From positions 105,104 to 169,103 of the forward strand of contig JBILMD010000002.1 in the NCBI GenBank assembly GCA_044375675.1: 64,000 nucleotides of DNA. The letters run 5' to 3'. The stretch comes from Alphaproteobacteria bacterium. GTDB taxonomy: Bacteria > Pseudomonadota > Alphaproteobacteria > JAJTHO01 > CANGYM01. This document shows positions 1 through 64,000 of the stretch, piece after piece (the stretch's first letter is position 1; each line of letters starts with the position of its first letter). The notes under the pieces were generated by a model, which saw nothing but the letters and a program-made list of their open reading frames with translations, had not been told where the DNA came from and made no database searches. The translations under genes were made by a program, and so were the position numbers.

Positions 1-1316
1 TGACCACCGACGCTGATTTAACCCCCAAAGCCATTGTGGCTGAACTGGATCGCTATATTGTGGGACAGGCTGATGCCAAGCGGGCCGTGGCCAATGCCCT
101 GCGGAACCGTTGGCGCCGCAAGCAGTTGGACGAGCCCTTAAAATCCGAGGTTCTGCCCAAAAACATTTTGATGATCGGGCCCACCGGTGTGGGGAAAACA
201 GAAATTGCCCGCCGTTTGGCCAAGCTGGTCAATGCGCCCTTTATCAAAGTGGAGGCCACCAAGTTCACCGAAGTGGGCTATGTCGGCCGCGATGTTGAGC
301 AGATCATTCGGGATTTGGTGGAAATGGCCATTGTTCTGGTCCGTCAAACCAAAAGGGCGGAGATTTTATCCCGCGCCGAAGCCGAGGCCGAAGAGCGGGT
401 TTTGGATGCCCTGGTGGGGGATGCCGCCAGCCATGATACCCGCGAAAAATTTCGCACCATGCTGCGCGAGGGCAAATTAAACGATCGGGACATCGAGATT
501 GATGTCAAAGATATCCCCTCGGCCATGAAAACCTTTGATATCCCGGGCATGCCAGGGGCGCAGATGGGGATGATGAATTTGGGGGATATCCTTGGGAAAT
601 CCTTTGGCGCCCAAACCAAAAAGAAAAAAACCACGGTCAGTGATTCGTACGCGTATTTGATTGCCGATGCCTGCGATGCCCTGATGGATGATGATGACAT
701 TATCAAAACGGCGATAACATGGGTTGAGCAAAATGGGATCGTGTTTCTGGACGAGGTGGATAAAATCTGCGCCCGCTCGGAAATGCGGGGCGGTGATGTC
801 AGCCGTGAAGGGGTGCAGCGGGATCTTTTGCCCCTGATCGAGGGCACCGTGGTGTCCACCAAGCATGGGCAGGTGAAGACCGATCACATTTTGTTTATTG
901 CCTCTGGCGCGTTTCATTTGGCCAAGCCTTCGGATTTGTTGCCGGAACTTCAGGGCCGTTTGCCCATTCGGGTTGAATTGCAACCCCTGACCCGTCAAGA
1001 TTTCTGCCGCATCCTGACAGAACCGGAATGCAGCCTGATTAAGCAATACGTGGCCTTGTTGAAAACAGAAACCGTGGATTTGATTTTTACCGAAGAAGCC
1101 ATAGAGCGTCTGGCGGAACTGGCCACAGAAATCAATGCCTCTGTGGAAAACATCGGGGCGCGGCGCTTGCACACCCTGCTGGAGCGTTTAACGGACGATA
1201 TCAGCTACAACGCCAACGATCATGCCGGCACGGCCATCACGTTGGATGTCCCCTATGTCAACGAACGCTTGGCATCGCTGGCGAAAAATACGGATCTGAG
1301 TCGGTTTGTGCTGTAG
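1..1316 (+). CDS. hslU: ATP-dependent protease ATPase subunit HslU; 5' end lies outside the window (frame 3 reads [22 protein letters not shown]...)
   Basis: Translation has the Walker A motif [15 protein letters not shown], HslU I-domain and C-terminal helical domain, and the full-length HslU C-terminus ...LSRFVL. Confidence 0.9.
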
Positions 1317-1646
1317 GGGGGGTGGTGTCTGATAGGTATAGCCTCTCAAGTTAATAAATATTTGGTTTATCAAAGAAAAATAAAGAAAGTTTAGACGCGC
1401 GTCTTGGCTTTGATCATGGTTTGTTTCAAGGAGGCCTGTGATCCCGCCCCCTGACAAAAGCCCCCCGATTTAGGGGGCAAAGCACCCTCAACAGTGCCAC
1501 GGGTTGCGCCCTACGGTTGACGGCCAACACCCCACAACCCACGGGTGATTGGCTCTTCGATGGCCCTAAGGATGATCCTGTCGGGCCTTTGATCCTGCTG
1601 TCTTTGATGCGACGATGTCGCGATGGGTGAGCAGGCAACCTGAGAA

Positions 1647-1684
1647 GCCCCGAAAGTGGCCCGGGCCACCGAAGGGGTTTTTTT
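1647..1684 (+). terminator. Rho-independent terminator-like hairpin (ccccgaaaGTGGCCCGGGCCACcgaagggg) followed by T7
   Basis: Perfect 14-nt palindrome GTGGCCCGGGCCAC with flanking CCCC/GGGG, then TTTTTTT. It lies 330 nt after the hslU stop, so it may terminate a separate small transcript. Confidence 0.4.
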
Positions 1685-2078
1685 GAGGGGAACCGGTCAT
1701 CCCCCCGACCATGGATAGAAATATCAGAAAATGAATGTCGACAAAATTGAACTGGTCTTTCTATACCTTCACTGTAAAAAATGCGGATACGAAAGTCAAG
1801 GGGCTGTCAAGAAAAAAGTTTTGTTTAAAATCAATAAATTAAATTTTTTCGTTTGATTTCCGTCATCCCAGACCAGCGAGCGACAGCGAGCGCCGAGCTG
1901 GGATCCAGCGCAAATGCCAAAACGCGGAGCGTTTTGTTCCTTAGTTTTCACAATACAAAGGCAAAAGGCTGCGCCTTTTGACAGTGGCGCTGGATACCGG
2001 ATCAGCGGTCGCTGCGCTCCCTTGTCCGGTATGACGATGCATAGACATGAACAGCCTTGGCTGGGTTTGGGGCATCCT

Positions 2079-2558
2079 TTAGGCATCCCCCTTCATAATC
2101 CGTTGTTTGTCCCGTTGCCACGTCCGTTCTTTTTCGCTTTCCCGTTTGTCATGTTTCTTTTTTCCCTGGGCGGTGGCGATTTTGGCTTTGATGAGGCCTT
2201 TGTCGTTGCTATAGACCTCAAGCACCACCGCCGTCATTTGGGCGCGGGCCATGGCCCCCATAATTTTGTTGATTTCGCGTTTGTGCAGCAGCAACAGGCG
2301 GGGCCGTTCCTCCGCATGATTGCCGTGACGGGCAAAGGGATAGGGGGAAATGTGCATCCCCACGGCATATAGGTTTCCTTGCTTTTCAACCACATAGGCA
2401 TCCTTCAGTTGCCCCCGTCCCATACGCAGGGATTTGACTTCGGTGCCCATCAGCTGCAGGCCGGCTTCCCACACATCCCCCAAAACATAATCATGACGGG
2501 CTTTGCGATTGACGATATGGACGGGGGAAAAGGGGGATGGTTTTTTGGTTTTTGCCAT
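2079..2558 (-). CDS. smpB: SsrA-binding protein SmpB
   Basis: 159-aa ORF with a typical SmpB core (GTEVKSLR..., KLYAVGMHISPY) and a basic C-terminal tail. It overlaps the dapA stop by 1 nt. Confidence 0.93.
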   Translation of the reverse strand: MAKTKKPSPFSPVHIVNRKARHDYVLGDVWEAGLQLMGTEVKSLRMGRGQLKDAYVVEKQGNLYAVGMHISPYPFARHGNHAEERPRLLLLHKREINKIMGAMARAQMTAVVLEVYSNDKGLIKAKIATAQGKKKHDKRESEKERTWQRDKQRIMKGDA

Positions 2559-3442
2559 CAGGAAAGCCCAATCATGGCTTGGTTTAAAGCCTTTTCCGTT
2601 GCATCTGTGACAGGCACCAACGGCAGGCGCAAGACATTGTCACAGAGTCCCAAACGGGACGCCGCATACTTCACCGGCCCCGGGCTGGTTTCATAAAACA
2701 GGGCATCGTGCAGGGGCATTAAGGTTTGCTGGATGGCTCTGGCCTGATCCCATTGCCCCTGCATGGCCAAAGCATAAACGTCCGCGCATCCTTTGGGGGC
2801 CACGTTGGCCGTGACGGAAATGGACCCCACCGCCCCCACGGCGTAAAAGGCCAGAGCCGAGGCATCATCCCCAGATAAAAACACAAAATTTTCCCGCAAG
2901 CCCCGCGCCCTGAGGCGTAAAATCCGGCCCATATCGCCGGTGGCATCCTTGATGCCCGCCATGCGGGGAAGGTTGGCCAAGGATAAAATCACATCATCCG
3001 GCAGCGCCAACCCCGTGCGGCCGGGAACATCATACAAAAACAGGGGCAGAGATGTGGCATCATGAATGGCCTGAAAATGGGCCAACAGTCCGGCCTTTGT
3101 GGGTTTGTTGTAATAGGGGGTGATCAAAAGGGCCGCATCGGCCCCCATGGCGGCGGCGGCCTGTGTCAGCTCTATGGCCTCTGTGGTGTTGTTGGATCCT
3201 GTGCCGGCTATGACGGGGCAGCGTCCTTTGGCGGTATCGACGCAGTGTTTCATCACAGCCAGATGTTCATCCAGACTCAGCGTTGCCGATTCCCCCGTGG
3301 TGCCACAGGGGACAAGGCCCCTGGTCCCCCCCGCGAGTTGGTATTCGATCAGATGGGCAAAGGCAGCAAAGTCCAGATCCCCCTGCAGCGTCATGGGCGT
3401 TAAAAGCGCCACCATAGAGCCAGAAAAAGAAGGGTGTGTCAT
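2558..3442 (-). CDS. dapA: 4-hydroxy-tetrahydrodipicolinate synthase
   Basis: N-terminal GSMVALLTPM, the TGE motif and length 294 aa are typical of DapA. The dapA-smpB adjacency is common in Alphaproteobacteria. Confidence 0.93.
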   Translation of the reverse strand: MTHPSFSGSMVALLTPMTLQGDLDFAAFAHLIEYQLAGGTRGLVPCGTTGESATLSLDEHLAVMKHCVDTAKGRCPVIAGTGSNNTTEAIELTQAAAAMGADAALLITPYYNKPTKAGLLAHFQAIHDATSLPLFLYDVPGRTGLALPDDVILSLANLPRMAGIKDATGDMGRILRLRARGLRENFVFLSGDDASALAFYAVGAVGSISVTANVAPKGCADVYALAMQGQWDQARAIQQTLMPLHDALFYETSPGPVKYAASRLGLCDNVLRLPLVPVTDATEKALNQAMIGLS

Positions 3443-3474
3443 GGTGTTTCAGCGTGTCCTTTGTTCAAAAAAGC

Positions 3475-3831
3475 CTATAAAATCTTCTGATAATAAACCC
3501 CTGTTTGGGGAAACGTTGCACTGACCCAATCTTTTTTGATCACCAGAGCCAACAGCATCACCATACTGATAAAGCTGAGTGTCATAGCCGTTGTCCACAA
3601 ACGGTTTTTGGGTTTAAAATCCATGGATAGAGAGGGCAACTGCCCCGATACGGGGTTTTGGGTGGGTTGGGGCGCGAAAGAGGGCTCGGTTTCATCGCCA
3701 GGCATTTGAAACCAAATGTGCAAACAGCGGGCGCACCGGACGAATCGGCCTGTCACCCCCAGGCTTTCCCGCTGCAGCGCAAAGCGCGACGTACATTCCG
3801 AGCAGGTGATGATCATAGGGTTTCCCAACAT
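3475..3831 (-). CDS. Zinc-ribbon (MJ0042-type) domain membrane protein
   Basis: Has CSEC...CARC (two CxxC pairs) N-terminally, a Pro-rich linker and one predicted TM helix near the C-terminus. The start codon is uncertain. Confidence 0.5.
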   Translation of the reverse strand: MLGNPMIITCSECTSRFALQRESLGVTGRFVRCARCLHIWFQMPGDETEPSFAPQPTQNPVSGQLPSLSMDFKPKNRLWTTAMTLSFISMVMLLALVIKKDWVSATFPQTGVYYQKIL

Positions 3832-3913
3832 TCATGTCCTGAATTACGATAAAGGGCTTTTCATCATTTGTGAATGGGGTACATTAAAGGCCTCCTTGAA
3901 AAAGACTTTATTT

Positions 3914-4996
3914 ATGCCCGAAATTCTTCATCGTCTCAGTGTTGTTCTGCCGGATCGGTCGTATCCCTTGGTGATTGGTCGTGGACTGGTGGGGGATGGG
4001 CTTGCGTGCCTCAACATCCGCCCCCGCCGCTGTGTGGTGGTGAGCGATGAAACGGTTTATCCGCTTTATGGTCCTGCGCTTGTCCGTGCCTTGCCCGAAG
4101 CGCCGGCCTTTGTTTTGCCGGCGGGGGAAGCCAGCAAATCTTGGGGTTACCTTCAAAAGCTGACGGCCTTTTGTTTGGATCATCGTGTGGATCGGGACAC
4201 GCTGATTGTGGCCTTGGGCGGGGGGGTTGTGGGGGACTTGGCGGGCTTTGCGGCCAGCATTCTTCTGCGGGGGCTGCCCATTGTTCATATCCCCACCACG
4301 CTCTTATCTCAGGTGGACAGTGCCATTGGGGGGAAAACGGCCATTAACACGCCGCAGGGCAAGAATCTGGTGGGCACCTTTTACCAGCCCAGCGGCGTGA
4401 TGATGGATATTGATGTGCTTTCCAGCCTGCCCGCGGATCAGATGCTGGCGGGATATGGGGAAATTTTGAAATATGCCCTGCTGGGAAAGGCTGATTTTTT
4501 TGATTTTTTAGAGGGGAATGTGCAATCCCTGCTGAACAAAGATCCCAGCGTTCTGGCCCATGTTCTCTCCATCAGTGCCCAGATGAAAGCGGACATTGTG
4601 GGTAAGGATGAACGGGAACAGGGTCAGCGGGCCCTTTTGAACTTGGGCCACACCTTTGGCCATGCCATTGAGCAGGTCAGTGGGTTTTCCGTCCTGCATG
4701 GTCACGCGGTGCTAAGGGGGCTGTCTTTGGCGGCGGATTTATCACACCGTCTGGGGTTTTTGCCAGAGGATCAGAATGCCCGTATTCAGCGTCATATTTG
4801 CAGCCTGCCCCTAACCCTGAATTTGGCAAGCTTTGCCGTTTCTGATGTGATGCAGGCCATGCAGGTGGATAAAAAGAAAAAAGACGATGTTCTGACGTTT
4901 ATTCTTTTAAACCGTATCGGTGAAGCGTTTATTCACAAACAGCCTGTGCCCCCTGCCGTGATCGAGGATGTCTGGCGTGCGGGAGGGGCGGTGTGA
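3914..4996 (+). CDS. aroB: 3-dehydroquinate synthase
   Basis: GGGVVGDLAGFAA nucleotide-binding motif, metal-binding His residues (HGHAV) and ~360 aa length. The start is set at MPEILHRL rather than the ORF-track start, to avoid overlap with the upstream gene. Confidence 0.9.
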   Translation: MPEILHRLSVVLPDRSYPLVIGRGLVGDGLACLNIRPRRCVVVSDETVYPLYGPALVRALPEAPAFVLPAGEASKSWGYLQKLTAFCLDHRVDRDTLIVALGGGVVGDLAGFAASILLRGLPIVHIPTTLLSQVDSAIGGKTAINTPQGKNLVGTFYQPSGVMMDIDVLSSLPADQMLAGYGEILKYALLGKADFFDFLEGNVQSLLNKDPSVLAHVLSISAQMKADIVGKDEREQGQRALLNLGHTFGHAIEQVSGFSVLHGHAVLRGLSLAADLSHRLGFLPEDQNARIQRHICSLPLTLNLASFAVSDVMQAMQVDKKKKDDVLTFILLNRIGEAFIHKQPVPPAVIEDVWRAGGAV

Positions 4997-5325
4997 AGAC
5001 CCTGACCAAACGGGCGCATTTTGTGCAGATGCAAAAAACCGCGCAGTCCTTCGTGACCTCCGGATTGATTGTGCAATATGCGCCGCAGGGGCAAGAGTCT
5101 GTTGTGGTGGGCTACACCGCGTCCCGCAAAGTGGGCGGCGCCGTGCAAAGAAATTTTGCCAAACGCCGGATGCGCCATCTGGCCCGTTTGGTTCTGGCCC
5201 AGCAAGATCCGGCCTGTTATGTTTTGATTGCGCGAAAGGATTGTCTAACCTTGCCCTTTGATCGGTTGCACCGTGATTTACAGTGGGCTTTGCGCAGATT
5301 GAAGGGAGAAAAAAAAGATGTCTGA
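4993..5325 (+). CDS. rnpA: Ribonuclease P protein component
   Basis: Contains the RnpA signature ...TASRKVGGAVQRNFAKRRMRHLAR (the RNR-motif region) and is 110 aa. GTG start overlaps the aroB stop (GTGA). There is no rpmH upstream, so the context is atypical. Confidence 0.6.
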   Translation: MKTLTKRAHFVQMQKTAQSFVTSGLIVQYAPQGQESVVVGYTASRKVGGAVQRNFAKRRMRHLARLVLAQQDPACYVLIARKDCLTLPFDRLHRDLQWALRRLKGEKKDV

Positions 5326-6676
5326 GATGTATGATTTGATTGTGATTGGGGGGGGATCCGGCGGGGTTGCCTGTGCCCGTCGCTTGGCGGCCCGCGGAAA
5401 AACAGTGGCCCTGATTGAATCCCAGCGCGTGGGGGGTACCTGCGTCATGCGGGGATGCGTGCCCAAGAAACTGTTTTGGTATGCGGCCCATGCCAGCGAA
5501 GATGTGGCTTTGGCCCAAGATTACGGATGGGATGTGCAGGGCGGCCCCTTTGATTGGCCGCCCTTTATCGAAAAAAAGCGTCAGGAACTGAACCGGCTGG
5601 AGGGGATTTATCAGAACCTGCTGACCACCAGCGGCGTGGATGTTTTTAACGGGCATGGCGCCCTAAAGGGGCCCAACGCGGTGGTTCTGACAACGCCGTC
5701 AGGTCCATCCCGTACTCTGAAAGGCCATCATATCTTGCTGGCCACGGGGTCCACACCCAAACCCCTGCCCATTCCTGGGGGGGATCAGGCTCTGGTTTCG
5801 GATCATATCCTTGATCTGGCGGCCTTGCCCGAATCCATCGCCATCATCGGGGGGGGATTTATTGCGGTGGAAATGGCGTCGATTTTAAATGCCTTCGGCG
5901 TGCAGGTTCATTTGGTTTTAAAATATGATTTTGTTTTGCCTGGCTTTGATCGGGAATCGGCGGATGTCTTGCTGTCATGCCTGAAAGAGCGGGGCATTCA
6001 GGTCTATCCGTCCTGCCAAGTGCATGAGATTACGCATCAGGGGCAAAGGGTTCATCTGCAGGGGCAGGCTTTACAGGTCAGCTGCACCCTGAACGCCGTA
6101 GGGCGGCAGCCTTTGACAGCGGGGCTGGGTTTGGAAACGGTGGGGGTTGCCCTGCATCCGCAGCATGGCGGGATTGTGGTGGATGAACAAAATCGCACAT
6201 CGGTGCCCTCGATTTTTGCGGTGGGGGATGTGGTGAATGATATCAACCTCACCCCCTTTGCCATTGCGCAGGGGCGAAAGCTGGCGGATCGCCTCTCGGG
6301 CCTAAGTCCGGCGCCGCTGGATCGCACAGCCCTGCCCATGGCGGTGTTTACGGACCCCCCCCTGGCCGCGGCAGGATTGTCTGAGGAAGCTGCCCGCAAG
6401 GCAGGATATGATGTGGCTGTGTATGTGTCCCGTTTTCGCCCCATGAAGTATGTTTTGACCCAAAAAACCGAAAAAACATTCATGAAACTTTTGGTGGATC
6501 GCGCCAGTGATCGGGTTTTGGGGTGCGTGATGGTGGGGCCGGATGCGCCGGAGATTATTCAGGGGTTTGGCGTGGCCCTAACCTGCGGGGCCACCAAAGC
6601 GCAGTTTGATGCCACACTCGCCATTCACCCCAGCAGCGCCGAGGAGTTTGTCACCATGGGGGCGCCGAGGGGGTAG
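5318..6676 (+). CDS. gor: Glutathione-disulfide reductase (pyridine nucleotide-disulfide oxidoreductase, class I)
   Basis: N-terminal FAD motif DLIVIGGGSGG and redox-active GGTCVMRGCVPKK. A second NAD(P)-binding GGGFIAVE motif and C-terminal dimerisation HPSSAEE are present. Overlaps rnpA by 8 nt. Confidence 0.85.
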   Translation: MSEMYDLIVIGGGSGGVACARRLAARGKTVALIESQRVGGTCVMRGCVPKKLFWYAAHASEDVALAQDYGWDVQGGPFDWPPFIEKKRQELNRLEGIYQNLLTTSGVDVFNGHGALKGPNAVVLTTPSGPSRTLKGHHILLATGSTPKPLPIPGGDQALVSDHILDLAALPESIAIIGGGFIAVEMASILNAFGVQVHLVLKYDFVLPGFDRESADVLLSCLKERGIQVYPSCQVHEITHQGQRVHLQGQALQVSCTLNAVGRQPLTAGLGLETVGVALHPQHGGIVVDEQNRTSVPSIFAVGDVVNDINLTPFAIAQGRKLADRLSGLSPAPLDRTALPMAVFTDPPLAAAGLSEEAARKAGYDVAVYVSRFRPMKYVLTQKTEKTFMKLLVDRASDRVLGCVMVGPDAPEIIQGFGVALTCGATKAQFDATLAIHPSSAEEFVTMGAPRG

Positions 6677-6693
6677 GGGTATTAAAAAGAATC

Positions 6694-7392
6694 TTACCGA
6701 TTTTCCCAATAGATTAAATCACGCCCTAGTTTTTTCAGATAATACTCTTCAGGAATATCAGGCACATATCGCAAGAAACTATGCGGATAGGGAAAAAAAT
6801 GAAAATGAGGGTTGAAAGTAAACAGATATTCCCTCTCTAAAGGAACAACAATAATCAAACGTTTGTTGCACACACGGCGCAGTTCACGGATTGCTCCTCC
6901 TATATCCAAAATGTGCTCTAATGTGTGAGTACATATGACGGTATCAAAGTGTCCATCTGGAAAGGGGAGATTTTCAATTTTGGCCTCTTGGAAATAAATT
7001 TCTGGATACTTATCCCTATCTTTTTGATGAATAATAAAATCCACGGCTGTGTATTTTTTCTTTCCTTGGGTGTTTTTAGATAGCCAATTTGCCGTGTATC
7101 CTGTACCACAACCCACGTCGCAGATAGTTTCACCAATGATTATCTGGCTTATTGCTTTTAAACAATCGATAGTGTTGTCTGTATTATCTTGGACTCTGGG
7201 GTGAGTTTCGTAAAGATCCTTATATTCTTTGGGAGTTAAAAACGGTGCATTTTTCCGAAACGTCTCTAGTTGATCGATATGTTTTCCCCAAGCGCAGCGA
7301 AATAAAAAACGCATGAAGCCGGAGTCACGTAAAATAGGAGGCACAAGCTCTTCTAAAATAAAACGAATACGGTTTGTTGTTTCCCTATTCAT
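6694..7392 (-). CDS. Class I SAM-dependent methyltransferase (low-GC, probably horizontally acquired)
   Basis: Motif I VCDVGCGTGY and a post-I acidic residue pattern (DTVICTHTLEHI). The gene and its flanks are markedly AT-rich relative to its neighbours. Confidence 0.7.
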   Translation of the reverse strand: MNRETTNRIRFILEELVPPILRDSGFMRFLFRCAWGKHIDQLETFRKNAPFLTPKEYKDLYETHPRVQDNTDNTIDCLKAISQIIIGETICDVGCGTGYTANWLSKNTQGKKKYTAVDFIIHQKDRDKYPEIYFQEAKIENLPFPDGHFDTVICTHTLEHILDIGGAIRELRRVCNKRLIIVVPLEREYLFTFNPHFHFFPYPHSFLRYVPDIPEEYYLKKLGRDLIYWENR

Positions 7393-7404
7393 TAAATATC
7401 TCTC

Positions 7405-8133
7405 TTATCCCAAAACAATAAACTGGACCGTTTCGGCAATGTTGGTGGCACGGTCCCCCACGCGCTCAAAATTCTTCGCGATAAAGATCAGATGGGTGCA
7501 CAGTTTAATATCGTCGGGGTGGGTTTGCATATAGGACATGAGTTCTGTCAGCAGGGCGTTATAGGCTTCGTCCAAAACATCATCTTTGGATTCGACACTT
7601 TTGGCCAGTTCGATATCCTGATTTTGATAGGCCAGCAGGGCATCCCGCAAAATGGGCTCTGCCAGACGGGCCATGGCCAAAACGGCTTGTGTAGGGCCCA
7701 ACTCTGCACCGGCATTGATCTTGCTGGCACGTTTGGCGATGTTGGCGGCATAATCCCCCATACGTTCAAGGTCACGGGCGATTTTCATGGTGCCAATCAC
7801 AAGGCGCAGGTCTGATGCCATGGGTTGGCGCAGGGCCAGCATTTTCAGGCCCTGTTGATTGATGGAATGCTCCAGCGCGTTGACCTCTTGATCGCGTTTT
7901 GAGGTTTCGATGGCGATGTCATTGTTGCGGGCCTGCAGGGCTTCGGCAGACAGGCCCAGCTGCTCTTCAACAAGCTTGCCCATGGCCACGCAATCCCCCG
8001 TCATTTGAGAGAGGGCCTGATCATAGGATTTAACAGTATGGCTTTCGTACGCGGTCACAGAATCACCCTTGTCTACAAGGTTATTGTTTTCAAACCTCAA
8101 ACCATCGTTTGGGTCTTTTAACAATCTTATCAC
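7405..8133 (-). CDS. phoU: Phosphate transport system regulator PhoU
   Basis: Two PhoU repeats (ARDLERMGDYAANIA ... AKNFERVGDRATNIAE). The N-terminus may be about 25 aa shorter than the ORF-track start. Confidence 0.85.
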   Translation of the reverse strand: MIRLLKDPNDGLRFENNNLVDKGDSVTAYESHTVKSYDQALSQMTGDCVAMGKLVEEQLGLSAEALQARNNDIAIETSKRDQEVNALEHSINQQGLKMLALRQPMASDLRLVIGTMKIARDLERMGDYAANIAKRASKINAGAELGPTQAVLAMARLAEPILRDALLAYQNQDIELAKSVESKDDVLDEAYNALLTELMSYMQTHPDDIKLCTHLIFIAKNFERVGDRATNIAETVQFIVLG

Positions 8134-9131
8134 GAAAGCTTTAAAAAACCAAAACTTTCTCTGATTGTGCCCATGGTGCTTTCAGCCTTTTCAAGGCATT
8201 TGGATGCGTGCTGGGCCAGAAGGGCTTTTAAACCTTCGGGATCGGACAAGCGTTCGTGGATGCCCTGACGAATGGGGGCGATATGGGTGATCAAAACTTG
8301 GGTTAAGTCATCCTTTAAAACAGAAAACGTCTGTCCGGCATAACTTTGCAGGGTGTCGGATAAGGTGCGATTTTCCAGAACGGAGAGGATGGTCAGCAAA
8401 TTTTTGGCCTCTGGCCGATTGTCCAAGCCTGCAACATCGCTGGGCAGGGCATCGCTGTCGGTTTTGGCGCGGCGGATTTTTTGGGCGATGGTGTCATCGT
8501 CGTCGGTGAGGTGAATGCGGCTGGCCTCGGACGGGTCAGATTTGCTCATTTTTTTTGTTCCGTCCCGCAGACTCATGATGCGGGGGGCCACTTTGGACAC
8601 CATGGGCTCAGGAATGACCAAAAGATCTTTGCCATACGCCCGATTCACGGCCGCTGCGATATCGCGGGCCAATTCCAGATGTTGTTTTTGGTCCTCCCCC
8701 ACGGGGACATGGGTTGCGCCAAACAGGACAATATCGGCGGCCATCAACACGGGATAGGCATACAGACCCAAAACCGCCTGATCCTTATGCTTTCCCGCTT
8801 TGTCCTTAAACTGCGTCATGCGGTTCAGCCAACCCATGGGGGTGTGACAGGACAGCAGCCACGCCAGCTCGGCATGTTGGGGCACAGCGCTTTGGGGGTA
8901 AATGGTGACACGCTGGGGATCCAGACCACAGGCCAAATACGTGGCTGCCGTCATCAGAACGGACTGGCGCAGGGCCTCTGGATCCTGAAACACGGTAATG
9001 GCATGCCAATCGACAATACAAAAGGTGCATTCGGCAATGGCCTGCAGCTCTTTCCAAGCCACAATGGCCCCCAGATGATTCCCCAAATGCAAGGCCCCCG
9101 TGGGCTGAATTCCTGAAAAAACACGCATCAT
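8130..9131 (-). CDS. trpS: Tryptophan--tRNA ligase
   Basis: HIGH-class signature (GALHLGNHLGAI), KMSKS motif and 333 aa length. Confidence 0.95.
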   Translation of the reverse strand: MMRVFSGIQPTGALHLGNHLGAIVAWKELQAIAECTFCIVDWHAITVFQDPEALRQSVLMTAATYLACGLDPQRVTIYPQSAVPQHAELAWLLSCHTPMGWLNRMTQFKDKAGKHKDQAVLGLYAYPVLMAADIVLFGATHVPVGEDQKQHLELARDIAAAVNRAYGKDLLVIPEPMVSKVAPRIMSLRDGTKKMSKSDPSEASRIHLTDDDDTIAQKIRRAKTDSDALPSDVAGLDNRPEAKNLLTILSVLENRTLSDTLQSYAGQTFSVLKDDLTQVLITHIAPIRQGIHERLSDPEGLKALLAQHASKCLEKAESTMGTIRESFGFLKLS

Positions 9132-9140
9132 GATGGGGGA

Positions 9141-9551
9141 TTACATGGAATCTTCGATAGGGCCATCATCAAACAGGGCGGGGGATTCCAGCGCCTGATC
9201 TTCGCTCTCTGAGAGGGAAGACAAGGGGCGGGGTTGGTCGTCATCAAAAGAGGTGCGGGGCTGACGATCCCCCAAAGCCCGATCACAGGCGTTGATCACC
9301 CGCTGGTAATGATCCGCGTGTTGAAAATGGTTTTCGGCCCGCGTTTCATCCCCCGAAGACAGGGCATCCCGCGCCAGATCCAAATGACGGTTCAGGGCAT
9401 TTTGGGCATTGTTGCGGGTTTTGCGATCAAATTGTTCCTGAGAGGCAAAAGACGGCCGTCTGGGGCCACCACTGTTGAAATTTCCATGATTCCCACCAGG
9501 ACGGCGACGAAATCGTTTCATGGGGTTGTGTTTATTGCCAGGGGTGTTCAT
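9141..9551 (-). CDS. DUF4167 domain protein
   Basis: Gly/Arg-rich N-terminus and a conserved NAQNALNRHLDLARDA...AENHFQHADHYQR block typical of the alphaproteobacterial DUF4167 family. Confidence 0.55.
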   Translation of the reverse strand: MNTPGNKHNPMKRFRRRPGGNHGNFNSGGPRRPSFASQEQFDRKTRNNAQNALNRHLDLARDALSSGDETRAENHFQHADHYQRVINACDRALGDRQPRTSFDDDQPRPLSSLSESEDQALESPALFDDGPIEDSM

Positions 9552-9585
9552 GCTTAGGGATTCATCTTCAAAAAATGGGGAGGGG

Positions 9586-10395
9586 TTACAGAGACACTAT
9601 AACACAGCGATCCCGATTTTCCAAATCTTTTTCTATGCCGTGGATTTTTAAGCCATTTTTTTGGGCGATGAGGCCCACGGCCCCAGATTGTGTTGCCCCA
9701 ATTTCTAAAAAGGCTTTGCCTGTGGGGGCCAACAAAGATTTGAGTTGAGGCATCAAGACCCTATAAGGCCCAAGGCCATCCGGCCCCCCATCCAGCGCCA
9801 TCCAAGGGTCAAACACACGAACGGCAACCTTCAGCGTTTCGCACACCTTTGTGGGAATATAGGGGGGATTGCTGATGATGATATCAAAGGGGCCTTTTAG
9901 ACTTTCGCCCCAGTTTCCCTGAATCCAGTGGGGAAAACGCCCAAGATTTTCCCCATTGTTTTTGGCCACCCCCAGCGCGGCAGACGAAAGGTCCACCCCC
10001 ACACCGCAGGCATTCTGATATTCCCCCATCAGGGACAACAGCAGGCACCCACTGCCCGTGCCCAAATCCAAAAGATGATAGGGGGCGTTTTGATCGGGGT
10101 AATGGTTTAAAACCGCCGTAATCAGAGTTTCAGAATCGGGGCGGGGGTCCAAAACGTCCGCAGTGGTGATAAAATCATCCTTCCAAAAGGATCTTTGGCC
10201 CAGAATTTTGGTGATGGGCTCGCCCATATCCAGACGCCTTTTCAGGGCGTGAAAGCGTTCTGCCTGAGGGGGCGTTAAACAATAATCAGGGTTTTGCAGG
10301 CACCACAGGCGAGAGCGGTCCAAACTGTGGGCCAGCAAACGGCAAAGGGCAGGGCCCCGAATATCACGGACACGGATCTGGTCAACGGCGTTCAT
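9586..10395 (-). CDS. prmC: Release factor glutamine methyltransferase (HemK/PrmC)
   Basis: NPPY catalytic motif (IISNPPYI) and SAM motif I LDLGTGSGC. Confidence 0.85.
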   Translation of the reverse strand: MNAVDQIRVRDIRGPALCRLLAHSLDRSRLWCLQNPDYCLTPPQAERFHALKRRLDMGEPITKILGQRSFWKDDFITTADVLDPRPDSETLITAVLNHYPDQNAPYHLLDLGTGSGCLLLSLMGEYQNACGVGVDLSSAALGVAKNNGENLGRFPHWIQGNWGESLKGPFDIIISNPPYIPTKVCETLKVAVRVFDPWMALDGGPDGLGPYRVLMPQLKSLLAPTGKAFLEIGATQSGAVGLIAQKNGLKIHGIEKDLENRDRCVIVSL

Positions 10396-10433
10396 ATGAC
10401 GTATAAAGGGATAACTAAAGACAATGACCGGAT

Positions 10434-11009
10434 GTGGATTCTATCATGTTTATCCAAACCCAAGATACCCCCAATGCGAATACCATGGCCTTTTTTCCAG
10501 GCCGGATCATCCTTGAAAAGGGGACGCGTGATTTTAAACAGGCTGCGGATTGCCAGCATGCGCCGCTGGCCCGTCGTGTGTTGGGGATCGAGGGTGTGGC
10601 GGGGGTCATGTATGGCTTTGATTTTATTTCTGTCACTAAGGCAGATGATCAGGATTGGGCGTACTTAAAGCCGCTGGTGCTCTCTGGCATGGTGGATCAT
10701 TTTTTGGCCGGATTGCTGGTTTTGGAGGGTGATGGGGATGAGCCCCAAGAATCCGATGCCAATGACAGCAGCATTGTCAAAGAAATCAAGCATCTGCTGG
10801 ATACCCGCGTGCGGCCCTCTGTGGCGCAGGACGGGGGGGATATTTTGTTTGATCGGTTTGATGTGGAAACGGGCGTTCTGTTTTTGCATTTGCGGGGGGC
10901 CTGTTCCGGGTGTCCCAGTTCCAGCATGACCCTGAAATCAGGCATTGAAAACATGATGCGGTATTATATTCCTGAGGTTTTGGAAGTCCGCGCGGCCTCT
11001 GACCTGTAA
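10434..11009 (+). CDS. NifU family Fe-S cluster assembly protein (Nfu_N plus NifU C-terminal domain)
   Basis: N-terminal MFIQTQDTPNANTMAFFPG (Nfu_N) and C-terminal CSGC thioredoxin-like NifU domain. Confidence 0.8.
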   Translation: MDSIMFIQTQDTPNANTMAFFPGRIILEKGTRDFKQAADCQHAPLARRVLGIEGVAGVMYGFDFISVTKADDQDWAYLKPLVLSGMVDHFLAGLLVLEGDGDEPQESDANDSSIVKEIKHLLDTRVRPSVAQDGGDILFDRFDVETGVLFLHLRGACSGCPSSSMTLKSGIENMMRYYIPEVLEVRAASDL

Positions 11010-11033
11010 CCCCTATCCCTCAAAGGATTTTTT

Positions 11034-11633
11034 ATGGCTTTGTCTGTTCCCTTGTCCGATGATGTTTTGGATCATCTGTTTTACAAAGCCCGCTCTCTCG
11101 TGGACTGGCAAGACAAACCTGTGTCTTTGGAAACGCTGAAAACCCTGTATGATTTGGTGAAAATGGGCCCCACCAGTGCCAACAGTTGCCCCCTGCGGAT
11201 TCTGTTTTTAACCACAGAGGCGGCGAAACAGCGGTTGTTGCCCCACCTGCACGAAGGCAACGTTCACCAGACAAAAACCGCCCCTGTTGTGGCCTTGCTG
11301 GCCAATGATATGGATTTTCCCCAGCATTTCCCCGCCCTGTTTCCCGTGGCCCAAGCATGGTTTCAGGGCAATGCCCCTTTGATTGAGGAAACGGCCATGC
11401 GCAATGCCTCCATGCAGGGGGGGTATTTCATTATGGCGGCCCGCGCTCTGGGACTGGACTGCGGCCCCATTTCGGGGTTTGATGCCGAGGGTGTGAACCG
11501 TGACTTTTTTTCCGAAACTCCCTACACGTCTTGGAAAATCAATTTTTTATGCAACATCGGCTACGGCGATGCCCGCACACTCAAGCCCCGCTTGCCAAGG
11601 CTGCCGTTTGAAACGGCGTGCCTTGTGGTGTAG
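11034..11633 (+). CDS. Nitroreductase-family protein (RutE/malonic semialdehyde reductase-like)
   Basis: 199 aa with the RutE-like N-terminus (LDHLFYKARSLVDW...LKTLYDLVKMGPTSANSCP). Confidence 0.7.
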   Translation: MALSVPLSDDVLDHLFYKARSLVDWQDKPVSLETLKTLYDLVKMGPTSANSCPLRILFLTTEAAKQRLLPHLHEGNVHQTKTAPVVALLANDMDFPQHFPALFPVAQAWFQGNAPLIEETAMRNASMQGGYFIMAARALGLDCGPISGFDAEGVNRDFFSETPYTSWKINFLCNIGYGDARTLKPRLPRLPFETACLVV

Positions 11634-11721
11634 GGGGGTGTGGCCTTGGTCTTGGTTATTTCCCTTTTAATATTTTTATTGTATTGTTTAGCATTGAGTA
11701 AAAAAATCGGAAAATATCCCT

Positions 11722-12036
11722 ATGATCATCACAAACCTTGAATATGTGCCTAACCGAGACATCATTGAACATTATGGCTTAGTGAACGGCAGTTCTGTGC
11801 GTTCAAAGCACGTTGGGCGAGATTTGATTGCAGATTTTAAAAATATGTTTGGCGGTGAACTTAGGGGTTATACAGAGTTGTTGGAAGAAACACGCCAAGA
11901 AGCCTTAGAGCGTATGAGAAAACAGGCTGAAAATGTAGGTGCGAATGCCATTTTAAATGTGCGTCTTTCAACATCGTCTGTGGCATCCGGTGCAGCGGAA
12001 ATTTATGTATATGGGACAGCGGTAAGGATTGCATAG
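11722..12036 (+). CDS. YbjQ/UPF0145 (DUF74) family protein, soluble paralogue
   Basis: 104-aa protein with the YbjQ-family pattern (GLV...R...IADFKNMFGGE..YTELLEETRQEALERMRKQAENVGANAILNVRL). First gene of a low-GC island. Confidence 0.75.
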   Translation: MIITNLEYVPNRDIIEHYGLVNGSSVRSKHVGRDLIADFKNMFGGELRGYTELLEETRQEALERMRKQAENVGANAILNVRLSTSSVASGAAEIYVYGTAVRIA

Positions 12037-12499
12037 TATGGTCGATATAATGCTTGAGCATCTCGATTGGGTCGTTGGGGGCGCTTTACTGATTTTTACC
12101 GCTTTTTCTGGGAAAATCCTTGAAAATAAGCATTTCAAGGATTTGCTGGAAAGAGAAGCTGTTGCCCCAAAAATTCCCCTTGTGAATACGAAAGAAAAAA
12201 ACCTTTCCTTTGCATCTAATACACGCGCCGAGTTGGTGATTGGTAGCGTGGTGTTATCCTCTGATTTTTTCCGCTCTACTCTTGCCAGTTTCGTGGATAT
12301 TTTTGGAGGTCGTGTAGGAGTGTTAGAGAATTTAATGGATAGAGGCCGCCGAGAAGCCCTTCTTCGTGTACAAGAAAAAGCACGGGGCGCATCCCACCTC
12401 TTAAACGTGCGTTATACAACGGCAACATTAACTGATCCGAATAGAGGAGGTGTTCCTAAGGTTGAGGTTGTTGTTTATGCAACAGCCGTATACCCCTAA
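12029..12499 (+). CDS. YbjQ/UPF0145-like domain protein with N-terminal transmembrane anchor
   Basis: N-terminal hydrophobic helix (WVVGGALLIFTAF) followed by a second YbjQ-like domain (FVDIFGGRVGVLENL...EALLRVQEKARGASHLLNVRY). Overlaps the upstream gene by 8 nt, suggesting translational coupling. Confidence 0.6.
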   Translation: MHSMVDIMLEHLDWVVGGALLIFTAFSGKILENKHFKDLLEREAVAPKIPLVNTKEKNLSFASNTRAELVIGSVVLSSDFFRSTLASFVDIFGGRVGVLENLMDRGRREALLRVQEKARGASHLLNVRYTTATLTDPNRGGVPKVEVVVYATAVYP

Positions 12500-12517
12500 A
12501 GTACTCCTCTTGAAGCC

Positions 12518-13294
12518 ATGAAGTTTAAACATAAAACGTTTGATCATCAGGTTAATCATAGCACTGAACGTGAATGGGTAATTTTTGTCAGGGGGGGGCT
12601 GGGGTTAATCATTCTTGTGGTTATCACGTTAATCACCATCACATTGATTGTCCATCTTGGTGTGCAACATTTACCTAACTCAGTTGAAAGCTTTATATGG
12701 CGCCATTTGCAAACAATGGATTTTCAGGAATCTCCTATCGCAACCGAATCGTATCCGGTTGTACAGCGTGTTTTCGCTTCTTTGCCTAAACCAGATATAC
12801 CGCCTTATCTCACGCTAAAAGTTGCAGTGATGAAGGAAATAGACAGCAATGCCTTTGCTTATCCTAATGGTACCATTGTGATTTTTGAGGGATTGCTAAA
12901 GACAATAAAAAGTGAAAATGCTCTTGCTTTTGTGCTCGCCCATGAAGTGGGGCATTATGCACATCGGGATCATTTTAAGACGATGCTTGAATTGGGCCTT
13001 TATAGCATTTTAAGCTCTATAGTCGACGGTATGATGACTATCCCCAGCACGGCAGTGCAGGCACGTTTCTCCCAAAATACAGAAACTGCAGCCGATCTGT
13101 ACGCACTTGACGTGCTTTATAAGCGGTATGGTCATGTGGGCGGTGCAACCGAATTTTTTTCGACCATTCACCATAACGATTTCGAGGGGCTTGCGCTGTT
13201 TGCATCACATCCTTTAAGCAAAAAACGGATCGAAGTCTTGCGTGCGCGTATCAAAGAGAAACAGTTCCCTGAAAAGGCGACGATTCTCTTATAG
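12518..13294 (+). CDS. M48-family zinc metallopeptidase (membrane)
   Basis: HEVGH zinc-binding motif (VLAHEVGHYAHRDH) and N-terminal TM segment. Low GC. Contains a G8 homopolymer at 12591-12598. Confidence 0.75.
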   Translation: MKFKHKTFDHQVNHSTEREWVIFVRGGLGLIILVVITLITITLIVHLGVQHLPNSVESFIWRHLQTMDFQESPIATESYPVVQRVFASLPKPDIPPYLTLKVAVMKEIDSNAFAYPNGTIVIFEGLLKTIKSENALAFVLAHEVGHYAHRDHFKTMLELGLYSILSSIVDGMMTIPSTAVQARFSQNTETAADLYALDVLYKRYGHVGGATEFFSTIHHNDFEGLALFASHPLSKKRIEVLRARIKEKQFPEKATILL

Positions 13295-13320
13295 GGTGTA
13301 TGTCTTCTCCACAGGGAATC

Positions 13321-14298
13321 CTAACCCGCCTCATGATGGCGCAGCAGTTCGGCTTTGCGTAGGGTGTTGTGGTCTGTGGTCAGGCGGCGGACGGTTCCTG
13401 TTTTGGATCGCATGATGATGGAATGGGTTCTGACGCCGCCGGCAATACGCTTAACACCCGTCAGCAGGGGGCCATCGGTGACCCCTGTGGCGGCAAACAT
13501 CACATCATCGCTGGGCACCAGATCACGCAGGCTGTACACACGATCAAAATCCTTAACCCCCCACCGCAGGGCGCGTTGTTTTTCATCGTCATTGCGAAAC
13601 AAAAGGCGGCCTTGGATGGTGCCCCCTAAACAGGACAGGGCGGCGGCGGCCAAAACCCCCTCAGGCGCACCCCCTGTGCCTATGTAAACGTCGATGGAGC
13701 TTTCGGGTTGCGCCGTGGCAATCACCGCGCTGACATCCCCATCCTGAATCAGGATGATGCGGCATCCCAGCGCCCGAACTTGGGCGATTTGCTCGGCATG
13801 GCGGGGGCGATTCAGCAGACACACCACCAAATCTTGGAGGGGAACGCCCTTGGCATCCGCCACGTTGTTCAGGTTGGTGGCGAGGCTGTTTTTCAAAGAC
13901 AAAGCCTCGGCCGGCACATCGGGGCCTGCGGCCAATTTTTCCATATACACATCCGGCGCCGCCAAAAAGCCCCCCTGGGGCGCCAGCGCAATGACGGTCA
14001 TGGCGTTAAAATTGCCCTGGGCGGTTAGGGTTGTGCCCTCCAGCGGATCCAGCGCAATGTCCACGGATGTGCCGCCCAAGCCCACCTTTTCCCCGATATA
14101 CAGCATGGGGGCTTCGTCGCGTTCGCCTTCCCCGATGACCACCGTGCCATCAATGGGCATGGTGTTCAGGGCGGCGCGCATGGCCGCCACGGCGGCAGCA
14201 TCAGCGGCCTTTTCATCCCCGCGGCCAATCCATCTGGCGGAGGCTAAGGCGGCGTACTCTGTGGCCCTGACGGGCTCGAGGGTTAAAAAACGATCCAT
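13321..14298 (-). CDS. glpX: Fructose-1,6-bisphosphatase class II
   Basis: 325 aa with GlpX-type motifs (IGEGERDEAPMLYIGE, DPLEGTT, GTGGAPEGV). Confidence 0.9.
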   Translation of the reverse strand: MDRFLTLEPVRATEYAALASARWIGRGDEKAADAAAVAAMRAALNTMPIDGTVVIGEGERDEAPMLYIGEKVGLGGTSVDIALDPLEGTTLTAQGNFNAMTVIALAPQGGFLAAPDVYMEKLAAGPDVPAEALSLKNSLATNLNNVADAKGVPLQDLVVCLLNRPRHAEQIAQVRALGCRIILIQDGDVSAVIATAQPESSIDVYIGTGGAPEGVLAAAALSCLGGTIQGRLLFRNDDEKQRALRWGVKDFDRVYSLRDLVPSDDVMFAATGVTDGPLLTGVKRIAGGVRTHSIIMRSKTGTVRRLTTDHNTLRKAELLRHHEAG

Positions 14299-14313
14299 GA
14301 TGCGGTTCCTTTT

Positions 14314-14706
14314 TTAATGAAAAATTTTAGCAGCGTAGGGACTATCCAAAGAAAACGAGGGGATGTCCACGGTAAAAAGATTCCCGTCGATGTCCATCAT
14401 GCTGTAATAGCCCTGCATAATCCCCGAGGGGGTTTTTAAGGGGGCCCCGCTGACGTATTCAAAGCGTTCCCCCGAAGAAATAACAGGTTGTTGGCCGACA
14501 ACGCCGGCACCAGAAACCTCCTCTGTGTGTCCGGTTTCATCCACAATGCGCCAAAAGCGGTTGCATAACTTCACCGGTGATGGGCGTCCATTTTCAATGG
14601 CGATGCGGTAAAGCCAAACAAAGGTGTGTTCGTCGGGATCGGAATGCTCTTCGGAATAGGTCAAATCAACGGAAACGGTGACGTCCTCAGTGGTTTTTTG
14701 GTACAT
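14314..14706 (-). CDS. apaG: ApaG (DUF525) protein
   Basis: 130 aa with the conserved ApaG fold pattern (YRIAIENG..., GxGVVGQQPVI...G..FEY.S). Confidence 0.8.
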   Translation of the reverse strand: MYQKTTEDVTVSVDLTYSEEHSDPDEHTFVWLYRIAIENGRPSPVKLCNRFWRIVDETGHTEEVSGAGVVGQQPVISSGERFEYVSGAPLKTPSGIMQGYYSMMDIDGNLFTVDIPSFSLDSPYAAKIFH

Positions 14707-14795
14707 GAAACATCCAAAGGTTTTTTAGGAGAGGACCCACTTTATCACACAGAATGCAGACAGGGAACGATTGAAAGCGGGATCATGCCCCCATC

Positions 14796-16199
14796 TTAAA
14801 CATGAATCGGCTTGGCAAAGCAGGCAAGCGCGGCCTCTTTGACGGCTTCATTCAGGGTGGGATGGGCGTGGCAGGTTCGGGCAATGTCTTCAGAGGAGGC
14901 GCCGAATTCTATGGCCAAGGCCAGCTCGGCAATCATGGTGCCCGCATCGGGTCCCAAAATATGGGCCCCCAGCAAACGGTCATGATCCTTATGGGCCAGC
15001 AATTTGACAAAACCCACGGTGTTGCCCGTGGCCTTGGCGCGAGAGTTGGCGGCAAAAGGGAACTTTCCAACGGTGTAGGGAATGCCTTTGGCTTTCAGCT
15101 CGTCTTCGGTATAGCCCACCGTGGCAGCTTCGGGCCACGTGTACACCACACCAGGAATGGCATTGTAATTGATATGGGGTTTTTGTCCGGCCAGCCTTTC
15201 GACGCAGGCCACGCCTTCTTCTTCGGCTTTGTGGGCCAGCATGGGGCCGGCAATAACATCCCCAATGGCATAAACGTTGGGCACAGCGGTGGCAAAATGA
15301 TCATCAACAGAGATGCGCCCCCGATCATCGGTTTTTAGACCCACGGCGGAGAGATTCAGGCCGTCCGTATAGGCCCGACGTCCCACGGCAATCAGCACCA
15401 CATCCACCACCAAGCTTTCCCCAGAATCCAAGGTTATGGCGGCATTTTTCCCTGTGTTGTCTATGGCGTTCACGGCGGTTTTGGTCTTCAGGATTAGGCC
15501 CTGTTTGCTGAGAATCGTGTGCATATCTTTGCTGATATCATGATCCATGGCGGGCAAAATCCGATCCGAGGCCTCAATCACTGTGACGGTAGCCCCCAAT
15601 CGCTGCCACACACATCCCAGTTCCAGCCCAATATAGCCCCCCCCGATGACGGCCATGGTTTGGGGGACCTTGGGCAGGTTCAGGGCCCCTGTGGAGGAGA
15701 CCACAATGGTTTCATCAAAGGGGGCAAAGGGCAGGGCGATGGCCTCGGACCCTGTGGCAATCATAATGTTTTTGGCCGTTATGGGGGATTGCCCCTCAAC
15801 CGCCAAGGTGTGGGCATCAACGAACGAGGCGGCGCCCTGAACAAAGGTCACGCCATTTTTTTTTAACAAAAAGGCAATCCCTTTGGTCAAATCCCCCACA
15901 ACTTTATCCTTGCGCCCCAAAAGGGTGGGCAGGTCCAGAGTCACAGATCCCGTCTGAATACCATGGTCACTGAGGCTATGACGCGCCTCATGAAATTTTT
16001 CTGAGGATTGGAGCAAAGCTTTTGACGGAATACACCCCACATTCAAACAGGTTCCCCCCAGTGTTGGCCGTTTGTCGATACAGACAACCTTCATACCCAA
16101 CTGCGTCGCCTTAATGGCCGCCACATACCCCCCAGGGCCTGCTCCAATAATTGCCAGATCGTAATCGTAAGCCATGATACCCTCTGAAAAAACGCTCAA
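14796..16199 (-). CDS. lpdA: Dihydrolipoyl dehydrogenase (E3)
   Basis: FAD motif DLAIIGAGPGGY and redox disulfide GGTCLNVGCIPSK, plus an NAD-binding GGGYIGLE motif and C-terminal interface HAHPT. The true start is probably MAYDYD, 24 nt inside the ORF. Confidence 0.9.
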   Translation of the reverse strand: MSVFSEGIMAYDYDLAIIGAGPGGYVAAIKATQLGMKVVCIDKRPTLGGTCLNVGCIPSKALLQSSEKFHEARHSLSDHGIQTGSVTLDLPTLLGRKDKVVGDLTKGIAFLLKKNGVTFVQGAASFVDAHTLAVEGQSPITAKNIMIATGSEAIALPFAPFDETIVVSSTGALNLPKVPQTMAVIGGGYIGLELGCVWQRLGATVTVIEASDRILPAMDHDISKDMHTILSKQGLILKTKTAVNAIDNTGKNAAITLDSGESLVVDVVLIAVGRRAYTDGLNLSAVGLKTDDRGRISVDDHFATAVPNVYAIGDVIAGPMLAHKAEEEGVACVERLAGQKPHINYNAIPGVVYTWPEAATVGYTEDELKAKGIPYTVGKFPFAANSRAKATGNTVGFVKLLAHKDHDRLLGAHILGPDAGTMIAELALAIEFGASSEDIARTCHAHPTLNEAVKEAALACFAKPIHV

Positions 16200-16267
16200 A
16201 TCTTAGGGCCAGAACCCTATCAGATTTGTTTGGGTTTGCAACCGTCTAAAAAGGGCAGTGTTTTTTT

Positions 16268-16837
16268 TTAAGACACCAACGTGCAGCGTCCCACGAGGGG
16301 GGCGGAGGTTTGGCGTTTGACTTGGGTGCCCACCGTGGGCTGGCGACCCTGGGCTAGGTCATCAAGCAGGGTGATGACGGTGGTTTCCGTCAGATCCTCA
16401 TAAAAATCATCATTCACTTGCAGGACGGGGGCATTCACACAGGCCCCCAAACATTCCACACGGGACAGGGTGAAGAGGCCATCGGGGGTGGTTTCCCCCA
16501 TGCGGGCGTTCAGGTGTGTGGAAACGGCGTTTTCGATGGTCTCTGCCCCCCTCAGCCAACACGGCGTGGTGCGGCAAAATTGCAGGTGGTAACGCCCAAC
16601 AGGTTTCAGGTTGAACATGGTGTAAAAGGATGCGACCTCATACACCTTAATCTCGGGAACCTCTAGCGTTTCAGACAAAAACCGCAAAACCGGCGGGGAC
16701 AACCACCCCCCATTCTGGCGCTGGGCCAAATCCAAAAATGGCAGCAGGGCACTTTGTTTGCGATTGGCAGGATAGCGGGACAAAATCACACGGGCCGTTT
16801 CTGCATTGTCGGGCGTAAAACAAAAAGAATCCGTCAT
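16268..16837 (-). CDS. nuoE: NADH-quinone oxidoreductase subunit E-like [2Fe-2S] thioredoxin-fold protein, stand-alone
   Basis: Four Cys in NuoE spacing (QFCRTTPCWLRG...VECLGACVNAP). No nuoD or nuoF adjacent. Confidence 0.75.
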   Translation of the reverse strand: MTDSFCFTPDNAETARVILSRYPANRKQSALLPFLDLAQRQNGGWLSPPVLRFLSETLEVPEIKVYEVASFYTMFNLKPVGRYHLQFCRTTPCWLRGAETIENAVSTHLNARMGETTPDGLFTLSRVECLGACVNAPVLQVNDDFYEDLTETTVITLLDDLAQGRQPTVGTQVKRQTSAPLVGRCTLVS

Positions 16838-16989
16838 GGTGGGTGACTCTGCCTAAACTTTCCCTTCAGCTATATCAAGACGCGGGGGGTGCCTGCAATG
16901 GATTTTTGTTTTGGGTTTGTTGGGCAGTTGGGATGGTGATCCTCTGGCGTCTTTTCACGAGAGGGCACCTCTATTAAGCCCCGAGGTGT

Positions 16990-17125
16990 TAAAGTCCTAT
17001 AGTGTTTCCACTTTATTCCCGTACTGGCCTGCGAACGGCGCCTAGCGTCGCTCACCTAGATTCACTAGGCAGCGCTCCGCTAGGCTTGTTCTCGGCTTTA
17101 GTCACGAAAATAAATTGAAAACACT
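16990..17125. repeat. Mosaic dispersed repeat (modules C+B), with internal imperfect palindrome
   Basis: ctttattcccgtactggcc recurs at 20565. gcttgttctcggctttagtcacgaaaataaa recurs at 24248, and as its reverse complement at 20509. The central ggcgcctagcgtcgctc...gcagcgctccgctaggc forms a hairpin. Confidence 0.55.
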
Positions 17126-17181
17126 ATATAGAGGGGAATCCCAACCCACGAGAGGTGGTGTTGACGCGATAACAGGGACCC

Positions 17182-17970
17182 CTAAAACCGAAACCGTGCC
17201 CCGATCAGCGGGCCACTGAAATTCAAATCCTTCAATAGGGCGTTATCCTCAAATTGCCATTCTATGTAACGGTACGTAACGCCAACGTCTACAGACTGAT
17301 TGATTCGGTAGCCCACGCCGGCCATGACCTGCCAAGTTAAATCGCTGTCCCCCGTGCCGATATCAACGTAATAGGGCAAATGCCAGTTTTCATCAATGCT
17401 AACATCGCCTCTGGCCCCCACAATCCCGTCCAAAAGACCCGTGGAATCGGAAAATTCACGGCTTCGGTCATGAACACGAATATCCAATGTGGCATCCAAA
17501 TTCGCATAACGCGCCCCTGCAAAGGGTTCCAGCTGAAAACGCTCTGTTTCCAAGGCCACATAGCCGATTACAGGGGTTAACACTAAGGATTTAAGATCGA
17601 CGTTTGCACGGCCACTCAGGGTTTGATCATTGGGCAAAGCAATGTCCTTGCCATTTTCGGCCGATAAATTCAGGTAGAGGGCATCCAGCGAGGCATGCCA
17701 TTTGTTATAATAAACATGGCCCACCCCCATAAACCCAAGATCCAAATTTTCTATCAAATCAGAAAAGGCCACATCGATGTCACTGCCGCCGGAGGTTTCC
17801 CCGCCCACACCCGCCGCCCATAAATAAATATCCGCGCCAAAGCTCCATGCTTTGGCAGGGTCCGTTACAGGATTGTTCGTTTCTTCGGCCCATGCCCCAT
17901 GGGACAGGATCGCCCCGCCCAAACACGTCACAAAGAGGATATTCAAAAAACGATGGCGAAGGATTGTCAT
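17182..17970 (-). CDS. Outer-membrane beta-barrel protein (MipA/OmpV-like)
   Basis: Signal peptide (MTILRHRFLNILFVTCLGGAILSHGAWA), alternating amphipathic beta-strands and a C-terminal ...IGARFRF aromatic terminus. Confidence 0.6.
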   Translation of the reverse strand: MTILRHRFLNILFVTCLGGAILSHGAWAEETNNPVTDPAKAWSFGADIYLWAAGVGGETSGGSDIDVAFSDLIENLDLGFMGVGHVYYNKWHASLDALYLNLSAENGKDIALPNDQTLSGRANVDLKSLVLTPVIGYVALETERFQLEPFAGARYANLDATLDIRVHDRSREFSDSTGLLDGIVGARGDVSIDENWHLPYYVDIGTGDSDLTWQVMAGVGYRINQSVDVGVTYRYIEWQFEDNALLKDLNFSGPLIGARFRF

Positions 17971-18155
17971 GGCAAAGGAAATTTTAATAACGATGTTAAC
18001 CCTTAATACGATAGTCTCGCCTTTGGAGCAAGTGCCCACCGCGCGGCTTGGCGCCGCCAACGGTACCAGTCATTCTGGCGATAAGTTCTGTGTGGAAACC
18101 TGCGCGGGTCTTTGCTAAGATGATTTTATCTAAAAACCGGTTAGAGAGGGCAAGA

Positions 18156-18833
18156 ATGCGTCACATCGTACTGGATACAGAAACAACCGGTTTGGATCCG
18201 GCGCAGGGCCACCGTCTGGTGGAAATTGGCTGTGTGGAGGTTATCCATTATGTGCCAACCGGCAGGGTTTATCATCAATACATCAACCCAGAGCGGGATA
18301 TTCCCCAAGGGGCCTTTGCGGTGCATGGGTTATCAGAGTCCTTTTTAAAAAAACACCCCCCGTTTCGGGAGATTTCTGAGGATTTTCTGGCGTTTGTGGG
18401 GCAGGATCCTTTGGTGATTCATAATGCCAAGTTTGATATGCGTTTTTTGAATGCAGAACTTTCAAGCCATGGCTTAACCCCCTTGCCCATGGAGCGTGCC
18501 ATTGACACCGTGACCTTGGCGCGAAAAAAATTTCCCGGGGGCCGCGCCAGTTTGGATGCCCTCTGTCAACGCTTTGGGATTGATCTTTCGAAACGTGAAA
18601 AACACGGGGCCCTGCTGGATGCCGAGCTGTTGGCGGATGTGTATTTAGAGCTGATGGGGGGGCGCCAACCAGGCTTTGGCATGGCCGCAGAATCGTCCGC
18701 AAAAACGCAAGAGGGGCTTTCATCGGGGATTACGGCAGAGCGCCCCTTAAGGCCGGCGCGTCTTTTCAGCCCCACCGAGGTCGAGAAAGAGCGTCATGTT
18801 CCCTTTATTCAAAATCTGCGGGGGGCTGCCTGA
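18156..18833 (+). CDS. dnaQ: DNA polymerase III subunit epsilon (3'-5' exonuclease)
   Basis: Exo I motif VLDTETTG, Exo II HNAKFDMRFL and Exo III HGALLDAELLADVY. Confidence 0.9.
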   Translation: MRHIVLDTETTGLDPAQGHRLVEIGCVEVIHYVPTGRVYHQYINPERDIPQGAFAVHGLSESFLKKHPPFREISEDFLAFVGQDPLVIHNAKFDMRFLNAELSSHGLTPLPMERAIDTVTLARKKFPGGRASLDALCQRFGIDLSKREKHGALLDAELLADVYLELMGGRQPGFGMAAESSAKTQEGLSSGITAERPLRPARLFSPTEVEKERHVPFIQNLRGAA

Positions 18834-19009
18834 TGTCTTATCTTCTTTATGCGTTTATGGGGTTGACCCTTCTGAGTTTGCTGCTGGGGTTATCGTATTT
18901 TGTTCGCCCATCTGAGGCAGCCCGTCTGAAATCCAACAGGATCATGCAGGCCCGTGTTTTGTTTCAGGCGGCGGCTCTGTTGTGTTTGGCCCTTTTGTTA
19001 ATGCGCTAA
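18833..19009 (+). CDS. Small (58 aa) two-transmembrane-helix protein, not in the ORF track (below cutoff)
   Basis: The ATG overlaps the dnaQ stop (ATGA). Sequence MSYLLYAFMGLTLLSLLLGLSYFVRPSEAARLKSNRIMQARVLFQAAALLCLALLLMR has two hydrophobic helices and resembles twin-TM HIG1-like small proteins. Confidence 0.4.
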   Translation: MSYLLYAFMGLTLLSLLLGLSYFVRPSEAARLKSNRIMQARVLFQAAALLCLALLLMR

Positions 19010-19015
19010 GGTTTT

Positions 19016-19222
19016 ATGTCTTCGCCCGATCCTGCTTTGCTGAGTCTTTTGGTGTGCCCTGAAACGCGGGGACCGCTGCGTTATGATGCCGATCATCAAG
19101 AACTCATCAGCCTGCAGGCCAAAGTGGCCTATCCCATTCGCCACGGCATCCCCATCATGCTGTGCGATGAAGCCAGAACGCTGACGGATGAAGAGCTGCA
19201 ACGTTATGCTGTGACGGGCTGA
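19016..19222 (+). CDS. Trm112-family protein (UPF0434/YcaR-like)
   Basis: 68 aa with [14 protein letters not shown]...[11 protein letters not shown], the Trm112 zinc-ribbon-like signature. Confidence 0.7.
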
Positions 19223-19223
19223 T

Positions 19224-20294
19224 ATGTCCGAAGATCAGGACGATTCCCAAAAAACCGAAGACCCCTCGCAGAGGAAGCTGGAGCAGGCGAAGGAAAAAGG
19301 ACAAACGGTTTCCTCTAAGGAATTGTCCCACTTTTTTATTCTGCTTGGCGGGGCTTTGTCCCTGATGATTGTGTTGCCGGATCTGGGGGTTCAATTAACG
19401 GATTTTATGACGCCTTTTTTAGGGCGCGTTCATGACATGGACCTTTCGGCCGAGGGCCTGAGATCCATCTTCCTCGGTATCGTGCTGCGCGTGGGCATGG
19501 TTATGGGGCTGTTTGCGGTCCTGATGATGCTGGCCGGATTTTTGGGATCTTTTTTGCAACACGGATTTTTATTCAGCACACAAAGCATCACCCCATCATT
19601 GGATCGGATTTCGGTTTTTAAGGGGTTTAAGCGCATTTTCAGCATGAAATCCGTTGTGGAGCTGGCAAAAAATCTGGCCAAGCTTGTGATTATTGGGGCG
19701 ATTGTCTCCTCTTTGGTGATTCCCCTTTTTGGGGAAGAGATTACCCTTTTGCCGACCCTGTCCTTGGGCGATCAAATGGAGTATTTGCGTTATTATGCCC
19801 TGCGGATTCTGGGGGGCGCTATGGGGGCCATGCTGGTGATTGCGGGGGCGGACTATGCCTTTCAATTTTTCCAATTTCGCAAAGAGATGCGAATGACCAA
19901 ACAAGAGGTTAAGGAAGAATACCGACAAACTGAAGGGGATCCCAAGGTTAAATCGAAGCTCAAACAAGTCCGGCGAGAGCGGGCCCGCAGACGGATGATG
20001 GCCAAGGTGAAGGATGCCACGGCCATTATCACCAACCCTACCCACTATTCCATTGCCATTGTGTATGACAAAGAAAGCGCCGCCGCCCCCATTGTCGTGG
20101 CCAAAGGGGTTGATGCCGTGGCCATGAAAATCAGGGAGGAAGCCAAAAAATATGACATCCCTCTGGTGGAAAATCCCCCCTTGGCCCGCGCCCTTTATCA
20201 GGTGGATCTGGATGAAGAAATCCCCTTTGAACATTACGAAGCCGTGGCCAAAGTGGTTTCCTATGTTTTTGGCCTGAAAAAGAAAAAGTCCTAA
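19224..20294 (+). CDS. flhB: Flagellar biosynthesis protein FlhB
   Basis: NPTH autocleavage motif (ITNPTHYSIAI), four N-terminal TM helices and 356 aa length. Confidence 0.9.
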   Translation: MSEDQDDSQKTEDPSQRKLEQAKEKGQTVSSKELSHFFILLGGALSLMIVLPDLGVQLTDFMTPFLGRVHDMDLSAEGLRSIFLGIVLRVGMVMGLFAVLMMLAGFLGSFLQHGFLFSTQSITPSLDRISVFKGFKRIFSMKSVVELAKNLAKLVIIGAIVSSLVIPLFGEEITLLPTLSLGDQMEYLRYYALRILGGAMGAMLVIAGADYAFQFFQFRKEMRMTKQEVKEEYRQTEGDPKVKSKLKQVRRERARRRMMAKVKDATAIITNPTHYSIAIVYDKESAAAPIVVAKGVDAVAMKIREEAKKYDIPLVENPPLARALYQVDLDEEIPFEHYEAVAKVVSYVFGLKKKKS

Positions 20295-20345
20295 GGAGTG
20301 TTGACAGGTTCCTTAGGAATCCGCATAAGTACCTTGTGTTTTTTA

Positions 20346-20420
20346 GGGCGTATAGCTCAGGGGTAGAGCGCTACGTTGACATCGTAGAGGTCCGTGGTTC
20401 GAGACCACGTACGCCCACCA
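20346..20420 (+). tRNA. tRNA-Val (anticodon GAC), CCA encoded
   Basis: Cloverleaf with acceptor GGGCGTA/TACGCCC, anticodon stem-loop CTACG-TTGACAT-CGTAG, T-arm GGTTCGAGACC and 3' CCA. Confidence 0.9.
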
Positions 20421-20484
20421 GAAAAATCAATGCGCCAGAGGATGTGCCTTCTTGCGAGACACCCCCTGTGCTGCCTATGTGGTA

Positions 20485-20605
20485 TGGTATTTTGCCTTTA
20501 TTTTTGTACTGAGCCGAGAACAAGCTCAGCGGAGCGATGCCTATGGTTTTTCCTCTTTATTTCCGTACTGGCCCGTTGTTTTCCAGAGCCAAGCGGGGGG
20601 GGAGG
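20485..20605. repeat. Two tandem copies of repeat module C plus an inverted copy of module B
   Basis: ctttatttttgtactgagccgagaacaagctcagcggagcgatgcc at 20496-20542 and ctttatttccgtactggccc at 20565-20584. gagccgagaacaagc is the reverse complement of gcttgttctcggc at 17084 and 24248. Confidence 0.55.
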
Positions 20606-20649
20606 GGATAGCGTACGCCCTTCGCCCCCCAAGGCAACGATTGTTTTCG

Positions 20650-23013
20650 TTATTTCAAATCAATGGTCAGTTTTTCCAGTGTCCCCGTGAATTTGTACGG
20701 CATGGCATCGGCGTAGTCTTGTAATACAGGGCTTCCCGTGTCTTCCCCTACGTCGAACGTTTCATCAAGAGATAAGCGGTTGGGCAGGGTGCGCGCGATG
20801 CGGCCCTCAGCCACTTTTTTATCATCAATGAAGAGCGTTCCCAAGCCGCCTTGACCACGGCCACCGCCATCATAAACAAAGTCAAAGCGGATGGTGTGTT
20901 TGCCGCCAGACAGCACTGTATCGGAAACAATACGGGTTTTGTGCTCTGGCTGATTCGACAGAGCATAGGCAAACTCTGGTTTTCCGTCATCGTTGACCAA
21001 CAGTGCCCAGCCACCAAAATTGCCCCCAGTGGTTGCAAGGATACCCTTGGCCGGACTGTTGGGCAAGGTAACCTCTGCGGTTATGGTGTAGGATCTGTTT
21101 TTGGTATTGGGCGCCGTTCCCTCGGAAATGCGCGTCATGCCAGGATAGTATACAAAAGAGGTTCGACCCAAGGTCAGGCTGGGACGAATGGCAGGATCCA
21201 ACCGTGTGGCCGCCGAGGAATCCAGAGGATAAACGCCAAATTTTTTGGCCTCTTGATCAAAAATGGCCTGCATATCTTTCAGTTTCCCAGGATTGCTGGC
21301 CGCCAAATCGTTGGACTCTGAGAAGTCATTGGCAACGTTATAGAGTTCCCATTTAAAGTCATCCGGAGACGTCTCAGCGGCAGCCCCCGTAAGAACCCAC
21401 GGCAAACGCAGCGGTGTTGTCGCAGCCACCCATCCATCATGATAAATGGCGCGATTGGACATCATTTCAAAATACTGTGTCGTGCGGTGCGAAGGCGCTT
21501 TTGGATCATCAAACGTATAAAGCATGCTTTTTCCCTCAACAGGCTTTTGTTTAACGCCGTTGATTTCTTTGGGGAAAGAAAGATTGGCCGCCTGTAAAAT
21601 GGTGGGCAACACATCAATCACGTGATGAAATTGGGGCCGTATGGCGCCCTGATCCTTAATGGTCTCAGGCCAAGAAATAACCAAACCATTGCGGGTCCCG
21701 CCAAAGTGGGAAGCGACCTGCTTGGCCCACTGGAATGGTGTGTTCATGGCATGGGCCCAACCCACGGGGTAATGGTTATAGGTCTGGGGGCTGCCCAAGT
21801 TATCCATTTGGGAGAGCAAGTAGTCTAAGCTTTCTGGAATCCCATTAAAGGCCGTGGCGTTTTCGTTGGTGGTGCCTTGCAGGCTACCCTCGGCACTGGC
21901 ACCGTTGTCACCCTGAATGAAAAGAATCATGGTGTTGTCCAGTTTTCCCATATCAGCCACGGACTGAATGACGCGACCAATTTGGTAATCCGCGTGGGCC
22001 AGAGCCGCCGCATAGACTTCCATCATGCGGGAAAACAGGCGTTTTTGATCGGCGCTCAAAGAATCCCACGCGGGGATTTCTTTCGGACGTGGTGTCAAAA
22101 CGGCATTGGCAGGAATGATGCCCATGGCTTTTTGACGGGCAAAGGTCTCTTCGCGCACTTTGTCCCAACCCTGATCAAACTGCCCTTTGAATTTGGCAAT
22201 CCAGTCTTTCGGGGCATGATGGGGGGCATGGGCCGTACCAGGGGCATAATACGCGAAGAAAGGCTTGTTTGGGTTCAGGGCATTTTGGGTGCGAATCCAA
22301 GTAATGGCCTTATCCGCCATCAGCTGGTCGAAGTGCACGGGGTTTTTGCCTTTCTGCTCCGCAGCCTGAATCGGTTTTGTGCCTTCATAAATGGGGGTGC
22401 TCCACTGATCAGCATCGCCGCCAATGAATCCATAAAAATACTCAAATCCCAATCCTGTGGGCCATAAATCGAAAGGACCGGCTTGGCTGTTTTGCCAATC
22501 GGGAATGTTATGATTTTTTCCAAACCAAGCGGTGCTGTAACCGTTTTGCTTCAACACCTCGGCAACGGTACCGTTGGCTTTGGACATCAGGGAGTTATAG
22601 CCAGGATACCCTGTGCCTGCCTCCATAATCACGCCCGTATTGGCGCTGTGGTGGTTACGACCCGTAATCAGAGCCGCGCGGGTGGGGGAACACAGGGCCG
22701 TGGTGTGAAACTGGGTATAGCGCAGACCACGCTTGGCCAAGGCATCCAAGGTTGGCGTAGCAATGGGGCCACCAAAGGGGCTGGACGCGGAAAAACCCAC
22801 GTCATCGGTCAGAATCAACAGAACGTTGGGGGAGCCTTTCGCGGCCTGAAAAGGCTGAGGGAAATCGGGTGTCGAATCCTTGGCAAGGCGTTCAATTTTT
22901 CCCTTAAACGGCTGATCTGGGCGGGGCAGAACCTCCTGCGCCATCGCGGATACCGGCAAAAGAAAGGAGAATAGGACAACAAGGGCCCCAAAAAATTTGC
23001 GTTTTATGGACAT
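20650..23013 (-). CDS. Arylsulfatase (type I sulfatase) with a ~250-aa C-terminal extension, secreted
   Basis: Signal peptide and the sulfatase signature C/S-x-P-x-R (TTALCSPTRAALITGR), with conserved metal-binding Asp/His. Start MSIKRK is preceded by a GAGG RBS. Confidence 0.9.
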   Translation of the reverse strand: MSIKRKFFGALVVLFSFLLPVSAMAQEVLPRPDQPFKGKIERLAKDSTPDFPQPFQAAKGSPNVLLILTDDVGFSASSPFGGPIATPTLDALAKRGLRYTQFHTTALCSPTRAALITGRNHHSANTGVIMEAGTGYPGYNSLMSKANGTVAEVLKQNGYSTAWFGKNHNIPDWQNSQAGPFDLWPTGLGFEYFYGFIGGDADQWSTPIYEGTKPIQAAEQKGKNPVHFDQLMADKAITWIRTQNALNPNKPFFAYYAPGTAHAPHHAPKDWIAKFKGQFDQGWDKVREETFARQKAMGIIPANAVLTPRPKEIPAWDSLSADQKRLFSRMMEVYAAALAHADYQIGRVIQSVADMGKLDNTMILFIQGDNGASAEGSLQGTTNENATAFNGIPESLDYLLSQMDNLGSPQTYNHYPVGWAHAMNTPFQWAKQVASHFGGTRNGLVISWPETIKDQGAIRPQFHHVIDVLPTILQAANLSFPKEINGVKQKPVEGKSMLYTFDDPKAPSHRTTQYFEMMSNRAIYHDGWVAATTPLRLPWVLTGAAAETSPDDFKWELYNVANDFSESNDLAASNPGKLKDMQAIFDQEAKKFGVYPLDSSAATRLDPAIRPSLTLGRTSFVYYPGMTRISEGTAPNTKNRSYTITAEVTLPNSPAKGILATTGGNFGGWALLVNDDGKPEFAYALSNQPEHKTRIVSDTVLSGGKHTIRFDFVYDGGGRGQGGLGTLFIDDKKVAEGRIARTLPNRLSLDETFDVGEDTGSPVLQDYADAMPYKFTGTLEKLTIDLK

Positions 23014-23087
23014 AAAAACCTCATTTGGTACATGCATACTCCTTTATGGAAACAAAAAACCCAATTGTCACGAAAAAAACATTTGGT

Positions 23088-24179
23088 TTAGTGCATATTC
23101 GCGCTGCGAACACAGCGAAATCCCAAGTGATTTGTGCCGGTGGAGGGTTCACCCTTGCCCCGTGTTCCCACCATATAACGCGAGCAATACTGGTTGGTGC
23201 ACAAAAAAGATCCGCCCCGATGAACCTTTTTTTCAACGCCCATCTCAACAGGATCAAAAGATTTTTCTGGCCCCTGTGGATTTTTGGCCACCCCACCTGC
23301 CGTGACAAGCGTTTGATAATAATCCGGCGTGTACCAATCGCTGACCCATTCCCAAACATTGCCCGCCACATCATACAGGCCATAGCCGTTAGGGGGGAAT
23401 TGCGCAACGGGGGCCAGTCCATGAAAGCCATCGGTTGCGGTGTCTTTGTTGGGAAAGCTCCCTTGATAGGTATTCGCCATGCCTTTTTTTGTGGGGGGGG
23501 CAAACTCATCGCCCCACGCATACAGCTTGCCCGTTAGGCCCCCACGGGCGGCAAATTCCCATTCGGCCTCGGTGGGCAGGCGTTTCCCCGCCCATTTCGC
23601 ATAGGCCAGCGCATCCTGATAGGCCACGTGCACAACGGGAACATTGTCTTTTCCAACGATGGAACTCTCGGGCCCCGTGGGGTGTTTCCAGTTGGCACCG
23701 TGAACATAACGCCACCACTGAAGATGATCGTTAAGGGGCACAGCGTTTTGGGGCGCATAAAAAACAACGGACCCTGCCACCAAATTTTCTGGGGGCGCCC
23801 CTGGGAAATCTTCAGCCTTGGGGGCTTTTTCCGCCAAGGTGATATAGCCTGTGGCCTTCACAAAGCGGGCAAAATCCGCATTGGTGACCTCGGTTGTATC
23901 CATCCAAAACCCATCGACATAAACGCGGTGAATGGGGCGGGAATCATGTGTGGTCTGCATCCCAACATCATTGTGATCGATGCCGTGGGGATGCGCCGCG
24001 CCCATGGAAAATTCGCCGCCCGGAATCCAGACCATACCCTTGGGGGCAGGACCCTCAGGCTTTGTTGTGTTGGGGATGGTGGGTAAAAATTCTGATGGTG
24101 CAGCCTTAGCAGGGGGATTTTCCGCCACAGCCAAACCGCTGTTCAAAACAAGGATCACGAAAGCAAAGAGGATTTTCAT
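23088..24179 (-). CDS. Formylglycine-generating enzyme (FGE/SUMF1-family), secreted
   Basis: Signal peptide plus FGE-sulfatase domain hallmarks (WEWVSDWY, HRGGSFLC, GFRCVR). Lies 74 bp upstream of the sulfatase on the same strand. Confidence 0.85.
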   Translation of the reverse strand: MKILFAFVILVLNSGLAVAENPPAKAAPSEFLPTIPNTTKPEGPAPKGMVWIPGGEFSMGAAHPHGIDHNDVGMQTTHDSRPIHRVYVDGFWMDTTEVTNADFARFVKATGYITLAEKAPKAEDFPGAPPENLVAGSVVFYAPQNAVPLNDHLQWWRYVHGANWKHPTGPESSIVGKDNVPVVHVAYQDALAYAKWAGKRLPTEAEWEFAARGGLTGKLYAWGDEFAPPTKKGMANTYQGSFPNKDTATDGFHGLAPVAQFPPNGYGLYDVAGNVWEWVSDWYTPDYYQTLVTAGGVAKNPQGPEKSFDPVEMGVEKKVHRGGSFLCTNQYCSRYMVGTRGKGEPSTGTNHLGFRCVRSANMH

Positions 24180-24247
24180 GGCATGGTTTTCCTTTTTTTT
24201 CAGAGTAAGCGTCCCAATATAAACAATTGGGCATCACTCTGCCAGTC

Positions 24248-24400
24248 GTGTTCTCGGCCTTAGTCACGAAAATAAAGCAGGACTTGCGCACACCCTTTGT
24301 CATTGCGAGCGCAGCGAAGCAATCCAGACATGCCGCTACGGGAAAGACTGGATTGCCACGCCTCCTGCGGAGGCTCGCAATGACGATGTGCGTAAGTCCT
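24248..24400. repeat. Repeat module B fused to structured repeat family A (copy 1)
   Basis: 24248-24280 matches 17084-17117. 24281-24400 is ~97% identical to 47458-47560 and contains nested inverted repeats (gacttgcgcac/gtgcgtaagtc, tcattgcgagc/gctcgcaatga, gcaatccag/ctggattgc, gcctcc/ggaggc). Confidence 0.65.
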
Positions 24401-24415
24401 ATAAAGTAAAAATAC

Positions 24416-24452
24416 TTTAAAAAGGATCCCCGCATTATGCGGGGATCTTTTG
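24416..24452 (-). terminator. Rho-independent terminator downstream of rplA (palindromic, so potentially bidirectional)
   Basis: GATCCCCGCATTATGCGGGGATC hairpin flanked by an A-run and a T-run. Confidence 0.55.
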
Positions 24453-24474
24453 AGTATGCAAACGATCCGAAAGA

Positions 24475-25158
24475 TTAAACTTTCACCGTCAGGCCCACAC
24501 CCATGGTGGAAGAAAGGGTCATTTTTTTAATGTATGTGCCCTTCATGTCGGCAGGTTTGGCCCGTTGAATAACATCGTAGAGAGCCTGAAAATTTTCACG
24601 AAGTTTCACCAAATCAAAGCTGACTTTTCCGAACGGGGCATGGATAATCCCTGTTTTTTCCGTGCGGTATTCCACCTGACCGGCCTTGGCATCGGCAACA
24701 GCTTGGGTCACATTCATGGTCACCGTGCCCAGTTTGGGGTTGGGCATCAGGCCCTTGGTTCCCAGAATTTTTCCCAGACGTCCCACCAAAGCCATCATGT
24801 CCGGCGTGGCAATGCACACGTCAAAATCAATGGTGCCGCCCTGGATGATTTCAACCAAATCTTCTGCGCCAATGATATCGGCGCCGGCGGCTTTGGCCTC
24901 TTCGGCCTTGGCACCACGGGCAAACACGGCCACACGGGCTTGTTTTCCACCTTTTCCGTGGGGCAGGGTAAGCATCCCGCGGATGTTTTCATTGGCTTTG
25001 CGGGGATCCACGCCCAGCATCAAGGCCAATTCGATGGTTTCATCGAATTTGACTTTGCTGTTATCCTTCAGAATCTGCAAGGCTTCGTCCAAACCGTAAA
25101 CCTTGGCGGTGTCAACAGCCTGTAAAGTGGCGGCCACACGTTTTGCTAGTTTTGCCAT
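24475..25158 (-). CDS. rplA: 50S ribosomal protein L1
   Basis: 227 aa with strong L1 family similarity throughout. Confidence 0.95.
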   Translation of the reverse strand: MAKLAKRVAATLQAVDTAKVYGLDEALQILKDNSKVKFDETIELALMLGVDPRKANENIRGMLTLPHGKGGKQARVAVFARGAKAEEAKAAGADIIGAEDLVEIIQGGTIDFDVCIATPDMMALVGRLGKILGTKGLMPNPKLGTVTMNVTQAVADAKAGQVEYRTEKTGIIHAPFGKVSFDLVKLRENFQALYDVIQRAKPADMKGTYIKKMTLSSTMGVGLTVKV

Positions 25159-25175
25159 AAAAATCCCTTTATGTT

Positions 25176-25607
25176 TTAATCTTCAATAACTTCTAGGCCC
25201 ATGGAAACGGCTGAACCGGCAATCATGCGGGCGGCGGCTTCGCGGTCGTGGGCATTCAGGTCCTGCATTTTTTTATCCGCAATGGACAAAATTTGGCTGC
25301 GCGTGATTTTTCCCACAAAACCACGGCCGGTGGTTGAGGATCCTTTGGGCAGACCAGACTCTTTTTTCAAAAAATAACTGACAGGCGGCGTTTTGGTCAC
25401 AAAACTAAAGCTGCGATCCGCATAAACGGTAATGACGACAGGAATGGGGATGCCGGCTTCCAGCTTTTGCGTTTCGGCGTTAAACGCCTTACAAAATTCC
25501 ATAATGTTGACACCCCGTTGACCCAAAGCGGGACCCACAGGGGGGGCAGGGTTCGCTTTTCCCGAAGGAATTTGCAGTTTAATATAACCTGTAATTTTCT
25601 TGGCCAT
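25176..25607 (-). CDS. rplK: 50S ribosomal protein L11
   Basis: 143 aa with the L11 N-terminal PPVGPALGQ motif. Confidence 0.95.
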
Positions 25608-25623
25608 AATCCATCATCCTGAT

Positions 25624-26190
25624 TTAAATTTTTTCAACTTGGCTATAATCCAGTTCCACTGGGGTTTTGCGCCCGAAAATGGACACGGAAACCTTCAGCT
25701 TTTGGCGGCTTTCTTCCAAATCCTCCACCGTGGCGGAGAAGTTTTCAAAGGGACCATCAATAATGCGAATGTTTTCCCCGATTTCAAAAATGACACCCCG
25801 ACGAACCTCTTTAAAGCCCCCTTGGATATGGCCAAGCAAACGGTCTGATTCTGCTTTGCTTAAGGGAACAGGCTTGCTTTTCGCGCCCCCCCCTAAAAAG
25901 TTGACCACCCGCTTGTTATCCATAATCATATGCCAAGCGGGATCGGTCATGATCATGTTAATCAGAACGTATCCGGGAAAAAATTTTCGCTCTGTGTGGA
26001 CTTTTGTGCCTTTTTTCACGTCCTGAGCCTCTTCGACAGGGACAACAACATCGAAAATTTCGCCGTCCAGACCCTTTTCCAGGGCTTGCTCGCGAATGGA
26101 TTCAGCGACCTTGTTTTCAAAGCCCGAGTGGACCTGAATCACATACCACCGTCCCTTGGGCGCGGGCGTTGTGGTTTTGGGCGTCGTCAT
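25624..26190 (-). CDS. nusG: Transcription termination/antitermination factor NusG
   Basis: NGN domain (WYVIQVHSGFENKV) and C-terminal KOW (VEDLEESRQKLKVSVSIFGRKTPVEL). Start set at MTTPK, which has an AGGA RBS. The ORF track extends about 20 codons further. Confidence 0.88.
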   Translation of the reverse strand: MTTPKTTTPAPKGRWYVIQVHSGFENKVAESIREQALEKGLDGEIFDVVVPVEEAQDVKKGTKVHTERKFFPGYVLINMIMTDPAWHMIMDNKRVVNFLGGGAKSKPVPLSKAESDRLLGHIQGGFKEVRRGVIFEIGENIRIIDGPFENFSATVEDLEESRQKLKVSVSIFGRKTPVELDYSQVEKI

Positions 26191-26242
26191 AGTATCCTGC
26201 ATGCTTTCAACAATAAAAAAGAGGGCCGAATCGTCGCAACGA

Positions 26243-26569
26243 TCAGCCAAGGAGGACCTTTATACCATAAGATAAAATTTGGTCCACAAGAAAAAAGAAC
26301 AAAGACAAAATCGCCACCATCACGAAAACCATCACCGTGGTCATGGTGGTTTCTTTGCGTGTGGGCCATGTAATGCGCCCGATTTCTGAGCGTGTCAGAC
26401 GGAAAAATTCAGCCACACCGATTTTTTTGGTGTGACTTTTGTCCCCACCCGCTGCGTCGTTGACCCCTGCGGCCACAGCAAGGGGCTTGGCACCTGCCAA
26501 AGGATTCGCTGAGATTTTGCCTTTGGGCTTAGGCTTTGATTGTGCCTTTGAGGAGTTATTTTTACGCAT
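26243..26569 (-). CDS. secE: Preprotein translocase subunit SecE
   Basis: Position immediately upstream of nusG. C-terminal SecE pattern EFFRLTRSEIGRITWPTRKET followed by a TM helix. The N-terminal extent is uncertain. Confidence 0.7.
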   Translation of the reverse strand: MRKNNSSKAQSKPKPKGKISANPLAGAKPLAVAAGVNDAAGGDKSHTKKIGVAEFFRLTRSEIGRITWPTRKETTMTTVMVFVMVAILSLFFFLVDQILSYGIKVLLG

Positions 26570-26663
26570 ACCCGCTACAAAAATCCTTGTTTAGAAAGGA
26601 GAGGATTGTACCAAGCTCCCTTTCAAAGGGCAAGGTTTTGGTTTGGATTTGTATCGCGTCTGT

Positions 26664-28592
26664 TTAAGCGGGTTTTGGCCGCAGCGGGGGGCGTGTTTTT
26701 TGGGGCTGGCTTTCTGATGTGGGGACGGATGTTTTTGATGTGGATTTTTTATGGGCTTTTTGGGAAGAGGTTTCTTCGCGCACCAAGGTGCCCCCATCCA
26801 AAAGCGTTTTGATTTCGTCACCACTGAGGGTTTCATATTCCAAAAGGGCCTGCGCCAAACGTTCCAGTTGATCGGCGTGTTCCGTTAAAAGGGTTTCCGC
26901 GCGTTGATAGGCGCGGTCCACAATCAAGCGGATTTCCGTGTCCACGATTTCTGCCGTGGCATCGGACATATTTTTGGTTTGGGTGACAGAGTGCCCCAAA
27001 AAGACCTCTTGCTGGTCGGCGCCGTAGTGAAGGGGGCCTAATTTTTTGCTCATCCCCCATTCCGTGACCATGCGGCGGGCGATGTTGGTGGCCATTTGAA
27101 TGTCGCCGGAGGCCCCTGTGGTGACCATCTGTTTGCCGAAAATCATGGCCTCGGCAATGCGCCCGCCCATGGCCACGGCCAGATCATCCTCTAATTTGGC
27201 TTTGGGCATAGAGTAACGGTCCCCCTCAGGCAGACGCATGACCATCCCGAGGGCGCGTCCCCTTGGGATAATGGTGGCCTTATGAATGGGATCGGAATGG
27301 GGACAATGCAGGGCCACGATGGCGTGGCCGGCTTCGTGATAGGCCGTGAGTTTTTTTTCAGATTCGCTCATGGCCATGGACCGACGCTCGGCGCCCATCA
27401 TGACTTTATCTTTGGCCTCTTCCAATTCCTGCATGCCCACGGCTGTTTTGTTTTTACGTGCGGCCAGCAGAGCCGCTTCGTTGACAAGGTTGGCCAGATC
27501 CGCACCGGAAAATCCGGGCGTCCCGCGGGCGATGATGCGGGCTTCAACCCCTTCGGCCAGGGGGACTTTTTTTAAATGAACGCGCAAAATTTTCTCGCGC
27601 CCCATGACGTCAGGATTGGGGACCACCACTTGGCGGTCGAAACGGCCCGGGCGAAGCAGGGCAGGATCCAAAACATCAGGGCGGTTGGTGGCGGCAATCA
27701 AAATCACGCCTTCGGTGCCCTCGAAGCCATCCATTTCCACCAACAGCTGGTTTAGAGTTTGCTCGCGCTCATCATTTCCCCCGCCCAGCCCTGCGCCGCG
27801 GTGACGGCCTACGGCGTCAATTTCGTCAATGAAAATGATACAGGGGGCATTTTTCCGGCCTTGCTCGAACATATCCCGAACGCGGCTGGCGCCCACACCC
27901 ACGAACATCTCAACAAAGTCGGATCCTGATATGGTGAAAAACGGCACACCCGCTTCCCCCGCAATGGCGCGGGCCAGCAAGGTTTTCCCTGTGCCTGGGG
28001 GGCCCACCAGCAAAACCCCCTTGGGGATTTTTCCGCCCAAGCGTTGGAATTTTTGGGGGTCTTTTAAAAAATCGACGACTTCCTCTAACTCTTGCTTGGC
28101 TTCATCAATGCCGGCGACATCCTCAAAAGTGATTTTGGTGGTTTTTTCTGTCAACATCTTGGCGCGGGATTTGCCAAAGCCCATGGCTTTACCGCTGCTT
28201 TGCTGCATCTGGCGCAAAAAAAACAGCCAAATCCCAATAAAAATCAACCACGGCAGGGCTCCGATGATCATCCCCAAAAGAGACGTTTTCCCTGGTTCCT
28301 CTGGCGTGGCACTGACGCGGACTTTGGCCTCCTCCAGCCGGTCCATCAATTTAAAATCCCCTGGGTTATAGGTGATAAATGGGGCTTGGTTTTGATTGCG
28401 ACGCACGGCGGTGATTTGCTGGCCCTGAACCGTGACCTGCTCAATTTGCCCCTGAGAGAGCAGCTGCGTAAATTCTGAATAATCCATCACAGGAGTTTTG
28501 GGGGCGCGGGACTCTTGAAAACTGCCAAAAATGGCAAAAACAACCAGCGCAACAACAACCCAGATGGCAATGTTTTTAAAAAGATTTGGCAT
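26664..28592 (-). CDS. ftsH: ATP-dependent zinc metalloprotease FtsH
   Basis: Two N-terminal TM helices, AAA Walker A GPPGTGKT and Walker [13 protein letters not shown] region, and the zinc HEAGH motif. Confidence 0.95.
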
Positions 28593-28687
28593 AAGACTCT
28601 TTCTTGGAAAAGGGATGCAGCACCATAACCATCATGCCCTATAGACCTTAAGTATAAGTATCCGGACCTGAGATTTCAAGGTGCCTG

Positions 28688-29824
28688 TCACAGTCGCCCA
28701 CGAAAGGCGTCGTAGCCAAAAGTTTTAACAACCTCATAGTGTCCATTCTCATGCAGGGTGGCAAAATCGGGTAGGGGGGTGCCATTAAAAACGGTGCTTT
28801 TGACAAAAGTGTAATGCAAAGCATCCGTGAACAGGATTTTATCCCCTTTTTTCAAAGGATCCGCAAAGCTGTACGTGCCAAAAATATCCCCTGTCATGCA
28901 GGTGTTGCCGGCTAGGATATAGTCATGGGGATGCTCCCCCTCCAAACCAGCCCCCACCACGAGGGCGCGATAGCCGGCCTCGATCACATCAGGATGATGA
29001 CAACTGGCAGAGGCATCCAATATGGCAATGGGCATGCCGTTATGATGCACATCCAAAACGGTGGCCACCAGATATCCCCCGTTGTAGACAATCCCGCCCC
29101 CTGGTTCCAAAAGAACCGAAACATCGTGTTTATCCTGAAAACGGTTGATGGCATCCATAAGGGCAGAAAGGTCATAGTCCGGATGATTTAAAAGATGCCC
29201 CCCCCCAAAATTGACGGTTTTGACGAATTTCAGATAGGGGGCAAAGGTTTCCGAAACATGCTGAATTAACCCCATGGACCCATCATGACGGGATTCGCAC
29301 AGGGCATGGACATGAAAAATATCCACCCCATCCCAGTTGACATCCCCCAGCTGATCCGCCGGCGTTCCAAAACGGGAATGGGGGGCGCAGGGATTGTAAA
29401 GATCCCCCCCCACGGTGCTGAGGCTATACCCCGGATTCACCCGCAGGCCAATAGGTTTGCCCGCCCCGATGTGGGGGCGAAAATGGTTCAACTGGGCAGG
29501 GGAATTAAAATAAATATGATCGGTGTAGCCTAGGATTTCCGGTATATCCTGATCTCTAAAGGCCGGCGCATAAACGTGGACCTGTTTTCCGAAGGTTTCA
29601 TGGCCCAAGCGGGCCTCGTAAAGGCCGCTGGCCGTTGTGCCATCCAGAACCTCTGCCAGCAGGGGAAACAGATCCACACGGGCAAAGGCCTTGGTGGCCA
29701 GCAAGACCTGACAGCCGGTTTTTTCTTTTACATGGGCGATGCGATCCAGATTGCGCCTGAGTGCCGATACATCGGCAACATAGGCAGGCGTATTGATGGA
29801 TTCATACCAAGGTTGGTTGGGCAT
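28688..29824 (-). CDS. nspC: Carboxynorspermidine/carboxyspermidine decarboxylase
   Basis: 378 aa, PLP-fold decarboxylase with the characteristic CANSDC N-terminus (PAYVADVSALRRNLDRI...LLATKAF). Confidence 0.85.
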   Translation of the reverse strand: MPNQPWYESINTPAYVADVSALRRNLDRIAHVKEKTGCQVLLATKAFARVDLFPLLAEVLDGTTASGLYEARLGHETFGKQVHVYAPAFRDQDIPEILGYTDHIYFNSPAQLNHFRPHIGAGKPIGLRVNPGYSLSTVGGDLYNPCAPHSRFGTPADQLGDVNWDGVDIFHVHALCESRHDGSMGLIQHVSETFAPYLKFVKTVNFGGGHLLNHPDYDLSALMDAINRFQDKHDVSVLLEPGGGIVYNGGYLVATVLDVHHNGMPIAILDASASCHHPDVIEAGYRALVVGAGLEGEHPHDYILAGNTCMTGDIFGTYSFADPLKKGDKILFTDALHYTFVKSTVFNGTPLPDFATLHENGHYEVVKTFGYDAFRGRL

Positions 29825-31038
29825 TAAGGCAACAGCCCCAAAGGTTGGGCCCCCTCAATGTCCCGCACGTGCCACGGCAGGCCCTGACGGGCAAGCTCTT
29901 TTAAGAAGGGCTCCGCTGGCAATTGCTCGACGTTAAAGACCCCCTTGCCCTGCCATTGCCCAGAAAACAGCATCATGGCGCCAACAACGGGGGGGACCCC
30001 TGTGGTGTAGGAAACGGCCTGCGCTTTGACCTCTTGGAAAGAGGCCGCATGGTCGCAAATGTTGTAAATGACAATGGTTTTGGGCTTGCCGTCTTTGTGT
30101 CCCTGAATGACGCATCCGATGGAGGTTTTGCCCGTATAGTTTTCCGCCAACGACGACGGGGCCGGCAAAAGGTGTTTCAAAAACTGAATGGGCACAATGG
30201 GCATGCCGTTATACATCACCGGATCAATACGGGTTAGCCCCACGTTCTGCAGGACCTCCATATGTTTGATATAGTTATCCGAAAACGTCATCCAGAAACG
30301 AATTTGTTTTAGGCCCGGGATGTTTTGAACCAAGGATTCTTCTTCTTCGTGATAGATCAAATAGGATTTTCGGGGGCCGACCTCAGGATAATCAATCATG
30401 CAGGCAATGCTGACGGGATCAACATCGATCCACTGTCCGTCTTTCCAGTATTTGCCGCGCTGGGTGACTTCCCGCAGGTTGATTTCCGGATTGAAATTGG
30501 TGGCAAAGGCTTTGCCGTGGTTTCCATCATTGCAATCAATGATATCAATGCCTTCAATGGTATCAAACAGATGGTCGCGTGCGTAGGCACAAAACACGTT
30601 GGTGACACCCGGATCAAAGCCGCAGCCTAAAATGGCCATCAGCCCTTTTTCTTTAAAGCGTTCCTGATAGGCCCATTGCCAGTGATAGGCGAACTTGGCC
30701 TCTTCGCGGGGTTCATAGTTGGCGGTGTCCATATAATGCACGCCGGTGGCCAAACAGGCATCCATCAGGGTTAAATCCTGATAGGGCAGGGCCATGTTGA
30801 TCAGCAAATCTGGCTTTTGTTTTTCAATCAGCGCAATAACCTGCGCCGTATCATCGCCGTCAACCTCAGAAACGGTGATGGGGGATGCACAGTCTTTCTG
30901 GACAGCCAGACAACTTTCTAGTCGGCGAGAGGCCAAATGGATGCTCTTAAAAACATCCGTATTCATGGCGCATTTTTTGGCCACAACGGATCCCGCCGCG
31001 CCTGCACCGATGATCAAAACACGACCCATGGCGTTCAT
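29824..31038 (-). CDS. Carboxynorspermidine synthase/dehydrogenase (saccharopine dehydrogenase family)
   Basis: N-terminal Rossmann motif (VLIIGAGAAGSVVA) and ~400 aa length. Start overlaps the nspC stop, indicating an operon. Confidence 0.85.
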   Translation of the reverse strand: MNAMGRVLIIGAGAAGSVVAKKCAMNTDVFKSIHLASRRLESCLAVQKDCASPITVSEVDGDDTAQVIALIEKQKPDLLINMALPYQDLTLMDACLATGVHYMDTANYEPREEAKFAYHWQWAYQERFKEKGLMAILGCGFDPGVTNVFCAYARDHLFDTIEGIDIIDCNDGNHGKAFATNFNPEINLREVTQRGKYWKDGQWIDVDPVSIACMIDYPEVGPRKSYLIYHEEEESLVQNIPGLKQIRFWMTFSDNYIKHMEVLQNVGLTRIDPVMYNGMPIVPIQFLKHLLPAPSSLAENYTGKTSIGCVIQGHKDGKPKTIVIYNICDHAASFQEVKAQAVSYTTGVPPVVGAMMLFSGQWQGKGVFNVEQLPAEPFLKELARQGLPWHVRDIEGAQPLGLLP

Positions 31039-31133
31039 TTTGTCCTCTATCCTTGGTGTTCATTAAGCAGGGAGCAATTTAAGGCATAAGCCCCAAAAAA
31101 CCAAAAGGTTATTTTGGGGCGATTAAAAAGGCC

Positions 31134-32006
31134 TTATCGTGTCGGAACAGGAACTTCACCGCTGTAATCGTAAAAACCTTTGCCTTTTTTGCGGCCCAGC
31201 CATCCGGCCTCAACATATTTGGCCAGCAGGGGGCAGGGGCGGTATTTCCCATCGCCCAACCCTTCGTGCAGGACGTGCATAATGGCATAGCAGGTGTCCA
31301 GACCGATAAAATCCGCCAGCTCAAAAGGTCCCATGGGGTGATTGGCCCCCAGTTTCATGGCCAGATCAATGGATGTGATATCCCCAACGCCTTCGTGCAG
31401 GGCGTAAACGGCCTCGTTAATCATGGGCAGCAGGACACGGTTGACGATAAAGGCGGGAAAATCTTTGGATAGCGCCACCTGTTTTCCCATGTTTTGGGCG
31501 ATCAAGCGGACGGTTTCGTAACACTCATCGGATGTGGCAATCCCCCGAATGATTTCCACCAGTTTCATCACCGGTACGGGGTTCATGAAATGCATGCCGA
31601 TAAAACGTTCCGGCCGGTCGGTGACAGAGGCAAGGCGCGTGATGGATAGCGACGATGTGTTGGTGGCCAGAATCGCATCGGGATTCAGGTTGGGCACCAG
31701 ACGTTCAAAAATGCTTTTTTTCAGGTCTTCCCGTTCTGTTGCGGCCTCAATCACAAAATCGCATTCCACAAAGGCAGCATAATCCGTGGTTGTGGTGATG
31801 CGCGAAAGGGCTTCATCGCGAAGGGATTCCGTAATCAGGCCCTTTTTAACCTGACGATCCATGTTTTTGCCAATGCCGTCTATGGCCTTTTGCAAAACAT
31901 CTTCGGAAATATCCAGCAGGGTCAGATCATAACCGCTCAGCGCTGCCACGTGGGCAATCCCGCTGCCCATTTGTCCCGCACCAATAACACCCATAGCCAT
32001 TTTCAT
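31134..32006 (-). CDS. hbd: 3-hydroxybutyryl-CoA dehydrogenase (3-hydroxyacyl-CoA dehydrogenase family)
   Basis: NAD-binding [13 protein letters not shown] and the 3HCDH C-terminal domain. Confidence 0.85.
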
Positions 32007-32174
32007 AAAAAACTCTCAAGATCGTGTTTTTTTCAAACTCTCTTATTTATACACAAAGGATTACCAAAGTCTGTATCTTTTGGAAATAGTACAAATATCC
32101 TTTGCGCCTGCCAAAGAGTATGGTATCCCTTGGGTTATCATTTTTTGGCAACAAACAGGACTCAGGGATTTTTT

Positions 32175-32723
32175 ATGAACGTTCGTATTGCTTTGACCAA
32201 GACGCTTTTTTTGTCGGGGGTTTTGGCCTCCTCTTTGGCCTTAACAGCCTGTGAAACCACACAATCAGGATCATCCCAAACAGGTCCTGTCACCTCTTCT
32301 GCTGCGGATTTCAGCAGCGTTGCCGCCTATCCCAAACCCACGGTGACCCATGTTTATAACGCCCAGTTTGATGTGAACCCTCAGGCCAGCGCGAAACAGC
32401 GTCGCCTGTATGTGGATTTGATCAACATTTCCAACGGCAAAGACGGTTATGCCCCCCGTTACTATGTTGTCACCGCAGGGCAGGATGATGTGACCTTGGT
32501 GGCTGTGGCCGCCCAGAAAAAATATCTGGAAAACATTTATCAGGCGCGCGCCGGATTGCACCGTTTTGGGGCCAGTGCCCGTTTGTTGCCCTTGATTCAG
32601 GGCCATAAAGAAGCCGGCGATTACAACACGCTGGATCTTCTTTACCACTTGGGCTTTCAGCGTTTGGTGATGACCAACGGCAGTGATTTCACGTATCGCA
32701 TCGACCTGCAAAAAAAATCTTAG
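32175..32723 (+). CDS. Hypothetical lipoprotein
   Basis: Lipobox (LALTAC) after an N-terminal signal sequence. No recognisable domain. Confidence 0.5.
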   Translation: MNVRIALTKTLFLSGVLASSLALTACETTQSGSSQTGPVTSSAADFSSVAAYPKPTVTHVYNAQFDVNPQASAKQRRLYVDLINISNGKDGYAPRYYVVTAGQDDVTLVAVAAQKKYLENIYQARAGLHRFGASARLLPLIQGHKEAGDYNTLDLLYHLGFQRLVMTNGSDFTYRIDLQKKS

Positions 32724-32772
32724 GATTGTTGTTGGGATCATTCTGTAACGCAATGAAAGACAGGGGGCCTTT

Positions 32773-33285
32773 GTGCTGAACGTTCGTGATTATGTGACAG
32801 AGGTTCTCAATTTTCCCAAGCGTGGGGTGACATTTTACGATATTTCAGGGATTTTGGCCAATCCTGAGGCTTGGGCCTATACCATTGACAGTCTGGCAGA
32901 GGCCATTGCCCCCCATCGCCCCAAGATGTTGGCGGGTATTGAATCACGGGGCTTTTTGCTGGCGGCCCCTTTGGCGTACAAACTGGGCTGTGGCTTTGTT
33001 TTGATTCGCAAGCGCGGCCGCCTGCCTGGGCGCACCATTTCTTACACGTACAGTTTAGAATATGGGGCGGATACTTTGGAAATTCAATCTGGTCGCGTTA
33101 CGGCCGGTGACACTGTTGTGGCCGTGGATGACATTTTGGCCACGGGGGGCACCCTTTCCGCCAGCATCAAACTGCTGCGTCAATGCGGCGCCCATGTCCC
33201 CATGGCAGCGGGGATTATGGAACTTTCCGATTTGGGTGGACGCGAAAAAATCGGTCTTCCTTTTCATGCCTTGATGGTGATTTAG
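32773..33285 (+). CDS. apt: Adenine phosphoribosyltransferase
   Basis: PRPP-binding motif VVAVDDILATGGT and 170 aa length. Confidence 0.9.
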   Translation: MLNVRDYVTEVLNFPKRGVTFYDISGILANPEAWAYTIDSLAEAIAPHRPKMLAGIESRGFLLAAPLAYKLGCGFVLIRKRGRLPGRTISYTYSLEYGADTLEIQSGRVTAGDTVVAVDDILATGGTLSASIKLLRQCGAHVPMAAGIMELSDLGGREKIGLPFHALMVI

Positions 33286-33307
33286 GGCGTGCAGCCCTGA
33301 AGTGGGT

Positions 33308-33332
33308 GGGGGAAGCACATTCCCCTTTTTTT
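33308..33332 (+). terminator. Rho-independent terminator after apt
   Basis: GGGGAAGCACATTCCCC hairpin followed by T7. Confidence 0.6.
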
Positions 33333-33395
33333 GCCCTGTTTTTTGATGTCATGTTTTTTGATGCTGTGGGTTTGTTTTTTTGCTATAGGTCCTTA

Positions 33396-33801
<406 letters not shown>

Positions 33802-33939
33802 TGACTGATGGGGGGTGTGCCATCGGTCGTTGGAAAGGATTGGGCCGTAAAAAAATGGCCCTTTCTCTTGAAGTTATGGGGATATTTTGTATATAGTGAT
33901 CCTCCCTTAAAAAAAACCACTACGAAAGATTCAGACATC

Positions 33940-35340
33940 ATGACAGCCAAAACCCTGTTTCAAAAAATTTGGGATGATCACCTGGTGGAGCGCACGGGGG
34001 AGGCGTGTTTGCTGTATATCGACCGTCATTTGATTCACGAGGTAACCAGCCCCCAAGCGTTCGAGGGTTTGCGTCAGGCCAAACGGGGCGTGCGTCACCC
34101 TGAAATGACGCTGGCGGTGGCGGATCATAACGTTCCCACAGAAAATCGCGCCGCGGGGATTGCCGATGTGGAATCCCGATTGCAGGTGGATACGCTGGAG
34201 AAAAATTGTCATGATTTTGGTGTGACCTACTATCCGCTGGATGATGTGCGTCAGGGGATTGTGCATGTGGTGGGCCCTGAACAGGGGTTGACGTTGCCAG
34301 GATCAACCATTGTTTGCGGGGATTCCCATACCTCAACGCATGGGGCCTTTGGGGCGCTGGCGTTTGGTATTGGCACATCTGAGGTTGAGCATGTTCTGGC
34401 TACGCAAACCCTGATCCAGCGTCCGGCAAAATCCATGCGCGTGACGGTCACGGGCACCTTGAAGGCCGGTGTGGGTCCCAAGGATATTATTCTGGCCATT
34501 ATTGCCAAAATCGGCACAGCAGGGGGCACGGGTTATGTGATTGAATATGCGGGTGATGCCATCACGTCTCTTTCCATGGAAGGCCGCATGACCATCTGCA
34601 ATATGTCCATCGAGGCAGGAGCCCGCGCCGGCATGATTGCGCCGGATGAGGTGACATTTGACTATCTGCGGGGTCGTCCTTTGGCCCCCAAGGGCGCCGT
34701 GTGGGAGCAAGCCGTGTCCTATTGGAAGACACTCAAAACCGATGACGGCGCGATCTTTGATAAAGAGGTTGTCATCGACGGCGCGTCTCTTGAACCCTTT
34801 GTGACGTGGGGCACCAGTCCAGAGGATGCCTTGCCCATCACAGGCCGTGTCCCCACGCTGGATCAGGCCCGAAACGATGCCCACCGTCAGTCGCTGGAAA
34901 GAACACTGGCCTATATGGGCCTGAAAGGTGGGGAAGCCATCACCGATATTGCCATTGATACGGTCTTTATTGGATCGTGCACCAATTCCAGAATCGAAGA
35001 TTTGCGTGATGTGGCCCGTTTGGTTCAGGGCAAAAAGGTTAAGGCAGGACTTCGGGCCATGATCGTCCCGGGTTCAGGGTTGGTGCGAGAGCATGCCGAA
35101 GCCGAAGGTCTGGATCAGATTTTTAAAGACGCTGGCTTTGACTGGCGGGAACCAGGATGTTCCATGTGTCTGGCCATGAATGCGGATCGGTTGAGCCCTA
35201 AGGAGCGCTGCGCCTCAACATCAAATCGGAATTTTGAGGGACGGCAGGGCAGGGAAGGGCGCACTCATCTCATGAGTCCCATCATGGCCGCTTCAGCCGC
35301 TTTGACAGGGCACCTGACGGATGTGCGGAGTTTCCTATAG
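33940..35340 (+). CDS. leuC: 3-isopropylmalate dehydratase large subunit
   Basis: Aconitase-family Fe-S ligands (CGDSHT, GSCTNS, CSMCLAM) and 466 aa length. Confidence 0.95.
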
Positions 35341-36497
35341 TGGGTTTGCCGCCGCTGGCTTTGTACATTCACTGGCCGTTTTGCGCCAAAAAATGCCCGT
35401 ACTGCGATTATAACAGCTATGCTGTGGGCTGGCATGCTCACGAGGCTGCCCTTTGGGGCAAGGCCTATATCCGCGCACTGGAAACCTTGGTCAGCGAGTA
35501 TTCTCAGCATCGCTTAGATACCGTTTTTTTCGGGGGCGGAACGCCATCCCAAATGCCGCTGTCGGTTTTGGAATCCCTTTTATCCGCCATTCATGATGTG
35601 TTTCCCGCGCGGGCGGATGCCGTGGAAATGACGTTGGAGGCCAATCCCCGCGATATCAGCAAAGCATTACTAAAAAGCTATTATAGTTTAGGAATCAACA
35701 GGATATCGCTGGGTGTTCAATCTTTTGATGATGATGAATTGATGTTTTTGGGGCGGGATCACAATGCCAAGGTCGCCAGAGACGCACTGGATGCGGTGGC
35801 CACGGTGTTTGATCGTTATTCGATAGATCTGATGTATGGTTTGCCCCATCATACTCCGGCGCTATGGGAAGGGCGACTTGAGGACGCTTTATCCCTAGGC
35901 ACCCGTCACCTTTCGCTCTATCAACTCACCATTGAACCGGAAACAGGGTTTTATCGTCCATTTCAGCGTGGTGACTATAAATTACCAGAAAACAGTGTAT
36001 TGGCAGATTTATTTAATACAACACATGAATTTTGTGCGGACAGAGGATTGTTGGGATATGAAATTTCCAGCTTTGCGGTTTCGGGTCAGGAATGTCGGCA
36101 CAATCTTCATTATTGGCATTATAATAGTTATTTTGGGATCGGCCCGGGAAGCCATGGCCGCGTGCATCACAATGGGCAGACCCACGCGCTGGCCAGCATG
36201 AAAAATCCGGCGGCGTGGCGGGAGGGGGTTCTCAATGAAGGGATAGGGGTGGTTGAAAAAACCCCGCTGACCCCCCCTGAGGCTGCGCTGGAGCGTTTGT
36301 ATATGGGACTACGTCTGCGTGACGGCCTAAACCGCTCCGTTTTTCAGGATTTGCAAAACGGGGGCCATATTGATCTGGCGGCTTATCAGGCGTTATGCGC
36401 CCAAGGTCTGATGGCTGAAGGTGGAAAAACGGTCTTTTTGACAGAAAAGGGCCGCCTGCGTTTGGATGGGGTGGTGGTGGATTTGCTCAAAGCGTAG
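35340..36497 (+). CDS. hemW: Radical SAM heme chaperone HemW (coproporphyrinogen III oxidase-like)
   Basis: CxxxCxxC radical-SAM motif (HWPFCAKKCPYCDYNS) and the HemN C-terminal domain. Confidence 0.85.
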   Translation: MGLPPLALYIHWPFCAKKCPYCDYNSYAVGWHAHEAALWGKAYIRALETLVSEYSQHRLDTVFFGGGTPSQMPLSVLESLLSAIHDVFPARADAVEMTLEANPRDISKALLKSYYSLGINRISLGVQSFDDDELMFLGRDHNAKVARDALDAVATVFDRYSIDLMYGLPHHTPALWEGRLEDALSLGTRHLSLYQLTIEPETGFYRPFQRGDYKLPENSVLADLFNTTHEFCADRGLLGYEISSFAVSGQECRHNLHYWHYNSYFGIGPGSHGRVHHNGQTHALASMKNPAAWREGVLNEGIGVVEKTPLTPPEAALERLYMGLRLRDGLNRSVFQDLQNGGHIDLAAYQALCAQGLMAEGGKTVFLTEKGRLRLDGVVVDLLKA

Positions 36498-36535
36498 CTT
36501 TGTTTCATATTCGAAATGGTTTTTGGGTGCGTGTT

Positions 36536-37240
36536 TTACAAAACCCCACCCAACTGGCGAAATGACGTAAACTGGCTGCCCTTGGTGACAATAATATGGT
36601 CATGCAGTTTAATATGAACGGATTTCAGGGCGCGGTTGATATCTTCGGTATATTTGATATCGGCATGGGATGGGGTGGGATCCCCGCCAGGATGATTATG
36701 AACCATAATCACGGCACTGGCGGAGAGTTCCAGGGCCCGCTTCACAACCTCACGCGGGAAAATGGGCACACTGTTGACGGTGCCGCGTTGATGCACTTCA
36801 TCCCGAATGACGTGGTTTTTGTTGTTTAGGAAAATCAGGCGAAACTCTTCTTCGGTTTTATGCCCCATCACAGCGCGGCAATAATTCACAACATGGTCCC
36901 AGTGGGACAAAACGGGGGTTTCTTTCATCTCATGCTGTAGAACTTTGATGGATGCCACGTGGACAGCCCGCAGAATGCTTTGGGCGGCGGGCCCTATGCT
37001 TTTAAAGGATGAAAAATCTTCAGGCTTAGCCCGAATGACATCCGCAAAGCTGCCAAAATGGGCGATCAGGGATTTGGCCAGTGGCTTAATATCCGATCTA
37101 GGCAGGGCGGCGAACAGCAGCAGTTCCAAAAGCTCATAATCGGCCATCCCCTGACCATCGGTATCCAGAAAACGTTGGCGCAGGCGTTGCCGGTGGCCGT
37201 GGTAATGGGGGGCAGGGGATTCTGTATCTGGCATGAACAA
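36536..37240 (-). CDS. radC: RadC-family JAB/MPN domain protein
   Basis: JAMM motif HNHPGGDPTPSHAD and 234 aa length. Confidence 0.8.
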   Translation of the reverse strand: MFMPDTESPAPHYHGHRQRLRQRFLDTDGQGMADYELLELLLFAALPRSDIKPLAKSLIAHFGSFADVIRAKPEDFSSFKSIGPAAQSILRAVHVASIKVLQHEMKETPVLSHWDHVVNYCRAVMGHKTEEEFRLIFLNNKNHVIRDEVHQRGTVNSVPIFPREVVKRALELSASAVIMVHNHPGGDPTPSHADIKYTEDINRALKSVHIKLHDHIIVTKGSQFTSFRQLGGVL

Positions 37241-37251
37241 TCCCGTGGTGG

Positions 37252-38547
37252 TTAAAAGGGTTCAACGCGCAGCAGTTTGGGATCATCACACAAAATGTCC
37301 AGAGCGCGAATTTCAGAAAGGGTTTTCTGAATGACAGATTCTTGGCATTCGTGGGTGGTTAAAATCAGGGGGACGATGCCTTGGTGATACTCGGCCTCGG
37401 GCTGTTTCAGACTGCGGATGGAAACGTCGTGATCGGCCAAAATCCGCGCGACATGAGACACCGCCCCTGCCACATCCCGCAGCATAAAGCGGACATAATA
37501 CCGGCAGGTATAGGTGTCCATGGATTCGGGTTTGGCCTGAATCAGATCCCTGACAGAGACTTTAAAGGGATAAACATGCCGATGATTGGCCAAATCAATC
37601 AGATCGGCCATAATGGCAGAGGCCGTGGGATCCCCACCCGCACCCCGTCCGGTGACCATGATTTCGCCCAAAAAATCCCCCTTAAACAAAACCCCGTTAA
37701 ACACATCATCCACGTGGGCCAAGGGAATGTGGTTCGGGATCAGGGCAGGGTAAACAGCCTGATGCAAAATGCCGCGATGGTAACGGGCTTTGGCAATCAG
37801 TTTAATGACGTATCCGATGTCTTCGGCGGCGGCAACATCGGCGGCGGATAGGCCGCGGATGCCCTCGACATAAAGGTTATTCACATCGGGCACAACGCCG
37901 TAAGCCATGCTGGACAGCAGGGCAAGTTTCTGGGCCGTATCAATGCCGTCAATATCAAAAGAGGGATCGGCTTCGGCGTAGCCGAGACGTTTGGCCTCTT
38001 CCAAAACATCCTCAAACGACGCGCCTGTTTTGGCCATGGTGGTTAGGATATAATTGCAGGTGCCATTTAAAATCCCATACAGGGATTCGATGGTGTTGGC
38101 ACTGGAGCCCTCCCGCAGCATTTTCAAAATGGGGATCCCGCCGGCCACGGCGGCTTCGTAGCATAGGCTCAGACCCTTGGTCTCAGCCTGCATCGCCAAG
38201 GCAACGCCGTGGTGGGCCATCATGGCCTTGTTGGCGGTCACAACAGATTTCCCGTTGGCCAGGGCAGTTTGGCAGACATCCAGCGCAATGCCGTTTTGTC
38301 CCCCCACCATTTCCACCACAACATCCACGCGAGGGTCTCTGGCCAAAGCCAAAGGATCATCATGCCACGTATAGGCAGAAACATCCGCATGGCGGTGCCG
38401 CGTTCGATCTCTGGCAGAAACAGCAATAATTTGAATGGGATGGTCGCAAATTTTTCGCAGCAAATCGGTTTGGGTTTGTAGGATGCTCACCACGCTGCAC
38501 CCGACAGTTCCCAAGCCGACTAAGCCCACACGAAGGGGGTTTTTCAT
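37252..38547 (-). CDS. hom: Homoserine dehydrogenase
   Basis: NAD-binding VGLVGLGTVG, the HSDH catalytic domain and a C-terminal ACT domain. Start chosen at MKNPLRVGL. Confidence 0.9.
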   Translation of the reverse strand: MKNPLRVGLVGLGTVGCSVVSILQTQTDLLRKICDHPIQIIAVSARDRTRHRHADVSAYTWHDDPLALARDPRVDVVVEMVGGQNGIALDVCQTALANGKSVVTANKAMMAHHGVALAMQAETKGLSLCYEAAVAGGIPILKMLREGSSANTIESLYGILNGTCNYILTTMAKTGASFEDVLEEAKRLGYAEADPSFDIDGIDTAQKLALLSSMAYGVVPDVNNLYVEGIRGLSAADVAAAEDIGYVIKLIAKARYHRGILHQAVYPALIPNHIPLAHVDDVFNGVLFKGDFLGEIMVTGRGAGGDPTASAIMADLIDLANHRHVYPFKVSVRDLIQAKPESMDTYTCRYYVRFMLRDVAGAVSHVARILADHDVSIRSLKQPEAEYHQGIVPLILTTHECQESVIQKTLSEIRALDILCDDPKLLRVEPF

Positions 38548-38628
38548 AAAGGGTTGCCTGAATTTCTCCTTGTCATGCCGTAGAAAAGCATTTTTTGGGG
38601 CAATTCGCAAGGCTGAGACGGCAGAACG

Positions 38629-38670
38629 CAAAACGCGCCCAAACATCAATTCAGATGGGGGCGCGTTTTG
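38629..38670 (-). terminator. Rho-independent terminator downstream of flgE
   Basis: AACGCGCCC...GGGCGCGTT hairpin with a flanking T-run on the minus strand. Confidence 0.5.
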
Positions 38671-38686
38671 GTCATTTTAGATGGGT

Positions 38687-40495
38687 TTAGGTCTGGTTGA
38701 TCAATTCTTCCAGCATCTGATCTGCCGTGCTGATGACACGGGTGGCGGCGGAATAGGATCGTTGGGTAACGATCATGTTGGAGAATTCCTCGGCAATATC
38801 CACCGTAGAGGCTTCTTTAGACGATGAAACAATCCCCCCTGCTGACGCGGTGCCAGCTTGGCGCAGAATAAATTCCCCCGCCCGTTCCGTTTGGGAATAG
38901 GCATTGCCTGCCCGTGGGGCCAACCCGTCCGTGTTGGCAAAAGATACGATGGGAATTTGGTACAAAGGTTGTGTTTGACCGTTATCAAAAATGGCCGTGA
39001 CAATTCCCCGCGAATCGATATCAACCCCTGTATAGGATCCAAACGTCACCCCGTCCTGATTTAAGAAAGAGGTAAATAAGTTCGCATCATATTGGGTAAT
39101 CCCTTCTGCGACATTGGGCACAGCGGTGTTGTTGAAACGTCCAAAATCAAAACTGACCACCTGATCGGCATCCGCACCTGAGGCACTGAAATCCATGACG
39201 ATATCCAGCGTTTGGCTGTTGTTGTTGTAAAGAGACCGGCCCGCAGGGGTGGTTGTGGAATCCCCAGGCTGGGATGGGTCAATGATATCCTGTAATGTTC
39301 CATCCGCGTTGAAGTTAAAAATCAGGTAATCAAAATAATCCCCACCCGCAGCATCACTGCTATACTTGGCCGCACTGCTGAGTTTATTGGCCCCCACCGA
39401 TATGGCTGAGGGTGTGCCGCCGAAAAAAGTCGAAAGATTAGGGGCTGAGGATAAATTCATCCCACTAATGGAATCATTGCGATCGGTTGTATAAAACTCC
39501 AGCTGATTGGGGGTGACATCATCATTAATGCGCATCTGGACGCGAGGGTTGACGGCATTAATGCTGGTCATAAGGTTGCTGACATCCCCAGCCCCTAAAG
39601 CGGGGATGGTAATGGTTGTGTTGGCCCCCGTTGTGGCGTTGGTGAGGGTGAGGGAGAAGCTTTCCCCCGTCACACCCGCAGGCAATGCTGTTGTTGACGT
39701 TAAGGGTGTTGCCGAAGCGGTTCTGAAAATATAGGGGCTTGTTGAGGTCAAATCACCGATATTGGTACCTGTGACATCACGGACATCGACGATGGATCCG
39801 CGGGTGGGATCCGTGCTCATGGTCATATGCCATTGGTTGTTGGCGACTTTGGTCCATGCCACCCGTAAACTTTGGGATTGGCCCAAGCTGTCGAATACAA
39901 CAAAGTCTGTGGCGCTGACGGATCTGGGATCATTGGCCTCCCCTGTGGCGTTAATGGTGGATGAGGAGGGCAGGTTAATCCCCATTTCAACGCTGCTTGT
40001 CGCCTTGGGTTGTCCTGTGATCTGGGCAATGTTGATGGTTTCCAAGCTGACCAAGGATGTGTTGTTGGTGGGCAAATCGCCGTCTTGGTCCAGTGGCCAT
40101 CCCTGCAGATAATATCCCGCTGTGTTGACCAGATTCCCGTTTTTATCGGGTTTGAATTGGCCCGCGCGGGTATACAAATACTCATCACCAACCCCTGGGG
40201 TGGGGGTTTCATTGACCACAAACATCCCATTGCCCGATATGGCAATATCGGTTTTGTTCAGGCTGGATTCCAGCAATCCCTGCTGAGAGATTTGATTGGC
40301 GATGGATGTTCTGACCCCCCCCGCTGAGTGGCGGGTGGTGGTGGTTTGGGTCACAAAGGTGCTAAACGCTGTTTCCACGCGCTTGTATCCCGTGGTTCCC
40401 ACGTTGGCAATGTTATCGGCAATGGTGGACAGTCGCTGGGACTGTCCATTTAGACCTGAAACACCGGCAAATAAAGCTCCGAATACACCACTCAT
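38687..40495 (-). CDS. flgE: Flagellar hook protein FlgE
   Basis: N-terminal flagellar rod/hook motif (SGLNGQSQRLSTIADNIANVGTTGYKR) and C-terminal conserved flg_bbr domain. 602 aa. Confidence 0.9.
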   Translation of the reverse strand: MSGVFGALFAGVSGLNGQSQRLSTIADNIANVGTTGYKRVETAFSTFVTQTTTTRHSAGGVRTSIANQISQQGLLESSLNKTDIAISGNGMFVVNETPTPGVGDEYLYTRAGQFKPDKNGNLVNTAGYYLQGWPLDQDGDLPTNNTSLVSLETINIAQITGQPKATSSVEMGINLPSSSTINATGEANDPRSVSATDFVVFDSLGQSQSLRVAWTKVANNQWHMTMSTDPTRGSIVDVRDVTGTNIGDLTSTSPYIFRTASATPLTSTTALPAGVTGESFSLTLTNATTGANTTITIPALGAGDVSNLMTSINAVNPRVQMRINDDVTPNQLEFYTTDRNDSISGMNLSSAPNLSTFFGGTPSAISVGANKLSSAAKYSSDAAGGDYFDYLIFNFNADGTLQDIIDPSQPGDSTTTPAGRSLYNNNSQTLDIVMDFSASGADADQVVSFDFGRFNNTAVPNVAEGITQYDANLFTSFLNQDGVTFGSYTGVDIDSRGIVTAIFDNGQTQPLYQIPIVSFANTDGLAPRAGNAYSQTERAGEFILRQAGTASAGGIVSSSKEASTVDIAEEFSNMIVTQRSYSAATRVISTADQMLEELINQT

Positions 40496-40524
40496 AACGT
40501 GTTCTCCTTGTTTGGTTTTGGATT

Positions 40525-41220
40525 TTAAAAGTAAGATATTGAAATGACTTTGTCCTCGGCAATGGGAACGCCATCCACATTCAGCATGATTTTCCCCCCC
40601 TCGACCCCCGTACTGTTCACCACCCCTGTGGTGGTGGTTTCCAGATTGGTGCTTGTTTGATCGTTGGGGCCGTTACCCGTTTTGGTGACACCAACCGCCT
40701 TGAGGGTATATTGGCCTGCGGGTACGGGCAGACCTTGGGTGTTTTTTCCATCCCAAGTGACGGTTTTTAGGCCTGCCTCCCCCGATAAGGCATCCAGCGT
40801 TCGCACCACTTTTCCCTTGTTGTCCAAAATGGTGATTTTGGCGTTGGTGTATTTTTTATCGTTGGTATAGGTAAAGGTGCTGGGGGTTGTGTCATCCCCC
40901 CGCACCAATTTGTCGCTTTTGATGGAAACCGTTTGACCGATATAAGACGCGGATTCGCGCAGCAATCCCGATGTCTGGTTTCCGGAAATTTTTTCCAGAA
41001 GCGTATTGGATTTGATGTTTTGCTCGATCCCCGCAAACTGGACCAACTGGTTGGTGAATTCGCTGGCATCCATGGGTTCCATGGGGTCTTGGTTTTTCAT
41101 TTGTGTGACCAGCAATTTTAAAAACTGGTCAAAATTGTTCCCAAAGGTGGTTTTGTCCTTGGCGGTGCCTGATGTTGGCGTGCTGGGTGTGGTATTCGTA
41201 AGGGCGGCGGTGGTTGTCAT
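40525..41220 (-). CDS. flgD: Flagellar hook assembly/capping protein FlgD
   Basis: FlgD N-terminal motif FLKLLVTQMKNQDPMEPMD...EFTNQLVQFAGIEQ. Confidence 0.85.
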   Translation of the reverse strand: MTTTAALTNTTPSTPTSGTAKDKTTFGNNFDQFLKLLVTQMKNQDPMEPMDASEFTNQLVQFAGIEQNIKSNTLLEKISGNQTSGLLRESASYIGQTVSIKSDKLVRGDDTTPSTFTYTNDKKYTNAKITILDNKGKVVRTLDALSGEAGLKTVTWDGKNTQGLPVPAGQYTLKAVGVTKTGNGPNDQTSTNLETTTTGVVNSTGVEGGKIMLNVDGVPIAEDKVISISYF

Positions 41221-41229
41221 AACAATGTC

Positions 41230-42941
41230 CTAGGCGTGGATATCAAGGGCTTGATTGGGATTATAGGAGAGGGGCCGCATGGCGACGGTTTTCACGTCGG
41301 GGTCGGCCTGAACAGAGCGGCCCTTTAAGTCTGCGACTTTTTGTTCAAACGCTTGGCGTTGGTCGTGATAGGCAAAGGACAATCCCCCCTGTCCCATTTT
41401 CAGTCCGGCCTGTTGCAACATATCCTGCAGAGAGGACGCATCGCGGCGCAGCCAGTCATAGGTGTCTTGCCGATCGGTGCCGATGACGGCATTAACGGTG
41501 CCATCCTGCGCGATGTCCATGGCGACATCCACGGTGCCGAGGCGCTCGGGGCTCATTTTAATCCGAATTTGGGTGTTTTCATCGTCCATGCCTTTTTTGA
41601 TGGTCATGGCCAGATTTTCGCGGGCATGTTGGGTTTCCATGGGCGTTAAAGCGGCCGCCTGATGAAATGCCATCATCCGCTGAGAAGACCCTGCCGTGGT
41701 GTCCGTCATTGGGGACAGCGGTTGAGACAAAGAGGCCGTTGGCATAGAGAGTGGCCCATTTTCCCCCAAAGGGGTGTCTTGACGATGCGGGGCCCCAAAC
41801 CCTTCCACTTTCAAGGGGGAGGCATCAGCCACCGTTGAAAACTCAAGCGCCTTGACGGGATCAGCGGTATTTTGGGGAGATCCCTCAAAACTGGCCAAAC
41901 GCACAGGTGTGGTGTCTTTGGGAGTATCATTCACCGCTGCAATCTCTTTGGTGACAGGCGAAGAGGTTAGAGCGGATTTTTTCTTAGTGTCCGCTGCTGG
42001 CAAAGAGGCGAGGGTTTTTATGGGCAGGGATTCAGCTTGGGCCAGAACGGTTGCGGCCTGCTGAGAGGTATTCAGCGCCTCACCCTGATGGGTGGGGGTT
42101 AAGTCTGGCAAAGGGGCGGTTAAAGGGCGGTCCGTCCCAGATAATCTTTTGTTGTCGGCCACCTGCATGGGGGCCTTCAGGCTGGCCATGGCATTCAGGG
42201 CGGCATCCAAATCCTCTTGAACCGTGGGCATAGAGGCGGCAGGGGCGGAGGTATCAGGTTTTTTAGAGAGAGCAGCAAGAGGGAGCTTGGCAGAACCTGC
42301 AGGATCTGCCGGCGCTAAGGATGCTGTTTCATCAATGGGGGCCGGCATTTCTGTCAGGTTATTAGGCTGCGGCGCTTTATACCCCTCAAGAGCAGAAAGA
42401 GGGCGCGGCGAAAGACCGCCATCCTGCGTTTCGCCCACCAAGGTTTTCACGTCATTGTGAACTGGGGCAAAACTGGGCAAGGCGGCAGGAACGAAAGGCA
42501 ATGGGGTCGTTACAGAAAGACCGGCGGTGTTGGTTTGTTTTTTTGCCTCTTTTAGGGGATCCAAATCAGCGCTACCTCCATCCAGAGGGTTTTCAGAGGG
42601 CTTATTTTGAAAGGGGAGGCCCAAGGGGATTTGGCCATCCAAAAGGGAAGATTCCATGGGAAGATTTGACCCCTCTGTAGGGGAGTTTTGAAAATCCAGA
42701 ACCGGCAGGGCCACAGGAAAGAGGAAAGGAAGAAAGGGGGCCGTGCCTTCGGTGGATTCCGATGTGTTTTTTGGAAAATCCATGATGCTTCCATCTCCAG
42801 AAAAACCATCCAAAGCCCCCAGAATGGAACCAAAGTTTTCCTTGGCGCTGGCATCCGGCTTTCCAAACACGGATAAAATACCCATGTCTTGGCCGGACAG
42901 GCCTTCGGTTGTTAGCGATGAAAAGGGGTTGGTCCCTATCA
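41230..42941 (-). CDS. fliK: Flagellar hook-length control protein FliK (start uncertain)
   Basis: Long Pro/Ala/Ser-rich low-complexity region followed by a FliK C-terminal domain (MAFHQ...LGTVDVAMDIAQDGTVNAVIGTDRQDTYDWLRRD). Position upstream of flgD-flgE. Confidence 0.65.
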
Positions 42942-43058
42942 TGATCTGATCATTTCTTGTGTGTTGGTTTCCCATTATGCAAACAGTGGGCCAAAAAAAC
43001 GCTTGCTTTTTTCGCGCAATACATTTAAAATGTAAAACAATCCAAAGGGCCGCTGACA

Positions 43059-43478
43059 ATGATTTTTGATGAGGATACGCATGCTTTGGCTCTGGCCACA
43101 GAGAATCCCCGCTTGGCGCGAGAGCTGCGGTTCCACCTTTTGACATGCAGTTTAGAGGAACTCAGGCATCATTTTGATGCAACGTTCCAAAAAATGGGGG
43201 CCCTTGGCGCATGTGGGTACAGTCCTGAAAAAATAGAGCCATTTGAACGTGCCCTTGTGTCCATCCTGCTGGAACTTCGTGTGCGCGGCTACGAATCTGA
43301 TTACAATGGAAATATTTACAAAAGCGCCTTTATCGTGCCGGTTCCTGAACATTACCCATCAGAGCGGGAACGTCAAAAATATCGTCTGCACAGTTTAGAC
43401 CCTGATTTCTTTCGTAGCCTTTATAACAAAACCCTGCAGACCTTGCGCTCCAAAGTTAAGCAAGAGAGCAAAGCCTAA
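43059..43478 (+). CDS. Hypothetical protein (139 aa)
   Basis: ORF with no recognisable motif, divergent from fliK. Confidence 0.4.
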   Translation: MIFDEDTHALALATENPRLARELRFHLLTCSLEELRHHFDATFQKMGALGACGYSPEKIEPFERALVSILLELRVRGYESDYNGNIYKSAFIVPVPEHYPSERERQKYRLHSLDPDFFRSLYNKTLQTLRSKVKQESKA

Positions 43479-43514
43479 GTCTAACAACGACACCAACGGA
43501 AGGAAGATTTCATA

Positions 43515-43703
43515 ATGTCCATGGTGGTCCCCCATTTTGCCCCAGAGGGTCAAAAGAGCGCAGCGCGTCACGATGAATCTTTACTGGATAAAGTCTTACA
43601 AGATAAGGGTCAAACCATACCTTCCCCCAAAGAGCGTTTGCAGGATGTTTTAAATTTGTTTGAGGAAAAGAATGACGCTCTTTTAGGAAAGCAAGCGCCA
43701 TAA
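43515..43703 (+). CDS. Hypothetical small protein (62 aa)
   Basis: Strong RBS GGAAGGAAG 8 nt upstream of the ATG. Hydrophilic, no recognisable domain. Confidence 0.35.
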   Translation: MSMVVPHFAPEGQKSAARHDESLLDKVLQDKGQTIPSPKERLQDVLNLFEEKNDALLGKQAP

Positions 43704-43792
43704 TCCCAAAACATCAGGTCCTAAAGAATCATGGCCAAGGGGGTTGTTTTCGCGTATAAGAACCTCTTTGTTCAATAAAGATTGGATTTTTC

Positions 43793-45436
43793 ATGACGGT
43801 ACCTCAGGCTTTTTCCTTTATTCCCTTGGGGGGATGTCAGGAAATTGGGATGAATCTTAATGTGTACGCCTACAAGGGGAAACTTTTGGTGGTGGATTGC
43901 GGCGTGACGTTCGGTGATGCCAGCACGCCAGGCATTGATTTGATTGTGGCGGATCCTGGGTATCTGCTGGATAACCGCGATAAAATTGTGGGTTTGGTGT
44001 GTACGCACGGTCACGAAGATCATATCGGGGCCATTCCCTATGTCTGGCCAGAACTGGAATGTCCCATTTATGCCACGGATTTCACGGCGGCTTTGGTGCG
44101 GCAAAAATTGCTGGGTGTGGTGCAAAATCCCCCCATCAAAAAATTGCCCCTTTCGGGCACCTGCACCATTGGCCCTTTTACCATTGAATTGATTACGCTG
44201 ACCCATTCCATACCCGAGCCCAACGCCGTTTTGATCACCACAAAGGCCGGATCGGTGCTGCACACGGGGGACTGGAAACTGGATCCGGATCCACGGGTGG
44301 GCCAGACCTCTGACGAAGCCAGACTGCGGTCTCTGGGCCAAGAGGGCGTGCTGGCCATGGTGTGTGATTCCACCAACGTGTTTTGTGAAGGCAGCACGGG
44401 GTCAGAGGCCGATGTGGCCAAAAACCTGATTGATGTCATGAAATCATGCGAAAAAACGGTGTTTGTCGGATGTTTTGCCACCAACGTGGCCCGTGTGCAA
44501 AGCATTGCTGAGGCCGCCTTGGCCTGTGATCGCGCGGTGGCCTTGGTTGGGAAATCCATGTGGCGCATTGACAAAGCGGCGCGGGATACTGGGTATTTGA
44601 AACACATCCCCCCGTTTTTGGACAGCGAGCAAGCCCGTTTGGCCCCCCGTCACAAGTTGGTTTACATCGCCACAGGGTCCCAAGGGGAATCGCGGGCGGC
44701 TTTGGGGAAAATTGCCCGCGGGGAACATCCCGATGTGGCGGTTCAAAAGGGCGATACGGTGATTTTTTCATCCCGCGTGATTCCGGGGAATGAAAAATCC
44801 ATTTATGCCCTGCAAAATCAACTCTCAGAGCGCGGCGCAAAAATCATCACGGAAAAAGACGCCATGATTCACGTGTCAGGGCACCCGTCACGGGATGATT
44901 TAAAAACGCTGTACGATTGGGTTCGCCCCAAAAGCTCCATTCCGGTCCACGGAGAGCCCCGTCATATCCGCGAACATGCGGCTTTTGCCAAAACCTGCGG
45001 CGTGCCCCACAGTCTGGTGGCCCACAACGGCGCCATCATCAAGCTGGAGGGCGATCACCCCACCATCACCAGTCAAATCGACGTCACCCGCATGGGGGTT
45101 CATGGATCCCGCCTGATGCCCCTGTTTGGTCAGCGTCACAAGCGTTTGCATCAGGTGTTGCAGGATGGGTATCTGGCGGTGTGTGTTCCGTTTCACACGA
45201 AAAAACAAACCATCAGCAAAACACCCGTATTTTTTCATGTCAACCTGCTGGATGATGATGAATTTCAGGAGATGGAGGCCGATTTTCACGGCTGCCTGAT
45301 GGAAGCCTGTTTGGATTTGGAAGAGGGCGCCAAAAAACCCCACATCATCGCCATGATGAAAAAGGCCCTGCGGCAAATGCTGCGCGAAGAAATCGGCAGA
45401 AACCCCCGTATTGATGTGGTTTTGATGGAGGGGTAG
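43793..45436 (+). CDS. rnj: Ribonuclease J (RNA-metabolising metallo-beta-lactamase)
   Basis: MBL motif II HGHEDHIG, beta-CASP and RMMBL C-terminal domains. 547 aa. Confidence 0.9.
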   Translation: MTVPQAFSFIPLGGCQEIGMNLNVYAYKGKLLVVDCGVTFGDASTPGIDLIVADPGYLLDNRDKIVGLVCTHGHEDHIGAIPYVWPELECPIYATDFTAALVRQKLLGVVQNPPIKKLPLSGTCTIGPFTIELITLTHSIPEPNAVLITTKAGSVLHTGDWKLDPDPRVGQTSDEARLRSLGQEGVLAMVCDSTNVFCEGSTGSEADVAKNLIDVMKSCEKTVFVGCFATNVARVQSIAEAALACDRAVALVGKSMWRIDKAARDTGYLKHIPPFLDSEQARLAPRHKLVYIATGSQGESRAALGKIARGEHPDVAVQKGDTVIFSSRVIPGNEKSIYALQNQLSERGAKIITEKDAMIHVSGHPSRDDLKTLYDWVRPKSSIPVHGEPRHIREHAAFAKTCGVPHSLVAHNGAIIKLEGDHPTITSQIDVTRMGVHGSRLMPLFGQRHKRLHQVLQDGYLAVCVPFHTKKQTISKTPVFFHVNLLDDDEFQEMEADFHGCLMEACLDLEEGAKKPHIIAMMKKALRQMLREEIGRNPRIDVVLMEG

Positions 45437-45452
45437 GGGGCCTTCCCCCCCC

Positions 45453-46343
45453 CTACATCTTCACCACCGGTGCGCCCTGCGTGCGTTTTAATTTGTGTTC
45501 GCGGCGGATGATGTAGAGGTTTGAGAGGAAAATGATGGCCGCGCCGATCCAGGTGGTGGGGCTGACGACCTCGTGAAAAAAAATGTATCCAAAGGCGGCG
45601 GCAAAGGGCAGGCGGAAAAAATCCAGCGGCGAGGCCTCTGACGATTCCATGGTTTCAAAGGCCCGAATCACGCCGTATTGACCGATTTGCGCCGTCACCC
45701 CCATCAGGGCAATCAGGCCGATTTGGTATGCGGAGGGGGTTTGCAGCCCCAGCAGCAAAAGGGGCATGGAAAACATCAACATAAACGCGGCAATCAGGCT
45801 GAGCATCAAAATGGGGGGGTGCCGTAACGACAGATGCTTGATCAGGGTGATGGAAATGGCGGCCAAAACGGCGGAGGCAAGGCCGCTAACGACGCCCAGC
45901 CAAGGCAGCAGATGCGGCCCCTGAGGGTTGATGATGATCAAAACCCCGATAAACCCAAAACCAATGGCGGCCCAGCGGTGCCAGCGGACCACTTCGCCCA
46001 AAAACAAAACGGCGGCCAAGGTGGCAAACATGGGGGTGGTAAAGCTGATGACCACGGCATCGGCCATGGGCAGCATGGCGATGGTATAAAACCACAGCAG
46101 CATGGCCACCACCCCGCATAGCGAGCGATAGGCATGGATGCGCACGCGGATGGTTTTGGCATAATGCCATGTTGGGGCGGCCCAGGGCAGCATGGCCAGC
46201 AGGGCGGCAAAGTTACGCCAGAACACCACTTGGGTGACGGGCATATCCGCGCTCAGCCAGCGCACGCACGAGGCCACGATGCTCATCATAAAGCAAAACA
46301 GCAGGATCCACAGGGGACCCCGCCAAGCGTGCCAGCGCGTCAT
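45453..46343 (-). CDS. DMT-superfamily (EamA-like) transporter
   Basis: Ten predicted TM helices in two EamA repeats. Start chosen at MTRWHAW. Confidence 0.8.
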   Translation of the reverse strand: MTRWHAWRGPLWILLFCFMMSIVASCVRWLSADMPVTQVVFWRNFAALLAMLPWAAPTWHYAKTIRVRIHAYRSLCGVVAMLLWFYTIAMLPMADAVVISFTTPMFATLAAVLFLGEVVRWHRWAAIGFGFIGVLIIINPQGPHLLPWLGVVSGLASAVLAAISITLIKHLSLRHPPILMLSLIAAFMLMFSMPLLLLGLQTPSAYQIGLIALMGVTAQIGQYGVIRAFETMESSEASPLDFFRLPFAAAFGYIFFHEVVSPTTWIGAAIIFLSNLYIIRREHKLKRTQGAPVVKM

Positions 46344-46354
46344 GAAAACGACTC

Positions 46355-46849
46355 CTACAAAAAGCGGTGCATGATGTGCGTATCCACCCACCCCAGCGTG
46401 TGGTGGCGATAGGCACGGGGAACCGTTCCAATGATGCGAAAGCCCAAGGATTGCCAAAGATGCAGCGCCCGTTGGTTCGTGCTGACCACGGAATTGAACA
46501 GCATGGCGGTATAGCCTTGGCGGCGGGCCTCATCCAGCGCAAACTGGCCGATTGTCCGGCCATAACCGCGTCCGTGATGGGCGGGATCAATGATAAAGGT
46601 GGCGTTGGCAACCTGATGACGTCCCGGGCCCCCAAAGTTAGGGCGCAGCATGATGGTGCCGATGATGGTGTCCCCCAAAACCAGTTTGAAAATCTGGTGG
46701 TGTTTGGAAAACCAGATGGCCTTGGCGGTGTCAAAGTCTAAGCCATCAGGCATGCAAAAGGCATTGTCGTCACGGGTGATGGGCTTAAAGAAAGACCAGA
46801 TGGCGTGAAAATCCTCCGGCGTGGCCGGTTTGATATGGGGTGTGTCCAT
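46355..46849 (-). CDS. GNAT-family N-acetyltransferase
   Basis: Acetyl-CoA binding motif A region (HHGRGYGRTIGQFALDEARRQGY). 164 aa. Confidence 0.75.
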   Translation of the reverse strand: MDTPHIKPATPEDFHAIWSFFKPITRDDNAFCMPDGLDFDTAKAIWFSKHHQIFKLVLGDTIIGTIMLRPNFGGPGRHQVANATFIIDPAHHGRGYGRTIGQFALDEARRQGYTAMLFNSVVSTNQRALHLWQSLGFRIIGTVPRAYRHHTLGWVDTHIMHRFL

Positions 46850-46861
46850 AATGGGCAGGCC

Positions 46862-47371
46862 CTAAAACGGGATTTCGTCATCAAGCTCTTTTTCCAAATG
46901 GACCGCAGGGGCGGAGGACCGCGTTTCGGGGCTGTCATAATACAAAGCCCCGTCACCCGGGCCGGCCAGAGAGGATCCCCCCTCGTACCCACTGCCGCCG
47001 CGGGCGCCGCCGCCGTCGGATTTGGTATCCAGCAGGGTCAGCTCGCCTTTAAAGCGGGAAATGACAATTTCTGTTGTGTATTTTTCAACGTTGCTTTGGT
47101 CGGTCCATTTGCGGGTTTGCAGTTGGCCCTCGATAAAAATGCGGCTGCCTTTTTTGACATAGCGCTCGGCGATATCCGCCAGTTTGTCGTTAAAAATCAC
47201 CACGCGGTGCCATTCGGTGCGGTCTTTGCGCTCCCCCGATTGTTTGTCGCGCCATGTTTCGGATGTGGCCAAGGTAAGCGTCGCCAATTTGGTCCCATCC
47301 TGGGAGGTGCGAATTTCAGGGTCTTTGCCCACGTTGCCAATCAGCATGACTTTGTTTAAACTTCCGGCCAT
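46862..47371 (-). CDS. ssb: Single-stranded DNA-binding protein
   Basis: OB-fold N-terminus (NKVMLIGNVGKDPEIR), Gly-rich linker and acidic C-terminal tip DDEIPF. Confidence 0.95.
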   Translation of the reverse strand: MAGSLNKVMLIGNVGKDPEIRTSQDGTKLATLTLATSETWRDKQSGERKDRTEWHRVVIFNDKLADIAERYVKKGSRIFIEGQLQTRKWTDQSNVEKYTTEIVISRFKGELTLLDTKSDGGGARGGSGYEGGSSLAGPGDGALYYDSPETRSSAPAVHLEKELDDEIPF

Positions 47372-47457
47372 AAAAGAATCCCCATCACTGTGTTGTCATC
47401 AATCAAAAACCGAATCATAATCCCCGCAGGGGTTGGAGGCAATAAAAAATAGAGGGT

Positions 47458-47560
47458 GACTTGCGCACAACCTTTGTCATTGCGAGCGCAGCGAAGCAAT
47501 CCAGACATGCCGCCACGGGAAAGACTGGATTGCCACGCCTCCTGCGGAGGCTCGCAATGT
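47458..47560. repeat. Structured repeat family A (copy 2)
   Basis: ~97% identical to 24281-24400 over about 100 bp, with the same nested inverted repeats. Confidence 0.65.
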
Positions 47561-47579
47561 GCGTAAGTCTTAAAACCTT

Positions 47580-47846
47580 TTAAGCATCAGAGGCGAGAAT
47601 CTCTGACAGGATTTCAGGGGTTAGGCCGCGCTGGGCTGCTTTTTCGGCAAGGTCATGGCGCAAAGACAGGAAATTTTGGGATTTTAACGCCTGCCACTGG
47701 GCAAAATCTTGCATGGAAATGACGGCCACGCAATCGCGCTTGTGCCGCTTGATAATCACAGGCGCATGCTGGGCCCGATCCAAAAGAGCCCCAAAATGGT
47801 TTTGCGCGTCTCGAGAGGACATAATGTCAGTCATGATGAACATCAC
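47580..47846 (-). CDS. Phd/YefM-family type II antitoxin, orphan (no adjacent toxin ORF)
   Basis: NHFGALLDRAQHAPVIIKRHKRDCVAVISMQDF matches the Phd/YefM fold pattern. The start codon is ambiguous (GTG/ATG options). Confidence 0.65.
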   Translation of the reverse strand: MMFIMTDIMSSRDAQNHFGALLDRAQHAPVIIKRHKRDCVAVISMQDFAQWQALKSQNFLSLRHDLAEKAAQRGLTPEILSEILASDA

Positions 47847-48057
47847 AGTCTATGGGATGATTGGTTATAAGTGTAGCGATAATAGAGATTTTTGTCAAGA
47901 TTTTGATCCCAAAACATCACTTCCCCCCAAAAAAATTTTTTGGGTTTGGCGGGAAAATGTGATATTTGTTATAGTTGTGAAAAGTGAGATTTGTTATATT
48001 TTTTCTCTAAAATAACTTAAGAAGCCAAAGCATTCTAGAAAAGGTTTTTATACGTTT

Positions 48058-51000
48058 ATGGCGAATCATCCTATTTTTTCTGATGAAAAGAAAGATCTCT
48101 TTGTTTATTTGTTAGATAAACAAAGAGAAGTTGCCGGAGATGAGCAAGAGGATTTTCAGACAGCCTTGGCTATTTATCAGGGAACCTTTGAGGGCCAGAG
48201 AGAGGGTGCACACAATCCTGTTTTAAATCCTAAAGTGGCCAAATATTTACTAACGATTATTGAAATCGAAAGGATTGCGGGAGAGGTTTCCACCTTTCGT
48301 TATAAAGAGGATAATAGATCAGAGAGCGTGACACCTGTTGAGGGTACCCCTAGATTTTTGATAAAAAATATGAGGGATGCTGGTGTACCTTATAAGGAAG
48401 CTTTGGAAATTCTTGCGACCATTCAAGATCACCCTGTTTTAACAGCCCACCCGACCAATACCCTTGATTCACAACGGCTTATTGTTCATCAAAACTATAA
48501 AAACGACCTTGTAAGGCTGGACCCCCGCACAAATCCCGAGGCCATAGATAACATAGTCATAGGGTATTTAACATCTTTGAATGGACAGCGTTTGGTTGCA
48601 GATAATAAGAGTGTTGAAGAAGAGGTTCGAGATGCACTAACGCATGCTGGAAACCGTTGGGAAGGCATAGAATTTATTTATGGAGCCTTTGAAAAAGCTT
48701 TGAAGGAATATTATCCGGCAGAGTATCGTGACGGAGATCTTAAGCTCAATTTAAAGATCAGTTCTTGGGTCGGTGGCGATAAAGATGGCAATAAATCGAT
48801 TGATGAACAAACAACAAGGAAGACTATCCTTGCCCATGATGCTGAGGCTCGTCTTAAATTTACAGCAGCGATAGATCGTATCGCCGGAGATTTGACACTA
48901 AAGACATCCGGTGATGATCCTTTTCTGAAGCGTATCATGGATATTGTGCGTGATGATAAGCAGCCCGATGAGGGTCGGGATCTCAATCTTATGGATGTTG
49001 CGCCTATCCAAGAAGCTTTGGCATCTATGTTGGAAGATCTTTCCTATCAGTTTGCCAACAATTCCATCAGGCTTTTTCAACGTCAAATCGATTGTTTTGG
49101 GGGGACTGCAGGGAAACTGGAATATCGTGAAAATAGTGTACTATTAATGGAAGCCTTGGACGTTTTGCTGAAAGAATCCGTCCCTGGTTATGAAGCATAC
49201 GAAACTCCAGCAGACAAAGAAGAGCTTTATACCCAAATTTTGATGGGGGAACGTCCTGATATCAATTTAAATCATCACCTAAGAGTTCAGTTAAAAAAGC
49301 TGGAGGATAAAAAGGCTAGGGGAGAGAGTCTAGAAAAGAAGGAAAATGCCTTTGTGACGACCTTTGGTCGTTTTGAATTGGCCTTGTTGAATCCAGAAAT
49401 TATTGAAAATCATGTTATTGCTGAGGCCACAGACAATTTTCAAATCTTAGGGGTCGAAGTTATAAAAAAGGCAGTGTCCCAAAAATTAAACGATGAAGGA
49501 AAGACATCAACGCCACATTCTTTGCGGTTAACGCCCCTTTATGAAAGCCCAGAGGATATGGCCGCTATACCAGCAAGAATGGATGCACTTTTGGATAATC
49601 CTGCTTATCAGGATAGTTTAGAAGGGCAAAGAGTCCATTTTGGCTTTAAAAAGCTCTTTCAAGCGATTAAGGTGGCCATGAGCGATACCATGCGCCGTGG
49701 AAGCTTAGTGGGGGCTCGCATTGCTATACATCGGGCCATCAAGAAAACCCAAGAGGTCATGGTCAAATGCGGTGTCAGTCCACAGATCGATTTTGGGGGT
49801 AGTCAAACAGACCCGATGCGTGATGGCGGAAGAGCCATGGGATTCAAAGTCAAGTTGTACAAATTGTTATCGCATGGGTTAAAATATACATCGCAAGGAA
49901 TTGATCTGGTTCATTTTATGGGTGGTCCAGCAACAGGTCCTTTTTGCTTGGCCAATCTTGTGGCTTTGGGGCAGGGGCTTTTTAAAGACCGCTACACCCC
50001 AGAAAATCCCCCTTTGTCTCGTCTTAGCGATCAAGTTGACGATATTCTTTATGAGGCTTTGCCGGATATTGTTAAAAATTATGAAGACACCTTTTTTAAC
50101 GATCCCTTAACAAACGAGTTGCTTGAGGCACTTGATTATAATGGTATCACAACAGCTGGCAATTCATCGAGTCGTGCAAAAGGCCGCAGTGATAAGATTC
50201 GTATTCAAGATGTGCGCTCGATTAGCTTAACGGAAACTTTTCAACATAGTCAACTTGTTCCTGGGTACTTGGGATGTTCGGTGTTGAAAAGAAATATTTA
50301 TGAAAAAATAAACACTATTTTGGATGATTCAGCCAATCAGACAGAGTTGGCCAAATGCCTGCGTGTGATTGCATCCAATCATAATCATAGCAAAGATGAG
50401 GCGTTTTATAGCGCTGCTCTTAATTTTATGTTTAACCGTAGCCCTTTAATGAGGGATACTATGGATCGAGTTGGGCATTCTGTTGCTTGTACAAATTTTG
50501 AAACAGTTTGGAAAAGTCTTTTTAATGAACCTTTGCCTGCAGAGGAAAAGATTAATGCGCTAAAAGGGGAAAATTCGCTTCGGGGGCATCTGGTTCGGAT
50601 TATGCAGGACTATAGAGCAGGGGCTGCCGTATCCTATGCTGCTCAATCAGGCGAACCCCTTCAAGAAGTTTCCATTATAAGTACAGAAAAAAAGCTAGAA
50701 ACAATGTACCCTCATTTTCAAGGTTATTTTGTGGCAAATGATAATGTGTTTCCTTTTTTGGTTGAGGCACGAAAAACATTTGAAGAATTACGACAATCTG
50801 AAAATCAGGGCTCTTCACAGTCAAAGTTAACTGAAGAGAGGGTCGTTCATGCTATCGGTGATGGTTTGATTTTTTCGAACCCAGATGCAGCGAAATACCT
50901 ACTTTCTTGGGCTAATTTTTTAGCGGATCATCCGGAAATACAAGATCAAATCCAAAATAACGTCGGCAAAGCTAAAGAAATTTTAGTAGAGGCAGGTTTA

Positions 51001-51072
51001 ACAGACCATCAAAGCGGACATGAATGGTATAATACCATTTCAAAGTTTCTTAGAGTGGGGCGCACTGTTTAA
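48058..51072 (+). CDS. Divergent phosphoenolpyruvate carboxylase (PEPC)-like protein, 1004 aa, in a low-GC island
   Basis: PEPC N-terminal motifs sit at the expected spacing (VLTAHPT at ~aa 128; SWVGGDKDGN at ~aa 237). Later motifs are degenerate: GGSQTDPMRDGG where GYSDSxKDxG is expected, LVHFMGGPATGPF where FHGRGGxxGRGGxP is expected, and C-terminus RVGRTV rather than MRNTG. GC is about 36-40%, against a ~53% flank. Confidence 0.8.
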   Translation: MANHPIFSDEKKDLFVYLLDKQREVAGDEQEDFQTALAIYQGTFEGQREGAHNPVLNPKVAKYLLTIIEIERIAGEVSTFRYKEDNRSESVTPVEGTPRFLIKNMRDAGVPYKEALEILATIQDHPVLTAHPTNTLDSQRLIVHQNYKNDLVRLDPRTNPEAIDNIVIGYLTSLNGQRLVADNKSVEEEVRDALTHAGNRWEGIEFIYGAFEKALKEYYPAEYRDGDLKLNLKISSWVGGDKDGNKSIDEQTTRKTILAHDAEARLKFTAAIDRIAGDLTLKTSGDDPFLKRIMDIVRDDKQPDEGRDLNLMDVAPIQEALASMLEDLSYQFANNSIRLFQRQIDCFGGTAGKLEYRENSVLLMEALDVLLKESVPGYEAYETPADKEELYTQILMGERPDINLNHHLRVQLKKLEDKKARGESLEKKENAFVTTFGRFELALLNPEIIENHVIAEATDNFQILGVEVIKKAVSQKLNDEGKTSTPHSLRLTPLYESPEDMAAIPARMDALLDNPAYQDSLEGQRVHFGFKKLFQAIKVAMSDTMRRGSLVGARIAIHRAIKKTQEVMVKCGVSPQIDFGGSQTDPMRDGGRAMGFKVKLYKLLSHGLKYTSQGIDLVHFMGGPATGPFCLANLVALGQGLFKDRYTPENPPLSRLSDQVDDILYEALPDIVKNYEDTFFNDPLTNELLEALDYNGITTAGNSSSRAKGRSDKIRIQDVRSISLTETFQHSQLVPGYLGCSVLKRNIYEKINTILDDSANQTELAKCLRVIASNHNHSKDEAFYSAALNFMFNRSPLMRDTMDRVGHSVACTNFETVWKSLFNEPLPAEEKINALKGENSLRGHLVRIMQDYRAGAAVSYAAQSGEPLQEVSIISTEKKLETMYPHFQGYFVANDNVFPFLVEARKTFEELRQSENQGSSQSKLTEERVVHAIGDGLIFSNPDAAKYLLSWANFLADHPEIQDQIQNNVGKAKEILVEAGLTDHQSGHEWYNTISKFLRVGRTV

Positions 51073-51074
51073 CC

Positions 51075-53405
51075 CTACCTCCACAACCCCCGCAACCCCT
51101 CAAGAAGTTCCTTCTTATTCACCGGCGGAACTGGCTGTTGTTGTTCAGAGGGCGGCTGGGGGGTTAAACTCTTAACCCCCCGCACCTCAAACCGCCCATC
51201 CTTCAGCGGGATTAGGGCCTTGGCGCAGATGTCGTCGTTGGCGGGCAGAGGATTGGCGGGCAGTTTGCCTTTGTTTTGAATCAGGGACAACACGGTGTTT
51301 GTCAGGGTTTCCACCCCTTGCTTGCCCAAAGAGGCGCGGGGCGCATCCAAAGGTCCCGTAACCGATACCGGCACCGCCAAGGTCGCCAGCAGGGGGTCTT
51401 TGGGCGTGGGGGTTAAGGTCATGGCCACGGTGCTGGAGCCCAGAGTGATGGTGCCCGTTCCCCATACCTGCACGGCGGGGCTTTCCAGCAGCGTCACGGG
51501 GGTGGTGGCCACACCCTGAACAAAGGGCCACTTTGTGGCAATGCAAGAGAGGGGCAGCGTTTTTTGATCCCCCAGCAAAGCCCGCGCCAAATCACCGGAC
51601 ACAAAGGAGGAAAGCAGGGCTTCGCTTTGAACCGTGGCCGGCCCCATGCCCAAGGTGACATCCCCAGAAAGGGTGGCCAGCACCGTCTGAGGGGTGTGGC
51701 CGGTGCCCTGGACATTGGCCAAAAGGTGACTGCCCCCCCCCTGCATCGCAGAGGTCAGGCCGGTTGTTTTCAGCAAGGCCCCCACATTGGGATGGGTGAC
51801 ATTCAGCAGCATGGCCAAGGTTGCCTTGGGTGGGGTTGTGGGTTTGGGGCCCTGCGGCTGCGGCGTTAAAGAGGCCGAAAAGGTCATCCCCCCATCCTGA
51901 TAAAAACGCCCCCGACCCTCCATGGCCAAGGCGTCCTGTTGGGTGGCGCGTAGGGTGACTTGGGTCAACAGATCCCCTGCCTCTGCCGTTTCCCGAACAT
52001 GATCCAGACTGACCGTGATCACACCGCGCAGACCAGACCACGGGGTGGGATACAGGGTGATCTGCCGCCAAGAGGCGAGGGCAGGCTTGGGTGTTGGGGC
52101 GGGGGCGTCGTTTTGCGCGGCATTTTCAGACAACGCCGATGCCCCAGAGGGCGCAGCAGGGGCAGGGGCCGGTGTTTGCAGATCCGCCAACACCACCAGA
52201 GGGCTGCGTATATCCGCCTGCACCAACGTGGGGACGGCGGCCCCCTGTGGCCAGCGCAGGGTCCCGTCGCTTTCAACCGTCGTGGCGGTGCCCAGTGTGC
52301 CTTTCACTTTGCCCCACGTGATGACGTCACCTTTTTTCTGAAGGCGGCCTTTGACAGACAGGGGCTTTTGCAACAAAGGCACCTGAAATCGTGTGGCCAG
52401 ATCGGCAGATCCCGAAGACACCACCTGAATGGCCCCATCAAAGGATCCCTCTTTCAAACGGTACGTGCCGTTGCTGGTGACGGTGGCCCCCAGGCTGGTG
52501 ATCTCCCCTTGCGTCCATGTCACGGATTCCGGCGTATACAAAATCCCCATTTTCATGGTCATGGGCGGCAGATCCGGCGACGGAAACGCCTTGGGCCAAG
52601 CGGATGCGTTCAGGCTCAGGGTGCCCTCGGCTTTGCTGAGTGCCCCCAGATGTTTTGTGATGATGCCCGCGGCCGTAAATCCCACATCGGCCAGTGTGCC
52701 TTTCAGGGTGAGGGGGCTTTGTCCCGTGGGGGATAACAGGGCCAGACTGTCTTGAATCGTCCCCGAAAGACTCAGCGGGGTTTGGCGCAATCCCCCTGTC
52801 AGAGAGAAACGGTGCCCTTTGGTCTGGCCCTCTAGGGTCAGGTTGGCAATGTCCAGCGTTTCCTGTGTCGTTGTGTTGGTCCGTTGATCGGTGAAAAGAA
52901 TAACGCTGTCCCGAATGGACAGATTGCGGATCACCAGATGGGGGGCTGCGGGGGGTTTTGCAGAGGATGCGGGGGCTTGGGCATCGGTATTTGGGGTCTG
53001 TTGCGGGGCAGGGGGGGAGAGTGTCCAGTTGGTGTTGCCTTTGGGATCAATGGTCAGGCGCACAGTCATGCCGCCCACATCCAGCCCATCAACGACCACA
53101 TCCCCAAAAATTAAAGGAAGAAAGGCAATGTTCAGGTCGATTGTTTTGGCCTGCACCATCGGGCCGGTGGTGTCAAAGGGGGCATTGCTCAGGCTTATGC
53201 CATTCAGGCTCAGGCGTGGGGACAGTCCCCAATGAATGGCCATGTCGCCGTTTATGGTCAGGGTGCGTCCGGTGGCTTTTTGGACCTGCGCCACAATTTG
53301 ATCGCGCATATAGGGGGCTTTGATCACATCGTTTATGCTGTAAAGCCCGATGCCAAGCAGGACAACAATCCCGAGCAATGCCCATGCCAAAACCCGTAAA
53401 ACCAT
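51075..53405 (-). CDS. AsmA-family outer-membrane biogenesis protein
   Basis: N-terminal TM anchor followed by an AsmA N-domain (YMRDQIVAQVQKATGRTLTINGDM), a long Thr/Gly/Ala-rich beta-rich body and the AsmA C-terminus. Confidence 0.75.
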   Translation of the reverse strand: MVLRVLAWALLGIVVLLGIGLYSINDVIKAPYMRDQIVAQVQKATGRTLTINGDMAIHWGLSPRLSLNGISLSNAPFDTTGPMVQAKTIDLNIAFLPLIFGDVVVDGLDVGGMTVRLTIDPKGNTNWTLSPPAPQQTPNTDAQAPASSAKPPAAPHLVIRNLSIRDSVILFTDQRTNTTTQETLDIANLTLEGQTKGHRFSLTGGLRQTPLSLSGTIQDSLALLSPTGQSPLTLKGTLADVGFTAAGIITKHLGALSKAEGTLSLNASAWPKAFPSPDLPPMTMKMGILYTPESVTWTQGEITSLGATVTSNGTYRLKEGSFDGAIQVVSSGSADLATRFQVPLLQKPLSVKGRLQKKGDVITWGKVKGTLGTATTVESDGTLRWPQGAAVPTLVQADIRSPLVVLADLQTPAPAPAAPSGASALSENAAQNDAPAPTPKPALASWRQITLYPTPWSGLRGVITVSLDHVRETAEAGDLLTQVTLRATQQDALAMEGRGRFYQDGGMTFSASLTPQPQGPKPTTPPKATLAMLLNVTHPNVGALLKTTGLTSAMQGGGSHLLANVQGTGHTPQTVLATLSGDVTLGMGPATVQSEALLSSFVSGDLARALLGDQKTLPLSCIATKWPFVQGVATTPVTLLESPAVQVWGTGTITLGSSTVAMTLTPTPKDPLLATLAVPVSVTGPLDAPRASLGKQGVETLTNTVLSLIQNKGKLPANPLPANDDICAKALIPLKDGRFEVRGVKSLTPQPPSEQQQPVPPVNKKELLEGLRGLWR

Positions 53406-53478
53406 GGATAACCTCTTGCTGATGGATGAATTTCCGGTATAGTTGGGATCCAAGGACAAAAAGTCAAGGATATCCATA

Positions 53479-54495
53479 ATGACCATGAAACGCACATCCC
53501 TAGAAGGATATGATCCTAAAAAGGGATATGAGATGCTCATGGATTTTTGTCAAGGTCTGGAGCCTGTACGCACGGCGGTTTGCCATCCTTGCAGTGAAAC
53601 CTCTTTGCAGGGGGCGATCGAGGCAGCCGAGGTCGGCCTGATTATTCCCATCTTAATTGGTCCCAAAGCAAAAATTCAGCAGGTGGCCAAGGCGTGCGAT
53701 ATTGACCTGACCCCCTATGAAATCGTGGATACGTCCCACAGCCATGAATCGGCCAAAAAAACCGTTGAAATGGTACGCGCCGGCAAAGCCGATGCCATCA
53801 TGAAGGGCAGCCTGCACACCGACGAATTGATGGGCGAGGTTGTGAAAAAAGAAACCGGCCTGCGCACCGAACGCCGCATCAGTCACGTTTTTTTGATGTC
53901 TGTGGATGGGTATCACCGTCCCTTTATCGTGACCGACGCCGCCGTGAACATTTATCCAGACCTGATGACAAAGCGGGATATTTGTCAAAACGCCATTGAT
54001 TTTGCGCATATTATGCGGCATTATTATCATCCTAAGAGCCATCATACAAACCCTGTGAAGGTGGCCATTCTTTCCGCCATTGAAACCGTGAATCCCAGCA
54101 TTCAATCCACATTGGATGCTGCCGCCCTGTGCAAAATGGCGGATCGTGGACAAATCACGGGGGCTTTGTTGGATGGCCCTTTGGCCTATGACAACGCCAT
54201 GAATCTGGAGGCCGCCAAAACCAAAGGCATTCTCTCCCCCGTGGCCGGTGATGCCAGCATTTTGCTGGTGCCGGATCTTGAGGCCGGAAATATCTTGGCC
54301 AAGCAATTGATTTATCTTTCCGGCGCCTACGCCGTGGGCATGATCGTGGGGGCGCGGGTTCCGATTATTTTAACGTCCCGTGCGGATGGGGTGGAATCCC
54401 GCATTGGATCCTGCGCTGTGGCGGCCATGATAGCCCATTACCATAAGCACCATAGGGACAGCAGCAAAACGGTTTACGCCGCTGATCTGGCATGA
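53479..54495 (+). CDS. Phosphate acetyl/butyryltransferase (PTA_PTB family)
   Basis: PTA_PTB domain throughout (IVTDAAVNIYPD, SRADGVESRIGSCAVAA). The start codon is uncertain (MGSK / MTMK / MLMD). Confidence 0.78.
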   Translation: MTMKRTSLEGYDPKKGYEMLMDFCQGLEPVRTAVCHPCSETSLQGAIEAAEVGLIIPILIGPKAKIQQVAKACDIDLTPYEIVDTSHSHESAKKTVEMVRAGKADAIMKGSLHTDELMGEVVKKETGLRTERRISHVFLMSVDGYHRPFIVTDAAVNIYPDLMTKRDICQNAIDFAHIMRHYYHPKSHHTNPVKVAILSAIETVNPSIQSTLDAAALCKMADRGQITGALLDGPLAYDNAMNLEAAKTKGILSPVAGDASILLVPDLEAGNILAKQLIYLSGAYAVGMIVGARVPIILTSRADGVESRIGSCAVAAMIAHYHKHHRDSSKTVYAADLA

Positions 54496-54764
54496 GTGAA
54501 GGTTCCTATTTTCAGCGCATAACGGACAACCTGACGCAGGCGTTTCAGCCCACCTATCTGCTGGTGCGGGATGATTCCCACAACCACGCTGGCCACAGCG
54601 GTGCCCATGCCTTGGGGGAGACCCATTTTCATATTGCCATCAACGCCCCCGCCTTTGACGGTTTATCCCGTATCGCCCAACATCGTTTAATTTATGATGC
54701 CCTAGCACAAGAGCTGAAAGAGCGTGTGCATGCGTTGTCTATTGAGATTAAGGGCGTGCCATGA
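54492..54764 (+). CDS. BolA-family protein
   Basis: 90 aa with BolA HTH/class II KH fold motifs (HNHAGHSG...HFHIAI...F.GLSRI.QHRLIY). Confidence 0.8.
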
Positions 54765-55759
54765 CATCCGCCCCCGCCCGCAACCCCCTGTTGGATCCTC
54801 AGATTCCCGATGAAGTATCGTCCTTGCGCCCCAAGCGTTTGTCGGATTTTATCGGTCAGGATCAGTTGTGCCATAACCTGAAGGTTTGCATTGATGCATC
54901 GAAGGCGCGGGGGGATGTGCTGGATCATTTGTTGTTTTATGGCCCCCCGGGTTTGGGCAAAACCACGCTGGCCCAGATTGTCGCGCACGAGCGCGAAGTG
55001 GGGTTTAAAGCCACCTCCGGCCCCCTGCTGACCAAAAGTGGGGATTTGGCGGCGATTTTGACGAATCTGCAGGCCCATGATGTGTTGTTCATTGATGAAA
55101 TCCACCGCCTGCCGGTTCAGGTGGAGGAGGTTTTATACGCCGCCATGGAGGATTTTCAGCTGGATATTGTTTTGGGTGAGGGTCCCTCTGCGCGGACGTT
55201 GCGTATTGATCTGCAGCCCTTTACTTTGGTGGGGGCTACGACGCGCTCTGGCCTGCTGACCAATCCGCTGCGGGATCGTTTTGGTATTTTGTGCCGGTTG
55301 GAATTTTACGAACCCCAAGATTTATGCCGCATTGTGCAGCGTGCCGCATCCAAGTGGGATTTGTCCATGCATCCTGAGGCCGCCATGGCCGTGGCCCGAC
55401 GTTCACGCGGGACGCCGCGGATTGCGGGACGGTTAATGCGGCGGATTCGGGATTTTTATACCCTGTCCGGACAGCCGCATTTGACGGCGGATCATGTGGA
55501 TGAAACGTTGCGGGCGTTGGATGTGGATGATTTGGGACTGGATGCCTTTGATCGTCGGTATTTATCCACCATCGCCGTGCATTATCAGGGGGGACCGGTG
55601 GGGATTGAAACGTTGGCGGCCGCCTTGGGCGAAGCCAAAGACACTCTGGAGGATGTCATAGAACCCTTTTTAATTCAACAGGGCCTGATCCATCGCACTC
55701 CTCGCGGGCGGATGTTGGCAGAGGCCGCGTTTCGGCATTTAGGGCTGGGGCCGGTTTGA
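54761..55759 (+). CDS. ruvB: Holliday junction branch migration DNA helicase RuvB
   Basis: Walker [12 protein letters not shown] and Walker B FIDEIHRL, sensor and winged-helix domains. No ruvA immediately upstream. Confidence 0.95.
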
Positions 55760-55773
55760 AAAAGGGCAGGGGA

Positions 55774-57096
55774 TTAAAACCCCGCCGCACCAGAACGGGC
55801 GTAAGATCCGCCGCCCAGACGCTCTACCTTGGCCCCGCAGGCCTGCAACTTTTCAGGCAGACGAACATACCCGCGGTACAGGTGGTGAAGGCCCCCCACG
55901 GTGGTTGTGCCCTTTGCCATTAAACCTGCCAGCACCAAAGAGGATGAAGCCCGTAAATCCGTGGCCTCAACATCCGCCCCATGCAGGGGAAAGCCACCGT
56001 GAATGGTGCAGGTTTCCCCGTTCTGTGTGATGTGTGCGCCCATGGCCTTTAGCGCGGATACATGTTGAAAGCGGTTTTCAAAAATGGTTTCGGTGATGTG
56101 GGATTCGCCGGCAATGCTGGTCATCAGAACCATCATTTGCGCCTGAATATCCGTGGGAAACCCTGGATAGGGGGCGGTGGTTAATTGTGCCGGCTTGGGC
56201 TGGACCTCTGCCGCATTCAGGCGAAGGGTGGTGGCATTGATGGCCTGAACGTCAAAGCCCATGGCATGAAGACAGGCGATTTCCCCCTGAATATGATCTT
56301 TGTTGGCCCCTGTTAACGTGACATCCCCCCGCGTCAGGGCGGCGGCGATCAGATAGGTCATGGCCTCGATCCGATCCGGAATGATGGTGTGGGTGGCGCC
56401 GTGCAGGCGGGGCACTCCGTGGATGGTCAGGGTATCCGTGCCCGCCCCCTCAACCTTCGCCCCCATGGCATTCAGGCAATCTGCCAAATCAACAATTTCA
56501 GGCTCCTTCGCCACGTTGTGAAAAATACTGGTGCCACTCGCCAAAGAGGCGGCCATCATGGCATTTTCCGTGGCGCCGACGGAGGGCACGCGCAGGCGGT
56601 GTGTGGCGCCTTTCAGACCCCCCTCACAAAACGCATGAAGGGCGTTGTCTTTGTACTGGATGACGGCCCCCAAAGCCTGCAGAGCATCTTCGTGAACGTC
56701 CAGAGGGCGGGCCCCGATGGGGCAGCCCCCAGGCAAAGGCACGGTGGCCCGACCAAGGCGTGCCAGCAAAGGCCCCAGCACAATCACAGAGGCACGCATT
56801 TTTCGGGCGGCCGCCATAGGGGATTCGGCATTCAGGGCGTTTTGGGGGGATTCCAAAGACAGAGACAGCTCCCCGTCCTGAGGTTCCCTCAAGACAATGT
56901 GGGCCCCAATATCCCGCAGCAAGTCCATCATGACGCGGGTGTCGTTCAAATCGGGGACATTGTGTAAATTCAGGGGCTCTTCACTCAGCAAGCTGGCCGC
57001 CATAATGGGCAGGGCGGCGTTTTTGGACCCGCTGATGGACACCTGACCCCGCAAAGGGGTTCCCGTGCCCTGAATCATCATACGGTCCATGGTCAT
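55774..57096 (-). CDS. murA: UDP-N-acetylglucosamine 1-carboxyvinyltransferase
   Basis: EPSP-synthase fold and the conserved MurA N-terminus (GSKNAALPIMAA). 440 aa. Confidence 0.95.
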   Translation of the reverse strand: MTMDRMMIQGTGTPLRGQVSISGSKNAALPIMAASLLSEEPLNLHNVPDLNDTRVMMDLLRDIGAHIVLREPQDGELSLSLESPQNALNAESPMAAARKMRASVIVLGPLLARLGRATVPLPGGCPIGARPLDVHEDALQALGAVIQYKDNALHAFCEGGLKGATHRLRVPSVGATENAMMAASLASGTSIFHNVAKEPEIVDLADCLNAMGAKVEGAGTDTLTIHGVPRLHGATHTIIPDRIEAMTYLIAAALTRGDVTLTGANKDHIQGEIACLHAMGFDVQAINATTLRLNAAEVQPKPAQLTTAPYPGFPTDIQAQMMVLMTSIAGESHITETIFENRFQHVSALKAMGAHITQNGETCTIHGGFPLHGADVEATDLRASSSLVLAGLMAKGTTTVGGLHHLYRGYVRLPEKLQACGAKVERLGGGSYARSGAAGF

Positions 57097-57169
57097 GGGG
57101 GGTGAAGTTCCTTTTGATTCTTTTGTGAATGCACACTACACTCTTGCAGCAAAAGCGCAAGGCATAACC

Positions 57170-57763
57170 ATGATCATCTCAGAGTCCGACTGTCCCTTTA
57201 CCCTGTTTCAAAACTGGTATCAACACGCCGAAGCGGCGGAAATCAACGATCCCAATGCGGCCAATCTCTGCACGGTGGATCATCAGGGGCGCCCCAGCAG
57301 TCGGATTATTCTGGTGAAACAGGTGGACAACGATGGTTTTGCCTTTTTCACCAATTACAACAGCGCCAAAGCCCAGAATCTGGTGGCTAGGCCCTTTGCC
57401 AGCCTATGTTTTCACTGGAAAAGCCTGCGTCTGCAGGTTCGGATCGAGGGGATGGTCAGGAAAACAGATGCCGCCGTATCCGATGCCTATTTTGCAACAC
57501 GGTCCAGAGAAAGCCAAATGGGGGCGCATGCGTCTTTGCAGTCGCAAGGTTTGCCGGATTGGGATGTTCTGAATCAACGTTTTGCCGAAGTTGTCCAAAC
57601 CTTTCAGGATAAAGATGTGCCCCGTCCACCCCACTGGGGGGGATTTTTGTTGATGCCAGAGAGGATGGAATTCTGGCAGGATCAACCCCACCGTCTTCAT
57701 CGTCGTTTGGTTTATGACAAATGTCGCAGCCCAACGTGGGAAACGCGTTTACTTTATCCCTAA
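57170..57763 (+). CDS. pdxH: Pyridoxamine 5'-phosphate oxidase
   Basis: FMN-binding split-barrel and the PdxH C-terminal motif (MEFWQDQPHRLHRRLVY). Start chosen at MIISESD. Confidence 0.85.
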   Translation: MIISESDCPFTLFQNWYQHAEAAEINDPNAANLCTVDHQGRPSSRIILVKQVDNDGFAFFTNYNSAKAQNLVARPFASLCFHWKSLRLQVRIEGMVRKTDAAVSDAYFATRSRESQMGAHASLQSQGLPDWDVLNQRFAEVVQTFQDKDVPRPPHWGGFLLMPERMEFWQDQPHRLHRRLVYDKCRSPTWETRLLYP

Positions 57764-57783
57764 AGAATCTTGTAGGTACATCC

Positions 57784-59283
57784 ATGCACACGTCAGACAC
57801 CATGAGGGATTTCTTGAAAAATCCCTCTCATTATGAAGGTGGGGGCACCGTTACCCTTCACGAAACCCATGGGGCTTGGGTGGGTGTGGGGGGAAACATC
57901 GCCATAAAGGTCAAAAAGCCGGTTCTGTTCCCGTACATGGATTACAGCACACCAGAAAAACGCCGTGATCTATGTTTTCGGGAAATGGCGCTGAATCAAC
58001 GCACGGCCCCCCATCTGTATCGGGAAATCCGGATGATTGCCCAGCACCCTGACGGGACGTTGTTTTTTACGACGGATCCCAGTAATGCCGTTGTGGATTA
58101 TGCCATTGTGATGAATCGTTTTGATGATCATCGTTTGTTGTCAGAACAGTCCTCTTTTTCTGAGGATGTGTGTGAACGTTTGGCTGCCCGCATTGCCGCG
58201 TTTCACAAAAACGAAGTGCCCCTTTCGGGCATTGATGGTTACGCCATGATGGTGGGGGTGGTTCAGGGGAATGATGGGTGTTTTTCTCCCTATCCCAACG
58301 CATTGCCCCAAAATCAAACACGCGCTTTGACAGCACACTGCCTAAAAGCCTTAGAGGAGCATAAGGGACTTTTGCAGGATCGTTCCGCCCGTTTTTTAAA
58401 GCAGTGTCACGGGGATTTGTATTTAAAAAACATCTATGTGGACACGGATGGCCAGCCTGTTTTGTTTGATTGTATCGAATTTAATGATGCCTTTGCCCAG
58501 ATTGATACGGCCTATGATTTGGCTTTTTTGCTGATGGATGTGAAATTTCGGGGGATGGCGCGGGAGGGATTTTGGATTCAGCATACCTATGTTCAGCAAA
58601 CAGGGGATATCGAGGGTTTGTTGCTGATGCCCGTGTTTATGGCCATACGGGCGGCCATTCGCTCTCATGTGTCTTTGGCTATCGCCCAAGGCATTACGGA
58701 TGCAGGGGCGAAAGATGGATTTTTGGGGGATGCCAAGGCCTATTTGGATCTAGCGCTGTCTTTGGTGGCCCAGAAAAAGGGATCGGTGACGGCCTTTGGG
58801 GGGTATGCGGGCAGTGGAAAAACAACACTGGCCCGAGCGTTTTCCCAAAAAACGGGGGCGGTTTTGGTATCCAGCGATGATGTGCGTAAACAGATGCATG
58901 GGGCGGCGGTGACGGAGACTCTGCCACAGACGGCCTATACCGATGAAAAAAACAGGGCTGTTTATAATCGTCTGCAGACCTTGGCCCTGGGGCTGGCGCA
59001 AACGGGCCAAGATGTTGTTTTGGATGCGACCTTTTTGCAGCAAGAGGGCAGGGAGGCTTTGGTAGACCAGCTAACAAAAGAAGGCATTGCTTTCCGCGGA
59101 TTCTGGGTGCAAGCCCCCGATGATTTGGCAGAGGCCAGAATGGATCAACGCGTAGGGGATGCATCGGATGCCACATCAGAGGTGCGTCGCCGGCAGAAAC
59201 AAAGCGATGTCGGTGCGATCACGTGGCCCCGTTTGTGGGGGCATACATCCACCGAGACTGTTTTGCAGGAGATTGCGGCATGA
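57784..59283 (+). CDS. Bifunctional aminoglycoside-phosphotransferase-like kinase / P-loop ATP-binding protein
   Basis: APH/ePK-like catalytic loop HGDLYLKNIY with a D-x-x-D-L-A metal-binding region, plus C-terminal Walker A GYAGSGKTTLA (gluconate-kinase/zeta-toxin-like fold). Confidence 0.7.
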   Translation: MHTSDTMRDFLKNPSHYEGGGTVTLHETHGAWVGVGGNIAIKVKKPVLFPYMDYSTPEKRRDLCFREMALNQRTAPHLYREIRMIAQHPDGTLFFTTDPSNAVVDYAIVMNRFDDHRLLSEQSSFSEDVCERLAARIAAFHKNEVPLSGIDGYAMMVGVVQGNDGCFSPYPNALPQNQTRALTAHCLKALEEHKGLLQDRSARFLKQCHGDLYLKNIYVDTDGQPVLFDCIEFNDAFAQIDTAYDLAFLLMDVKFRGMAREGFWIQHTYVQQTGDIEGLLLMPVFMAIRAAIRSHVSLAIAQGITDAGAKDGFLGDAKAYLDLALSLVAQKKGSVTAFGGYAGSGKTTLARAFSQKTGAVLVSSDDVRKQMHGAAVTETLPQTAYTDEKNRAVYNRLQTLALGLAQTGQDVVLDATFLQQEGREALVDQLTKEGIAFRGFWVQAPDDLAEARMDQRVGDASDATSEVRRRQKQSDVGAITWPRLWGHTSTETVLQEIAA

Positions 59284-60098
59284 CCGCCCGCGTGACTTTT
59301 TGGGGTGTGCGTGGATCCATTCCCTGTCCAGAGCCGGATTTTATGGGCTATGGGGGGCATACCTCGTGCGTCACTGTGGAGTTGGGGGAGGATTTGCTGA
59401 TTTTGGATGCCGGATCCGGTTTGCAAAAACTGGGACGCTCGGATTTGGTGAAGCGTCACAAAACCCTGCATCTTTTGTTATCGCACGCCCATTTGGACCA
59501 TATCATGGGGCTACCTTTTTTTGCCCCGCTTTATGATCCGGACTATACGGTGCATTTTTATGCCAGACCTGCCACGGGGGAAACGGTGGATGGGGTACTC
59601 AAAAAAATGCTGATGCCCCCGTTTTCCCCTGTGACCACAGAGACCTTTCGGGCCACGTTGCATTTTCATGCTTTTGAGGACGGGGAAAGCCTGAGAATCA
59701 GCAATCATACCATCGCAACCCATCCCCTAAACCACCCTGGGGGTAGCATGGGGTATCGTATGGCTTCAGATACAGGATCATTGTGTTACATCACCGACAC
59801 CGAACACACGGTTGGGAAAACCGATGAAGGTTTGGTGCGTTTTATCAAAAACAGTGATTGTTTGATTTATGACAGCATGTTTTGTGATACCAACTTTACC
59901 CCTTATATCGGATGGGGCCATTCGACCTGGCAAGAGGGAGTCCGCTTGCAAGAAAAAGCGGGCGTAAAAACGTTTTTCCTGTTTCATTATAGTCCCGATG
60001 CCGTGGATGGTGTCCTGAGGGATTTGGAGGTAGGTTTGGAAAAATCCTACGGATCACACGTTCGTCTTGCCAAAGAAGGCGTATGCGTTTATGTTTAA
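59280..60098 (+). CDS. MBL-fold metallo-hydrolase (PhnP/ElaC-like)
   Basis: HxHxDH motif (LLSHAHLDHIMG). ATG overlaps the upstream stop (ATGA). Confidence 0.75.
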   Translation: MTARVTFWGVRGSIPCPEPDFMGYGGHTSCVTVELGEDLLILDAGSGLQKLGRSDLVKRHKTLHLLLSHAHLDHIMGLPFFAPLYDPDYTVHFYARPATGETVDGVLKKMLMPPFSPVTTETFRATLHFHAFEDGESLRISNHTIATHPLNHPGGSMGYRMASDTGSLCYITDTEHTVGKTDEGLVRFIKNSDCLIYDSMFCDTNFTPYIGWGHSTWQEGVRLQEKAGVKTFFLFHYSPDAVDGVLRDLEVGLEKSYGSHVRLAKEGVCVYV

Positions 60099-60264
60099 AG
60101 GACAATTTTTTGATCCTTTTTCAAAGCATAAGCGCATCAGAGCCCCAAAATTCAACCATAGGTTGAATTTTGCTTTTGGAAATCAGGACATTATCCTGTT
60201 GCACTACCCTGTTTTTTGGGTAATATCTGCCAAGTTTTGACAGCTTTAAAAAAACAATCAAAAG

Positions 60265-61374
60265 TTGAAATTCATGAAAATCATGCATGCTATCGGCGGT
60301 GAGACTTTTGGAGGGGCGGAAAGTCACTTTGTTCGTCTGGTTTGCGCCCTTCATCACAGTGGTTTGGCGCAGCATGTTGTGATGCGTCATCATCCCCAGC
60401 GCATGGCTACGCTCAGGGCCGCAGGGGTAACGGTGACCGAGGCCCCGTTTCAGGGATTTTTGGATGCAAAAACCAGGGATATCTTGAAACAAGAAGCCAA
60501 GACTTTTGCCCCTGATATTGTCCAAAGTTGGATGTTTCAGGCCAGCCGTATGATGCCCGTGGGGGATTATATGCGTCTGGGGTGGTTACGGGGGTTTCAC
60601 CATTTGGAAGATTATCGGTATTGCGATCACTTGTGCGCTTTGACCAAAGGCATTGTGTCCTCGATTGTTGCCCAAGGATGGCCTTCGGAGCGGATCCATC
60701 AGGTCCGCCCGTTTGCGGAGGCCAAGTTGGGTAAAAAAATTCCCAAATCCACCTATAAAACCCCCGAAGATGCCCCCGTGATTTTGGGTCTGGGGCGTTT
60801 GCACTGGCATAAATCGTTTGACACGGTGATTCAGGTGCTTACCCAGATTCCGGAGGCCTATTTCTGGTTAGCCGGCGAGGGGGAGCAGAGAACAGATTTG
60901 GAAAATTTTGCAAAATCCATAGGGGTTTTTGATCGTGTGCGGTTTTTGGGATGGCACGAGGATCAGGCGGATCTTTATGCCACTGCGGATGTTTGCGTTT
61001 TGCCCTCACGCTACGAGCCCTTTGGGTTGGTGATGATCGAGGCATGGGCGCACAAAATCCCCTTGGTGGCGACGCGGGCGGCCGGACCCCGTGCCACGGC
61101 CCAGGATATGGTGGATGCGCTTTTGGTGCCCATTGATGATATTGATGCCTTTGGTGAGGCCATTCGCCGCATTCTAACCGATGATATTTTACGGGCGTCC
61201 CTAGTGGCTAACGGTTTTAACCACTACAAGCAGGATTATACGGTGGATTCTACGGTGGCCCAATATCATCGTCTTTATCAAGATATTTTGGATCAGGGAC
61301 CCATGATCCATCGTGGATTATCTCGTTTGGGGCAAATTAAAGATTCCCTTTTGGCGTTGTTTCTTTCAAAGTAG
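60265..61374 (+). CDS. Family 4 glycosyltransferase (GT-B fold)
   Basis: N-terminal GGAE(S/T) motif (GGETFGGAESH) and C-terminal E-x7-E region (RYEPFGLVMIEAWAHKIP). Confidence 0.75.
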   Translation: MKFMKIMHAIGGETFGGAESHFVRLVCALHHSGLAQHVVMRHHPQRMATLRAAGVTVTEAPFQGFLDAKTRDILKQEAKTFAPDIVQSWMFQASRMMPVGDYMRLGWLRGFHHLEDYRYCDHLCALTKGIVSSIVAQGWPSERIHQVRPFAEAKLGKKIPKSTYKTPEDAPVILGLGRLHWHKSFDTVIQVLTQIPEAYFWLAGEGEQRTDLENFAKSIGVFDRVRFLGWHEDQADLYATADVCVLPSRYEPFGLVMIEAWAHKIPLVATRAAGPRATAQDMVDALLVPIDDIDAFGEAIRRILTDDILRASLVANGFNHYKQDYTVDSTVAQYHRLYQDILDQGPMIHRGLSRLGQIKDSLLALFLSK

Positions 61375-61413
61375 AGTCTTTGCCGTTTCGCCCTTATTAT
61401 TTTTGGAGGCTTT

Positions 61414-61866
61414 GTGACTGTTCCATCTTTTCAAATGACCATTAAAACGCAGTATCTGAAGGATTTTTCTGTGGAAAATCCCAAAGCGCCGCATATTTTC
61501 AGCGCCCTGAAGGCCCAGCCCCAAGTGACCATTCAGGGGGATGTTTTGGCCCAAGCGTTGGATGCGGAGCATCATGAAGTGGCCCTGCGCCTGACGCTGC
61601 AAATGATGGACGAAGCCGCCCAGCCCATCTGCATCATGGACACCCTGTATGCAGGGGTTTTTCATTTTACCCCCGCCCTGAATGATCCGGAACATCCCAT
61701 TTTGTTTATTGAGGCCCCGCGTTATCTGTTTCCCTTTACGCGCCAGATTCTGGTGGATGCGACGTTGCATTGTGGGTTTCCTCCTGTTTTTATCCAGCCC
61801 ATTGATTTTGCCGCTTTGTATCATCAGCGGCAAGAGCAAGGCCAACAAACCAAGGCCGCATCTTAA
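61414..61866 (+). CDS. secB: Protein-export chaperone SecB
   Basis: Conserved SecB blocks (ENPKAPHIF, LFPFTRQIL.DAT..GFPPV.IQPIDFAALY). Confidence 0.82.
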   Translation: MTVPSFQMTIKTQYLKDFSVENPKAPHIFSALKAQPQVTIQGDVLAQALDAEHHEVALRLTLQMMDEAAQPICIMDTLYAGVFHFTPALNDPEHPILFIEAPRYLFPFTRQILVDATLHCGFPPVFIQPIDFAALYHQRQEQGQQTKAAS

Positions 61867-61920
61867 CAGGGTTGTTTCGTTGATCGCATCGTCATAAACC
61901 TTTTTTAGGGGAAGCCCACC

Positions 61921-62193
61921 ATGACCGTGACCGAAGTGACCGACATCATGCGAGAGGCTCTTTGGGTCACCATCAAGCTATCCTTGCCCATTTTGCTTGT
62001 GGCTTTGATCGTGGGGCTTGTGGTGTCGCTGTTTCAGGCCCTGACCCAGATTCAGGAAATGACCCTATCGTTTATTCCCAAAATTCTGTCTGTGTTTACG
62101 GCTTTGGTGTTCCTGTTTCCTTTTATGCTCACCACCTTGATGGACTATACGATCAAGCTGTTTGATCGTCTGCAAACGGTGGGGGCCTCTTAG
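61921..62193 (+). CDS. fliQ: Flagellar biosynthetic protein FliQ
   Basis: 90 aa, two TM helices and FliQ N-terminal motif (EALWVTIKLSLPILLVALIVGLVVSLFQA.TQIQE). Confidence 0.9.
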   Translation: MTVTEVTDIMREALWVTIKLSLPILLVALIVGLVVSLFQALTQIQEMTLSFIPKILSVFTALVFLFPFMLTTLMDYTIKLFDRLQTVGAS

Positions 62194-62204
62194 AAGGATA
62201 TCAC

Positions 62205-63290
62205 ATGCGGCTGCCCCGTGTTCATATTGATGCGGAATCCCTGATTTATAACCACCGCACCATGCAGGGGCTGGCCCCTGCATCCCTGTGCGGAGCTGTG
62301 GTGAAGGCCAATGCCTATGGTTTGGGTTTGACGCCCGTGGTGCCGCTTTTGGCGGGGGCAGGGTGCTCTCTTTTTTACGTGGCCAGTTTGGATGAGGGGG
62401 TTGCGGTGCGGCGTCTGCTGCACGACCATGGGTTTTTGACCCCAGAGATTGTGGTGTTTCATGGGTATTTGGCAGAAGAAATGCCGGTTTATCAGCAGCA
62501 TGGCATCATTCCGGTGTTAAAAACGTCGCAGGCGTTATCCTCTTGGTTTTCCGGGGATCATGGGCCCGCCGTGGTGGAGTGGGACACGGGGATGCATCGC
62601 TGTGGTTTATCCCCCGCGCTGGCGGAGGAGGTTTCCCGTCTGGACCCCAAACGTTTGCATCATATCATGACGCATCTGGCGGCGGCGGATGTGCCGGATC
62701 ATCCCCTGAACGTTCAGCAAAAAGATGTTTTTGATGCCATCACCCGCTTTTTCCCAGGTATTCCTACCAGCATCGGGGCCAGTCATGGGGTACTTCTGGG
62801 GCCGTCCTATCATGGAACATATGTTCGTATAGGGATTGCCCTTTATGGGGGGGTTCCGCACCCTGATTTGCGTCCTGTGGTGCAGGTTCGCGCCCCCATT
62901 TTAGAGGTACGCTCCATCGCCGCCGGCGAGAGTGTTGGTTACGGGGCCAGCTATATCGCCCCCCGTCCCCGTCAGATCATGACCGTGGGGTTTGGGTATG
63001 CGGATGGGTATTTACGGTCCTTTTCCAATGTGGGGCAGGCCATCATCAGAGCCAAAGATGGGTCTGTGTTCCCTTTGCCCGTGGTGGGCCGCGTTTCCAT
63101 GGATGTCACCACGTTGGATGGGACAGATGTTCCGGAGTCTGTGGTATCAGAGGCCAACGAGGTTATGTTTTACGCCCCTGAACAAGGGGGCATCATCGCC
63201 GCCGCCCACAGTGCGGGGACCATTCCCTATGAACTGTTGACCAGTTTAAAGCCAACGTTGGCGCGGTGGGTGGGGGCAGAGGGCAGGTGA
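62205..63290 (+). CDS. alr: Alanine racemase
   Basis: PLP-binding Lys motif (VVKANAYGLG) and the C-terminal alanine racemase domain. Confidence 0.9.
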   Translation: MRLPRVHIDAESLIYNHRTMQGLAPASLCGAVVKANAYGLGLTPVVPLLAGAGCSLFYVASLDEGVAVRRLLHDHGFLTPEIVVFHGYLAEEMPVYQQHGIIPVLKTSQALSSWFSGDHGPAVVEWDTGMHRCGLSPALAEEVSRLDPKRLHHIMTHLAAADVPDHPLNVQQKDVFDAITRFFPGIPTSIGASHGVLLGPSYHGTYVRIGIALYGGVPHPDLRPVVQVRAPILEVRSIAAGESVGYGASYIAPRPRQIMTVGFGYADGYLRSFSNVGQAIIRAKDGSVFPLPVVGRVSMDVTTLDGTDVPESVVSEANEVMFYAPEQGGIIAAAHSAGTIPYELLTSLKPTLARWVGAEGR

Positions 63291-63307
63291 GGGGGCAAAA
63301 AGCCCAT

Positions 63308-64000
63308 TTAGACGTTTTCTTGCAGAAAGGCGTGCGCCATGCGGTTACCGGCCACGATCTGGCCAGAATCGAGCATGGTGTCTTTGCCCCCAAAGTCGGT
63401 GACCAGACCGCCAGCCTCTGTCACCATCAGCAAGCCGGCCGCGATGTCCCAAGATTTCAGGTGATCCTCAAAATACCCATCATAGCGCCCCGCCGCCACA
63501 TAGCATAAATCCAGCGCGGCCGACCCAAAACGACGAATCCCCGCCACCTTGCCCATAATTTGGTTCAGGCTTTTTAAAAAAGGGGCTGTTTGACCATGTC
63601 CGGCAAAGGGACAGCCGGTGGCAATCACACAGTCCATAAGATGACTGCGACTGGACACACGCAAGCGACGTTGATTGCAAAACGCGCCCCCGCCCTTGCT
63701 GGCCCAAAACACCTCTTGTTTAATGGGATCATGCACCAGACCCGCCACAATCTGGCCGCGATCCTCCACGGCGATGGAAATGCAAAAATGGGGGATGCCG
63801 TGAATAAAGTTGGTCGTTCCGTCAATGGGATCCACGATCCAGTTGATGTCACGGGGATCGGGCTCGGATTCTTCGCCAATAAAACCATAATCAGGACGGG
63901 CATGCATAAGCTCTTCATAAAGCAAAGCCTGGGTCCGATGGTCCGCCACCGTGACAAAATCGGCGGGACCCTTGCGGGAGGGTTGCAGGTTTTCAACCTC
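63308..64000 (-). CDS. suhB: Inositol monophosphatase family protein (SuhB-like); N-terminus outside the window
   Basis: IMPase motifs WIVDPIDGTTNF and the metal-binding region. Homology (DFVTVADHRTQ...) continues upstream of the ORF-track start to the window edge. Confidence 0.85.
   Translation of the reverse strand, partial: EVENLQPSRKGPADFVTVADHRTQALLYEELMHARPDYGFIGEESEPDPRDINWIVDPIDGTTNFIHGIPHFCISIAVEDRGQIVAGLVHDPIKQEVFWASKGGGAFCNQRRLRVSSRSHLMDCVIATGCPFAGHGQTAPFLKSLNQIMGKVAGIRRFGSAALDLCYVAAGRYDGYFEDHLKSWDIAAGLLMVTEAGGLVTDFGGKDTMLDSGQIVAGNRMAHAFLQENV

Follow-up and report, generated by a model that had tools for sequence, protein, structure and literature searches.

Introduction

The described phosphoenolpyruvate carboxylases (PEPC) include the bacterial/plant type (Ppc, EC 4.1.1.31; structures 1FIY/1JQN of Escherichia coli and 1JQO of maize) and the archaeal type (PepcA), which is without the bacterial/plant allosteric-inhibitor residues and has a size of 55-60 kDa (PMC8100219); the plant BTPCs of the class-2 PEPC complexes are classed among the conventional PEPCs of bacteria and plants (PMC8100219, PMC11832675). 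The PEPC metal is ligated by one Glu and one Asp residue, and a conserved histidine deprotonates carboxyphosphate (PMC10176493). The residues His138, His579 and Arg587 matter for catalysis (PMC11832675); the essential residues of the Flaveria enzyme include Arg450 and Arg767, the equivalents here of Arg396 and Arg713; its Lys600, here equated with Lys546 of Escherichia coli, is located in the HCO3- site, where the K600R exchange raises the Km for both PEP and HCO3- (PMC6363079). On the side of genome organisation, the replacement flexible islands of freshwater bacteria are generally tied to phage pressure.

Here, we have analysed a PEPC-like gene, referred to as type A, in a window of 64,000 nucleotides (the whole stretch of alphaproteobacterial DNA under study), by comparing its product with known PEPC types and its locus with the same locus in sister strains. 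The explanation that we favour, and that as a whole we consider evenly poised between right and wrong, is that the gene would encode a catalytically competent, soluble PEPC-fold enzyme, with the PEP/metal core kept, which is carried as the foreign cargo of a swappable cassette.

Results

The protein and its fold

The open reading frame of the initial annotation is real: in the ORF listing of the window it is uninterrupted, starts with ATG and encodes 1004 aa, with a calculated mass of ~113 kDa, a pI of 5.4 and the physico-chemical properties of a soluble protein. The annotated homology to PEPC has been borne out by a match to Pfam PEPcase PF00311 (E=1.5e-35, 122.9 bits vs a gathering score of 22.4), the best stretch of which covers aa 65-283 only, and by an AF2 model (pLDDT 77, pTM 0.74, low pLDDT in the last ~90 aa), in which the full-length PEPC barrel fold is predicted and which Foldseek aligns with the maize, Arabidopsis and Flaveria PEPC over ~1000 columns (E~1e-24, TM 0.66-0.72). 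The two N-terminal blocks are in place, VLTAHPT at aa 127-133 and SWVGGDKDGN at aa 236-245, and the C-terminal RNTG is missing, as had been claimed. The proposal of a secreted effector is disfavoured by the finding of no signal peptide or hydrophobic segment in the protein and no secretion genes near its gene, although secretion by a non-Sec route would be conceivable; the host-associated or predatory lifestyle proposed with it does not agree with the genes of the window (amino-acid biosynthesis, gluconeogenesis, sulfatase and maturase, flagella), which are those of a free-living type.

The replaceable cassette

The features of the locus are listed in Table 1. The blastn comparison of the window with strains L003, L012, L015 and L014 has revealed that the homology with strains that hold another cargo stops just past the -10-like box of a promoter-like sequence and restarts at the stop codons of the cargo and of the AsmA gene. 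Among the sister strains, the slot is occupied by the type A gene, by a gene for a second, unrelated-looking PEPC-family protein (type B), or by a gene for an orphan protein of 425 aa, and all of these cargos are low in GC, in strains whose RNase J protein is identical and whose flanks are 97-99% identical; that is, dissimilar cargos occur at the same locus of close relatives, between conserved flanks, as in replacement islands. No integrase or tRNA gene is adjacent to the slot, and the common position, the conserved flanks, the sharp borders and the dissimilar cargos are, together with this absence, consistent with exchange by homologous recombination. In strains with the type B or the 425-aa cargo, the -10-like box reads TATAAT; the first copy of the tandem direct repeat is located in the shared flank and the second inside the type A cassette, in a region that is conserved in L003 and L005. 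Inside the type A gene, dS forms a mosaic (0 in codons 1-230, then 0.1-0.36), and the dS of the cargo is higher than that of the flanks.

Table 1. Features of the locus, with positions in the window.
Feature	Position	Strand	Basis
SSB, conserved left flank	46862..47371	-	ORF listing, slot comparison
Dispersed palindromic element, ~115 nt, MITE/REP-like, outside the cassette	47459..47570		Repeat search
Orphan PhdYeFM antitoxin, outside the cassette	47580..47846	-	Pfam, E=2.4e-10
Promoter-like TTGGCG-N18-TATAGT in the flank common to all cargo types	47946..47975	+	Consensus match only; putative function
Tandem 22-nt direct repeat AAATGTGATATTTGTTATAGTT / AAAAGTGAGATTTGTTATATTT, possible operator	47955..48001	+	Repeat search
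Replaceable low-GC cassette, ~3.1 kb, GC 0.41	47974..51072	+	blastn of slot and junction sequences
Type A PEPC-like gene, cassette cargo	48058..51072	+	ORF, Pfam/NCBIfam, AF2 and Foldseek, physico-chemistry
TAHPT, aa 129-133; His131 = E. coli His138, catalytic base	48442..48456	+	Alignment
SSWVGGDKDGN, aa 235-245; Trp237 = Trp248; DRDGN to DKDGN, family-discriminating	48760..48792	+	Alignment
LEYRENS, aa 354-360; Arg357 = Arg396, PEP-phosphate ligand; DxRQ to ExRE	49117..49137	+	Alignment
TPLYES, aa 492-497; Leu494 = Leu504; Glu496 = Glu506, metal ligand	49531..49548	+	Alignment
KVAMSDTMRRGS, aa 538-549, MxGYSDSxKDxG counterpart; Asp543 metal ligand; Lys546 to Arg, Asp547 to Arg, Met538 to Lys	49669..49704	+	Alignment
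DFGGSQTDPMRDGGRA, aa 578-593, rebuilt Gly-rich catalytic loop	49789..49836	+	Alignment
YTSQGIDL, aa 610-617, TEQGE counterpart; T611, Q613, D616 family-invariant	49885..49908	+	Alignment
Fast-evolving C-terminal third, aa 651-1004	50008..51069	+	Allele comparison, alignment, AF2
GNSSSRAKGR ... DVRSISLTETFQHSQLVPGYLG, aa 701-739; Arg706 = Arg699, Arg720 = Arg713, PEP-phosphate ligands	50158..50274	+	Alignment
AsmA-family protein, conserved right flank; stop codon 2 nt from cargo stop	51075..53540	-	ORF listing, slot comparison

The antitoxin and the dispersed repeat, which had been described as bordering the low-GC island, are both real; they belong to a separate, strain-variable insertion of ~450 bp, which L003, L005, L012 and L015 lack and which L014 has beside a different cargo; the antitoxin follows this pattern and is also present in L061. 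As borders they have been ruled out, the true low-GC unit being the cassette itself (~47974-51072). No cognate toxin is found beside the antitoxin, the expected position being taken by the palindromic element (DNA fold z=-6.2), a second copy of which occurs at ~24281-24400.

The GC content of the type A gene is 0.415 (GC3 0.35), the lowest of all 3-kb windows and >4 sd below their mean of 0.521 (sd 0.026), and that of the rest of the window is 0.528; the annotated dip is local. The offset of the gene from its flanks is -0.11 here, compared with offsets inside +/-0.04 for 41 loci, and no further than -0.068 for the most deviant one, around the related genes of 45 other genomes; with this offset and a strain-variable slot, the horizontal acquisition that had been suggested holds, and the type A gene is foreign in this lineage.

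The retained active-site residues

Residue positions were obtained by alignment, with the E. coli numbering taken from PDB 1fiy. In this numbering, the type A protein retains H138, W248, R396, L504, E506, D543, R587, R699 and R713; H138 and W248 are kept in 127/128 representatives of the family of related proteins, and the other seven in 128/128. The metal ligands Glu506/Asp543 are thus numbered Glu496/Asp543 in the query, the three PEP-phosphate arginines Arg357, Arg706 and Arg720, and the catalytic His138 and the loop Arg587 His131 and Arg588. An alignment of 63 family sequences, with 20-25% identity to the query, contains 36 invariant positions, and the query has 36/36.

The altered active-site residues

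The loop FHGRGGxxGRGG, with His579 and Arg581, is absent from the query, which reads F--GGSQTDPMRDGG: His579 is replaced by Phe, Gly580-Arg581 is deleted, a conserved Asp585 is inserted, Arg588 occupies the place of Arg587, and Arg592 is extra. Of the 128 family members, 118 show the Arg581 deletion and 113 carry another residue in place of His579. Likewise, GYSDSxKD with Lys546 is absent from the query, which reads AMSDTMRR, with Asp543 kept. Met538, a hydrophobic residue of the CO2 pocket, is changed to Gln or Lys. The residues Lys773, Arg832 and Asn881, reportedly the allosteric Asp/malate site (Kai et al. 1999/2003), are located at positions that are unconserved in the family, as is the position of the C-terminal RNTG, the C-terminus being unalignable.

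Altogether, 21 positions separate the family from canonical PEPC, each at least 85% conserved per group and clustered in the active-site motifs; the family changes include K546 to R, D547 to R, H579 to E/Q/F, Q397 to E, M538 to Q, Y541 to H, the G580-R581 deletion and the new loop Asp. G580, R581, D547 and Y541 are 100% conserved in 46 canonical sequences, which were classed as such by their K546/H579/R581 signature; in a separate set of 40 canonical matches, H579 is found in 40/40 and R581 in 36/40. By analogy with the Flaveria K600R exchange, we read K546R as a change that would be tolerated and kinetically costly.

Two motif assignments of the initial annotation were off by one block. The sequence GGSQTDPMRDGG (aa 580-591), taken there for the catalytic-lysine block, corresponds to the Gly-rich loop FHGRGGSIGRGG; the true counterpart of GYSDSxKDxG is AMSDTMRRGS (aa 540-549), with Lys546 changed to Arg; and LVHFMGGPATGPF (aa 617-629), taken for the Gly-rich loop, follows TSQGID, the TEQGE equivalent. 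The motifs are thus re-specified, not degenerate, and none of the positions for the metal, the PEP phosphate or the His/Arg catalysis is missing.

The wider family

The family comprises from >110 to >120 clusters or representatives at the 50% identity level, with scores of 200-870 bits. In a neighbour-joining tree, which is distance-based and without support values, the query falls in a clade of 124 sequences that holds no canonical PEPC; the family that shares the signature is monophyletic. This “long PEPC-like” clade is defined in the present analysis by a signature, all of which occurs in the query: R253K, D394E, Q397E, G540A, K546R, D547R, the G580-R581 deletion and an inserted loop Asp and Arg. 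The query departs from the family state at M538 (Lys), Y541 (Met), S544 (Thr) and H579 (Phe), and the subclade that it forms with P0002-P0004 has a long branch and the extra changes Phe579, Lys538 and Phe620.

The 45 other genomes are MAGs at the species level, most of them with the label Rickettsiales or Alphaproteobacteria. In these genomes, the family gene generally has the GC content of its flanks, and its neighbours are housekeeping genes, with isocitrate dehydrogenase directly upstream in 6 loci; no conserved partner gene that would hint at a new pathway occurs among these neighbourhoods, and viral contigs contain no family member. The claim that no such family had been described stands insofar as our literature search has turned up no paper on a PEPC-like family of this kind, and both curated equivalog models, bacterial/plant and archaeal, are failed by the query and its relatives; it does not stand insofar as a large family is already in the databases, auto-annotated as 'phosphoenolpyruvate carboxylase'. 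Judged from its sequences, the family may constitute a large, previously undescribed third PEPC branch beside the bacterial/plant and archaeal types.

Evolutionary rates

The type A frame is whole in all alleles (1001-1004 aa) despite 12% amino-acid divergence. Between alleles, the first 230 codons hold 9 nonsynonymous and 0 synonymous differences; codons 231-650, compared with the 88% allele, hold 31 and 38 (dN/dS 0.1-0.4), and the C-terminal third, compared with the L003 allele, 112 and 48 (dN/dS 0.5-0.8), its allosteric residues being unconserved. Purifying selection acts on the catalytic core. The dN of the type A gene between the window and L003 is 0.068 vs 0.000-0.020 for its neighbours; that of type B against diverged genomes is 0.16-0.26, with 0.013-0.026 for EamA, GNAT, SSB and PTA, and where the flanks have diverged, the amino-acid change of the cargo is ~10x faster than that of the flanks. 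Type B alleles are whole down to 61% identity. In the relative L008, the gene is split into pieces of 765 aa and 205 aa, in an assembly that also fragments other genes.

Discussion

Function of the type A protein

The type A protein is most likely an active, unregulated PEP-utilising enzyme, and probably still a carboxylase. The metal ligands, phosphate arginines and catalytic His131 and Arg588 listed above, with Trp237 and Leu494 as the pocket, would form a PEP half-site, at which the enzyme would take PEP, transfer the phosphoryl group and yield enolpyruvate without feedback control; the second-substrate (bicarbonate/carboxyphosphate) subsite is rebuilt in a family-conserved manner, through Lys546 to Arg, Asp547 to Arg, His579 to Phe/Glu, Gln397 to Glu, the Gly580-Arg581 deletion and the inserted loop Asp and Arg. 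Carboxylation to oxaloacetate would be the single likeliest outcome, with a probability somewhat short of even. The coordinated loss of canonical-invariant residues argues against this outcome, in that the canonical carboxylation chemistry would be altered, and a changed acceptor or product is the next likeliest outcome, with a lower probability. In such a neo-functionalised enzyme, which we consider rather unlikely, the kept PEP/metal half-site would be joined by a second subsite that takes a molecule other than bicarbonate, be it water, some other anion or carboxylate, or a PEP analogue substituted at C3, and no oxaloacetate would be formed; the family-conserved changes at residues that canonical PEPC keeps unchanged from bacteria through to plants, the place of Lys600/Lys546 in the HCO3- site and scores far under both equivalog models speak for it, but the K to R change at 546 is conservative, His138, which is described as acting on carboxyphosphate, is kept in the family with Arg587, Trp248 and Leu504, the recurrent isocitrate dehydrogenase neighbour fits a TCA-linked role, and the neighbourhoods contain no conserved partner gene that would point to a new pathway. 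The degenerate pseudoenzyme of the initial annotation, acting through ligand or partner binding as a regulatory decoy, is very improbable: R581, H579 and the allosteric site are lost, the equivalog score is very low and evolution is fast, but some of the motifs reported as lost were mis-assigned, the changed positions are themselves family-conserved, the core is under purifying selection, and the metal, PEP-phosphate and catalytic His/Arg residues are kept throughout a family of only 20-25% overall identity, so that the protein would not be a decayed pseudoenzyme. Still less credible is a gene in decay, i.e. a recent passenger under relaxed selection and with no function in its host; the high dN/dS of the C-terminal third, the dispensability of the gene in some strains and the split L008 relative would agree with it, but the L008 assembly fragments other genes too, type A and type B alleles remain whole across their divergence, the core dN/dS is low, and the promoter and 5' region are conserved.

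At the level of the locus, a promoter within the common flank would drive the 3.1-kb single-gene cassette, and type A may be swapped for other low-GC cargos through homologous recombination in SSB and AsmA on either side. The type A gene is an accessory, strain-level trait, not an essential anaplerotic enzyme, because it is a non-native, swappable cargo that evolves faster than its neighbours; the high C-terminal dN/dS and the replacement by an unrelated 425-aa protein suggest that its function is dispensable, a poor fit to an ordinary anaplerotic role, and weigh against the explanation that we favour, as do the change at Met538 and the long branch of the query's own subclade. An improbable alternative is that PEPC-fold enzymes have been recruited as interchangeable cargo of phage defence or inter-organism conflict, where the PEPC-like core would serve as a metabolic effector, e.g. 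by unregulated consumption of PEP or by a new PEP reaction, and the C-terminal third as a sensor or interaction surface for phage or a competitor. This alternative agrees with a single low-GC gene exchanged between otherwise nearly identical strains, with a conserved core and a very variable C-terminus, with a dN ~10x that of the flanks (dN/dS 0.4-0.56) and an elevated dS that implies old alleles, with the exclusively nonsynonymous changes of the N-terminal 230 codons, and with the phage pressure to which freshwater replacement islands are tied. Against it, PADLOC-DB 2.0 gave no significant match for type A, type B, the 425-aa cargo, P0003 or P0005, PHROGs gave no matches and viral contigs lack the family; there are no partner, immunity or regulator genes, the wider family looks native and housekeeping in its usual hosts, and an apparently constitutive promoter would be incompatible with a toxic activity that is not controlled. 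If this alternative were true, two independent PEPC-like lineages and an orphan protein would be kept in one slot by frequency-dependent selection, and the slot would reveal defence or effector proteins of a new class, which target metabolites, and a third branch of the PEPC superfamily that does not carboxylate.

Comparison with known systems

The slot resembles the replacement flexible islands of aquatic bacteria in its constant position, conserved flanks, sharp boundaries, cargos with little or no similarity and lack of an integrase or tRNA; it differs in being a single-gene cassette of 1.3-3.1 kb with one shared promoter, where replacement islands are multi-gene glycan clusters, and in that two of its three cargos are divergent PEPC-fold enzymes, where replacement islands carry surface-modification genes.

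The bacterial/plant PEPC shares with the type A protein the full-length fold, the PF00311 match and the retained residues, from the TAHPT His to Arg713, at an overall identity of only 15-24%. Against the NCBIfam model NF000584, with an equivalog cutoff of 815 bits, a canonical control reaches 1175 bits, the query 102.5 bits and members of the family 120-162 bits. The family has a median length of ~1078 aa vs 927 aa; its motifs read A(H/M)SD(N/T)xRR for GYSDSxKD, DKDGN for DRDGN and ExRE for DxRQ; in its loop, Gly580-Arg581 is missing, His579 is replaced, and an Asp and an Arg are inserted; and it has an unconstrained C-terminal region instead of the canonical Asp/malate site and RNTG. The BTPCs, placed by published descriptions, are distinct from the family, which forms a separate clade in the neighbour-joining tree. 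The archaeal-type PEPC is, like the family, a highly divergent branch without allosteric-inhibitor residues, but it is set apart by its size (55-60 kDa vs ~113 kDa for the query) and by its models PF14010 and TIGR02751, to which the query has no match and its relatives score at most 36 bits vs a cutoff of 146.

Catalytic motifs of the PEPC-like protein

The PEPC-like open reading frame of the window is intact, as had been described in the initial annotation: it starts with ATG and encodes 1004 amino acids. Its G+C content is 0.415 (GC3 0.35) versus 0.528 in the remaining window, lower than in any other 3-kb segment (mean over segments 0.521, sd 0.026), so that the low-GC island is a local and not a window-wide feature; a second local dip (0.425) occurs over an M48-family peptidase gene. 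The proposed PEPC fold is borne out by a Pfam PEPcase match of 122.9 bits, by the presence of PDB PEPCs among the matches of the sequence search, and by the AlphaFold model (pLDDT 77, pTM 0.74), which Foldseek superposes on the maize, Arabidopsis and Flaveria PEPCs over ~1000 columns (E~1e-24, TM 0.66-0.72, 15-17% identity). Simple hydropathy and inspection of the N-terminus have revealed neither a signal peptide nor a transmembrane segment, and the suggested secretion is therefore rejected as far as the Sec route is concerned.

The query protein, its relatives and canonical PEPCs have been aligned to E. coli Ppc, the numbering of which is taken from the PDB 1fiy alignment and is used here unless query residues are named. 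Both N-terminal blocks had been placed correctly in the initial annotation (TAHPT at aa 129-133, SSWVGGDKDGN at aa 235-245), and the other two motif assignments are one block out of register: GYSDSxKDxG corresponds to AMSDTMRRGS (aa 540-549) in the query, the Gly-rich loop FHGRGGSIGRGG corresponds to FGGSQTDPMRDGG (aa 579-591), and LVHFMGGPATGPF follows TSQGID, the equivalent of TEQGE. The residues that are kept, with the query residue in parentheses, are His138 (His131), Trp248 (Trp237), Arg396 (Arg357), Leu504 (Leu494), Glu506 (Glu496), Asp543 (Asp543), Arg587 (Arg588), Arg699 (Arg706) and Arg713 (Arg720). Lys546 and Asp547 are both replaced by Arg, His579 and Lys620 by Phe, and Met538 by Lys; in the catalytic loop, Gly580-Arg581 are deleted and three residues, including Asp585, are inserted, while neither the residues of the allosteric site nor the RNTG of the C-terminus are present.

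Trp248, Leu504 and Met538 reportedly form the PEPC pocket, with Arg581 belonging to the bicarbonate site, and Lys773, Arg832 and Asn881 to the aspartate site (Kai et al.). It has been reported that the PEPC metal is held by one Glu and one Asp, that carboxyphosphate is deprotonated by a conserved His of a mobile loop, and that a hydrophobic pocket accommodates the CO2 (PMC10176493); importance for catalysis has been described for His138, His579 and Arg587 (PMC11832675). In Flaveria PEPC, the HCO3- site consists of four residues including Lys600, where the substitution K600R raises both Km values (PEP and HCO3-), and Arg450 and Arg767 are essential (PMC6363079). By motif position, we have equated Flaveria Lys600, Arg450 and Arg767 with E. 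coli Lys546, Arg396 and Arg713.

A third branch of the PEPC family

PEPC is a textbook enzyme, the active-site motifs of which are regarded as invariant from bacteria to plants. A word-indexed search with the query has returned seven relatives only; an exhaustive profile search across 1.84 billion cluster representatives has been more productive, with over 120 proteins that score 200-870 bits and for the most part have 950-1250 aa; the usual PEPC lengths (~900-940 aa) start to appear near 180-190 bits.

In the 128 representatives that have 850 aa or more, Arg396, Leu504, Glu506, Asp543, Arg587, Arg699 and Arg713 are kept without exception (128/128), and His138 and Trp248 are kept in 127, the remaining one being an alignment gap at each column. 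Arg581 is missing in 118 of the 128, Lys546 is replaced by Arg in 109, residue 579 is not His in 113 (Glu or Gln in 107), and Met538 is replaced by Gln in 106. All 118 signature-bearing sequences, together with 6 intermediates, form one clade that includes no canonical PEPC, in a distance tree without support values. The variant family is separated from canonical PEPC by 21 positions, nearly all within active-site motifs: DRDGN becomes DKDGN, DxRQ becomes ExRE, GYSDSxKD becomes AHSDNxRR, and the loop loses Gly580-Arg581 and gains an Asp and an Arg. In the group to which it belongs, each discriminating state is shared by 85% of the sequences or more, which argues that the site has been re-specified under selection and is not decaying. 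The query has 36/36 of the positions that are invariant in an alignment of 63 sequences with only 20-25% identity to it. Past E. coli residue 735, there are 2 conserved columns in the variant family versus 13 in canonical PEPC, and pairwise identity is 0.21 versus 0.39.

Against the equivalog model of bacterial/plant PEPC (cutoff 815), variant members reach only 120-162 bits, with a canonical control at 1175, and against the archaeal-type model (cutoff 146) they reach at most 36 bits. The reviews consulted recognise bacterial, plant (PTPC/BTPC) and archaeal types only (PMC8100219), and we have found no description of the variant family in the literature on atypical or PEPC-like families and on PEPC in Rickettsiales MAGs; in the databases, all members are auto-annotated as ordinary PEPC. 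On these sequence grounds, the variant family is a third, sizeable and deeply separated PEPC branch, beside the bacterial/plant and the archaeal types.

Hosts and neighbourhoods

Scanned with the family alignment, the GTDB species representatives have yielded 45 loci, all in MAGs; with the single query they gave no match. By record title, i.e. by the MAG names given by the submitters, 27 of the loci belong to "Rickettsiales bacterium", 10 to "Alphaproteobacteria bacterium", 5 to Rhodospirillaceae/Azospirillum and 3 to "Pseudomonadota", and the members so far come from uncultured alphaproteobacteria in every case. The G+C content of the gene lies within +/-0.04 of its flanks at 41 of the 45 loci (largest deviation -0.068), in genomes of 41-67% GC, and the neighbours are housekeeping genes, so that in its usual hosts the family resembles a native metabolic gene. 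Functional inference from operon context has been dropped, because no partner is common to more than 6 of the 48 loci analysed. In 6 of ~45 loci, the variant gene is directly preceded by a same-strand gene of NADP-isocitrate dehydrogenase, an adjacency that hints at a link of the variant gene to the TCA cycle. The order M16 peptidase, PEPC-like gene, AcpS is kept only in L001 and L008, the loci of the two nearest relatives in the outgroup (41% identity); L001 shows a 4-bp overlap of stop and start codon, and in L008 the PEPC-like gene is broken into pieces of 765 and 205 aa, in an assembly that has a fragmented alpha-amylase gene as well. Exact query peptides gave no match in metagenome contigs though gene-bearing JGI contigs exist, which we take as a limit of sensitivity and not as absence.

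In the window lineage, the PEPC-like gene is compositionally foreign (GC offset -0.11), in agreement with the horizontal acquisition that had been proposed. Its nearest relatives, the proteins P0003 and P0004 (41% identity), are found in ~42% GC genomes with many transposases. Among the other genes of the window are those for AroA/AroB, DapA, homoserine dehydrogenase, GlpX, norspermidine synthesis, a sulfatase and its maturase, and FlhB/FlgE/FlgD. The gene set is that of an alphaproteobacterium which is metabolically capable and has flagella, and not of an obligate intracellular organism. Downstream of the PEPC-like gene, a cluster encodes a kinase-like protein (Zeta-toxin/AAA_33), an MBL-fold protein, for which an Anti-Pycsar Apyc1 Pfam match is recorded in related contigs, and a glycosyltransferase of the GT4 family that has a "GT4-conflict" match; this cluster may be a conflict-related module.

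A variable slot between SSB and AsmA

Between the genes of SSB and AsmA, strains that have an RNase J protein identical to that of the window carry different genes: the PEPC-like gene (type A), another PEPcase gene (type B), or the gene of a 425-aa protein. The cassette is sharply delimited: the left flank is common to all variants through a promoter-like TTGGCG-N18-TATA(A/G)T, divergence starts from window position 47974, and homology returns at 51073-51076, where the stop codons of the cargo and of AsmA are located. All three cargos have a G+C content of 0.40-0.45, are acidic, and are without signal peptide or membrane segment by hydropathy and N-terminal inspection.

Features of the window and of related loci (L-numbers)
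Feature	Locus	Position	Strand	Remarks
Type A PEPC-like gene	window	48058-51072	+	1001-1004 aa; also in L003, L061
Type A codons 1-230	window	48058-48747	+
Type B gene	L012	14587-17199		870-881 aa (L012, L015)
Type B gene	L015	13823-16468
Type B gene	L065	2828-5431
Type B gene	L066	8001-10607
425-aa protein gene	L013, L014	14770-16047
Tandem 22-nt direct repeat	window	47955-48001		overlap with two promoter-like sites immediately 5' of type A gene
Palindromic element, ~115 nt	window	47459-47570		at expected toxin position
Palindromic element, ~115 nt	window	~24281-24400
Orphan PhdYeFM antitoxin	window	47580-47846	-
AsmA-family gene	window	51075-53540	-	right flank
Second GC dip	window	12001-13300
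M48-family peptidase	window	12518-13294
tRNA-Val(GAC)	window	20346-20420		not adjoining the slot
RNase P RNA (class A)	window	33398-33800		not adjoining the slot
Kinase-like/MBL-fold/GT4 cluster	window	57721-61374		7 kb downstream of the slot
NADP-isocitrate dehydrogenase	L016	2092-3300
M16 peptidase/PEPC-like/AcpS	L001	8286-13365
M16 peptidase/PEPC-like/AcpS	L008	8640-13346

Type B aligns with type A by BLAST only locally (~24% identity over ~160 residues), and represents a second lineage of the PEPC family (867-882 aa), which stands isolated and is known only from this slot; its sole relatives form a graded series of 61-97% identity, the 61% and 74% members being located in the same slot. 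It keeps His138, Trp248, Arg396, Glu506, Asp543, Lys546, Arg587, Arg699 and Arg713, and in its loop Arg581 is replaced by Thr and SSDP is inserted. The 425-aa cargo (GC 0.40) is an acidic, all-helical orphan with relatives from 82% down to 30% identity and with no Pfam, PADLOC or PHROG match; its AF2 model (pLDDT 44) is too poor to interpret. Copy 1 of the tandem 22-nt repeat is located in the flank common to all cargos and copy 2 only in the type A cassette; the repeat may be an operator.

The orphan antitoxin and the dispersed repeat had been taken as the borders of the island, which we reject, since both are located outside the cassette and vary independently of it, the block being present or absent irrespective of cargo type. 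The two copies of the palindromic element are nearly identical (DNA fold z=-6.2) and carry the motif TGTCATTGCGAGCGCAGCGAAGCAATCCAG; the element behaves as a dispersed MITE/REP-like repeat.

Evolutionary rates of the cargos

Between the type A gene of the window and its 88% allele in L003, dN is 0.068 and dS 0.146, with dN of 0.000-0.020 in the neighbours. The changes are unevenly distributed: 9 nonsynonymous and 0 synonymous in codons 1-230, 31 and 38 in codons 231-650, which include the catalytic motifs, and 112 and 48 in codons 651-1005 (N-terminal part versus core, Fisher p=0.002). Past codon 230, dS is 0.1-0.36, and the ~85 nt 5' leader of the cassette is conserved together with the adjoining promoter region; this conservation and the lack of synonymous changes in the 5' part suggest a tract that has recombined recently and has since changed in amino acids only.

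In the type B comparison, the dN of the cargo is 0.16-0.26 where that of EamA, GNAT, SSB and PTA is 0.013-0.026, BolA (0.052) and AsmA (0.12) being intermediate; its dN/dS is ~0.42 versus 0.04-0.14 for the same four genes, and its dS is higher too. The AsmA-family flank is itself fast for a housekeeping gene (dN/dS 0.36-0.39): its amino-acid identity to the type B locus L065 is 81%, with 91% for BolA and 95-97% for EamA, GNAT, SSB and PTA. The intact reading frames and the constrained core indicate that the cargos are functional, and, judged by these rates, they are accessory, fast-evolving genes, with alleles older than their flanks.

Discussion

Read from its residues, the variant branch keeps the PEP/metal machinery of PEPC, systematically rewrites the bicarbonate/carboxyphosphate subsite, and drops allosteric control. 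The query protein would bind metal-PEP in the manner of PEPC and would catalyse the transfer of the phosphoryl group and the formation of the enolate; the variant enzyme almost certainly lacks feedback by aspartate/malate. That the query is a pseudoenzyme with degenerate motifs, as had initially been proposed, is very improbable, since the metal, PEP and His/Arg residues are kept and the variant states are conserved across the family. The invariance of His138, for which an action on carboxyphosphate has been described, and of Arg587, Trp248 and Leu504 argues for retained carboxylation, to which we would give slightly less than an even chance; the coordinated replacement of Arg581, His579, Asp547, Lys546 and Met538, all strongly conserved in canonical PEPC, points instead to a different acceptor or product, which we consider conceivable, if unlikely. 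A role in conflict could be the reason why PEPC-fold cargos are swapped at the slot, and we find this improbable: PADLOC and PHROGs gave no match for any of the three cargos, and a scan of viral contigs found no variant-family member, which leaves a phage or known-defence origin unsupported.

If the variant enzyme still carboxylates, it reveals which "essential" PEPC residues can be spared, and provides a natural PEPC that is insensitive to feedback; otherwise, a new PEP-dependent reaction is hidden under a wrong annotation, and the anaplerotic node is wrong in metabolic reconstructions of environmental Rickettsiales-like MAGs.

Replacement flexible genomic islands have been described as sites where dissimilar cargos of similar role are exchanged by homologous recombination (PMC10872708). 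The cargo arrangement between SSB and AsmA fits this concept, and differs from it in that the cassette consists of a single gene: the slot is an unusually clean, experimentally tractable single-gene replacement island in a freshwater population, where two unlike PEPC-fold genes and an orphan take each other's place.
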